Source of the DNA: Trichoplax adhaerens
Lineage: Eukaryota > Animalia > Placozoa
Assembly: GCF_000150275.1 (NCBI RefSeq)
Contig: NW_002060943.1
Coordinates: forward strand, 8,254,066 to 8,318,065
Direction: 5' to 3'
DNA: 64,000 nt
Shown: positions 1-64,000 of the stretch, one piece after another
Layout: each line of letters begins with the position of its first letter
How positions within the stretch are numbered: the first letter of the stretch is position 1
Notes under the pieces: model-generated
The model's input: the letters and a program-made list of their open reading frames with translations, nothing else
Told to the model about the DNA's origin: nothing
The model's database searches: none
Program-made: the position numbers and the translations under genes

Positions 1-3000
1 GATATGAATCATCCACCAATATTAGAAATGTTATTTCTGAATTCTTCAATAAAGAAGGCAAAAGAACTATGTATATCTATACACAAACAGCCGTTTTACC
101 AGCATCATTAAAGGCTTCGTTTCAACCTCCATCAGATCTAGAAGATAAATTAATTTTAATTCAAAAATGCCCTGAGACAGGAAAAGTATCAAAAGATAAC
201 ATTTCAGAAGAAATTTTCTATTGTGATTGCACTAAAAATCCTTTAGATCATTTAACCATGGTTTCACGTGAAGTCTATCTACCTATGCTATGCAATGAGC
301 ATTTTAACGCAACCTATGGCGATGATAAAGTGATTGATGCGTTACAAAAGTGTCTTAGCAGTTTTCAAATTACTCGCGGTCATGTTGATGTTAGTAATAA
401 TGTATATCTAGCGAATTAAATTAACTTGTATACTTCATTTTTAAAGCTTATTAAAATTTTGGGCAAAATTATTCCTACTTTAATATTTAATTTTACTATT
501 TTCAATGTAATGACTCCTTTTCCAATAGGGCCAAATTATTTTACCACTCCCGCCTATTGACATCCTGGCAGATGCAACAACTTATTCTAATCGTAGTGCT
601 GCAGTTATCCATTTACTAGAATCGGTCATGATTGGTTGGATTAAACAAATCAAAGTTGCTCTACGATTTGAACCTAGTCATGAAATTATGAAACTTTCTG
701 ATCATAATCGTCCCGGACCTTTAGCAGAAGTTGAAGTTAGTTTAACAAATTTATTCTTAATCGATGTGTTCACAATATTAATTAGCTCAAAATTAACTAT
801 TCCTATACATGATAGATTTGGACAGATCGTTACAAGCGTTTAAATCACATTATGGAGCAACTGGATCAGCCACTTGCAAGTGATATTTTAAATGATTTAG
901 AGAACGCAAATAGCACTTATTGGCATTCATTTCTTAGCGTTCGAAAAGATATCCTTAAAGTAAGTGTAGTTTAGGGTAAAAATTAAACTAACGTTATAAT
1001 ATATTGCTGACGTAATGTTCGTCTATGGTTTCACTAATGATATACCCAATTGGTTATGCTTTAAGTAATTCAATAACGATCTAGCCTACCCTAACTGAGT
1101 CTAAATACAGCTCATTCATAGCTTTATTTAAACTTTTTCTGATTATATGCAAAGTAAAATTAGACATGTAGATAACAGGTCTAGTACTTAAATTATTTTT
1201 TATCTTAAAATACTTAGGCACTCGCTGAAACACGATCAAACTTGGTCTATCTGAATACCATGGTACCTTGGTTTCAAAAATTACACGAAGCTTACGAATC
1301 TGATGCTATAGCTTCAGTTTTTCCACCACTTATTCATCTACTCTATTTGGTTTGGAGTAATTCTAAGTTAGTACACGTAACTATTTGTTAGTAGGAAAAT
1401 CAATAAAACATAATTAAAGTGATACCCTTGCAAGGATATTCAAAGTAACATATTCGACTAATAGAACCGCGTGAAATAATATTATTATTATTTTAAATGC
1501 TGTAGATACTACCATGGTGTCAGCCAATTCCATCGGTTACTATCTTTGATTGCTAACGAAGTTGTTAATCGAGCTCAAAAACTTGTAGGTAAAAGGATTC
1601 TTGAAGATACAGAAGAGGTAATAACGTTATCCAGTGGTAACAAGTCTTTTTATTTATTCTCATAGCCAGAATATGGATAAAGTATTGTGTACATATACAT
1701 GTATACTCGTATATCTATACATTTATTTTATTTTGTCATTTTACAAAAATTCTACTTTCACTTAATATCATTATAGTCGTACCTGAGGTTGAAAGATGCT
1801 CTCAGAGTATGCGCCCGATTTCGTGGCATTTACTTAGACAAAAAAGACAAAGCAGATTCTTTGAATAGGAGCAAAATGGCTGCTCTTTCTGATACAATGT
1901 ACGTAGAACATCAATAATATGATGAAAGTAGATGAATGAGTTTGCTATAGAAAGGACTTACTTATTAATCGTATTGTTTTAGGTACGGAACTGGAGTGGA
2001 AAAGCAAGGAGCTGGTGGTTTTGCTCAAATTTTACTTACCGGTGGAAATGGTGTCAATCATACTGAATCAGTAGCGCTTACAGCCGAATTAACTGACAAA
2101 AACTGGTCAGACTCACCATGGCCTGCAAGAAATAATTCAGCATTTGTCTCGCTAAATAGTTTTATGGAAAGATGCAATGACGCTCTTGAACTAGTTCAGA
2201 CTTCACAACATTTCCGTTGCTTAAAATCAGTTGTCGATGTTGGTGGTGCTGGTGGAAGTAGCTTGAATGCTCTAGTTGAAGAAATTCACATTAAATTTGT
2301 TGTTACAATGAAAGACTTCTTATCAGTAGTCACGGTAATATTCTAAATTATTAAAATTTTTCTTCTTTTTTATTACCTTATTGAAAGATTTTTTATTGCT
2401 TGTGCACCAATTAAAAATATTGTTAATTGTCACCGAATGGGTTCAATGTAGCGGTATAATTTTTAAACGTTAGATAGGAGTGTTTTAGTGGACTACTTAT
2501 TTTACAATAGAGGATAATTATAAATTTCATCATTGATATTAATCTACTGTATATATGTATACCAAGGATGTACTGGACATTGATGAAGGACAAAACTTTG
2601 AAAATGCCTTCTTTCATTTTAGATCCGTCGTTAGAGTAAGTCGTATTGCTAAGTCCTTTGAGTTATAAAATATGTTCAAGGAAATAAGAATTGCTCATTA
2701 AAATATTTGTATTCTGTATAATCTAGGATCTAGAATCTCGGCTAGCTAGCATTCTCGGCCAAACGTTGACAGTTTGCCCAACCATTGGAGCTAAGTTAAG
2801 ATTATTGGAAGTTTATGAAGGCATTAGTTGTAGAGATAATGTCAGGGTAAATTTTGCTTTGTCTTAAGCTTCAGGATAACCTTGTTTCCATTAAATCTTT
2901 AAAAATTAAAATTTTGAAATTGTTTTATCCTTCAGGCAAGCCTGAAGAGCATCATTAATGATCTCGTGCAGTCCATCATGGATGAATTGCTAAATGTAAG

Positions 3001-6000
3001 AAGTATGTTCGATTACTACAACGGTAACTCCCCTAGCCACGTTAATCTCCCACCAGTCACTGGTAAATTACTATGGCTTTATTCTATTCGAGCACGTATT
3101 CAGGTATGTATCAGTAATTTTGTTATTTCTAATGCTGATGCGGCTAACTTTTTCAAGCTTTTCTTCTAACACTTTCAAGGAACCGATGTCAAAAATGAGA
3201 CAAGTCAGTCCTGATTCCCTGGAAGATGACTTTGGCTGGCAAGTCAGGCATACATACAGCGACTTGATTAATGATATTTCGCGATGTGAAAGTGAAATTT
3301 TAAATAAATGGCAAAAAACTATTCAAGCAGACTTAAGAAATAAATTAAAAAAGCATTTATTGGTGAGTAGCTGCAAGTAAATTGGATGGGCATCAAGCTT
3401 GCTATTAATTACTTCATGTAGCCATAAAAAATTAAAATTATAAAGTGGTTAATTTCTAGCATATTGCTTTTTTTACTTGTTAGATATTTGTAACAGCGGA
3501 AGACGGTAATGGAAAGATCTTACAAGTTAATTTAGACCCCGGCTTACTACTACTTCTTCGCGAAATACAGTATATGTCTGCTCCACCACTCAATATTAAT
3601 TTGCCCGATAACGCCAGAACTCTTCTTCGTAGCACCGATGTTTACACGATCCGACAGATTGCAGATAGATTGGAAACAATCGCATCAAAGTATAATGCAA
3701 TAATGAAAAATATGAGCTATTTTGAACGACCACTTTTTCAAGAAAAGGTCGACAAGATTCATCTGGTAGGTCGTTTATAATTAATCTATTAATACATACA
3801 ACTTCCGTTACTAAGAGGACTAACTCAAACATGGATTGCAATTTCTAGCTATTACAATCTGGATTAGATAATTTAACCTGGAAGAGCGTCGAAGCTCCGG
3901 ATTTTATTGAAGCAATGACTAGTTTAATATGCTCCGACGTTCATCGTCATTTGTCAATTGTGCAATTGAATAGCCAAGAGATTAATAATGTTATTGCATC
4001 ATGGTCTACTAGTCAGCGACTTGATGTATTTTCCATCCGAAGTCTTGATCATTCGTACTCCATCGAGGAAGTACAACTTTCACATAGGTACTGATATCTT
4101 TCAATATCTCCATACTACTTTATTATTACGATACGGAAAGGGTAAATGGATTAACAGAGAGATAGATATTAAATTGGTGAAATAGGAATATTCAGTTATT
4201 TTTTAAACTTAACTAAAATTCTTTTTCTCTATTAGTTCATTACGGGAAGCGTACGAGGGAAATGTAATTCCTTCGGGACAGCGCATTCATACATTAGTCA
4301 AATCTTCCTTTGAAGTAAGTCATTAAAGTAGAGACCTCGATTATAGATTACATAGTTATTTATTAATAAAGTAAGGAATAATAAAGTACAATGTTTTGTA
4401 TACAACCCAAACATATTATGCACTATGTAACGTGGTTTTTTAACGCACAAATCGTTAAAATTACATTCTCTAGAATTTAAAATTGGCCTTGCGGCTAATT
4501 TAATATCAGCTCGTATAAAGGATATGACAGTGAATTTTTGAAATAATTCCATAATACTTACTGTGTAAAGGCCTAACGTAATTAATTTTGATTCATATTT
4601 AGCTTTGGAAATATATTGATTTCGTTACTAAGACCGCCTTCGACATAATACGATTTTTAAATTAAATTTCGTTAACTTTTTACAAAGTAAAAACTAGCCT
4701 AAGTACAGTATATAAATATACAGTAGCCTTTGTGTTTTTACACAAAGTGAATTGTTTTCAATGATTTTAATAGAATTGTCAAATAAGCCGCGCGTCTCCA
4801 GCTTGGAGCGATTATATTAATTATCTTGAAGACTTAGTCAAACGGGGCTTAAAAGAAGCCACTATGTCATCACTTCGATCCATGTACAATCAACTTACGG
4901 CTGAGGTTTGTAACTTACGCGTCTGTATAGCAAATACGGAAATGAAATTATATGAAAACAGATTTCTAATGTGATATCCACGCTAATTCCATTATTGTAT
5001 CCTGGATTTGTGAATGTAACTGAAATTTAGAACGCTGTTCCAGTGTTGACGATACGCCTGGAATTGATCGGGGAAGAAGTAACATTTACCCCTCCTTTAA
5101 CTAAAGATACTTCAATTCCAAGCATACAGGAAATTTCAACATCTTGGCTTGATAGCTACTTGAGAAGAGCATCATTAATAAAGTGCCTTAAAGATCCTGA
5201 TAAGGTAAGGGAATATAAGAGTTATGAGTGTTTAGTGCTATCAGTATTAGATTTGAATTAATAATGGAAGTAATAATGAAAATTTACCTTCGGTTATGCT
5301 TGTGAATGATTGTCGCTTAAGGATTAAACTCTTCTATCGAATTATGAGAAATTGAACTTCTTTGTAATTAGACCAATGGATATCGAGATGATATTGAAAA
5401 TGATCTAGAAATTATTGTAATTGTTGAAAAAATCAAAGACACTATTGAGGAAAGAATAGAAGAAGCTAAGGTTCTCCATTGCATTTATGCTAAATTTTTG
5501 ACTATCGATCTAATGATTGCAGTCAATTATCTTCTTACGAGCACTTCTATTTTAAAATATGCTAGAAATGTATCGCATGGTACAATGAATACTCTTTTTT
5601 ATGGACCCAAGATGTGCAACAATCTTTTCAAAGCTTTCTGAGAGGAAAAATTCAATCAATGCCTGAATCACCTACTGTATCACGTCCTAACTCTCGATAT
5701 GATAAATCCGTAACACATTCAGCCACGGTGTAAGCAGAAATCTATCAAATAAATCTTTTTGCCTTTTTCATAACATTCCCCTATTACCATATTTTGATAT
5801 TGTACAATTTGCTCCGTACAATATAGTGTCTTAGTACATTAACAGCTTGAGGAAAACATAAAGACTAAACTCGATTTAAAATGGTAACCTTAAGGGATTA
5901 TCTTATTCTTAATACAGGAGTAGCTATAATGAATCAACTGGTGCAAATTTGAGTATGGGCGACAAAATTGGACGTATTGAGAAATCGTTTCTGCAATCTA

Positions 6001-9000
6001 CTTTTAATAATGATAATCATATCGATAATTTGCCTTCGCTGGATGCATTTGATGTTGAGATAAATATTTACAAGGTAGAATTGCCTAAACTATTTATACG
6101 ATTACATTATATACTCTTGAAGTTAGATATACAAACAAACCATGAAGTAACAGTTATAGGATAATATAGTTAATATATACAGATTAAAGTTTTATCCGAT
6201 TTGCTTAATATAATTTTTTCATTTTTTTCATGCATCTTTTAGAAAGCACGAGATGAGATCAAATCTTTACCCAAGATTCGTGATGAAGGCTGGTTACGAA
6301 TTGACATGCATCCAATTCGACAAGTTTTAATTACATATGCAAGTAAATGGATGCATACATTCACTAAATACTTAAAAGATCAAGTTACAGCGATGCTAAA
6401 TGCATTAGATAGTTTTATAAGACGCGTTGAACCAGGTATCGAAGATATATCTGGTGATGAGAAGGATACGGCTGCTTTTATGAAATTGATGCGTATCTTT
6501 AATGAGGTTAGGGTCTCATCGTAATCGCATACTGTCAATGTTTTGTTATTAATACCTTATATATTGATATTATGAGTACTTAGACGACTATTAATGTAAG
6601 GATTGCAGTTGCCTATGTTACTAAGATAACAAATTCTGAAATTCTTTCCAAAAATTGAAGGTGAATGCTCAGCAGAACGAATATGATGCAAAATTTACTG
6701 TTATGCATAAAACTGTTAGACTATTAGAAAAATATGGCCAAAGTCTTCCCAATAAAACACAGAAATTCTTCGAAGCAGCACCAGGGAGGTGAGAAATTTT
6801 TGAAATTGATTACTGAAAGGATATCATATTTTATATTATTTATTTAAATATTATTTGTGTTATACGATTTATTACGTATTTTATTAATAATTTGTGGTCT
6901 CCTACTAATTTCAGATGGAATAACTTGAAAACAAAGGTTGCTTTAGCTAAACAGCGACTAGGCCCCAGAATCCAGGCATTATCGACTGAAGTTATTCAAG
7001 TAATCTTGCGAAATATTATTATTACATAATATTTGTAAAAGAAGACTCTAACAACATTCATCGGTATTGTGTGATAACGATCGTTACTATAAACTTATTT
7101 GTTACAGGATTTATCTGTTTTTGGTACCAGATGCGAGACTATATGCAATGAATTTGGAAGTTGTGAGGCTTTCGATTATAATTGCAATTCAGATAAGGTG
7201 GACACAGTACTGAACACATTCAGCCATGGTTTAGCAATTCTAGAAAGAGAGGCTTACGTAAGAGAGATAGTTTTGTAGTTGTATCAACTGAATTTCTGCG
7301 AATTACACCGTTGCAGACACAACTTATATAGTCCAATTATTTTATGTTAAAATGTTACTATGATACTTTAATTATATTTAGTTAGTTGATGTACTTATAC
7401 ATTATGGTCTCTCCTCTGGTTTTGGGATTTATGAAATTTCTGCTAAAATCCTTTACCGCCTCATTTAGCTTTATATAACGTGAAATAATTACTTATTCTG
7501 ACTGTTTCAGGATTTGCAAGAATTGCAGGAATTACTAGAAGTACGAGTGGTTGATTTTACAATTTTGCCCAAGTCAGTATAATTTAAGAAATGTAAAGTA
7601 AAATGATTCCAATAATATTTACTCTGTCAAATTTCTTGGACTTTGTTTATAACGTAATCGATCATCCATTATTTCCTTATTAGGTGTCGTAATGATATAT
7701 CTTGCCTTCAAAGTGTTTGGGAAACTATCAAGTAAGATTAATAAGGTATACATATGTAAGATGCAAATACCAAGTAAATAAAACTTGCGGGTTATTTTAC
7801 GTAGAGTAATTAAGGTTGAACATGACGAATGGAAGCATATGAAATGGGTAGATCTAGATATGGATGTGGTAATGTCAGCAACAGACAATCAGTTGGATCG
7901 TGTCTATGCTTTACCACCGGATTGCAGAAACTGGGATGTATATAATTCTCTACGCGAATCAATTTTAGAGATTCAGGTACTTGTTTCATAACTTTTTTAA
8001 TATAATTTTGGTACTGTTAAATTGATTGCATTTGTACCGATTCGTATCTAATATCGATTTAAAATGCTATTAGGCCTACATACCCATTATAGAAGATTTA
8101 AGTAGTTCATCGATGCGTACTAGACATTGGAAACAACTTATAAGAGTTATAGGAGGAAATATTCCTGTGGATAATAATGGCTTAACTAATTTATCTTTTA
8201 ATACCTTATTGAAATTGAATTTACAATGTAAGTCAACTAATTATTTCTCCAGTTCCGATTTTATTTATAGAAATTGACAATTTTACACTTTCGAATGTAT
8301 TATCATATTTTTAGCGCATATTGAAGATGTTCAATCAATCGTTTATCGAGCCAATAAAGATCTGGCAATAGAAAAAACACTTAAAACTTACGAAGAAGTT
8401 TGGCTAAGTAAAACATTCGATCTGATTCCTCATACCAAATTGCGACCAACAACATCTAGTGGACCCGATGTATGACGTCTAAGTTGTTATTTTAAAATGG
8501 GCACCAAATTTTATTTATTAATTTATTATTAAAAGAATATTTTGTGTTAAATCCCATTGTGCTTAAATTGTTCTTGAGAATGATTCCTAGTTGCTCACTA
8601 AGATAGAAAATCAAATAATTAATATCTTTGCATCCATGATTGTGATTATAAATATGTGAATATAAACACATTCTTCTTTTGACATCATACAATTAAGGTT
8701 GTTAGCGACGGTGATAACGAATCAGATGGCGGATTACAATATCAAAGGAATATCCCAAGTCGGACGTCAGCAACTACTTCTATCAGCAAAGGCAAGCATC
8801 GAAATTCGATTTCTTCACTACCCAATTCATTACAAAATATTCAGGTAGGTCTTGCAGTAACTGTAATTTCAATATTTATTTTGACGATATTAAATTGTGT
8901 TATGCAAAACTTAATTTAATATGCCTACTACGAATTGGTTCTGCTTAGGATACTGGCCAGCTGTACTTGCTAGCTGATTGTCAGCCAATATTTGAAGAAA

Positions 9001-12000
9001 TGGAGAGTCATCAGGTATTTCGTATATTACTAACACTAGCGAGCGTGTGCTATTGAAATTTTGTAGCAATATAACGTCTAATAAATGCTTTTTTATTTCG
9101 TATTTCTTTTCGCTAAACAATATAGACTTCTCTTCAAGTTATTCAAAATGGAACTGCCGCTAGTTCTTTTGCCGATGAAGTTACTAAATGGCAAAAATGT
9201 TTACAAACTATTGAAGCTGTGTTACGAGTATGGTTAGATGTGCAAGATAAATGGATAGAATTAGAAGAGGTTAAGTAACTGTAATATACCACAATTAATT
9301 GTACTCAATCATAGTTCCCTTACTGATATGTTGATAGACTTATCTATAATTGCTAAGGCAATCTTTTGGATGTTTAATAGATTTTTACAAACTCTGATGT
9401 TAAGTTCTCATTGGCGCATGACTGCAGTTTGTTCTTGGCAGTTAATCGAGATTTCAGATTGTTGATGAGAGCAACGGAGAAAAATCCAAATGTTTTACAA
9501 TCATGTTCTAGAAAAGGTAATTGCCTTACGATTCGTATAACTTGTGTATATTTAAATTTCTCTGTTTTGTTAAGATTAAATCTGAAAATAAAATTAACAG
9601 GAATACTGGTAACTCTTGAGAAAATGAATAAAGTTTTGGAGCAAAATCGCAGATCACTAATGCAGTTTATCATCAAAAGAAGAAGCAAATATCCTCGATT
9701 TTATTTCTTATCCGCTGAAGATGTGACACATATAATTTGTAGCGGTAAAGGAAGGATTTTTGTAGTGTATTTATAAATAGTAGCTAATGGAAATTTGCAT
9801 CATTTTAAATTGGGTGCTTTTTAAAGTACCATTATACATTTTCACCCCTTTGGTGTTTATCTTCTTAGGAAATAATGCCAAAAGAATCAATGAATATTTG
9901 TACAAACTATTTCCTAATATCGATTGCTTGGTGTTCGAGGAAGCAGTTAGTGAAGGACAGTTTTATTCAGTTATTACTTCTATTATTAGCAGTATGGGTG
10001 AACGTCTAGCATTAGATGAGGTATGCTCTTCGAAATATTGACTTTTAATTGATTTTGTAGTTAAAAAGTTTGCCGGATCATATTTTTTGTAAGATAAAAC
10101 TTAGAAAAAAATTTAATTTTTAGCCAACAGTATGTACTGGATCAGCGGAAACTTGGTTGCAATTATTAACCGACTTGATAACAAAAACACTAAAAATTCA
10201 GCTACAAAACGCTTTGCAAGTTTCTACGGAAAGACCTTCCATAGGTACTGACCGCGAGCAATTCAATCAAAATGACAATGTAGATAATAGCAACATTCCT
10301 AAATCATGGACCATTGAACAAATTTCAGAAATTGCACTATTAGCAACACAGGTAACACCTTAATTTTAAACTTCATTGTAAAGAGAATTTGCTTAATTTC
10401 AAAGTTGTAAAATGCCTCGTTCTTTGATACGAAAATATATCAAAGAACAAGGCATTTACAACCGTATATAATTAGCATGTTTCATAAATTGTTAATTACA
10501 CCGGCTACAGAGATAAAATGTATGCGGACATTATTATAGGAAGACAAAATATTAACAATTCCTTAATTTTGCACTACTTTAATAATTATACTGTCATATG
10601 ATTTTAGGTCGAATTGACGGCTATGATCGAGCAAAGTCTTCATGATATTGGTCAAAATAATCCTAATGCTTTGCAAGAAAGCTTAGAGGCTATAACAGCT
10701 AGCATTAATGCAGCAATTAAAATGCTTCATGGGTCAGAAAATGACCCATTTGAAATGGATGAAGCTGTCAAATCGGCAAGATTTACGCGGCGGTTGTATC
10801 GGCCACCACCTGACGATGGCGTTCATGATGCTCAAACATTCAATAATATGCAGTATAACTACAGAAGAGCATCGCAAACAATGTCTTATATGTCTCATCC
10901 TACCAGAGGTAAGCTGCAATGTACAATCGCTATTCGTGAATATCTTTTATATATTTTAAAAGTAGATACCGTAATTAAAGCCTTTACTCAATGTCTAATA
11001 TTATGATCCATATGTCTATTCCTATAACTGCTATTGATAATCATAACAATATATGATCTTTCCATACAAATTTCTAGTGCATTCAACTGATTATGGCCTT
11101 AGTATTGATGAAAATCTTGACGACGGTAAAATATTGTTATTACCAAGTCAAATTCAAAAAATTAGTAATCTGATCTTAATACTATGCTATCAGCGAGATG
11201 TCGTGCAGAATTTAATAACTGCAGTTAATAAGATGGAAAGAAAACATAAGGCTATGAACTTGTTTGAATGGTTAATGCAAATGAAATACTACTGGTTTGA
11301 TCAAGATCAAGAATGTGTGATTAAATCACTGGATGCAAAATTTGAGTACGGTTTTGAATATCAGGGGAGTTATACTCGCTGTGTTGTTAGTCCATTGACA
11401 GAACGTTGTTTCGTATGCTTAAATCAAGCCATTCACTATCACCTTGGTGGACTTTGTCTAGGTCCTGCTGGTTGTGGTAAAAAGGAGACAATTAGCCAAT
11501 TAACTATTATGCTTGGTAAACCATTTTATAACTTCAATTGCACCTATGCAATTAATCATAACTTGATGGTAGATATATTTAAAGGCATGGCAGGTACTGG
11601 TGCTTGGATATGTCTAAATAATATCGATAATTTAGATGTACACATTCTATCCTTAGCATCTCAGCTTTTGTCAGCTATTTTTTATGCTTTGAAAACAAGA
11701 GAAGAATTTATCACGATTGAGAACGAGACAATCCACTTAGTTCCAACAGCAGCTTGCTTATCAATTTTAGTCGATAATCCTAAGGCTAACTATAATAAAT
11801 TGTCTTTACGCACTGGCTACTTCCCCAGCTCAACATCGTCAACAGCGGCGCTACCTAAGTGCTTATTGGACCTCTTTAGGCCTGTAACTTTGGTTAATCC
11901 GGATATTAAACAAATTACGGAAGTTTTATTGACTACGCATGGTTTCAATTATGCACCGCAGTTAACAAAGCAGTTGTTAGCTTTCAAAAACTTGACTGAG

Positions 12001-15000
12001 GATTTCCTTCATATGCCTGCAATGATTAAAGATACCGCTACATATGAAATTTCGAAACCTTTGTGCACTTGGAACCTCTATACAATTAAGTCAATTATAG
12101 CTGACGCAGGAATTCAATTGGATAATATATTATCATCATTATTACAAACAAAACAAAGCGAAGCTATATCAATTAGTAGTAAGTATTGTAACTAGCACTA
12201 TTTCAGCTATCAGCACCAGGAAACTAAAAAGGCGTTAATTTATATTTAATAAATTTATATACCTTCGAGGCTAGTTGCAAGAGCTACATTAATAAAACTA
12301 AGCCATACTTTGAGTAGACTTACTGATAATATAATCTATATTTTTCATAATCGTAGGTCGAGTAAGTGATGAAATTGAAAGCGCAAAGTCTATTAATTTA
12401 ATTGGTACGATGACAGAAGATGAACAGCGAAAAGCTGAAGAGGAAGCACTTGTAATTGCCATTAGAAATAACTTTGTGCCCCGTTTAGTAGAGAAAGATG
12501 GTAGCCTGTTCGCGATGATACTTACAGATATCTTTCCTGCAGTAGATGTTCCAATCATTGTCGATAGTAAAGTACCAACAACAACACGAAATTTATCAAC
12601 AGTTCTTTCAACTCGCAGTCGTAGCATGCCTCTTGTGGTACAAGCTGAAGATCTCCATGATAATGTCATCAGAACTACTAATCAATCTTTAATTTTAGAC
12701 GAAATTTCGGAAGCTATAGCAGTTTCTCTTTCTAAAAAATACCTTCAACCCGGTCCTATTTTCACTTCACGTGTATTACAATTAGCCCAGTTAGTTTCAA
12801 TTCATCGATATATCTTATTGGTTGGGCCATCTGGTTGTGGTAAATCGAAAAGTATCCAAACATTATCAGGTGCCTATTCTGAAATGGGTAGAACAGTTAA
12901 TTTACAACCCATCAATGTACGCTCAATAGCAAGGACGGCTTTTTTCGGACAATTCGATAGTATTACTGAAGCATGGAAAGATGGCGTGTTTCCATTAGTA
13001 CTTCGTAAACATATGCATTCAACTGATCCTAATAGATCGTTGCAATCAAAGAAAGCGCCCATGCAGTGGTTGCAAATGGATGGTGAAGTAGATACAGTTG
13101 AAATAGAAAATTTGACATCGGTCTTTTCAAGTGATGCAACTCTTGTCCTAGCAAACAATGAAAGAGTTAAAATGCCAGATTCGATGCGTGTATTTTGGGA
13201 AATGGAACATCTACTGCATTTAAGTCCGGCTACAATGGCTTCAGTAGGTGTTTTATGTATGTCAGAAGATGATGTTACTTGGGAACTACTTATTGAAAAC
13301 TGGCTATTGCAACGACCAGCAGCTATTCGTGGTTTACTTGAACAACTTTGTAACAAGTACATTAAATCAACGTTAAATTACATTAAAACTGGTTTCGATG
13401 AAGCTGAAAGCTTACCACAAGTACCATTAAAATATGTTGTGCCTATGAAGGATGCTAACATGATTGACACATTATGCTCATTAATGGAAATATTAACTGG
13501 TGATTCAGTTGATTTGAATGCAATTGCATATGAACATTATTTCAACTTTTCGTGTATCTGGGCCTTTGGTGGAACATTAATTGAAATTCATCGAGAATGC
13601 TTTAATCGATTTTGGAGAAATAAGTGGGATATTAAATTGCCACCTGAAGGTGAAGTGTGGGACTATTATGTGAGTAATGATACTGATGCATTCGAATTCT
13701 TAAGTTGGTACGAAACAGTTCCACAGTACGTCAAGCCTGTCAATAGAGGAATTCCATCAGACGCTTTCGTACCCACTGTTGATACCGAACGATTAAATTT
13801 CTTAATAGCAACATTATGCGATGCCGGTAAATCGGTTCTTTTAGTTGGTGAAGCAGGTTGTGGTAAAACTGCCTTAGTGAAGGAAAGATTAAGATCAGAT
13901 AGCGGTAATATGGCTGAAGTATTAACCTTAACTGTACACTGTAATAAGTTTACGACATCTGAGGTCTTATGGAAGCAATTAGACAGTTGTCTCGAATGGA
14001 AATCGGGTAAAATATACGTACCTAAAAGAAATAAGAGTCTGCTATGCTTAGTTGATGATCTTAATACGTCGAAAACTGATAATATTAGAAGTCAATCTGC
14101 CTGTGAACTATTACGGCAACATATTGATTATGGTGGTATTTGTGACCCTGTAACACTCGACTGGCGCATAATTAATAATGTTACCTATATTGTGACTTAT
14201 AATCCCGATGCTATAAGCACTAAACCAAAGCTAACACCGCGACTATTGCGCCATTTTGCTACTATCTATTATCCGCATCCAAAATCAGAAGAATTGCACA
14301 CGATTTATTCTGGTTTACTTTATGCTCACTTTTTAAGTAATCTGCAAAACTCAACACAACAGTCTTACGCTATCAATGACAGCCAATTAAATAGGCAACA
14401 AGAAACTGACCAAATTTTACGTTCGATATTATCATCTATCGTTAATGTTACAATAGAAGTACAGAATAAAATGCGAACAATGTTTCTACGAACTTCAAGC
14501 CGTTGTCATTATTTATTTACTATGAGAGATCTAACTTTAATCTTCAGAAATTTATGCCTTTCGTTAGGCCCCGGCTGTCCGTCTCGTGACTTACTGCTAT
14601 TGTGGAAACATGAATGTTATTGGATTTATGCTCATCGATTAGTTTCTGAGGTAGACGAAGAAAGATACAACCAAGCTTTTATTACAGCAGCACGTAAAGA
14701 GTTCTCTAAGGAAGATCAACTTAATCTTGCCTTATCTCCAATTCCTGTATTTACTAACTTAGTGGAGCGTGATGATGTATCCATAGTAACAGTAGCTACT
14801 CGATTATCGTCTGATCAAAGTGGTGGCAGCAATAGCGGTAATAATAATGAGGAAAGTAATTGGGGCGATTTCTATCATCCATGTAATGATATCCCTGGTA
14901 TTAGAGCATTACTCCGGCATGGCTTAGATGAATACAACAAAAACAACCCAAGAATTGATCTTACATTTTATGATGGTGTTGTTACCCAGGTTTGTCGCTT

Positions 15001-18000
15001 AGTTAGAATCTTACAGTCACCACACGAATGTGGCCATGCTCTCATGGTTGGGGCAGGATGTTCAGGTATTGCATCACTTGTAGCACGACTTGCAGCATAT
15101 TTGTGCACATTTATAGTTTATCAAATCAATCCATCTTGCATGTTAATGGGCGGAAAATACGATGTAGCTACCTTCAAGGATGATTTGGTAGAAGCTTATA
15201 CAAATGCAGGCGTAAAAGGAGAGAAAATTATGCTATTATTAATGGAATCAGAGTTATTAAGCAATGATTTCTTAGTCTATATTAGTGAATATCTAGTCTC
15301 TGGTTCTATTACTCATTTATTTACAATAGAACAATATACTAGCATTATTAATGCAATTCGTACCGAAGTTACCCAGGCTGGATTGCATTATTCGCCTGAT
15401 GTTGCTTGGCAATTTTTTCTGCAAAAAATTCGACGTAATTTACATGTTGTCATCATTATTCCATCGATTGGTTCTCGTTTAAGGACAATATGTAATGAAT
15501 TCCCTTCCTTAATCAATAATATTGCATTTATGTGGTATGGGCATTGGTCACGTGAGAAGTTAGTATGCAATGCGATGCATCATTTAAAAAATATTAAACA
15601 GTTGACTACCAAAGATCAAGAAAATTTAGCTCACCTAATGGCATCGATGCATCTATCAATTCGTCATCATGATGATAGTGTTTATGATGGCGGTACATAT
15701 GGTCATATTACAAATTATACTTTCGAAAAGTTTGTTGAACGATTCTGTGACATGACCGCTAAACGATTCTCTGATATTTCGAAGGAAAAGTCTAAAATTG
15801 AGGCTGCATTAGATAAGATTACTACGGTATCGAAATTGGCTGCTGAGCTGAAATTGCAACTTGATCATGAACTGGTGGTTCTGGAAGAAAGGAAAGATGG
15901 CGCTAGTAAACTTTTATTTCAGATTGGTCAAGATACCGCTATATCTGAAGAACAAGCTAAATTAGTACAAAAGCAACACAATAAAATCCAGCAATTGAAA
16001 AAGAATTTACCCGAATATCAGGTAGCATTTGAGAAAGCTGAGTTTAAAGCCAGGGCTATTGTGACTGAAACAAAAAAACTACTTAACGACGTTGATACAA
16101 CGAGTTTAAGTGAGTTAAGAGCACTACAAAAACCTGAACCAGAAGTAGAGGATTTATTGGCAGCCGTAATAATGATTGTCAAAACTCCAGCATCAGACTT
16201 GACGTGGAGTAAAGGTGCTAAGCGATTAATGGCTAATCTTGATCGATTTTTAGGTGAGTTGTCCACGTTTAATGAAAGTGAATTACCAGAGAGTACTCTT
16301 GCCTTATTGGAACCATACTTAAGAAAACCTTACTTTACGCCCGATCATTATGATAAAATTGGGTTGCCCGCGGCAAGTTCTTTGTGCATGTGGGTTCGTA
16401 GTGTTGTGCGCTATCATCGTATGATGCATCATAAAGTTTTACCATTAGAATTGAAAGTGAAAAATACCGCTGCAGCTGTTAATTTAGCAACTGATCGCCT
16501 TAATAGCATGGAATCAAAAGTAGCTGTATTTACTGAGAGATTAGCTGGCCTTGGAAAAGGTTTTGAGGAAGCTTCCATAGATAAAATTGAACAATTACAG
16601 TATACAACTAGTTTAAGTAAGCAGTTGGAAAAAGCGGAATACTTCCTATCTGTCTTGCATGAACAAAAGATAAATTGGGAACAAGACTTAAGTATTATTA
16701 AAGCATGTCAAGAAAATATTGTAGGTGGCATTATTACGGCTACTGCTTCTGCCTGTTATCTTGGACCTTTAGATCCATTATTCCGGCAAGATATGTTAAT
16801 GGTTCACTGGCCACAATGTTTAAAAGAACGAGGTATACCTTTAGTTATTGACGGAATTGAGTACCATGAAGGTTATATAGTAAGATGGGCTATTGACAAA
16901 CTAAACTTACAAAATGAGCTCCTTCCAACAATAGATCGTTCAAAATCATACCAAGAATCAAAGAATTTTATTGAGATATCGTCTGATACTGATGATAATG
17001 TGAATAGCGTAACTATACCCCATGATTTACAAATCGATCCAAAAAATTTACCAGATAGAACAAGTTATACTGAATTTTGTCGATTTCTTGCGTCTTTGCT
17101 TGTTGGTGATGAGAAACTTCGTAAATGGCTCACGAAAGGTTTTGGTATGAATAAATTGGCTCTTGGTGCTATTATGGCATCGTCTTGGCAACGAACCCCG
17201 CTCTTTATCGATCCACATGGGCAAGCGGAAACTATAATTCGGGATTTGGAGAGCCCAAACGATTTAGTTGTGGTCGATATGGGACTAGCGTAAGTTATCC
17301 TTAGTATCGCGTTGAAAGCGTAGATTTGAAATAATTATTAAATATAAACGTAGCTTACATATTTAAACATAAGCCGTAATATATTTTGCTATATTTGCGA
17401 TATATTTTAGCAATCTTATGTCTCTTCATCACATCGAGAAAGCAATAATTGCTGGGAAATCCGTTTTGTGTACTAATATTGGAGAAACAATCGATTCAAT
17501 GCTAATGCCATTAATCAATCACCATAGAAATATTGTTACCGATCAATCTGGTAAACTAATTTAATTCGTTTAATACTAATTATAAGTAAGGATTATAGAA
17601 TTATGCAGTTAAGAGTAATGAAGTAAATTGAGTGTTATTAACCAATAGAGTGGAAACAGTGATATAGCAGAGGAATCAACATACGAATATGTTTACAAAG
17701 TTATAATTTATTGGTTGATTAAAATCATGTATGTGATTCATTTTCTATTTATTGATAGGTCAAAGAGTGGTCAAATTCAACAATCGCTACATCTTATGTC
17801 ATAAAATGTTCAGATTATACTTATCAACCAGCCTAGCCAAGCCTAATTTTAGCACTGAAGTTGCCTCTTTAGTGACTTTGATAAATTATACAACGTCAAG
17901 AGAAGGCCTCGAAGAAATACTCATACAAAGAATATTTGAACATATTCAGCCGACCCTTAACAAAGAATGGCGTTTAACATTAAGTGTTGGTGAACAATTA

Positions 18001-21000
18001 ATCGAATTTTTGCACAATCTCAATGAAAAATTGTTTGCGAGATTGATTAACAAGGAAGGCGTACATATATGGGATGAGATAAGCTATATAGCTGATGCTG
18101 TTGTTTGTAAGCGAAAAGTTACCCATAATCTTTATAATGCAATGCAACTATCACTTCAAATACGAAGTATTCGAGAAGACATGCATACTTTAGCATCTCA
18201 ATCGGCATCTATTTTAACTATCATTGATTTATTATCGCATTTACATCATGAGTACCGTTATTCACTGCCTCAGTTGTTAGAGGTATTCGATATTGCATTA
18301 CCACAACATGAAATTGATGAAAAAGTTATTGTTACAGTTAGTAGTTCGGCGCAAGAATCATCAACTGAAGGTGAAGACAACATAAAAACTTATAAATACT
18401 TCAAATTACCTAATATACCAACATTGCCAACACCTGGAGTAAAATACGAGCGATTGGAGAGTAGCTTGATGCGTGAATTTAAAACTTATCTTTCGCAATC
18501 TGTTTTTGATAATATTAGTCGCGGTATTTACGAGAATCACCGAATTATACTAGCAACAATGTTGTGTCTGCAATTAGAAAGTGATTATACAGACATAATT
18601 AATTCTGAACATATGCAATTCCTATTATATGGTGCAGTGTTGAAGGATAAACCCGTTACTGAAAAGCGCAAGCCTGATTGGTTACCTGATATCAAGTGGG
18701 CATCACTTATTGCTTTCTCAGAGTTATCTCCTCAAGCTCGCGATATATTTGAAGATTTCAACGAACATCATGAGTTGTGGTGTAAGTGGTACGAAAGTAG
18801 TAATCCAGAAATTATGCCCATTGGTAGTGACAAAATAAGGAATTGTAGAACAGATAAAACGATATCTTCAGAACAGGATTTTATGCGTATACTTTTACTC
18901 AGGTGTTTACGTGAAGATCGAGTTGTTAATGGTTTTGCCAGTTATCTACGTGAACATATTAATATTAAACCAACTTTAAATAATGTTCCACCACTTCATG
19001 AAATAATTGGAGAATTAAATCCTTATCAGCCAGTTTTAATTCTGATGCCAGCTGTCGATGATATCACACATATGTTTAAGTCTTCAGTGACGATGGCATC
19101 AGATTCCGTTGTAAAGCGAATAAAGATGACTAGCAAGGTTGGAAAAGGAATATACCCGTATATAATTTTTCATCATAAGTATAACTAATCATAATATCAC
19201 TAAATAGACGATTCATATTAATTGATTATATACAAATACAATTTACTTTAACAAATATTAGTACCTGGGAATTCCATGTAGCGTCATGCCATTAAACGAA
19301 GAACATGAAGACGAAATTGCAAAATTGATATATCGTGAGCAAAATTGGCTCATTATTGAAGATATTCATATGGCAAAAACTAGCTGGTTGCGAAATTTAA
19401 CAAAGATTCTCGCTAAGAGGCAGAATGCAAAAGGTAGGTTAAAAACATCCAATTTTTTATAAAGAATAACGCGCGATAATTACTATTTAAAATGAAAATA
19501 AAAGTACCGCCAAAGAATAGTTGGGAGTACAGTTTTAATGAATTTTAGTATAATTGATCCAAGTTATGTTATCGTCAACAATATTTATCACATTTTTTTT
19601 ACAGATGGCAATTTTAGACTCTTTATGACTACTCAACCAAGTCAATCGCTTCCTATTTCCTTGCTTCGCTCTTGTTATAAATTGGCATGGGATGTTGTTA
19701 TCACAGATGAGAAACAAAATGATGATAACATAAATTACGAGTTGATTGACGAAGATCTCAGAGATTCTATTATAGCTTCACTTAAATCTGTAGTAACTAT
19801 GAAAAGCGTAGCAAATAAACAACATCCACAAGTCATGTATAGACTGATTTATGGAATGTGCCTTATACATAGTTTGCTGATATCGAGACAATTATTTGGC
19901 ACAAGAGCTATGAATTATTGGTATCCTTTTACTAAAGTCCACTTACGAATGGCGATTGAACTAGCTCTTCTGGAAGCCAATGATATCGAAAGTTCGCTAG
20001 ATGAAATAGCCAGACTGATAAAAGAAGCTGTTTATGGAGAATACATTTGCGATTTGACAGATCGTCGATATCTGCGAACGCTAATCTATAAGATATTGCC
20101 TGCTACAGTAACTCAAGATAACTATGTTGTTCTTGGACGCGTTCAGTTTCAGCTACCACCTCATAACATGCATATTAATGAGTACCTAAATTGGTTTAAG
20201 AAAGAAGGTAACGTTGGTGGCACAACTCATGCGTTATCACTTGATAAGTTTGTCTTGGAAGAATACGATAAAGCCAGGTAGTTATTTGACATTAATGCAT
20301 AAAAGAGCAAATTTAGAAATGTATTCGTAATGCAGTGTTTTAATTTATCATTTTTTTGCAGGCAACTTACCTTTATTGATGAATTGGACAAAATATACAA
20401 ACAATTTGCTTTATCACAAAATACGATATGGAAAAAAGAAATAAATCTATTTGGAGAAGACATTGACCTAGAACACATCCAACAAGCAATCGATTTAGCT
20501 AATGAACAGTTGCCGACATTATTACCAATAGATAATACCACCAATACCAGACCATCATCGAGGTATTCTGATTCTATGCGAAGTAGCTCGAATGTTGTAT
20601 CTAGGGCGACATCCGCTAGATCATCTCGAAATGGAAATGCTGTATCAGTATTCGATACCGTTGATTATGCACTGCACCAGGTACATTCTATAAAATTGTT
20701 TTACTACATAGCGTTGTTTCTAAAGTATTACTTATGACAGCTATCATTATTTAAATTTTGACAACCATTGTTTTTCCTGGTCAATTTAGGAATGTATTGA
20801 ATTTAACGCCCTACTACGTGATGTTAAACGTTCATTAAATATTATTGAGAAGCAATTGGTTGGCGGCAAATTTTCGATTCCCGATAGTTCTATTAAAGTT
20901 ATCAACTCCTTGCAAAATGGTTCAGTCCCAGATTTATGGATTCACTCAAACTATATTCCTACCACTCACACTTTGCGATCTTGGCTTACAGGTATTAAAA

Positions 21001-21972
21001 AGAAATGTGAATGTTATGCTTAGTAATGAAATATTTATATTATCCACTATTGTGTAATAATAATAGCAATTCTTGCCGTTGCATACAGATCTTACAGCAA
21101 GGCACAAACAGTTGCTTAAATTGATCAATGAGGGCATCATTCAAAAATCCAGACAAGACGTAGCTGTTTATGCAGCTGAACGCTTACGTTCAATTTGGAT
21201 CGGCGGTTTATTTAACCCCAAAGCTCTTACTACGGCATTGATGCATGAAAAAGCCATACAGGAAAATCTTTTATTTGACGACGTAAGACAATCTGAAATA
21301 TACGTTGCGGAAAATCTCAATATTACAGCATGAATATACATCAGTGTATATTATGACGACTATGGCTCACGTTTTATTTTATTTTTAATAGATCACCATT
21401 GTATGTGAGGTTCATAATTCGAATAATCTTCCTGCGCCTGAGTTGATACCAGAAGGTGGATTATTCTTAACTAATTTATGGCTTGAGGGAGCTCGGTGGA
21501 ACTTCGAAACTGGATTATTAGATGATGCAGTGTAAGTACGCGTATAAATCCATAAACTAAACTATTATTCAAAGTGCCAATATAGAGGTATGCATCATTA
21601 GTAAACAACGATTATTTTATACCATTTAATAGGAGTCCGTTATTTAAAATGCCTCCTATTTGGATCACGCTTGAACGCAAGAGTGACAAAAGTAATCAGG
21701 ATGAATCGACGGATATGTTATACGAATGCCCAGTGTATATTAATCAGGTCAGTTAGGGGACATAATAATGTAACTAGGACATTTCCATAGCAGGTAGTAA
21801 TTATTCTTTTACTTATTACTTGTTGCAGGCTCATTCGAGCTATCTGTGGAGCCTTCCATTACGATGTACCGCACCATCATCACAGTGGATTTTAGCTGGA
21901 GTATCGATGATATTGGATTCGGGTTATTTTAAGTATATAATGCATAAAGCAGCACGAGAAAATAGACAATAA
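1..21972 (+). CDS. Divergent axonemal dynein heavy chain, outer-arm beta-like (DNAH9/11/17-type tail and C-terminus); 5' end outside the window; ~48 exons, ~5,100 aa within the window
   Basis: Exons joined by hand at GT-AG junctions stay in frame at every junction checked. Tail motifs GQIILPLP..VIHLLESVMIGWIKQIK (529-735); linker DEVTKWQKCL..WLDVQDKWIELEE (9126-9269) and YPRFYFLS (~9690); AAA1 in exon 11078-12178; AAA2-AAA4, stalk and microtubule-binding domain in exon 12357-17289; AAA5/6 in 17411-20277; C-terminal LWLEGARW, YECPVY and WILAGVSMIL; stop TAA 21970-21972. Confidence 0.93.
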
Positions 21973-22538
21973 CTGGAATCCGATCCAACTCTATAATGTC
22001 ATACATTAATTGATGATACGTATGTGCACGATCAAATTTTTACTTTCACTTAAAAAAATATTTTAAGCCCTCGTACCGTGCGTGTTACGCTAAAATTTAT
22101 CCTAATTTATATCTGTATTTTTAAATCCACCCTCGTTGAATTTACGTTGAAGACGAAATTATATTGTAATAAAAATAAAAATAATTATGAATACTACATA
22201 TTCTACGCGTATGTGCAAAATGAAATTATTCTTAATGCTGTAAAGTTTCTAACAAATTGACTTTTCTACAACATTGCTTATTTTTGAACTATTTTTGTCT
22301 TTTGATAAAAATCATGACTGGACCGACATGTTGGAAGACTATCTTCGTTGGGTAAATGTTCTTTATTTGCTAATTGATTTTAATGTCTATAATATTGTAT
22401 TCGATATGACTCTATACAATGTACTTTATGATCCTATATACGATAGCATTTTTTGTATTATATCATCTGCTGCTGCTTGAATTATGTAATATTTTTAGAT
22501 GATATACGTGTATAATAAATAAGATTGATAGCTATCCG

Positions 22539-22857
22539 TTCATCGTTGCTTAATGCTCATTCAAGCTTATGCGTTTAATTTTGAAGAAATGCAATTGTCG
22601 AAACTGATGACAGTACATTCATCGTTGCTTAATGCTCATTCAAGCTTATTGCGTTTAATTTTGAAGAAATGCAATTGTCGAAACTGATGGCAGTACATTC
22701 ATCGTTGCTTAATGCTCATTCAAGCTTATTGCGTTTAATTTTGAAGAAATGCAATTGTCGAAACTGATGGCAGTACATTCATCGTTGCTTAATGCTCATT
22801 CAAGCTTATTGCGTTTAATTTTGAAGAAATGCAATTGTCGAAACTGATGACAGTACA
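22539..22857. repeat. Tandem repeat, 80-bp unit x4, near-identical copies
   Basis: Unit TTCATCGTTGCTTAATGCTCATTCAAGCTTATTGCGTTTAATTTTGAAGAAATGCAATTGTCGAAACTGATG(G/A)CAGTACA starts at 22539, 22618, 22698 and 22778. Confidence 0.95.
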
Positions 22858-23483
22858 CAACATCTGTGTAAAACAGATATCAGAACAGAAGGCCTTTCAT
22901 TCAGTGTAGCGTAAAGACTTTTGCGACATCTATTTTACACATTTTGTAGAGCAATAACCACCGTATGATATGGCGACAACTCCGCTATTACAGTAGTAGA
23001 AGTGTCTAAGCTTAGACCTGACAGTGTAGGTATGGCCGTTCTGCCGATACGCTACAGTGCATTACGGTACAGTACGGTACTGGAAATGTACTGTACTTGC
23101 AGCATACTATAAGCGCATAGCTACCGGTACACATAATCAGCGTTGATAACACACTATGTGGTACGCTACCATTTCAAATGATAGTCAAGAATCGTCCAGT
23201 ACTGTACAGTACTGTGTACAATGTACTGTGGATATTACGCATGAGCTGCTCCATCGTTGACCAACGACTAACCGGAACATCGTGGCGGAACTTGCAGGTT
23301 GGTGAGCAAAGACGATGTGCAATAATATTAAGGGATATTAATCCAGTCATTCAGTACAGTAGTGCTATTGAGGATAGAGAAGTAATCTGGAATCTTTGCT
23401 GTATCTATGTGTAGTAGATTGAGTTGTACTTGGAATTTGTATCGCTTACGTGTTCAATCTTGAATTAGCTCGTTGCATGTACA

Positions 23484-26400
23484 ATGGCATCCAAAGAGAT
23501 TATACTATTTGCTAAACGATTGGCTTCCAACGAGAAGAAGATTCGCGATCGATCTGTTAGAAGGTTAAGGTTATGGCTACAGAAAAGATCCAAAGAGATA
23601 GGTAACCTCGATACTACATTTAAAATTGATTTATTCCATAGGTCAATGGGATATCAGTGATGAGTAGGACGGTTGGTTTGCACGATGGCATGACAGTATA
23701 CGTAACCGTGCACGAGACAGTCTACTTGCGATTGCTGGTCGAACATCGTAGCACGGACTAATAGAGTTAATAAAGTAGAAAGAATATCTGCATGATATGG
23801 ATTAAATGTATGGTTACTATGGTACAGTTGAATCGTGATGTACTGCAGTCTGTATTAAATGACCTTATTGGATACCTTATTATCGCTCTACATGACTCAT
23901 ATCTATCGACACGATGGTGTAGTTTACCAAGCCGTTGTCCTGAACCGAGCACAACCATTCAGTATGGACATGATTTCACTTTACTTTGGAGGTGGATGTA
24001 CTTGACGTACTCTATCCCTTTATTCGACGTGTATATCAATCAATAGATGTATAACGAGTGAGAAGCAATGTTGGATAACATTAGACCTGAAACAAAACCC
24101 AAATCGATGAAACTATGTACTCTATACTTGTATCGTGATCTTTCATCATCAATTTAATTATATTATTGGATTAATACAGCTTATAGAGTATTATGTAAAC
24201 ATAAAATCAATGAATGTCTACAGATTTCGACGAAATTGAAATACTGAAATTATGGCGAGGACTCTTCTATTGCATGTGGATGTCGGACAAACCATTAATT
24301 CAAGTCAGTAGATACAGAGCGGATTATAAGATGTATATCAGATGAACTGACTTAAAATAATAAAGGCCTAGATGCACAAGCAAATGAACTTCTAGCCTAC
24401 TAACAATATAAATAATTGAATAATTGCTTGTTAATTGCCATTTCTATCCACAAACTATTTATCTTATACAATAAATAGGAAGAATTAGCTGATATGTTGG
24501 CTTCCTTACTCTTTTGCTTTGAAGACGTGAAGAAATGTAAGAAGTGCTTTAAAGTTGAAACTTTATAATAGCATTTACCTTCTTTAGTTATAGACAAGGA
24601 AATTGAAAAAGTACAACAATATCAATGATGTTATGAGAAATGATTGTCAAACATTTCTTGTTGATCTTAGTAAGATTGTAAGCATTTATATATTCTCTTC
24701 GTAGGGTCATTATTCTTAAGCTCATTTTATAATACCATGTGCAGAGAATGGATTGGAATTGATAGATTAAGGATGGATAAATTTTACATGGTTAGATTTC
24801 ATTGCTGTAATGGATTGACGTAACTCTATTTCAGCTAATATGAATCCTTTAACTCCATGCTATCAGCTTAATTCTTTGAAATCAAGACTGTTCATTATTT
24901 GAATAACTATGACTTATACAATCATTAATGTATCTCATATAGTTAATGAAAAAGATGATGAAACAATCTCTAGTCGGGCTCCTAACGAAAGATTGGGATG
25001 ATAGGTAAATAATATAGATTGGAATATTTAAGAGTATACACTTATATATAAAATTATTCTTTTCATTACTAGTACCAACAGGATGCTATTGTAATGATAT
25101 AATAATTTTAATGTAAAAATACTATTTTATTATGCAGTTGGGTTAAAGCTTTAATAACTGTACTATCCGATGGACCTATTCATCCTACTGAGTTTAAGGT
25201 AAAAGCGTAGATACTGCCCTAGTTGCAATACTCTCCAATGTAAAATATGCAAGTTAAAAACTGTCGTCAATACTTAGTCAGTTATAAATTAAAGTGTGTG
25301 ATTTAGAAATAGCTATAGTAAATTAAAAAGTTTGCACGTTCGATACAAATTTTATCGTGCATAGAGAAAATTTATTACTTATATATTATCCGCTTTTACT
25401 ATTTAATATTGATTGAAATATTGAAAAACAGTCGTACTTAAAAATATATATTTTCTTAATGTGAAGGTTTTAGATGGAATTCGCTTATATATAACGGAAA
25501 TTTTCCTTGATGAATTGCTCTCACTTGATCTATCAAAGGTATATTGACGTTGTAGTAAATATACTTGGATTAGATTTAGTTATTAAATATTTCGGTATGT
25601 TAATCTTTTATAAACGTAGCCGTAACTAAATATCACATTTTCTATCATAAATTTATCTGTTATCTATCAATTTACAGATTTCTTGCGACCAAGTGGTAGA
25701 TCTACTGAAACCTTTTGTGACGCTCTCTGCTGAAGCTTGCAAGTAAGCCATTTATGCCTGCAGTTTATATTATTTCTGTTTTCTGTAACAATTTGTGATC
25801 CATGATGTGTCTTAATGGTGCTGTTTACTTACATCTAGTCACAGTATATTGAACACTATCGATGAAAATATTTATCAACGTTTGCTAGAGGAAGACATCA
25901 AAAGCAAGCTATCAAATTATCAGGTCAGCTAAATTGTTTAATGTATTATATGTTTATATTGCTGTCGCTGATCACGACTAATTAGCTAAAAATATAAGAT
26001 GTTTATGGGAGCTTTTTTATTTTTTGAATTGATTTGGTAGGATTTATACTCAACCCTAGAAAAAATTCTATTCGAATCAGGAAGTAAAAAAGAAGTTAAA
26101 CCTCGAAACAGAAAAATCTTATATAATGGAAGTAAAAGGTACAAGATTTAAGCGAAATTTTAGAAATCAAAGTTGTTTAAACTGCGAGTATCATGTGCTA
26201 AGTTATCATATATTACTTGTAGGTTTAGGGAAGCTAAAGCTGGTAAGGGCATATTGTACAATTCCTACATTTGACCACTGTTACAGTTTTGATTAATTCT
26301 TATTCATGTAGCGTCAATAGCTCATGATAATCCTTCAAATGTAAGTTCCGACTTTTTTAGATAGAATAGAAGATACGTTCATTAATGCTATTGCTACATT

Positions 26401-27692
26401 ACTTACTGATAATGATTCTACTGCATATTAGGCAACTGAACAAATTCTCGAGGAATCGTCGAGTGAAGATATCAAAACAGAAAATAACTTAAATTTTTCT
26501 AAGGAAATCATTGAACCTACGCAGGGTAGAATTATCATTTGCATTTTATAATTCTATTTGTCGGTATAACGATATATACGGTAATATAATTTATTGCAAT
26601 TTAATACAATATATACTCTTTTACATTGCATAAAGTAAACGAAACTGATGATACTGCCGGTAATGTATCCAATACTAAGAGAAAAAAGAAGGAGGAGGCG
26701 CCTACTACTGGTGCGAAGAAAAAGAAAGTAAAGAAAACTGAAGGTGTGTATTACGTAATTTCTTGAGGTACTAGTGATCCTGTAATAATTGCTATAAATC
26801 TAAATTAAGCCTCTCATTGTAATGAAGTACGCGTAGGTAGTGATACTGATAAACAAATCAAGCCAGAAGTATTACACCAGCAGGACGACGAAGTTAAAGA
26901 TGGTAGTTACATATTGATATTGTAAATACTTGGGAATGGTTACTGACGACATTGCACTGTATCTCTAATATTTGCAGTTAAAATGACAAAAAGACCTAGA
27001 AAAGTTAAAACAGACTCTAATCCTCTCATTGCGAAAGGTATTGATTGACACTAGCATTGCTTCGATTTGCACAAAATACCTGCAATACATTCTATTTAAG
27101 GCCTGTAATTTGCTGATCAATTAACGCTGAGCTACTTTTACATAGCGAAATCACTGATTAAATTCAAACCAAAGAAATCTCCAGCTGGAACTGCACTTAA
27201 ACTATCGTCAGGCAAAAAGAAAGAACTAGAGAAAAAAGGCAATGCACAAAAGAAGGTATAATTTGCCTATTTCAAATGAGCTACTCTTACAACGATATTG
27301 ATAATTGATTGATTTAATTTCATGATATGTGCTACGAATAGAATACAAGGTATCATTTATCTGTTTTGAAATGAGTTACTTTGCAACGGTATTAAAGATG
27401 ATTTAAATCCATAATTCGTAATGCTAACAGAAAAGCCGAACGCCGTCACCCTCTTCAGGAAAGAAAGTCAGAATTATGTTAAAAAAAAATAAAACACAAG
27501 GTATGTGAAAGTTTGACCCATGCTTCTACGGTAAAATGTTATAAATACTAGTTTTACCATTACAAGTACAGTATATTAAATCACATTTCTTTCCGTTAAA
27601 CAGAATTTCACAAAGATGAACCGGCCATTAACGTATCACCATTTCGAACGTTCAATATGCAAACCAGATCAAAAGCAGAAAATTTTTTTTAG
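23484..27692 (+). CDS. RRP1: Ribosomal RNA processing protein 1 (Nop52/RRP1 family, RRP1B-like C-terminus), multi-exon
   Basis: Exon 1 23484-23601 [32 protein letters not shown]; exon 24224-24303 [20 protein letters not shown]; exon ~24705-24790 [16 protein letters not shown], all Nop52-domain signatures. Lys-rich tail exons; last exons [15 protein letters not shown]...RSKAENFF* (TAG 27690-27692). Confidence 0.92.
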
Positions 27693-28234
27693 AAATCCGT
27701 ATTTTATATTTGTTTGCATATTTTTGTACATAATCAATTTCGATATTGCTATTCTGACGCAATTTAAAATAAAGTTTTGAACAATCTTCAAATTGATAAT
27801 GCGTTCATAGAATGTAAGTACTTAATAATCGCGAATACTATGTGTGCGTATATAATGTTTGGTTACAACGTTAAATAATTAATTATCGTAGCTATCAAGC
27901 ATTGCTCTGAATCGAACACACGTACAGTACTTTCAAAACCTCAAATTGGTCATTATGAACTTTTCAAAGACATTTACCACATTTCCTGGTAAAAACTATC
28001 GTGCTAGTCGTTTCTACATTTTCCAATAAATCATATCATTAATTAATTACAGCGTAGGATAAAAAATGATCATTGAGATAATTTTACCCTTACAGGACGC
28101 GACTGTAACAAATTGCAAAAGTGAACATCATCTTTATCTTACAGAGTTCATGAGCATTAAAATATTTAGTTAAAAAAGGTTCATTCTTAACGGTGGGAAT
28201 TGATAAAAATCATTTATCATCACGATAGCATACC

Positions 28235-31200
28235 CTAAACTACGATATCATAAAATATTCCAGCAATTTTATATCTTATTAAAAAGGCCAATCCGGAACA
28301 TAATACCTAAATTAAGAAATTATGGAAACAGACGGTAAGCCGATAAAGTTACTTCGATATTGCAAATGATTGTACACCGAAGTGCTCTTACTTGAATGAT
28401 TAAGAGGTATGTCGTTAGTACGGGTTCTCTCGTCGGTCCAATATATTTTAATAAAAGATTGATAATTGTTAAATTGTTGACCTGCATATATTCTTTACCC
28501 TCTCCGTTACTCTCTTCGACATGCAAAAGGCCAAAAAGACGAAACAATCTTAGACATAGACGACCAAGAAAATTTAAATCTTTGCTTTTAAAGTGGGCAA
28601 AGCTCATGCCGAGTAATCCTGTCTTAGGATTAAACCTGTTGTAATGATAGTTTTCATTCAATGAATTTTAATTTTATCAGAATAATAGCATTTGTTTTAA
28701 GAAAAATATGAAAGATTCGTACTTTGGAAGTCGATGTCTAGGACAGTGGACAAGCCCAAAGAGTTGTGGGCACGAATACAAGAAATTAAAGATTTGTGGG
28801 ATGAAAAATAGCAGCATGGTTTTGCTAAAGTGTCCTAGAATAGCGACCACTGCAAATGTCATTCCGGCAAAATAGCAAAACGTATCACCTACAAAAACTC
28901 TTGAAGGATACCTAATGCGTAATAAGAAAAAGATTAGTTTTAACTTCATTTCATGGCTATCGCCATTTCAAATTAGGTTAGTACGATCATTAATGATTAC
29001 AATATATTTTAACGCTGTCTTATGATGATTTATATGATTACCAGTTATGAAAGAGAAGCGCAGCAGTGACTGCACAAAAGGGCATGATAAAATAAAGTGA
29101 GAAACGATGCGCATCAGGGGATGCTCCATTAAGTTCAATGATATTAAAAGTCATTACAGAAAGTCCAATAACTAATGATTGGCCAGCTTCAATACCATTA
29201 ATTCCGGCATATATATTAATAGCATTGGTGCAAAAGACGGCCAGCATACCCATATAGACGTAGTAAAGGAAGCCTATTGATACATGTAAAAGTATGTTCA
29301 ATTGATAGCTAAAAATAGGGTGTCCAATAAAAGATTTGTCTAATAAAGTATAGCCCCTAAATTGACTAAAGTGTAATCTTATTTATGCAATAGAAGAATG
29401 CAACTAGCGGCAATGTCTATTTCTTTGATTTTGTAGACAACTGAAAACGCTGTAACACTATGCAATACAGTTTGACTTTCAGAATTACCTAAATTCAAAT
29501 CATTCCCAACGTAAGCGTGCAAAATCTTGGGAACAATGATAGTTGTAGATCCAAAATTGACTAAATAGACCATTAGAAGTGGTAGTGAAGCAATAGTTGG
29601 TAAAATGAGCTTATGACGCCATCTAAGATTGAGAACATCATCAGAGAAGCCAAGCAGAATCATACAACAAATAGATAGTAGAGCAGAAATATGCTCCACA
29701 AACTGAAAGAGATGAATACAAAGTGTAATGTTAGCTGCAATTTGACATCATCCATTGTTGTTTCTCGAAGAGTTTTAATTAGAAATGAATATCGTTTTAT
29801 CTTTGTTTGTTATTATCCATGCAATGATGCGTATATGTCTACAGTATACGCGTATTTTGTAATTATAATGGTGCTACAGTAGATGATGTAAGGCTAAAAC
29901 AGGATTAGCAAATGGTTAGCAATACTGTATATCATACCAAGAGATTAGGAATAGCAAGTTTATGTGTGTTAAACATAAATAACTTCATACAGTATACTAT
30001 AAGGTTTAATGTAAGATTATTATCCTTTATTTAGTCACAGCCTCCTATTAGATGCTTCAAGATTTATTCGAGAATAGTCGATTTCTTAGTAATATGATAT
30101 GATTGTAGTAGTAAGGCTTAATTGGTTGCTACTGTTACTTACACAGCCTAATGTATGTATTACAATATGAAAATTTATCGGAGAAGAGTCGATTTTGAGA
30201 AATACAATCCTAGAAGATTTAATTAATTATTATTATTGCTATTTATAGAGTATAGCCTAAGATAGGTAGTTACCGGTGAATCGATTTTAAAGTATATAAT
30301 CCTAATAAGGATTCACTAGTTATTCTTCTTACTTATTGATACAGTCTAATACACTATAGTATGTTGATCGCTTGAGAATAGTTGATTTTGAAAAACTAGA
30401 ATCACAACAAGATTTAATTCAGTTGTTGTTATTGACCAAAGTTTCTCCTAATATGCAACAATATTTTTATGGGAATAATGGATTTTTAAGAAAGACAATC
30501 CTACTAAGATTACATGGCCCACCTCTTGCTATTTACCGATGTACAATTGAAAATATTATAACATGGCATTGATTGAGAATAGTCGATTTTTGAGAGATAT
30601 TATTCTGATTGTACTACACGTCTACCTACAGTCGACATTACCATACTAACCTCATGATGTGGAAATGTGTATTTTCCTCGCTCCAGCCATAATGCAATGT
30701 AAGGAATGGGAATAAAAATGAATACTGTAATGAGGAAAGCACAGCCACATACAACACCGAGTGATTCCGCTCTATGAAGAAATAGCATGAAATAGCAACG
30801 ATTAGATAGAATTTGTATGTGTCAGTATCGCTATCATAGAGTAGAATTAGGCGTATCTTCCTGTCAATTTCTAGTCGTTGATTTGTGCTAAAGTATTGCA
30901 AGTCTGCACTCCGTACAGTAGGTTGATTCAAGCTTAGAAATAACAGGAAATGAATTTCTATCTGCAACACAGGCTATCGCATTTTAGTCTGGACAATTCA
31001 ATAATGAAAATATCGAGTTATTGCTGTCCATCACTTGCAGTGATGGAAAGGATATGCCTATGGTGCGTTATTTTCCACCTGCAGCGTCGATCATGAAGGC
31101 CTGGCTACCCTACGATGGTCTCCAGTAGTGACGCGTTGTAGTACTTACACTTTCTCATCGGAAGTTTTATTCAGATCGCGTCCATGAAGGCCAGCTTGGA

Positions 31201-31300
31201 TGAATAATCGCCTAGCACCAGGGATCGAAATGACAGTGGTTATCAAAGCAATGACTGATGCAAAAGCATTAATGATGATAGGATCCGGTACATCGATCAT
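28235..31300 (-). CDS. DPAGT1: UDP-GlcNAc:dolichyl-phosphate GlcNAc-1-phosphotransferase (ALG7/DPAGT1), 7 exons
   Basis: Exons 31300-31149, 30771-30651, 29702-29489, 29273-29042, 28911-28723, 28635-28392, 28306-28235 splice in frame. Motifs [72 protein letters not shown]. Confidence 0.96.
30070..30600. repeat. Degenerate tandem repeat (~100-bp period, ~6 copies) in DPAGT1 intron 2
   Basis: Core GAGAATAGTCGATTTT(..)AATCCTA-like motif recurs near 30070, 30181, 30276, 30375, 30471 and 30575. Confidence 0.6.
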
Positions 31301-32866
31301 GTTAGATGCTAGTAGAGCCTGCAAGGGCGCATAACTTGGATTAGAGCTTTCTTGTCCAGCTTTGCCGAGGTCAATCAATCGAGTTACAGTACAATCCTTG
31401 GTGTTTTACAGTGTACAGTACGCGCCTCCACAGTCTCTGTACTGTAAGATCCAACTGCTTTAGTAAGCGCTTTTTATAGCCGATGGTTGGTTTGACTCTA
31501 CTACCGTATCCTACTGTCTGAGTATGTCTACTTGTATAGGAGGTTAGGACGAACTAGCGTCCACCACCGTCGCTCTACGCTGTTGGCGAATGGCAATGAT
31601 CCACGTATCAAGTCTATCTAAAATGATCATGGATTGCATCATCGATTGAGATGAATATGGTCGATATTCGAGCTGTAGTAGTCGTATCCACTTGTACGAT
31701 GGATTTATAGAATGTCTTCGATTAAAATATGAGGCCTTAACTGGTCATCCATGGTCTCCAATTGCGCCAATCAGACAGTGTTAAATATTAGTTGCAGTTG
31801 AACTGACCCAGTGTAGCTCCACTGAAGGTAGCAAGTCATGGAGAGTGTGTTGAAGTATTTTTACTTGGTACTGTAGAAACTAGAAAGTATTGGTTTGGCA
31901 TGGTTATAGCGCTAGAGTGGCTACTTCAATGTAAAATTGAATTACGGATATAGAATCTTAAAGTCCACAGCTCTCTGTACATATTAAAAGCATGCGTTTG
32001 CGATTTATTTTGTACAAATTGATGCAGAAATTGTAATATCGAATGTATCAAATCGCGTCGTACAGTAGTGTACAACACAGTACAGCTCGCGGGATAACAT
32101 GACAGTGGTGCTGTGACATGGGAGAATTTGCGGAGCATTTTCAAATTGTATTACGTTAGATTGGAACTACTTTTTATAAATAAGAAGACGGCTTGAATTC
32201 GAAATCTCAAAGTCTACAGCTATCTGTACATATTAAAAGCATGCATTTGCGATTTATTTTGTTCAAATTGATGCCAAAATTGTAATATCGAATGTATCAA
32301 ATCGCGTCGTACAGTAGTGTACACTTGCACACAGGACACTCTTGTACCTTAGATTGGAACTACTTTTTATAAATGAGAAGACAGCTTGAATTCGAAAAGA
32401 AACATGCGCCTGAGAACATCGAGAGAGCAACAGAAGAATCCATTAGCATTTCTACTAGTGTGCAGTATATTGTAGGCAAGTGAAAAGAAGATTAGGAAGG
32501 ACAACTGTATGGACTACAGGTCAATAAGCTACTACAGTATTTCTTTCTTCCTTTTACTGTAGTTTTAGTACTGTACACTGTGGGTACAGACAGACAGTCA
32601 GAAACTGTCCATCTTTCTTGCCTTTGAGATGTCTTCTCTGGGAGGACCTGATACAAAATGCTCTACCTTATGACCGCAATCAGTGTGCTTATAGCAAGTG
32701 TCGTAGTTGGTATGATACCCTAGTGAAGTACTCGTGCAGTTAAGCCAGCTGATCAGACTTTTCCAGCCCAGCGAGCAAGTTCATCAGCTGCTCGAAGGTG
32801 CATGCTGCAATCCAACCTTTCTATTTTCTACTCCAACTTATTGTAGCGATATCTCCTTCTATCAAC
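31301..32866. promoter_or_regulatory. Divergent (head-to-head) promoter region of DPAGT1 and MRPL9
   Basis: Lies between the DPAGT1 ATG (31300, -) and the MRPL9 ATG (32867, +); rich in TACAGTA/TACTGTA; contains a direct duplication. Confidence 0.6.
31960..32397. repeat. Imperfect direct duplication (two copies ~250 bp apart)
   Basis: AAGTC(C/T)ACAGCT..CTGTACATATTAAAAGCATGC...AATCGCGTCGTACAGTAGTGTACA...TTAGATTGGAACTACTTTTTATAAAT..GCTTGAATTCGAAA at ~31960-32204 and ~32209-32397; the second copy has a shortened middle. Confidence 0.85.
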
Positions 32867-34520
32867 ATGATCTCTGCCATTTGTAAAAGTTATAATACCT
32901 TCTTCAAGCTTGGCTGTAATTTTTGCCAACGGTCATCGGGTGTTAACGTCTCCAATGTTACGGTAAAGTAAATTATTTCACACGATGATCTTTCAAGGCA
33001 TGCATACTTACTCGTACGATCGGATGCAGAAATCAATACCTTGGTCATTGACATCGATCTATCCCTATTCTAGTTCATGTCCACAGGTTATTTTGCAATG
33101 AAGAAGAAAGAACGGATGAGAAAGAATCTGTTAGGAATCGGCAAGAAAAAAAGAGATAGCGGACTCATATTTGTGGTGCTAAAGAAAGCAGTCGAAGGTA
33201 ATGCTGTTGTTGTAGATAAGTAGATCAGTATAGTGCTTTACTTAAACAGTTACTCCTTGTCTTGATAAATTGATTATAATCAATTATTATTATTATTGAG
33301 ATAAAACGAATTCATAAGCATAACTCCTCTGATGATAGCGTATCTTACAGTATTACACCTTATTATCAGCGAAAATAGTAGCAAAGAGGTTATACGTATT
33401 CTAAATCTTTCCCTTTGTGATGATAAAAAGATATCGTAGTTCGTTCAGAATGCCTTCTAAAATTTACTTCTAGGCCTTAACTAGCTCTACTTCAATATTC
33501 AAACCAATATTAGCTATTCTTTACACGGAAATGAATGACGTTTCTCCCTGGTAATCTAAAGGATCTTAATCGTTTTGAATTGATATCACTTTTATTAAGG
33601 TTTAGGAAAGAAACATCAAGTAGTGCAAGTTAAACGTGGCTATGCTACCAACTTCTTAATACCAACCAGATCAGCTTTATATGCTACTCGCGAAAATCTT
33701 TTCAAATGTGGAATATCAATGGTGAGCTTTACAGCTGAATACAGTACAATTTAATACAGTATGATAGCCTTTGCCATACTGGCAGTATTAACTGTTAACG
33801 ATGCTGACATATTCCTTCAATGAATCATTGTTATTCGCCTCAATAGACTCCTCGCCGAGCCGCAATAGCAGCTCTGGATTTAACTAAGAACAAAAAATCT
33901 CCTACAGATAAAGTAAGCTGATATCCTTGTTCTCTAGTAGATCGTCTAGTGGTCACACAAATACATATCGCAATGACGTACAAATACACTCCTGTTGCAA
34001 ACATGTTGATTGAGTCCCAATTGAACACGATCAATCTACTTTTTTAACTAGTTATTAAAGTACTTAGCCCAAAAACCATTGGAAATTGAAGTTTCTCGTG
34101 ATGCAGATTGGACTATCAATAAATATGTAGTAGCTCAAGAGTACCAGCGTAAGGTAATGAAATAATCCCCTTGAACTATTTTTACTGCTATACTGCTATA
34201 CTGATAGTACTTTAGTAAAATAACGGCTGCAAACACTAAATACTACTACTATGAACTCAGCTTCAGTTGCACGTACCATTGCAATCATTGGTAATGCCTC
34301 AGCCATTTCAAACGTTTGGCTTACACGAAGTTAAAATCAAGGTAGGCTTTGAATTTTTTACCTTTGTTTTGCTTTGCGCAGTTAGAAACATATTGTCATC
34401 AAATACTAAATTAATAACTTTCAATAGGTTAATGATAAAGTTGGATTAGTTCCAGTAAAGGTGAACATTGTTAAACATGTCCCCAAAACCAAGCAAACAG
34501 AAGAAACTACCGCATCTTAA
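32867..34520 (+). CDS. MRPL9: Mitochondrial ribosomal protein L9 (bL9m), 7 exons
   Basis: Exons 32867-32962 (transit-peptide-like), 33074-33197, 33600-33721, 33847-33912, ~34052-34153, 34261-34341, 34428-34520. L9 N-domain IFVVLKKAVEGLGKKHQVVQVKRGYATNFLIP; mito-type C-domain LEIEVSRDADWTINKYVVAQ; stop TAA ends at 34520. Confidence 0.9.
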
Positions 34521-35533
34521 AGGATCATATTTATATTAGTAATTTCGCAACGCTATTTTTGGGGGAGGACAGTATGTGCAGAACAAAATATCGTGTACAT
34601 GTATAATATGATGGTTTCCAGTGATATACAGTATGGCGAATAGTGACTACTTTAGAATGTGAGGTCACTGCCGAGGTTCTTGCCGAGAAAAAATAATGAA
34701 ATCAAAAGAAACTAATTCATTACAAAGTATAACGCTCGAAGAATCAATGCAAATACATCAACACTTTTTGAGTTTAAGGTTATATGGTAAAGGGAATAAT
34801 TTTGCCTTTTATCAATAGTGCCTGGATGGAAATTGCTGTAGAGACACTATCAATAACGAACGAACATATAAATTGCTATGGAAAATGTGACTGACTTTTA
34901 AAATATATATTTAAAGTTCAATTTTATCATGACATCAATGTAGATATTGCTTCGCTAAATCACATAAATTTAAGCAGAGTACTCATTCAGTTGTAATTAT
35001 TTCACAATTCATGCAATCGTAAGCAAGTCAGACATTCAATAAATTCTACTTTGTATTCCAAGGATCTTCTCATAAAAGTGTACTTAAAAAGTTCTTAATG
35101 TATACAATAGTGTACCAAAATTTTGAATACTTGTACACGGTTGTGTTGATACCATGGACTAGTAGGACCCTCTTCTAGTAGTCCATAATTGATACGTATG
35201 CAAGTATGCCATATTACACAGGTAAGGCAACTTGCAAGAAAATATTATTCCAACGATTACGGCAATCTGCCGGCATAAAATAAGTATTTCGGACAGTAGC
35301 AAATTACGGCATATTTATTTGACTAGATATCCGATAGATATATTAGTAGACTTGAATGCAAAACAGTACCTGATCGCTGCCTATAGTTATAGTCGTTTCA
35401 TCTACAGTAACAATAGTGCAGTAACAAATCTTAACAAAACAGCAAAAATTTCATATTTTCCAATTAGCAAGCTATTTCTTTTAAATTCATCAGTAAATTT
35501 CACTGATTTAAAATAGTTTACATGAACTGATTT

Positions 35534-37940
35534 TCAGTTTTCGTCATCATCGTCATTGAACAACGTTCTCTTTCCTTGAAAAGCGCTAATAGCTGCTGTT
35601 TGCTGCTTTTTTAACTTACTTGCAGCCCAAGACGGATGCAAATTAGAAGATTCTGAGAAAAAGCATAAAAAATAGTATCTACCAACTTCTTGCAATGGAA
35701 AGCAACATGTTGATAAGCATGCAGTACCTTGGTTGCTAGCAGTTTCTACTTTTTTGATTCTTTTCTTATCCTCACGAGGAACGTTTTTTATTTTATTCGA
35801 CTTATTTTGCTTTTTCAAACATTTCGCTTCCTTTCCATACTTTTCAATCCACAGTCTAAATAGAATGGATATTTACCATAAATTTCAGTAACAAGAGTTC
35901 ACGTATAATATCACAGAAATGATATTAACACACAGAATAATCCAGTATTGCTACATTCCTTAGTATTTATGATATTCTGCTAAATAGACTTACTGTTGTC
36001 TTTGACGTTGCCCTAATCTATTCTTTTTCTTATCACCCTGTTTTAATATTTGACTTTTATTAAGTATGACGTAATTAAAGATATATTCGTATATACTACA
36101 ATAATTTACTAAAATAAGGATTAAACTACTCCTTACAATTTCTGATGAATCACTATTTAGTGCGGAAGTATATACAGATTTTAAAGCCTTATTTTTATTG
36201 CCAATATCTGAGAATTTTCTTGACTCCAATTTCTGACTATTCTTAGATTGCTTGCTAGATTTTACATCGGTTTGTCGAGCAGAAATATTTCTTTTGCTGG
36301 AATCCGATAGAAAATGTGTACAGTTTTCAAATATATTCTGTGACAATCTTAATATCTTTGTTGACCTACCTGCCCATGTTGGAGTGTTTCCGTGTTTTTC
36401 TTGTAATTGCATCTATAGTGAAATAAATATCATTACTTTACAATCATTCAATACGATGCATTGAATGTAGAATTCGAATAATTGAAAATAATTCAAATAT
36501 TGCATCGCGTTATGAACTATTGTACATACAAAAGTAAGATATTTTGCGGTTACTAGATGAAATTAAACAGCCCAAGATAAATTTTTGACTGCGATGAATG
36601 ACGACTTTGATTATGATTGTAAATTAATTTAATTGAAAGAGTCACCAAACGAGTATAGGACATTTCATGATTGATACTACCTCAAAACTTTATCACTATA
36701 TCTATGCTAGTCAGGTTGGGTGTTAAAACACGGTACGGCTAGGGATAGCATTAATCCGCGTTTATATGCAATACTAATGACGACAGACAAGGTTGCTTCC
36801 AGCTATATTTGAAATCTGACAAGATAACTATAAAATCGCTTAACTTATACCTAAAAGACGGTATGGCTAGGGATAGCATTGATCCGCGTTTATATGCAAT
36901 ACTAATAATATAACGACAGACAAGGTTGCTTCCACCTACAGTATGTTTAAAATCTGACAAGATAACTATAAAATCGTTTAATTTATACCTAACTCTTTGT
37001 TACTTTATTGACATGACTACTACCTCGCCGGCGACTTATCTACGCCACTGTAACCCTTCATAGCTAAATATTGTATTCCTTGCTTTGCAATCACATAGAG
37101 TACACCAAGGTGAAATAACATACCTTGGCGATAGACGTCCTGTATTGGTTTTGAATTTACTAATCGCTGCAATAGTCTACTTCTAGTCATATCGTCGTCC
37201 TAAAGAGATTGAAAACTTTTATATTCTGTATTGAATATGATTGATATAGTGTAAAATAATGTAGTTGGTGATTTGCCCATTGGCTATAATGTAAAACTTA
37301 CTTGTTTGTCAACATCGTCATCTAATATTGCCGTTACAACATGGTCTGGATCAAAATCCTAAGCAATCAAAATTTCATCAAGATGGCAATAAGTCAAACA
37401 TTTCATCATACAATTGATTGGCTGTATTTATTGAACGTCATCGAAGCATCTACAGTTAGAATTCACCGAGTGTCTTCCATTGCATTAACTAATCTGCTTG
37501 CAATCGATTTCTCGTCACTAATTTGAATTATCCTAATACTAACTTTTATGATGTCCATGTGATTGACTAAGTTATTGGCTTTACGTTGATTCTTCTGCAG
37601 TTGTTCCTCGGTACCTCTATGATGATAAGAAAGATTTTGTTGAAATAATATAAGCAAGCCTATTGAATACTCATAATGATGCAAGTCCATGCCAAATCAT
37701 TATACTGTACAGCTGCAAAGACGATATAAACGTAAATTTATTCCAATAGAATCAATGATTTCTGCAGTATAAGTTACCCAGTGATCTGCATGTCTATCAG
37801 AAATACTCACTACACATCTTTACTTACTTTTTGGCTTTTAATTGTTTCATCTTCCGTGTCAATCGATGAATCTCGTGTACCTTGGCTAATTTAATAGCTC
37901 TAGTTAACTTCTTTCGATCAATACTGTTCGATGCTGACAT
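35534..37940 (-). CDS. SRFBP1: Serum response factor-binding protein 1 / BUD22-family nucleolar protein, multi-exon (middle exon boundaries only partly resolved)
   Basis: Exon 1 37940-37828 MSASNSIDRKKLTRAIKLAKVHEIHRLTRKMKQLKAK; exon 37616-37544 GTEEQLQKNQRKANNL; exon 37358-37302 DFDPDHVV. BUD22-type KKKNRLGQRQRQ, LWIEKYG and C-terminal LHPSWAAS..AFQGKRTLFNDD; stop at 35534. Confidence 0.88.
36730..36992. repeat. Tandem duplication (~125-135-bp unit x2) in an SRFBP1 intron
   Basis: ACGGTA(C/T)GGCTAGGGATAGCATT.ATCCGCGTTTATATGCAATACTAAT...GACAAGGTTGCTTCCA...AAATCTGACAAGATAACTATAAAATCG..TTATACCTAA at ~36730 and ~36858. Confidence 0.9.
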
Positions 37941-38693
37941 TTTATGATCTCGTACTGCCAGTGGAAAAACGGTAGACAAGGCGTCGGATAAGTTGCCACC
38001 AAAGATTTTAGTAGTTGAACCTGATGAGGCTTTTAAAAGATATCAATGAGATATCAAATGCAATTTATTGTAGCAAAATAGTTGTGCAAGACGAATGGTT
38101 CAGCTCATTTTTTTTGCCTACATCGACGCGTATGTATTGCAATTAAGGAAGAAAACTTACCATAAAATGGAGATTATCGATATACAGTAATAATCCTATA
38201 GTTTGCCAACCGATATCTAACCTCTAATAAGACGATTCATAATATAAAACTGTATAATTAATCAACACTTGCAATGAATCCATGGCTTGCTCCTTGGCCA
38301 AGAGGAGGAACAAGTCTCCAGTAACTCATTGTCGAGGGATATTGGCAGAGTTTCAGTAGTCCTGTGTGCCAAACACTTAGATCGGATTACAATCACGTAC
38401 TATGCATGTACTCATATAGCACTTTATTGCCTAGTGAAAAGTACTATAATACTGTATTCAGTTGTAGTCCACTATTATCATGAATATCATCGAAAATCGC
38501 GATCCTATAGCAGCCTCTACAAAATGTACCCTTGAACAGTAGAGTGAACCAAACAGGACTATAAATGCAAGTGTACTCATTGAAACTACGTCGTGAAATA
38601 AACTTCATACCAGAAAGCACCTGCTCTTTTTTTTCTTGTAATCCCCAACTCAAAATAAGAAATTCAATTTAACTTTTGCAGTTTATCCCTATG

Positions 38694-40108
38694 CAGCTAC
38701 AAAAAGTTCACTAGTATTTTCCGGTAAACACCCTACAGTCAAATTTAGTGCTCTCCTTTTACCTGTGATAAATTTTAATTAGTAAATCAAGGACTCATAT
38801 ACCATATCTGACACAATTTATGCCCATAGGCAGCAATGTTGGATCGCAGTCTAAATCCAAGATGGAGCTACAAAAACTTGACAAATATTTTCCAGTTAAC
38901 ACCCTACAGTCAAATTTAGTGCTCTCCTTTTACCTAAGATAAATTTTAATTATTAAATCAAGTTATATTAAATCAGGGACTCATATACTATATCTGACAC
39001 AATTTATGCCCATAGGTAGCAATGTTGGATCGCAGTCTAAATCCAAGATGGAGCTACAAAAACTTGACAAATATTTTCCGGTAAACACCCTACAGTCAAA
39101 TTTAGTGCTCTCCTTTTACCTGTGATAAATTTTAATTAGTAAATCAAGGACTCATATACCATATCTGATACAATTTATGCCCATAGGTAGCAATGTTGGA
39201 TCGTAGTCTAAATCCAAGATAGAGCTACAAAAAGTTCACTAGTACTTTCCGGTAAACACCTGCAGTCAAATTTAGTGCTCTCCTTTTACCTGTGATAAAT
39301 TTCAATTATTGAATCAAGAACTTGTATAGCGGATACAATTTGTGCAGATAGGTAGCAGTGTTGGATCGTAGTCTAAATTCAAGATGGAGCTACAAAACTT
39401 GACGAATATTTTCCAGTAAACACCTTACAGTCAAATTTAGTGCTATCATTTTACCCGTGATAAATTCCAATTATTAAATCAAGAATTCGTATAGCTGATA
39501 CAATTTGCGCAGCTAGGTAGCAGTGTTGAATCGTAGTCTAAATTCAAGATGGAGCTACAAAAACTTAACAAATATTTTCCAGTAAACACTCTACAGTCAA
39601 TTTAGTACTCTCATTTTGTCTATTGTAAATTCCAATTATTAAATCAAGGACTCGTATGCCATGTCTGAAACGATTGACAGGTAGTAGAATGATTCATTAA
39701 AAGTATGCTGACTTAGAAGGCAGTTCTCCAGTTCTTTTATTGCAATATGTAATAGCAAAGAATAGCATTTGAATTACTTCTAAATGAAGATCAGATAGAA
39801 CAGATAGGTAGCAATGTTAGATCGTAGTCTAAATCCAAGATGCATGGAGCTACAGAAAGTTAACTAGTATTTTCCGGTAAACACTCTACAGTCAAATTTA
39901 GTGCTCTCATTTTGTCCAGAGTAAATTCCAATTATTAAATCAACTATTCGTATGTCATGTCTGATACGAGTTGTAGGTAGTAGAATGATGCATTAAAAGT
40001 ATGCTAACTTAGAAGGCAGTTTTCCAGTTCTTTCATTCGATTACTGTAAATGAAAATTCAGATAGAACAGATAGGTAGCAATATTAGATCGTGACCTAAT
40101 TCCAATAT
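38694..40108. repeat. Satellite-like tandem repeat, 165-186-bp core unit, 7 copies (last two carry an extra block)
   Basis: GAGCTACA-anchored units start at 38694, 38865, 39051, 39222, 39387, 39552 and 39847. Shared core GTAAACACCCTACAGTCAAATTTAGTGCTCTC...AGGTAGCAATGTTGGATCG.AGTCTAAATCCAAGAT. Confidence 0.95.
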
Positions 40109-41696
40109 GTTACGTTAGAATATACTGTATCTAAGATCGATCAAGGATCGATATTTATTTTTGATGCCAGTTAGAGACTTGTAGCGCTTATTTTAGCATG
40201 ATGCATTGTATATTAGCATCAATCAAACAGAGACGATGCCAATCGGTGCTAGAGCATAATTCAAAGCACATTGCTTTGATAGGATATAGGAATAATCATC
40301 TTAAAGTAATTCGTTTCGAGAATAACACGCATAAATCTCCAAGTAAACGCATTGACCAATATTACCGTGGATCAGAATAGAATGTCGCCTTTCTGTTATG
40401 AAATCGGAATAATCATCTTTTTAGATGTCGAGATCCACCAAGAATGGATCGATTTTGTGCTAGCTTGCGACTTTTTATAATGCTTATTTCTATGGCAAGA
40501 TAGCTAAACATGATTGATCATGTGAATTTCGGCTACAGTAGGCAGTAGACGATATCTTGAGAAATATAACTGGCGTTGCAATTTTAACTAGTCATAGGAC
40601 AGCTACAACTAAGTGCAGCAGTGATCAAGAATTTTATCCTAATATTAATTATAGGACATGACTGATATTAGTTTGCGGTGCGGCCATAGGCAATGTGCAC
40701 GTATGTGTATTCTATTTTAAGGAATCATCCTACTATACTGATGGATTTAGTATTAGGCAGCTAAATCACAAGTTAATATGCGGTAACATAGAAAATCTTT
40801 TGGCGAATTGATATGATACAACATATCATACAGTCTATAACTTGGCATGGAATAATCTACGACTCACTTGGACAAAGAAACGAACAGGCCAATTCTTTAA
40901 CTCTCAAGTTTTCTATTTTAATTTAATTTTATTTTAGCCATTAATTAATCATTCGTGCGATACATTATCATGCTATTGTCAAATGTTACTCCATGGTAGA
41001 CAAAATTTTACAGACTTATTGACTACATATGTAAACAAAAGGGAATAGGATAGCAATTCAATAATTATTATAAATGTCACGATGGCGTTGGATAGATTAC
41101 TGTTGATTAGTCTGACCTAAACATGAACGAACTTAAAAATCCGAAGGTAACATGTAATCATTCATGTTTACAATCTTATAAAGGACGAGTTGAATAATAC
41201 AGTGTTTAATGATTAATACCAACAGAGATCGCCCACGATACAATCCAGTCCTCTTTATATTTACAATTGATTATGAAAGGTTTAAAAGTTTTTAATCCAT
41301 CCTTTCAATTGCCTTCCATGGGTAGGCTGGTCTTAATGAATTTGGTACAACATGCTATCATCGATTGATATAATTTCATGCCATAGTCGATCCTAGAATG
41401 CAATTGCTTGTCACTCCTTTTATTTCTTAATTATGCGTGCTATCCTAATTTTAAATGATTTATAGCACTCTTGCAATTATGATAATACCAACACAAATTC
41501 ATCAATTACTGGCGAGGACTAGAACCTATTTTAGTCTTAAAGGCTATATTATATAGCAATCATTCCGTGACGTGTAGCAGTACTTTTAAGTAGCAAAGGT
41601 AGAAGCTTTCGTCAATTATTAAAATCCTCCATCGATGCTAATTTCATTATGAAATTACTTTATTTTAAACTAAAGTAATTTAAAACAGTTGAACAT

Positions 41697-41973
41697 AGTT
41701 ACTTTTACTCTCCCAACTAGCAGAGCCAGCATTTTACACGATTGAATAAAGTTATTTTTTCTCTCTTAAATAGTACATCTAGCTAAAGAATTGTCTTGTC
41801 TAGTCACAAGCATTTATTAACTCCACACTTCTTTATTAAAATATTATTAAATTGACGTTTAACTGTAGTAACTTTTTAAAGATTAAATGTAGTTACGGGT
41901 TCTCTCTCCCAACTAATAAAGCTAGCTAAAGAATATATTTTAGTTTTATCTAGTTACAAACCTCTTTATTAAC
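41697..41973. repeat. Degenerate direct repeat pair
   Basis: TAGTTAC..CTCTCCCAACTA...AGCTAAAGAAT...TCTAGT.ACAA..TTTATTAACT at ~41697-41822 and ~41890-41973. Confidence 0.55.
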
Positions 41974-42220
41974 TTTATACTTTTAGTTTTATATAGGGTG
42001 TTATAATGTATTTTATCAATCTTTAAGCTATTCACATCGGCATTCATTATAAATTACAATATCAGAGCAACAATGTCAGGAATTGAAACTAAATCTTACT
42101 GTTCATAAAAGCACCTGCTCAATTCATAAATGTATTCTGCCATAAAGAGACTGCTAAACACAGGCATAAAGTTAAAGTCTTTGTACCATTCCAGTTTCAA
42201 TTACTTTTGATGAAGTGTTT

Positions 42221-42690
42221 ACAATCCAATGATGGTATCATCAAGCTTTACTAGAGCATTCTATTGAATGATAATGGACATGTAGCCAGCAATTAATTTG
42301 AAACAATAAAGATGATGTGAACAATTACCAATTCAATCAGTAATAGATTTTGTAGCATGAAATTAGGGATCAATTTCCATACAATCCAATGATGGGATCA
42401 TCAAGATTTACTAGATCATTCTATTGAATGATAATGGACATGTAGCCAGCAATTAATTTGAAACAATAAAGATGATGTGAACAATCACTAATTCAATCAG
42501 TAATAGATTTTTGTAGCATGAAATTAGAGATCAATTTCCATACAATCCAATGATGGTATCATCAAGCTTTACTAGATCATTCTATTGAATGATAATGGAC
42601 ATGTAGCCAGCAATTAATTTGCAACAATAAAGATGATGTGAACAATCAGTAATAGATTTTTGAGCATAAAATTAGGGATCAATTTCCATA
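42221..42690. repeat. Tandem repeat, ~160-bp unit x3
   Basis: ACAATCCAATGATGG(T/G)ATCATCAAG..TTACTAGA.CATTCTATTGAATGATAATGGACATGTAGCCAGC...GATCAATTTCCAT starts at 42221, 42381 and 42542. Confidence 0.93.
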
Positions 42691-45600
42691 TCGTTTACAG
42701 AGTAAACGATTCTATCAATTTATACTTCCATCGAGAAAATTTTCTATTTATTTAGCCCATCAATAAAATTTTTTCCGATGTAATAAGAATTAAAGTCATA
42801 CGTTTTTATATCCGAGTACCGCAAGGAAAGGGTTTAAAAACAGACGAAAAGAATAAATAGTCATTATAAAGCTTATATTATACAGTCTTACACTTAATAA
42901 ATATCTAAAAAGTGTCAATAACTTTTAAGTATAATGTAGATGGGCGGATAGTAATAATAAATTTGATGTATAAGCACTCACTCAATTATCAGTAAGTCAT
43001 TATGACTCTTATATTCCGTAAATTTATTAGATTAACCCTATTGAGTGAGATTAAAAGTTCAAAGTTTATTAGTTTAGGACATTATTGGCCATAAAATACT
43101 CCAGATGTGAATTAAATGATTGTTGATCCCTAATCAAGATATCAAAATTATTTGTCTTGCGACTTAAAACTACACTGTAAATTCTTTTATTTTTTGTCTT
43201 GCTTTTATGATGCTAATTCAAAAAATAAAGTAGATTACTCTATACAAGTGTATATATATTAAAATATTAACATCAAACCAGCAATTAGTAATATTAATGT
43301 CTTTTAATACATTGCATAAGAGACAAAACTAACGTAACACGAAGATTAAATTTAAAAGGTTTTCATTTTTGTCATGCCCTCCTTTCGATTACTATAAGTA
43401 TATCATCGTCCATACGACATTAGTTCTATCCTTGCATAGTAACCAATTCTCTAACAACAAACTAGTTACACTACCGGCATATTAGAGTTATCCAGAGAGA
43501 GAGTCTTTCCTATTATTCTATGTTTAATAGTAATAGCATTGGACCAAATTTTACTCATAAGAATAATCCAATTTTATGATAACTCTAGTTGAAAAGATAG
43601 GTTGCCATATCCGTAGCCAGCCGTTTGTTTGTTTTGAACAATGCCTACGTAATACTGTATGCATATTATCATTTAATAAACAACTAGTATTTTATAAGTA
43701 ATTGTCTTCAACATTTTAGCTGAAATATTTATAATAGTCAACTTCTTCGACACAATTCTGCCCTGACCTAATATCAAAGATTGCATAATGGCTCTATTTC
43801 TATAATTGTATAGACTGCATGTATATGTTGATCCTACTTATTATTATACCGCTATGTAATGGATTTAAATGTTAAAACAATATAATACCACTTATTAACA
43901 ATTTCATTTTCTCCAATTAGTAAGAGAAAACGATATAGATACCGCCATTATGATAAAATAGTAGCAATATAATTCCTCTATTTAAATTATAATTGTTTTA
44001 AAATATCATTATGGTATCAATATATCAACTATCGTTGCTGTTATCAATACTATATAATAGTCGATCAGTTAGTTCTGATAATATCTGTAATAGAAATTCT
44101 TCATGTACGGTAATATTGCAAACTGTAATGAAATTGATCTATACATCGGTATTAGAATTAATTAGGCGAGCGATTAAGTGATCACAAGTTTCCGACTTTT
44201 TATTAAAGACTAGTACGTCCTGCAATTTTTAAGCAATTATCTCATTAAGCCAAGTATTAATATCCAATTAATGCTCAATAGTAGCACAACATACAAATAT
44301 AATGATCATATTTACGGCATATAGCAAAAAATAATCGCCTCGACATCAATCTTGATTTAATTTCGCTCCTTAGCTATTGATCAAGATATTACTTAAGTAA
44401 GTTATCAAAAGAAAATATTCTAATATATCGAGCGAAAATCAACGAAGAAAATAGCTTGATTGAAAAGGTACCGCACAAATTCAACACATATTTCTTTTCA
44501 ACAGTGATATAAATCATGTAATGTTATCGATTTGATATTGCATGAATAGATTAAAAATAAAAGAAAATAAAACAATATATATTAATGGACAGTATGAATA
44601 GGCACGGAAATAAAATAGTAAGGCAAGCTAATAATGAATAATAATATACGTACGAACAGCTGGATCGATCTATCTTTATAATACACTTATTACGTCAAGG
44701 TAGCTAACACAAATGGCAATATTGACATAAGTAGCTATTATCATTTATAATCTCAATAAAATCGATCTTAATTGACATTTCACCCAAGTGCTATCCTTCC
44801 TCAATAGATCTCACTAGCTATAATATTTAAGCTGCTATTTATAATCAATCATATTCATGATAAATAAATTTCAGTACAGTATCCATTTAAATTATTTTCC
44901 TTCTATAAAAACGATACCGTACGCAATACGCTATATGGAAAAATTGGCATAGGATGGAATAGCAAAAGTATAGAAATACAGTAGTATTAAGCAACCAATA
45001 CTACTGTCAACTCTATTATTACATTATTTCTATTACTATTTACTCTAGATCTATATATTGCAAAAGTGTCTATTATCTATGCAATAATATCTACATTGAA
45101 AATCGTCCATGATCGTCTTTCTATATAAATTTGTGCAGCTTCTGTACCAGCGAAGTAACCCCTCTTACTTTATGATCTGATATTTAACCTGTCATTGCTG
45201 GATGATCACCCACATTAAAAAATAAATGATACCATCTCTTGTGAGTGTATATTGTTATAATATTACTGCTATACTATCCAATATGTTTTAATTCAAGAAT
45301 ATACTATACAAGGATAGAAATCAAGAAAGAACTTTAACAGCGGGTAATCGGTGCCTTGAAAATTAAAATTTGGGTAATTGTAGTTTCTTCTATTGCTTAC
45401 AATAACAAATTTTTGAAATTTTCTTCAATATTAATGACCTTTGTTGAACAAGGTTGTTGCCATGTCGTTGATCTAACATCTAAAAAATATTCTACATTTC
45501 AAGTAGCAACAATAAGAAACTATTAACAACCGACGATAACAAGACCATAAGGTAAAGGGCGACCTGCTCACAGGAGGGTTCCATTAAGGTAAAAATTCAA

Positions 45601-47033
45601 TCAAGCAAATTATAAGAGATGAAAATACTCTTATGAACAATTATCATTTTAGCCTTGATATAATGTTACTTCTTATTGTCCGATAATGTTTTAGCCTAGA
45701 TCAAGATAGGTTACAATGATAACTTTAGTGCAAAAAATAAGTTTGCTATTCATTAATTAGCACTCGTGCAGTAATAATAATATGCTCAATATCGCTTGTA
45801 CTTTATTATGACAATATCCTCTTCTGTATAAATAAATGCCCCTCTATAAAATTTCAATACCTTAGACGCCAAATATGTCATTCTCATTCGATTTTCATGT
45901 CAGTATTCTTACCTTTTAGAATTTTTATCCTGCATATTTAATTTATAAATTATTTTATAATTGATATTAGACGATACGTTTTTCTAAGGACAACGTTATC
46001 ATCTAAATTTTCAAAGCTTTTAATTTATCTTTCTGGTATAAACCGATTAGTAGCCTAATCGGTCATATTAATGTTTAAAATCAATTTGTATTTTGAACGC
46101 AAATTAGGATCCTGTCATACTTCTAAAAGACATTTAAACGATATAAGATATTCACTAAAACTGAAAAAAGCTAGCATCAATCATATGGAATCGATTAACA
46201 TCTATTGGTTTAAACAGGTAAAATCTGAAAATTGCCATTAACTAAATTATCTTCGATAGCAATATGTTTCCTTAATAGCTCTTTGGAAGTGCATCGGCTT
46301 AGAAAGGGAATAGTTATGTTTTATTCAATTTTTTGTAGTCATATTTTTGATTCCATTATATACTAAGCATAATCATGTTAAGTTTCAATTCAATAACCTT
46401 GCAATGCTTAGTCTATTTCTTTCAATCTTATTCTCATAAATGAAAGCCTTGACATCATTCATTATTATCATCATCACTCTTCTTCATCTCACTAAGATAT
46501 CTCGGTATTGCTCATCATGTAAATTCCTTTCCTTGTCATTCTATTTTCTTTCTCCCTCCCTTTCTTGATTGAATAACTGACTCAATACTATTGTTTCCAA
46601 TAAGATAATCAATCATTTTAACTTGTTTATTAAAAAATAGATCTAAGCTGCGACTGTCTATTATCATGATTGGCTAATTTTTCTATCTTATTAAATGATA
46701 TTAGTAGAATCATATTTTGCTATCCCTTTATTAATCATCAGAAGCTATTACTCATCATTTTGCTTGCCCTTCCCATTTGCTTCTTACTGCTTATCGATGA
46801 AAAACAATCATCAATATGCTTTCTACCCTATTTCTACGCTGCATTCAGTACAGATCATCAATTACCTTTATAACATATATTGAACAAATCATCTGTTGAT
46901 CTTCTAATTTTACAATTGCTTCATTTTAATTTAGTTAAAAGGCGATCAATCATTCCTTCATTCGTAATAATCAAATACCTTTAAATTATGCAAAGTAATA
47001 CCTAGGATAGACTAAGACTGCAATGACTATTTG

Positions 47034-47121
47034 ATATATATACATATATATATCATATGCATATATATCTACATAAACACACACACACACATTTCTTTCT
47101 CCACACACACACACACACACA
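47034..47121. repeat. Compound (AT)n/(CA)n microsatellite upstream of the RBPMS-like gene
   Basis: Interrupted TATATA runs at 47034-47068 and two CA runs at ~47077-47091 and ~47102-47121. Confidence 0.85.
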
Positions 47122-48063
47122 TGATCACGCACATATATACTTATAAATAATCTACACCTTTTGAATAATTTACCTATCTTACATATTCCAATCAATGCAC
47201 ACATAAGCACAACCAGCCCGATATAAACACATGAAAGCTATCAAACCCTTAAATAGATAGATAGACATCGGCATTGTCGACTTGTAGATCCAGAATCTTT
47301 TCGGCAAGGAACAAGTTCATACGATCGTAAAATATTCAAGCGAATCTCTGTTCAACGCACGTTTTCTTCAAGGAAAGCACGCGAAAGAAAGAAGGCGATA
47401 GAAAGAAAATTCTGGGCTAGATCTTGGCACAATCATCTATATACAACTGTAAGGTTAACCTAAAGAGCTTTTCCGAGCCTGCATTTATCCATCCTTGAAA
47501 GAATACTTTAAAATTATACCTTTAACGGTATTTGCATTGACCTCCAGTTATACGAATCTTCAATCATATTTTCATTTTTTCACATTATCCTTTCCCTTGC
47601 TATTTGATTTGTGGTTCATTTTGGAAATCGATAAACAAATAATCAACTGGAATTAACTTACATTATACAAGTCAACTTAGGAGAAAAATTATAAACAAGT
47701 TTTGTCCTCCACTACCATCCCTTACATCAAATTTATGCAATACATCCGTTACTTTGTCGTATCAGGCAAGTGAAAAAATTTGCAACACTAAAAACTACCT
47801 ATCCGATAGATCAGCCTAGTGAAGTTTGTCCCTGTATTTGCCTTCCCATCCTAGACTGTACCATTCTCACTAGGCTAAATTCCACGTTAATCCAAGAAAT
47901 TAATATCAATTCTATTTCTTTTATCCATCTTCGTCATAAAAAAATAAACTAACGAACAACAAATACATAAATTGTTTGTTGGCATCCATTTGTATGAGTC
48001 TTGATTCAATTCTAACCATATTAGCAGAATAAATTACAAACTGTACTACAACAATATCAACTG

Positions 48064-51000
48064 ATGGAGAGCAACAACCGAGACAGCGAAGAAGAAGTAA
48101 GTCATCTTTACTCTTATACCAGTTTTCAGATTTATTTACTCCGATTCCATCTTTAAAGTCAAAAACTGTGTACTACTATAGATTCTACTCAGTCTGCTAT
48201 TCTGTAATTCTATGAGCTTTTATTTAATTTTGGTTCGGTAAGATTTCATTTGGAGAGGTATTAAGGCCTATTTATTCCTTCAACCGCTACTGCGATTTTA
48301 CAATATTAAAAGATCACGTTAGTGTTAGTGGTCTATTCTCCATGATAAATTAAAATAGATATATTAAAAATGAAATAATCAATATTGTTAACAATTAAAG
48401 AGCTACTACAGCCTTGCTCGTGTAGTAAAATTCTTAATCATTAACCTTAATCATCCAATTTATACATATACATGTAAAATTTGACAACACATATGCACTA
48501 GCAATAACTTTCTTTAGCCTTAAACTTGAGCGGAATAGCTCAAGATTGATGTAAGATAAAGAAAAATATGTCGAGTATAATCATAATCAAAACTAAAAAT
48601 TAGCAAGAATAACCTAATAGCTATGATATTGATCTTGATGGTAATAGCCTAAATTTAAAAATTTTTAATTTCATTTTAAACTTAGCATTGTATCAGCTAT
48701 GGAGGGTAGGGGTTAATGCAGTCATTGCAAAAGTGAAGCATTAGACTGTGCAAAACTAGATCAGTGTTAATCATTTTAATGTATAAATTTCTTGATGTTA
48801 TTTGTTAGAAAGAAGGATTGTTAAACTATCGCTACAGTAGTAGGTGGTATTTTTCACTAAGCTTTGTCTCCCGAAGTTTTCGCTTAGGGTTAAGTAAAAT
48901 TGATTTTCTTGGCGGCGAAATATATAAGCTTGGCAGACCTAAATTAGATCCCTCTTTCTATACTGCACATCATTTGATAAATGAGTACAACAGCTCAAAA
49001 GGGTTACTAAAAATAGTTATTGTTACTATTCTCTTCTTGGATATTTTGTGTAAGAGTTCCTATAAACCTTATGTCAACACTATATTTTAATGGCAATGTT
49101 GACGGTACAAGTTATTTAGACGATATGTATACATTACCATGACCGAATAGAATGTTTTAAGTCTTCCTTTTCGGTAACATGATTGCTAAAACAACAAGTT
49201 TTTTCATCGGTATAAATGATAGAATAGGACCATAAGGTTTCTTTCTATTTTTATAACCCTTGAAACAATAGTCTTATAAGCTTCATCAAAACTGAAAAAT
49301 TTTAAATTAACACTAAAATAATGCCGCGAAGTCTAAAATTAGATTACGTTACAATGTGGCACGGATGAGTAACCCCTCAAGTTTGACAAAAGTTCTACTA
49401 TTGTCGTTTAGAAAGGAATTTGCTAATGTAGAATTGTGAAAAATGTCTTTAGCTTTATTGATTAGTGAATAGAAGAATGTAACGAACCTGTTAGCAGTTA
49501 GGAAATGCAGATCGTTGTGTGTTAGTAACGTAGAGAAGTAACTTTGAAGGTCTTATAATAATGAATGCAGGAATAGTTAACAAGTTAGACACAAATAGCA
49601 ATGAATGACGAGTGTAGTTAGCTATCTACTAAAGAATCATTACGGTTTGTTTCATCATTCCACTATTTATCGTATAATTAATATTATCCAGAACTACAGC
49701 GTTGATATCCAAGTTTTCGAACAAGGATATCCTCTATTAATTATTACTCCGTGCAATAGAGAAAGATTTATTTGCCAAAGCATCAACATATAGTTAGTTA
49801 ACCCAAGACATCTAATTTCATGCAATGGAGGAAAATTTGTTTGAGCATCAATATGTAGTTAGCTAACCCAAGACATCTGATTTCATGCAATACAGGAAAA
49901 TTTGTCTGTTTGAGTATCAATATGTAGTTAGCTAACCGAAGACATCTGATTTCATGCCATAAAGGGAAAATTGATTTTTCAGAGCATCATCATACAGTTA
50001 GTAAACCCAAGACATTTGATTCCATGCAATAGAGGAAATTTTAATTATTATAGTATCAACATGCAGTTAGTTAACCCTATACATCTGATTTCTTGATTAG
50101 CTTACTGTATAATTATTATAATTAATTATCAAGATTATTTCATACGAGGAGATAATTTGTCTATACAGTTAATGTCAAGAGCGGTCAATGATTAGAAATA
50201 TATTCACACATACATCAATATGATTCATCTAGCAGATGCCGCATTTATCTCACTAATGCCGGCCTCTGCTATTAATAAATGTGCATAATATAATAGACGC
50301 CTATTCAAATAGCCTAAATCATCTTGTTTCCCTCGTAATCCAATATGATAGAAGTAGACTACGGATAGGAACAAAGGGCTTACTACGAGGACTATATAAT
50401 TGTTATATATTTTTCGATATTTGCATTCGTAATTAGTCTGATATGTTTTATAGCTATACGACGCTCGATACAGTTCTTTGAAATATTGCGCTATTACCCA
50501 ACAAGAATCTTACGGCATTGCTGTGATATACAGTAATGAGGATAGGAAAAAGTATGATTCATTACAGTGTAAAAGATGCAACCGAAAAGACATAAGTTGA
50601 TAACATCATCAATTAGGTATAAAATGAATTGATTCAAGTTGTACTCTATTCGATTTAATCATTTTATGTATAAAAATTCATATCACCTTCTCTATTACAC
50701 CTTGTTACATAACAAGTGAAGAGATTGGGGAAATATGGTCATGAAGTTAATCATATCATGACATAGTGTTATTAGTGAATAAGCCAATCTATTCTTTGTT
50801 GAGTTATATTAATAAGGTTGAGTAACATTATTGTGAATGGTTTTATGCTGCTATCAACCCTATGACATTATGAGAGATACCTTGTTAACCATATCCTGCC
50901 AAATTACACCAGTAAGGCAATTTCAAATTTGTGTAATACACTAAGAACTGTAAAATCTTATTATCGAATTATTTTTCTGCCTTCAATTTTAAATCTAATT

Positions 51001-54000
51001 TATGCTCTAGCTATCATTTATAATTTACAGATTTAAGAAAGACTATCTCTAGTCTGTTTTAATAACTTCTTCGCTAATGAATCATGCTATTTCTTGTAAC
51101 ACGACTTTCATCTTAACATTGCATTATTTCAGCATAAGAATTTAATGCTATTCGTATTCTTTCTTTGGTTGCTAGTTTTATAAGTTGAATTTTACCAATT
51201 GATTCGACATCGGCATATTCTAACATTCCGTATCATAGAAAGCTGTAGCAACCAGATTTATATCTATGAATTTACATAATTTGTAAGAGATTATACACGT
51301 AGTCTAACACAAATTAAAGCATAGCATTATATAGGTTTCAAAACATTTTAATATTTAAATAGACTGATATCCTTTGAGATTTTTGATATACTATTATTAA
51401 TCCTTAGCTCTGCAATTGAAGAAGTTATACATGAGCTAGTTGATTTTCTACAAAAAATTCTACTGCAAGTGTCAACCTATTTTAATATTGCACAATTTCT
51501 ACATATCTTTGTAATAGCAATTTAATTACTATTTTAAACATCATCTCAAGAAATGTGCTCGCCTAAATCAGCACTGATAGAAGAGATCCTGCTAACTCTC
51601 GATATTTTCTTCTAAAAATACCCATAACCAACTGTACAGGATATATAACATCTTAATGTAATGGCAATTAAACAGTCCGAGGCTGCACAAAAATTTCATT
51701 AATTTTATTTCCTAATTAGCAACAGGGGGCCGATAATTATAGATATGCACTTATGCTGCATTAAGGCAGCTACTAACTTCAAAGTGTCTTAGCGCATTTT
51801 GAATGAAAATCATATTTTTAGCAAAGCATTTCTATTTCTAATTATACGATGTTTTTACATAGATCATCATTCAATTGCTGCATTAGTGAAACGAGCAGAT
51901 TATATGTATAATCTATTACTTCACTGCAGGAAATCGTCTCAAATACGGATGCTAACATATGGTGTGATAATATTAAAACATAATCAGATTATATGGCAGA
52001 CTAAATACAAGTGCATATGTGTAGCAACAGATATCACCCTAATATTGCTTATTACTAAGCAATACTAGGCTACTTTTTTGTATTACATAGCAGCCATTTA
52101 ACCTTAATAATGGCTGATAATTAAGAAAAATGAATAACAACGTCTGGTATTTCTGTAGGCAACGTGAGAAATTGATTGAAATTCTGTCGCTTTTGGATGC
52201 AATATTTTACAGCCACATTGCAAGCATAATTATTAGAACATGTGAATGTTTCACAATCTACTCAAATATTTTCTTACCCAATCGAAATATCATTTAGATA
52301 TGAATAAGATTCATGTACATGAAAACTTGAGTTATATATTATTGGCATACTTCTAATAGTCACAATAGATGTGAATATTTCTAGTATATGTATATATTTA
52401 GATAGGAGACCAACGAAGTTGTTTTTCAGCCGTTTAAAAATTGAAGGGTTTATGAAGTAATTAATGCTGGACATACAATATTCTTTTAATGACATTATGG
52501 AATTAAAACCTGCGGAAAACTTGATGGCTAATAACTGGGATACTACTTTACTATCGGCATTATTGCCCATGTCAAATAATTATATTTACTATTTAAATTA
52601 TTACGAGACATATGAAGGAGCAATTATAGACTGAACGGTACTCCACATTGTTTCTATTTATCGCAAGGGGTAATTGAGAGTTCTTTAATTATCGATTTAG
52701 CGGAATATTATTCCCATCTTTAATAGTATCTAAGTAATTATGGTTACACTTTCAGTTATTATTAATGGGTAACACACCAATCTTTAGCGCTGTATATATG
52801 ATTTGAGCTAAATATAGTTTTCTAAGCATTTCTAATTTGTATAGTTTCCTATTAGTTAATGATAGCTGTAGTATTAAGTAAATACTTACTCATACAAAAT
52901 TTGGATAATATTTCAGTAGATTAATAAAATTTTCTTATATTACAATAAGGTTCGCACATTATTTGTGAGTGGACTTCCTGTTGATGTTAAGCAAAGAGAT
53001 TTACATCTACTCTTTCGTGGACTTCCAGTACGTAAATATTCATCAAGCTAATGATATCATCTTTATGTCTTCGGCATTATTGCATCAATATAGTACTAAT
53101 TTTCCTAATCGATTTATTAGGGATATTTAGATTCTATCTTAAAGACATCAACCAAGCAAGTAAGTAATAGAAATGATACACGTAAAATACCTATGGTAAT
53201 AAAGAATAGTAGGAAGATTGCTTGTATACGTGTGTATTATGTGTTAGTAATACAGCATTATTTACTACAGTAATTATATATATCATGATCAACTTTGTTC
53301 GCTTTACCATGATAACAATTAAAAGAAATGATTTTAAGAATTTAAAAGTTGACCTATTTCTTCTGAAATTTAAATACTTATATATATTATATAGCCGGGA
53401 CACGGAAATAAATCTGGGGTATGTGGAAGATAGAATGTTTAAAAACGTTAATCATTTTTTTGGAACTGCTTAATTCCGTAATTTAGCTATAAATCTACTT
53501 TTGTCGTAATGATTATAAATTTTAAAGTTATACATTAGAGAAAAAGTAACAGTTTTTTCAATACTTAATACTGGCACTTTAATATGCAAGGTTGAAGATA
53601 TCGGTAGCGACTAGTTACTGTAATTACTCTAAATAATATTTAAGAAAAGGTTAATATTTTCACCAATAGATATGCATTCAGCTGCAACATTACTATAGAA
53701 TCTACCAGCTAAAATATACGCTTTAAAATCATTATCCGACCAATAGTAGTCTATACTATATATTTCCAGCATTATATCAAAAGTATTTAATTCTCGATCA
53801 AAAACTATGTATTTTACATGGTATAAGCATAATTTTACTAATTTTAATCTTGATTATATTTATTTACTTCTGGGTATTTCTTTATGATACAGCCCGTTGC
53901 ATTCGCTACATTTGAAACTAGGGAGCTAGCAAATGAAGCTAAAGCTATCTTACAGGTTACAAATAAATTATTAATCTTATAGAGCGAAATTTTCGTAGCC

Positions 54001-56191
54001 ATAACATTACTGTATAGAAATGACTGTATTATAGCTCAGTAAAATGACCATAATACATTAAATTTAAATTACGGTAAAACGTTTTATACCATGATAAGGA
54101 TTCCTTCCGATGTTTTATATCGATACTATATCCTTTGCATAGGCATATTAGTTAAAATTATTTATGCTTATAAAAGTTTATCGACAATAGTCACCGGAAT
54201 ATTCAGTTTTAATATTATGAATATAGGCTAGATTAAAATTCTTATTCGATTTTTATTCTTCCGGATCATTAGGGATTCCAATTCGATCCAGACGTAACAG
54301 ATAGTCATCTTAGAGTTGATTTCGCAAAATCTAATACGAAGTCATATCGATCTCGCCATAACAGTTCCAATGGTCAAAATGTGAAAAATACAATTTATAA
54401 CGGCAATATCCCTAATAAATTAGAGTTGGCTAATCCAGCCATACCAATATACAGAGAACATTCGATATGTAGGTGTTCTAATCAGCATGTGTGGAAACCC
54501 AATACAGCTTGATATGATTACTATTTTGCAAAATTTACAAATTCAGCTACGTTAAACTTAATATTGTGCTTTACTGCTGATATTGACAGCTGCGCCATAA
54601 TGTAATTTAATCGTTTCTTTTGTTGTATTTAGTGAGATATCTTGTAGAGTTGTTATTATATTCTTATATTTCAAAACTCTTCTAAGATATACAATTTAAC
54701 GAAATGTAAAATTTTACGTACTTAAAATTTGCTATTTGTTACTCTTTACAATTCAAATAGCTACTATCGACCTGACTCCGACGTATTATCAAAATATCAT
54801 ACCTGAAACCTACGTTAATCACATACCAATGTAAGTACCGTGATGTTTATATTCTCTAACTTAGACCAATTGGGACTTGAGAATTATACTAGCATATATT
54901 AAGAATTTTAATTATAAAAAACGAACAAAAAAAGTCGATAATCCAATTTTTACGGACTTAGCTATACTATAAATCTTTAATTTACAGCTTGATGAATAAA
55001 AATTGGCAATAGCTATATTATTTTTAATACTTTAGTTATCCATGTCCTACTGAAATTCCACAGCCAGCTTGTCATTCGGCTCCTCCTGTGCTACAGCCTC
55101 ACATGCAAAGCTTTCAGCAGCAACTGCCTCAAGTTTGTAGCACGCTTTTTGTTGCTAACTTAGGTCGTAATATAACTGATAAAGAACTACGAGATATATT
55201 TGGACGGTAAGAGTTTAAAACGCGTAATTACTAGCCATTGCTAGACTGCTACTTTGTCTTATGCGGTAAATTGATAAGATAAAAATATTGAACCATTATT
55301 GAAGCCTGTTTCACTATATACCGGTAGTTAGTCTAACTAATATTAAAGCATTTGGCATTCTTGTATGAAAGTAATGATAGAATAATCAATAATACACTAG
55401 ATGTGTTGGCTTTCGAAGACTACGAATGCATAAAAAGCCAGGATTTCCAACAACCGCGTTTATAGAGTTTGCTGTAAGTTGATCATTCCATCTTGCATGT
55501 ATTATATTATTAATGAAATTTCTGATATATATTCGCAGTATAAGTAAGTGGTAAAATTGTATAGGTGTGTATATACGCATATTTACTAATTACATCACAA
55601 TAAATGTATAATAGAATATCCAGTTTGCAACACAAGCTCTAAATGCGCTGCAAGGGTAAGTTGACGTCCTTATTTAAAAGAATCTAAGAAAGTTTTAGAC
55701 ATCGGCATATACCTAATTTGTATTATATTTCATTTACATGGTGTACATGACGATGTATTATGCGTAAATATAGATACTTTGCTCGTTATTCTACCCAATT
55801 TGATCGATTATTTTTATATACTTACAGCCCTGCATAATTATTATAACTTTCGCAATAATTATTAGCGGTGATGGTGGCAAACTCTACTTAAGCCAGGTTA
55901 TCATCACACATGTAACCTAAGTATTTATATTTTAGAGCCATTATTCAGTCTTCCGAATGCGGTGGGATTCGAATAGAATATGCTAGAAAAAAGATGGGTG
56001 AGGTAATAGCAAATAAGAAATTGATGAATTCAGTTCTACTTTCTACTTTTTGAGTCAAACAATGCGTAAAATTTCGAAATATGCAGTAATTAGTGTAGTG
56101 ACTATTATACCATAATTATTCTAATTGATAACAAAAATCTATCCCTGTTTTTGCATAGCCATCCATCCACCGCAATCATCTTGTGGCTTAG
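48064..56191 (+). CDS. RBPMS: RBPMS / couch potato / MEC-8 family RNA-binding protein with two RRMs, up to 12 exons
   Basis: Exons 48064-48096 ([11 protein letters not shown]), 52950-53027 ([26 protein letters not shown]), 53121-53159, 53395-53418 (candidate microexon), 53893-53955 (PVAFATF..), 54273-54468 ([14 protein letters not shown]), 54761-54830, 55036-55206 ([10 protein letters not shown]), 55401-55473, 55615-55655, 55936-56002 ([12 protein letters not shown]), 56159-56191 (TAG). All phases are compatible. None of these exons is recovered as its own ORF in the supplied track. Confidence 0.92.
49751..50091. repeat. Minisatellite, 65-70-bp unit x5, in RBPMS-like intron 1
   Basis: CATCAA.AT.TAGTTAG.TAACCCAAGACATCT(G/A)ATTTCATGCAAT..AGGAAAATT units start near 49781, 49846, 49915, 49985 and 50054. 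Confidence 0.9.
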
Positions 56192-59100
56192 TCACGACCT
56201 ATTTGTGAGAGGAAAATCGAATAAATTATGATTTATTCACGCTTTCTGCTTGCGCTTACAATGATTGCTGTCGCTACTGAGAAAAAAATTGATTAGCTAA
56301 ATATAGGATTATTATCGTTATATTTGTTTTCTATAACTAGTAGTAAATTATATTTAAAAAAATTGAACAAGAAACCCCAGTTGATGCTACGGCTTGCATG
56401 CTTTTTCGCTCTTCGCTTCATGCCTTTGCTATTGCATTTATAGCAAGAAAAAGCATTAAATAATTAAAATATAAAATATTTACTGTTAAGCAGCAGATGC
56501 TTTGCAATTATTACTTTATACCTATTTAATCGTGAATCGATAATCCATACCACAAATTGCATTCTGTTCTATAAATATGGACATTAGCCGTTACTTTTTT
56601 ATACCATTCATGATTGATGTCTCCAAAACTGCATCATTGCATTTTGCAGTACTTTCAGCTGATATTTATCCATACGAGATCGATCGAACTTATGATACGA
56701 TTACAGAGTCAACGTTTGAAAATATCAATGAATTGATCAGGTCTATATTTAATAGCTATTCTAAATGTTGCTATGTGAGTTTTCCTATCATAGTCTTTTA
56801 TGTTATCCTTTATAAACGCTAGCGTACGTGAAGAAATTATTTCAATTAATTGCGTTTAATTATATGGAATGGTTTGAAATGGCGAATTTTATCGAATTAG
56901 CTACCTAAAGTTTAGTAGCAACCATGATAACCATCACCGATATGTTTTTTCCTCATTATGGATTAATTCCGTAAAGTTAACTCTACATCGATTGCCAAGT
57001 AATTTAACAAATATACTACATTGCGGTATTGCTATGCTAAGAAAATAAGCTAAAATGGTGATAGCTTTCGTTTAATACGCTTTATTACTCTATATCAGAA
57101 GGATTGTTATTGATTTCATATAATGCCACAATAGTTTGATTAACAAAATTAACAGAAATCAAATCGCTTAAAATTGAAGTATTTTATACTGAAGTTATAA
57201 TTGTGTCAACTCTTTGTTTAATATTGCAATTTCTCGTCCATCAAATGAATTTTGGCTGTTAATAATGATTTTATTGAATTCAATTTAACTGTGTAAGCTC
57301 TACTAGATACAGATACACATTAGTAGATTGTTCTGTAATAGATTCAATTTATTAGGGAAATTGATCCTTTCTAACAAATACTTTATGATAATTGAATTTG
57401 TTTTGGCTTGACTATTTTATATCTTGGCAGCATTAATGGATTGTTCTGTTGTTGAAATACAATGCTTACCTTCTACTTGTCTGTAGATTAAAAACAAAAA
57501 AGAAATGGCTGACTTTCATGATTGATTTCTTGCAGTAGTGAGCAATGAACACGATATTGGCTAAATGACAGAAACTGAATTTGTTGATAGTAGGAATGAA
57601 CTAAAATGAGTTAGACGTCATATTTTTGCAAGGCTAGAGAACCCTAATACAGCATTGAAAGCTTTTGTCCATTGAGTCAATCTACCAATTTGATAATTTT
57701 CCGTTATTCTATGCAGGAGTAGGTTACTTGGTGGTATTTTGAACTACCAGTGCTTGTAATTTATAGTCATGTCGTGAAATTTTACTACGGGTCAAGAAAT
57801 CTTAGGATGTACTACACTTAGAAGTCTCATAATATTCTACAGCAGATTCAAAAAATTGTTCCTGTATACAAAATTTTCGCGTTTTTCTGTGGATTTTACT
57901 ACCTAGTCAACTTTAAAATTTTTACGATAGAGTGCAGGTATAAAGTCCTCTGATCAAATTTTCAACTCATAAATTGCGTTGCCATGCATAATATAATGTT
58001 TGAGTGTGCTTTAATTATGAAGTATGTATCTACCACATTCCAAGTCATTTTATTACCCTTATATAGCAAATCTTACCCGTTATTACGGTACGAGTACGCG
58101 TATATTCTGAAGAGATGTATTTGCATTTAATTAACATCATCGTACTATTTATATATTCCATTTACAAAGCTATTTTGTATCAATTTTACTAGCATCCTTA
58201 TTAAGGGATTACGCGTATAACAACAGGGTTGATAAGAAGTGAACCATAATTCTTTTCAGCAATTCTTTCGTGTCCTTGTGCTATGCATGTTGAACTAAAT
58301 TTTCCAACTAATAGGATGATCATCCTCTTCAATTATGGCCATATTAAGTATTCAACTTTAAATCTTTATACTCTTTCTGTTGTAATTAACTGCTTGCCAG
58401 AGGTTGGTCATATGCCATGAATCAATAGATCTGCACCAGTCGAATATGCATTTCTGTATAATTCCATAATCAAAAGTGGACAATTAACATTAAATACAAT
58501 TACTACCGTAGCTAAAGTGAATAGTTTTGACAGAAATGGGCTGTTTGCCTAACAACAGGTAACCGCAATAAGACTGTCATTGATAACCGACCGATTCAGT
58601 ATATGCAATAACATCAAGTTGCACCAGCATATAATATACATCGATACATAAATAATGTGTGAAATAGCATTTCTATGCGAAGAATCCATTACAAGTGGTA
58701 TAGAGTGATAGGCTGTAATGGGGTACCGATATTATACAGCCAAGGATAAGCAGTTATGGTGTTGATTCTGTTTTTGAAAGGCATTCAATTATTAATCACG
58801 AATAAATGTAAGCGCAAAGTTGATCAAGAGAAATAGTACTATAAATCTCTTTACTGTAAAGTAGCTTAGGAATAGTGATAGCATACGCATGCGAAAACAA
58901 TATAACTTCACCGTATATGTACTTATATTAGTAAATACTTTTCTACGGTAAGTTAAGAATAGATGAAGACTATTTTGGAAAAAGGAGTTTGACACAAGCT
59001 TTCTATTTGTATATCAAAAACATGTCTATTTAAAAGACGTGGTTATTCCAGCATCAAGAGTGTGTGATGTTTTATCTTCATGGCAGAGCTGTATACGCTC

Positions 59101-60879
59101 GCATAACCAATCCTGTATGGAAAGCAACGAATTTCCGCTGTCAGGGCATCTAAGAGGAAATTAAAAGTTCCTGCTACAGTATACCATAAGTAATCAAGCA
59201 AAACATTTCATAATTGTACGAAGATCGGCTGTGCTACTGACAAATAGCATTGAATGTAGTGAATCATTAACATATCATAATACTGTCTTTTTTACTAGTT
59301 CTTAGTATCGCTTAATTTAGGGTGTGCTACCGTGTTTATTTATTTAGTCTTTTGCTTTCTAAAAGTAGCAGGTTAGGCCTAATTGACAACGATTACCCAC
59401 TAAATTTGCATTAGTCAGTGATGTACAGTAGTTATTGATTAGATAACCTGCTATGAAACAAACTCTTGTATAGCATACGCTTATAGCAAGTACGACACCG
59501 GAAATGTGATGAAGAAGAAAAACAATATGACGAAAAATGCAAGTCAAGACATTGATTCCTAGTAAAGAACGTCTTACGTGCATATATGGGTAAAACCCCA
59601 ATGGCAGTTCTTTATTTATTTACTACTGTACAGCACTCACTTCCACGCGACTGTACTACGATATTATGATGTAACAAAGCAAATATGGATTATTACGAAA
59701 CGCCCAAGTTACTGAAAGTGAACAAGACTATGGGTTACCCAGCGCTTCTATAACAACTAAAAACCTTCCAATTTTTTTATCCTTGAAATGATTGGTCATG
59801 ATGAATGCTAAAGAACAAGCTGTATCCTATATACTGTACATAACGAAGAAGTGTTTTTTTTTTGTAATACCATCATGGCCAAATGGAGAGTTAATAAGCC
59901 TCTGATGATTTATTTATGATTGACTGGTGGCCCTTTCTATTTTCATACAACTTTGGCTCATAAATAGCTATCATATATCAGTCTTTCAAAGTATTAAGGA
60001 AAAATAACAAAATATTCAAGGGTAGTCAACCAGCTAAGGGTATATTAAGTTAACCTAGACTGGTGTGATTTAGCTTGGTTTTATTATTATTTTTAACACT
60101 CACTGTCACAATTTTTTAACAGCATGGATTTAAATTGGGAAAATCATTTTTGAATTGACAGTCATGACTCATTTAAACAGTATTCTATATCAGTGAATCG
60201 ATGGCGAAAGGAGTTTGTTTCTTTGCCAATATTGACTGAAAAATGAACTTGGAAGAAATGAAATGGTGCCAGCGCAAATCGGAATGTGATGTAGTAGAAA
60301 ACAATACTATTTTTTGCAGTACTGGATGTCTAGTATTGTTATTATTATTGATTTCTAAATTATGACTACAGTAGTTGATTGCCTGCTACGTTACTGTAAG
60401 AATGTACGTTAGTCTCCGGCATTTTGTAATTATATTTTTACTACCTATTCGAGAGCAGTTTCAGCAAGAGGTAGTAAATTATATTATATTTCAAAATGTC
60501 GGATATTAGTGTCCGTGCTACATTTTAGAATTGGGTTCAGTTGGTATTGAACCGATAGTGTGGAGACGGCACCCAGTGTAATAGCTTACTGTAGAGATTC
60601 GTACTGTGTGTGTTGCCGGCTGGCGTATATTGGGGGGAATCATAACGGCCCCGTCTGCAGTGTACGTCCGTTGTGCGTTTCAATCGTTTTCGATCGTGTC
60701 TACCTTTGGGAATAGTAGTGTCGATAAGCGCGTCACATTGTCACTGCGCATTGTGTGCAACGTCAATACGAACACCCCCCCCATTCAATTGCGATTGTCA
60801 TGACGAAGGAGTCAAGCTGTGGTGAGTCAACCGGCATTACAACGTTGTTCATTTTTCCATTGTCTTTCCCGCAGTCACT

Positions 60880-61640
60880 GCAAATCAGCGCTAAGCTTGA
60901 AGTCATTATCATAGAGTCACTTCAATCTCTTCTGTGCGACAATCGACAGGATGACTTGCGGTCAATAACTTCATATAGCACGTCAGCATTGGTCCATTTC
61001 ACTGGCAAGTTATTTCTTTTTTGGATTTCCATCCCCATAATAATAATTACAACAATTTCTCTTTGGCCTTGGTTAATTATGGAGGTAGAAATACTCTGTA
61101 GGTTGTAAATAACTCTTTTATTTGTCCAGTCAACTTGTTAAACCACTTGCTTCTATCCTGAATATTCCATAACCCATTGCGAATTTCAATCACTCTCCAT
61201 TCTATTGACTTCAACGTGGAAATAACATTGGTCATTGATTGCATGAGTGGAAGTCAATCAGAATTTTTTTTTTCTGGTACACCAACTTCACTGCCATTGA
61301 AATTGGCAAGAAATTCTTCAATCCTTTCCATTGATCGTAGGTACGTCTATCCTGTTATCAATTCAACAACAGTTCATCTCTGTATAGGATCAAATAATAG
61401 TTAGTTTTCAAGCAGAGTAACGGATAGGTCTTGAATGTCCTTAGGTTTGAGAATTCCAGCCATTTCATCACTGATTACGTACTCTCTCGGAGGAAAAAAT
61501 ACGCTTTGCAATGGCTTCACAAGATTGCAGGAATGATTTCACTTTCAAAGGTACGTTTTCACTGACCGAACACGGATTTCCCAAGTACATGTCATGTTGA
61601 TATCAACAACACCATGACCCTCTTTACATTCTTGTATCGG
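60880..61640 (-). pseudogene. Possible decayed intronless coding sequence of unknown origin
   Basis: One minus-strand frame reads FPPREYVISDEMAGILKPKDIQDLSVTLLEN*..MERIEEFLANFNGSEVGVPEKK..*LPLMQSMTNVISTLKSIEWRVIEIRNGLWNIQDRSKWFNKLTGQIKELFTTYRVFLPP*, with only ~4 internal stops in ~140 codons. Antisense shadow ORFs on +. No family recognised. Confidence 0.3.
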
Positions 61641-63620
61641 TCTATGTATTAATGAAAATATTCCATGTTCAGTTTAAAAGATTGGGCTACTTTTTCGCAT
61701 TTCTATTCTTGATATGATTTCGATAGACTGTAATGCGTAGAGTGTAGATTCTCATTGATTGGATAGAATTACAAGTCGAAGACTTAATAGCTTTCCCCCG
61801 ATTGAGCATCATTCCATCAACTAATTTTTATTCATCGTAGGGATTAATTTATTTGTTACTGTATTACTAGAGAATAATAGAAGTATACTACTGGATCAAA
61901 TAGTAAATGTACCGTGATTGATGAAATAAAATGATGACGTACCGTACGATGAACGTGATTGATTACGGATGAGAATGGTAGCCATGTTATGATGAACTTG
62001 TTTATCGTTGTATTCGACTGTTGCACCTTATTGGATCGACTGAGTTACATTGATTTTTGTACTTCTGACTTGTTGCATCTTTATGGTAGTACAGTAGTTA
62101 AAGAGTGAATTTCTATTTTCATTTGATGTTATTCTTCAATAGTTCCGTCTCTAGTTTAATACTAATGTGTACTGTTTACGCACTTCGTGTATCTGATGTT
62201 AACATCGCATGATGATAAAGTATGTAAACGGAATCGATCAATTTACAGGAACAAGTAATTTGATCGTAAAGACCAATTGAAGTATCGTCAGTGACATCTT
62301 TTATTCATTGAGATACTTTTTTTTGACGTTGACCATTTATATGTTGTCGTTCAGTAATAAAAATGTTAATAATGTACTGTAATAATTCATTCAAGCACAA
62401 GATGATCAGTTGGTCAAGCATGAAAACTTTCACTCTGTGCAAAGCACAACTGTTGATCTTGTTATTGACCAACTGTGTGTCATTCTAATTACGTTAATCT
62501 TTGCTAGTTACTGGCAAATTATCCAGAGATTATACGAAAATTCAATGGACACATTTAAATTGTCCGGTAGCGAAGTAATCATAATTTCTTATAAACTACC
62601 ATCGACACACAATCAAAATTATACAATTAAACTCCTTTATAGTGGACAATACTCATTGGTATTATTACCTAAAACAAAGCTATCAGCGTAGGCATTATAG
62701 TGCCAATGATGTGTACAGATGGAAATTTGCGCTACTTTGAAAGTAATGATAGGATTGACAGAAATATTTAAAAACTATTATTTCACTTTGCATCGTGTTT
62801 AGTAATTGATTTGAGCATATTGGAATACTAGATTTTGTTTTAATCTTTAATTTGAATTACTAATGCAATTTCATAACTTTGATGAATCTCTCCTGTCATG
62901 GGCATACGAGGTACTACCGTATGCTCTTACTTAGTAGTATACAAGTGTGCGTGGAAATGTTTACTAACAATACAAGGAACATCTTAATGAATCGTGACCA
63001 TGTTGTTTTATCATTAATAAATATGTATACTGTAGTTTGATGGTGTACTCGTATATCAATTTCAAGCTCTTGCAATAACATACTGTACTGTACAAATGCA
63101 TAACCTTACAGTATCTACAAAAATCATCTACAGTATTGTAAAATAGTTCACCACATCCACTTAACTTGTGTACAGTATGTGTACAGTTAATGCATTACTT
63201 AACTGGTACTTTGAAGCTCTCTCATTTTAAAAAGTATTTAACCTCTCATTGATATCTTTGTTGTGCTACAACTTATCGTATCATTCAATATTGGTATCAT
63301 GATTACGTGCGGTACAGTACTAACTGCTATTTAGGAACTGTAGTCAATTTTGCAAAAGCTTTTCTGCTCAGATTCGTGGAAACTATGTAATTTTACGCAT
63401 ACTCTTTCATTATCGTACCCTAACATACCCATAAATTACAGTATTTTATTAGTGTGTGTAGTAATCTCGAATTTATAGACGTGACAGTATTACGTGCTGT
63501 TAGTGACTACCGTGATGACTGTTAAGTATTTTACTTACATTTTTACTGGTATTGATCAAATTTCCATGAAACGGCTTAAACTTATATTAGTCTCGTTTGT
63601 TCCATCCTTCTGTTTGATAG

Positions 63621-63782
63621 TACTATTACTTGGTCACTCTGACTCTGGAAAGAAGGAACTTTATTCCTATTTTAATAAAGATTCTCCTAAGGTAGACTTT
63701 ATTAGTACGATTGGCGTAGACTATGCCGTGAAAAGTGTCAAAATCGGTTTCAAATTGGTAAAGGCTCAAATTTGGGATACCG
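63621..63782 (+). CDS. Internal exon of a divergent Rab-family small GTPase (Rab11-like motifs); first exon not identified, 3' part beyond the window
   Basis: Acceptor tttgatag at 63620, donor G|gtaact. Translates LLLGHSDSGKKELYSYFNKDSPKVDFISTIGVDYAVKSVKIGFKLVKAQIWDT: RabF1-like STIGVDY and RabF2 KAQIWDT. Confidence 0.8.
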
Positions 63783-64000
63783 GTAACTGATGATAGCTAG
63801 TCAGTAGCTTTATTATGTTCTATATACGTGTACTACCTGTAGTACTATCGAAATACATTGGATCTTCATTAATTCCTTCCGTGAAATATTTCGATGGATA
63901 GACATAGTAACCCTCTAACATATCACAGAACAATAATTGATCTGGTGCTAATGAAACGATAGTTCTTTCTTTGATTATCTCTTGTTAGTATCGATTGATA

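What the first reader, a model, noticed from the sequence alone, without database searches (positions are those of the whole stretch)
11461..13249. Candidate pseudo-motor: full-length, frame-intact dynein whose primary ATPase site AAA1 has lost its key catalytic residues
Seen versus the axonemal dynein consensus: Walker A GPAGTGKTE -> GPAGCGKKE (11461-11487, Mg-binding Thr->Lys); Walker B GAWGCFDEFNR -> GAWICLNNIDN (~11600-11631, both acidic residues lost); sensor I region ITMNPGYAGR disrupted by an insertion; sensor II WGLRAIKSVL -> WNLYTIKSII (12070-12099, Arg->Tyr); AAA2-donated arginine finger PATVSRAG -> PATMASVG (13226-13249). Established: AAA1 hydrolysis drives the dynein power stroke, and Walker A/B mutations there abolish motility. 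Four separate lesions converge on one active site while ~5,100 codons stay open, which points to selection for a non-motor function (static cross-linker, brake or ciliary scaffold) rather than decay. The long outer-arm-type tail suggests it may be distinct from the known degenerate DNHD1 lineage, but that needs a tree.
Basis: partly seen in the sequence, partly recalled or inferred. Interest (0 to 1): 0.88.

Follow-up and report, generated by a model that had tools for sequence, protein, structure and literature searches.

The report
Second "dead-engine" outer-arm dynein family
This is an intact, expressed placozoan gene for a giant dynein whose main ATP-burning site is disabled in every animal that has it. 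Its microtubule-binding stalk is fully conserved. It belongs to a catalogued but unstudied family (Kollmar's class 13), distinct from the DNAHX and DNHD1 "non-motile" dyneins.

Summary
The gene is full length, spliced in RNA and under purifying selection.

The genome is Trichoplax adhaerens. The gene is not DNHD1 and not DNAHX. I recovered the published DNAHX protein (XP_041462850). It falls in a different clade with DNAH8, and that clade has its own Trichoplax gene on another scaffold.

The window gene belongs to a separate clade next to the outer-arm beta chains (DNAH9/11/17). That clade has:
- a beta-type tail;
- an extended AAA5-to-C-terminal region;
- a low-complexity C-terminal extension in bilaterians.

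These are the features of Kollmar's (2016) class 13, whose ATP sites were never analysed.

Across the family, from placozoan to amphibians:
- AAA1 has lost the Walker B acidic pair and the sensor II arginine, and carries a 17-21-residue insertion at sensor I;
- the AAA4 P-loop is gone;
- the AAA2 and AAA3 motifs are kept;
- stalk plus MTBD keep canonical length and near-canonical conservation.

Best reading: a non-AAA1 pseudo-motor that still binds microtubules within a two-headed complex. An untested idea is that it is the unidentified partner of DNAHX in "dynein-X".

The parts
9..10354 (+). Tail and linker exons. About 38 conserved coding blocks; the first coding exon lies 327-431 nt upstream of the window.
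   Evidence: Collinear tblastn blocks against seven family members. DHC_N2 by Pfam at 9381-10038. Spliced RNA exons 9379-9516, 9599-9744, 9868-10020 and 10122-10351. Upstream exon found.
10608..10908 (+). Linker exon immediately before AAA1.
   Evidence: Present in the spliced RNA contigs of runs X5, X9 and X4, flanked by GT..AG introns.
11078..12178 (+). AAA1 large-domain exon.
   Evidence: Pfam AAA_6 positions 1-204, 170 bits. Exon ends fixed by RNA joints.
11461..11487 (+). AAA1 Walker A. The glycine-rich loop and Lys are kept; Thr is replaced by Lys.
11599..11631 (+). AAA1 Walker B strand. Asp-Glu is replaced by Asn-Asn.
   Evidence: The acidic pair is lost in all 20 metazoan family members aligned.
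11764..11883 (+). AAA1 sensor I region carrying a family-specific insertion of about 21 residues.
12070..12099 (+). AAA1 sensor II. Arg is replaced by Tyr.
12357..17290 (+). One 1,644-codon exon covering the AAA1 small domain, AAA2, AAA3, AAA4, the stalk and MTBD, and the start of AAA5.
   Evidence: Pfam AAA_6 tail, Dynein_AAA_lid, AAA_7, AAA_lid_1, AAA_8, MT and AAA_9. The RNA joint fixes the start at 12357.
13226..13249 (+). AAA2 segment that normally donates the arginine finger to AAA1. The Arg is absent.
13757..14711 (+). AAA3 with Walker A, Walker B, sensor I Asn and Arg motifs retained.
   Evidence: Pfam AAA_7 at 156 bits. Family alignment.
14954..15751 (+). AAA4 with its P-loop lost (no Gly-Lys-Ser/Thr). 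The small domain has canonical length (106 residues).
15794..16810 (+). Stalk coiled coil and microtubule-binding domain, of canonical length.
   Evidence: Pfam MT positions 2-340 of 344, 122 bits. Length 336 residues against 336 in DNAH17 and 537 in DNAHX.
17433..21969 (+). AAA5, AAA6 and C-terminal domain exons. Stop codon at 21967-21969, with no long C-terminal extension.
   Evidence: Pfam AAA_9, Dynein_heavy and AAA_lid_11. Collinear blocks. Terminal reading frame.

Best explanation
The gene is the Trichoplax adhaerens member of Kollmar's class-13 dynein heavy chains. This is an old offshoot of the outer-arm beta chain lineage (DNAH9/11/17).

Shown here:
- AAA1 lacks the Walker B acidic pair, the sensor II arginine and, in many members, the P-loop Thr or Lys and the AAA2 arginine finger.
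- The AAA4 P-loop is lost.
- AAA2 keeps its P-loop. AAA3 keeps its Walker A, Walker B, sensor and arginine motifs.
- Tail, stalk and MTBD are conserved.

Inferred:
- The protein cannot run the AAA1-driven power-stroke cycle.
- It works as a non-motor head that still binds the neighbouring microtubule through a normal stalk. AAA3 is the only site left that could switch its state.
- It is anchored by a beta-type tail in a two-headed, outer-arm-like complex.

Speculative (about one chance in three): its partner is the gamma-type pseudo-motor DNAHX, which would make class 13 the unidentified second heavy chain of 'dynein-X'.
For: Identity of the gene:
- The best relatives are 5.2-6.1-thousand-residue proteins of amphibians, non-teleost fishes, amphioxus, echinoderms, molluscs, an annelid, a nemertean and corals. 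A wide score gap separates them from the next hits, which are canonical DNAH17, DNAH9 and DNAH11.
- Among solved structures the best matches are DNAH17, Chlamydomonas beta and DNAH9.
- Trees place the gene in this family with 99 support, next to the beta clade, with 99 for the joint split.
- A profile built from family tails scores beta tails at 330-712 bits, DNAH8 at 155-265 and DNAHX at 155-190.
- The AAA5-to-C-terminal region is about 870-920 residues against 760 in DNAH17. Bilaterian members carry a Ser/Glu/Asp-rich C-terminal extension of 120-720 residues. Both match Kollmar's description of class 13 (PMC5100056).

Dead AAA1 across the family.

Where the constraint lies: within-family identity relative to canonical beta chains is 0.50 for AAA1, 0.85-1.13 for AAA3, 0.81 for AAA4 and 0.97 for the MTBD.

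A live gene:
- Spliced RNA contigs come from two studies, one of them 14.2 kb long.
- Strain differences split 10 synonymous to 5 non-synonymous over about 852 and 3,087 sites, a ratio of about 0.14.

Partner idea:
- Kollmar proposed a class-12/class-13 heterodimer on the basis of the tails.
- Chai et al. saw DNAHX paired with an unidentified chain that has a normal stalk and no AAA4 small-domain insertion. Class 13 has exactly those two properties.
- Both families were found in 40 shared genera and in no amniote, teleost or arthropod.
Against: - No biochemistry exists for any member. Loss of catalysis is inferred from motifs alone.
- This gene, and the corals, keep the P-loop Lys, and this gene keeps the sensor I Asn. 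Nucleotide binding at AAA1 is therefore not excluded.
- Intact AAA3 motifs could support some ATP-dependent cycle.
- Kollmar called class 13 metazoan-only, yet an ichthyosporean protein groups at its base here. The limits of the family are not settled.
- The partner idea rests on circumstantial fit. Chai's mass spectrometry names no such chain and the authors favoured an inner-arm dynein. Co-distribution is confounded by shared ancestry and by capped hit lists. The complex prediction could not be run.
Confidence: 0.8

Rival explanations
1. It is the placozoan member of DNAHX, the non-motile dynein described from sea urchin sperm.
For: The phenotype on paper is the same: a very long chain, an outer-arm-type tail and a degenerate AAA1. 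The taxonomic range is the same. The preprint says a placozoan orthologue exists.
Against: - The published protein, XP_041462850, was recovered. It matches the four published residues.
- It lies in another clade with DNAH8 at 100 support. That clade contains a different Trichoplax gene, TRIADDRAFT_56463 on scaffold C1410.
- Forcing the two families into one clade costs 79 log-likelihood units, p-AU 0.0002.
- The window gene lacks the AAA4 small-domain insertion: 106 residues against 146-162.
- It lacks the stalk and MTBD insertions: 336 residues against 537.
- DNAHX keeps its Walker B acidic pair.
Confidence: 0.01
2. It belongs to the DNHD1 (class 11) orphan lineage.
For: DNHD1 also lacks the AAA1 Walker B catalytic residues. 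No DNHD1 sequence could be put in my trees.
Against: - A search with a salamander family member returned no protein named DNHD1 among 120 hits, down to 234 bits. It did return bird DNAH17 and other canonical chains.
- Mammals have DNHD1, but no mammalian protein appeared among the family hits.
- Both the tail and the motor are specifically beta-like.
- Kollmar separates classes 11 and 13.
- The genome holds a third degenerate, class-less heavy chain on scaffold C1412 that fits an orphan better.
Confidence: 0.03
3. It is still a working motor. Either AAA1 hydrolyses ATP with non-canonical residues, or AAA3 has taken over as the driving site.
For: In this gene the P-loop Lys and the sensor I Asn survive. 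The AAA3 motifs are intact and as conserved as in canonical chains. The stalk, MTBD and linker are kept.
Against: - The Walker B Glu is absent in every metazoan member.
- Echinoderm members have also lost the P-loop Lys.
- The sensor II and finger arginines are mostly gone.
- AAA1 is the least constrained module of the motor.
- From established knowledge of cytoplasmic dynein mutants, AAA3 hydrolysis modulates movement but does not drive it.
Confidence: 0.1
4. It is a decaying gene, a 'ghost' pseudogene that merely happens to be open.
For: Four or five lesions fall in the site that matters most for a motor.
Against: - The same lesions are shared by orthologues across animals.
- Identity to the coral orthologue is 44% over 1,700 residues.
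- The first exon is conserved.
- RNA from two studies is spliced.
- Strain differences show a synonymous excess.
Confidence: 0.02

Closest known systems
Class-13 dynein heavy chains (DHC13) of Kollmar 2016, PMC5100056
   Same: The tail resembles the outer-arm class-4 (beta) tail. The AAA5 region is longer than usual. Bilaterian members carry a low-complexity C-terminal extension. The family is restricted to animals and is bona fide open in many species.
   Different: That paper states that it did not analyse the ATP hydrolysis or microtubule-binding sites. The family-wide dead AAA1, the lost AAA4 P-loop and the conserved MTBD are therefore not in it. The placozoan and coral members lack the C-terminal extension. 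An ichthyosporean protein groups at the base of the family here.
DNAHX (probably Kollmar's class 12), Chai et al. 2025 preprint, PMC11785096
   Same: It is a very long outer-arm-derived heavy chain with a non-catalytic AAA1. It has the same broad distribution: sponge or placozoan up to amphibians, absent from amniotes. It is probably non-motile.
   Different: DNAHX derives from the gamma lineage (DNAH5/8). It keeps the Walker B acidic pair. [quoted passage not shown] The window gene derives from the beta lineage, has lost Walker B, has a canonical stalk and MTBD, and has no AAA4 small-domain insertion.
DNHD1 (class 11, the 'orphan' or 'ghost' dynein)
   Same: It is a divergent heavy chain whose AAA1 lacks the catalytic Walker B residues, yet it is functional in sperm flagella according to the papers cited.
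   Different: DNHD1 is present in mammals, where this family is absent. It has no specific affinity to the outer-arm beta chains. It was not compared directly here because no DNHD1 sequence could be fetched.
Canonical outer-arm beta heavy chains (DNAH9, DNAH11, DNAH17; Chlamydomonas beta)
   Same: These are the closest canonical relatives in both motor and tail. They share the stalk and MTBD length, the AAA2 P-loop and the AAA3 motifs.
   Different: The canonical chains have a fully conserved AAA1 (82% identity among the three compared) and an AAA4 P-loop, and are about 4,450 residues long.

Membership tests
Dynein heavy chain | Linker, six AAA modules, stalk with MTBD and a C-terminal domain, in that order | tested here: met
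   Pfam finds DHC_N2, AAA_6, the lid, AAA_7, AAA_8, MT, AAA_9, Dynein_heavy and AAA_lid_11 along the exons. The gene is collinear with full-length orthologues.
Class 13 (Kollmar 2016) | N-terminal tail similar to that of class 4 (outer-arm beta) | tested here: met
   The family-tail profile scores beta-clade tails at 330-712 bits. DNAH2 scores about 325, DNAH8 155-265 and DNAHX 155-190. Single-headed inner-arm chains score nothing.
Class 13 (Kollmar 2016) | Longer AAA5 domain | tested here: met
   The stretch that is 760 residues in DNAH17 is 868-921 residues in family members. In this gene about 370 residues follow the AAA_9 match without any Pfam hit. The boundaries of AAA5 itself were not mapped.
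Class 13 (Kollmar 2016) | Unique low-complexity C-terminal extension | tested here: inconclusive
   The extension is present in all bilaterian members examined (119-723 residues, rich in Ser, Glu, Asp and Lys). It is absent from the corals and from this gene, which ends about 17 residues after the canonical C-terminus.
Class 13 (Kollmar 2016) | Groups with Kollmar's own class-13 sequences in a tree | not testable with these tools
   His sequence set (CyMoBase) could not be fetched. The assignment rests on his written description.
DNAHX | Clade with XP_041462850, sister to DNAH5/8 | tested here: not met
   Trees. AU test p 0.0002.
DNAHX | [quoted passage not shown] | tested here: not met
   The AAA4 small domain is 106 residues here and in the whole family. 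It is 107 in DNAH17 and 162 and 146 in the sea urchin and Trichoplax DNAHX.
DNAHX | Insertions in the stalk coiled coil and the MTBD | tested here: not met
   Stalk plus MTBD is 336 residues here, 336 in DNAH17 and 537 in DNAHX.
DNHD1 (class 11) | Groups with vertebrate DNHD1 | not tested
   No DNHD1 sequence was obtained. The only evidence is indirect: no DNHD1 among the 120 best hits of a vertebrate family member, and a specific beta affinity.
Non-motile (pseudo-motor) dynein, by function | No ATP hydrolysis at AAA1 and no motility | not testable with these tools
   Only the motif losses are shown.

The most novel reading that the evidence does not exclude
Class 13 is the missing second heavy chain of dynein-X. 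On this reading, animals from placozoans to amphibians build a two-headed, outer-arm-like complex from two pseudo-motors. One is beta-derived and still grips the microtubule through a normal stalk. The other is gamma-derived (DNAHX) with a crippled stalk. The two genes were lost together in amniotes, teleosts and arthropods.
Probability: 0.33. Interest if true: 0.8.

Novelty: new member of a known kind. Interest (0 to 1): 0.58.

Why it matters
Dynein is defined by its AAA1-driven power stroke. A whole family has kept about 5,300 codons for more than half a billion years with AAA1 switched off and the microtubule-binding stalk untouched. That shows the dynein scaffold has a conserved job that is not motility.

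With DNAHX and DNHD1, this makes three separate pseudo-motor lineages in one small placozoan genome. It also gives a concrete candidate for the unidentified partner in dynein-X. That can be checked with existing sea urchin mass-spectrometry and cryo-EM data.

The family as such is already catalogued, so the advance is functional annotation and a testable hypothesis, not a new kind of protein.

Tried and rejected
- **Complex prediction.** I asked for the N-terminal 480 residues of the Owenia class-13 and DNAHX chains. The tool was busy and was then withdrawn. Nothing was folded, so there is no evidence either way.
- **AU test under the site-mixture model.** On 58 rows it did not finish. A 29-row LG+G4 test was used instead. 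The groups were named after seeing the first tree.
- **Classifying the tail by plain tblastn.** Canonical chains gave only scattered weak hits. A family profile was needed.
- **Early lead that this family is DNAHX.** The sea urchin member has Val after the P-loop Lys and a Lys 172 residues further on, which looked like the published DNAHX residues. It was dropped once the real DNAHX sequence was found.
- **Atlas search** for the third divergent locus: the machine was busy.
- **Mixed alignment for folding AAA1.** An alignment of the AAA1 exon with full-length proteins smeared the exon's last 70 residues. No structure was predicted.
- **Spliced model.** It was searched exon by exon, by reference.
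- **DNHD1.** No sequence could be obtained, so it is absent from the trees.
Full report
**What is in the window**

The window is AT-rich eukaryotic DNA, about 32% G+C. It carries one very large gene on the + strand. Its exons give Pfam matches in the order expected for a dynein heavy chain: DHC_N2, AAA_6, lid, AAA_7, AAA_8, MT, AAA_9, Dynein_heavy and AAA_lid_11.

The genome has 105.6 Mb in 1,414 pieces and about 17 heavy-chain loci. One of them is identical to Trichoplax adhaerens TRIADDRAFT_56463, which lies on a scaffold of 8,573,113 nt, the same length as piece C1410. The organism is therefore Trichoplax adhaerens.

**Checking the observation**

- P-loop: Lys replaces the Mg-binding Thr.
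- Walker B: Asn-Asn replaces Asp-Glu.
- Sensor II: Tyr replaces Arg.
- AAA2 finger segment: the Arg is absent.
- Sensor I: the Asn-Pro survives but is followed by a roughly 21-residue insertion.

The AAA_6 match scores 170 bits here, against 480-536 bits for the canonical paralogues of the same genome.

The gene is complete.
- Fifty-one stop-free blocks are collinear with a 5,313-residue coral orthologue from residue 35 to 5297.
- The conserved first exon, with its start Met, lies 327-431 nt upstream of the window.
- The reading frame ends at 21969, about 17 residues after the canonical dynein C-terminus.

**Is it alive?**

RNA contigs from two studies hold 87-96% of the sampled words of the AAA1-to-stalk region. 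Laid on 9300-15200, three of them skip six introns, all GT..AG and all in frame. One contig is 14.2 kb long. A fourth run, unspliced, behaves like genomic DNA.

Fifteen coding differences between these contigs and the window split 10 synonymous to 5 non-synonymous. With about 852 synonymous and 3,087 non-synonymous sites, the ratio is about 0.14. These are contigs, not reads, so expression levels cannot be compared.

**Which family?**

A search of 1.8 billion representatives with 1,200 residues of the large exon found a small group of hits at 37-43% identity. These are 5.2-5.9-thousand-residue proteins of a salamander, gar, lungfish and bichir. Ordinary outer-arm beta chains followed at about 31-33%.

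Searches seeded with the salamander and sea urchin members extended the family to:
- frogs, sturgeon and amphioxus;
- starfish, crinoids and a hemichordate;
- gastropods, bivalves, a brachiopod, an annelid and a nemertean;
- corals, jellyfish and a tunicate.

A wide score gap separates these from the next hits, bird DNAH17.

Against solved structures, the AAA1 exon is about equally far from every dynein class. The 1,644-residue exon, however, prefers DNAH17, Chlamydomonas beta and DNAH9 (559-571 bits) over DNAH6 (473) and DNAH5 (366).

**Not DNAHX**

A 2025 preprint (PMC11785096) describes DNAHX, a non-motile heavy chain from sea urchin sperm, and mentions a placozoan orthologue. This had to be tested directly.
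- A second long, divergent family appeared at the bottom. It has a full-length Trichoplax gene on C1410.
- Searching with a gastropod member returned the 5,272-residue Lytechinus protein. Its accession is XP_041462850.1.
- That protein carries Val2221, Ser2322, Thr2324 and Lys2393, exactly as published.
- That family's closest solved relatives are DNAH5 and the gamma chains. The first 700 residues of its large exon, the AAA4 and stalk part, match nothing.

In a FastTree of 117 rows and an IQ-TREE site-mixture tree of 58 rows:
- DNAHX plus DNAH8 form a clade at 100 support;
- the window gene sits in the other family at 99, sister to the coral sequence;
- that family lies beside the beta clade, with 99 for the joint split.

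Forcing the two long families into one clade costs 79 log-likelihood units, p-AU 0.0002.

The two structural hallmarks of DNAHX are also missing.
- The AAA4 small domain is 106 residues here, against 146-162 in DNAHX.
- Stalk plus MTBD is 336 residues here, against 537 in DNAHX.

**It fits Kollmar's class 13**

Kollmar (2016, PMC5100056) defined three animal classes beyond the canonical nine.
- Class 11 is DNHD1.
- Class 12 has a gamma-like tail and an aberrant stalk.
- Class 13 has a beta-like tail, a longer AAA5 and a low-complexity C-terminal extension.

The window gene's family matches class 13 as follows.
- A profile of its tails scores beta tails at 330-712 bits, DNAH8 at 155-265 and DNAHX at 155-190.
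- The AAA5-to-C-terminus stretch is about 110-160 residues longer than in DNAH17.
- Bilaterian members carry 119-723 extra C-terminal residues rich in Ser, Glu and Asp.
- The corals and Trichoplax lack that extension, so this one feature is not met by this particular gene.

I could not fetch Kollmar's sequences, so the assignment rests on his description.

An ichthyosporean protein (Chromosphaera) groups at the base of the family. It shares the tail (895 bits) but keeps sensor II and lacks the sensor I insertion. The family may therefore be older than animals.

DNHD1 could not be placed in the tree. The evidence against it is indirect. The genome also has a third degenerate heavy chain, on C1412, that belongs to no solved class.

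**What is conserved and what is not**

Across 20 metazoan members:
- the Walker B acidic pair of AAA1 is always lost, and the first position is usually Asn;
- the residue after the P-loop Lys is almost never Thr, and in echinoderms the Lys itself is gone;
- sensor I carries a 17-21-residue insertion;
- the sensor II Arg survives only in one sea urchin;
- the AAA2 finger Arg is lost in about two thirds of members;
- the AAA4 P-loop is gone in all;
- the AAA2 P-loop and the AAA3 Walker A, Walker B, sensor Asn and Arg are kept in all.

Kollmar states that he did not analyse the ATP sites. I found no paper that does so for this class.

Within-family identity, as a ratio to the same measure among three canonical beta chains, runs as follows:

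| Region | Ratio |
|---|---|
| AAA1 large domain | 0.50 |
| AAA1 small domain | 0.44 |
| AAA2 | 0.64 |
| AAA4 | 0.81 |
| AAA3 | 0.85-1.13 |
| Stalk | 0.85-0.92 |
| MTBD | 0.97 |

The N-terminal 700 residues are 47-50% identical between coral and bilaterians. Selection therefore acts on the tail, AAA3, AAA4, stalk and MTBD, and has let go of AAA1.

**How it probably works**

Shown: the catalytic residues of AAA1 are absent, the stalk and MTBD are canonical, and the tail is of the dimerising beta type.

Inferred from established dynein mechanism, in which AAA1 hydrolysis drives linker remodelling and microtubule release and AAA3 only gates it:
- the protein cannot step;
- it should bind the adjacent microtubule as a static or AAA3-modulated tether within a two-headed complex.

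The partner is unknown. Several observations point to DNAHX.
- Kollmar proposed a class-12/class-13 heterodimer.
- Chai et al. saw DNAHX dimerised with an unidentified chain that has a normal stalk and lacks the AAA4 small-domain insertion. Class 13 has both properties.
- The two families were recovered from 40 shared genera and from no amniote, teleost or arthropod.
- Chai's mass spectrometry lists a minor 'DNAH9' (3.18%) beside the main beta chain. Kollmar's table gives sea urchins a single canonical beta gene. That minor chain could be the class-13 protein, but this is my guess.

I put the partner idea at about one in three. The prediction tool that might have tested tail pairing was not available.

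**Verdict**

The gene family is catalogued and the concept of a non-motile dynein is published. The new content is that class 13 as a whole is an AAA1-dead, AAA4-dead, MTBD-intact lineage distinct from DNAHX and DNHD1, together with a concrete candidate for the dynein-X partner.

Noticed in passing
G000:C1410:3495103-3517729 (loci L031, L035, L032): The true placozoan DNAHX gene (TRIADDRAFT_56463, 5,245 residues) is full length and collinear with a gastropod DNAHX. It has a 1,856-codon exon, and its AAA4 and stalk part matches no solved dynein.
   Followed up: yes
G000:C1412, about 333-346 kb (L038:4244-7207 and neighbouring loci): This is a third AAA1-degenerate heavy chain in the same genome. 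Ala follows the P-loop Lys, the Walker B acidic pair is lost, and a roughly 110-residue insertion precedes sensor I. It is equally distant from all solved dynein classes. It may be a class-11 or DNHD1-like orphan.
   Followed up: partly
Protein P0006 (Chromosphaera perkinsii, 4,745 residues): An ichthyosporean heavy chain groups at the base of the class-13 clade and shares its tail. It has lost Walker B but keeps sensor II and has no sensor I insertion. This suggests that AAA1 was dismantled stepwise, starting before animals arose.
   Followed up: partly
Protein P0141 (toad protein named DNAH8): A protein annotated as canonical DNAH8 shows altered AAA1 motifs: a changed glycine-rich loop, and Ser and His in the sensor I segment. 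Some 'canonical' gamma chains of amphibians may also be drifting.
   Followed up: no
window 28323-29747, minus strand: A neighbouring gene encodes a DPAGT1-type GlcNAc-1-phosphate transferase (Pfam Glycos_transf_4 and DPAGT1_ins). It is unrelated to the dynein.
   Followed up: no
window 35537-35872, minus strand: An open frame carries the C-terminal BUD22 domain, at 36.9 bits just under Pfam's cut-off of 37.
   Followed up: no
window 22630-22910: Three near-identical copies of a roughly 44-codon open frame follow the dynein 3' end. This is a short tandem repeat in the intergenic region.
   Followed up: no
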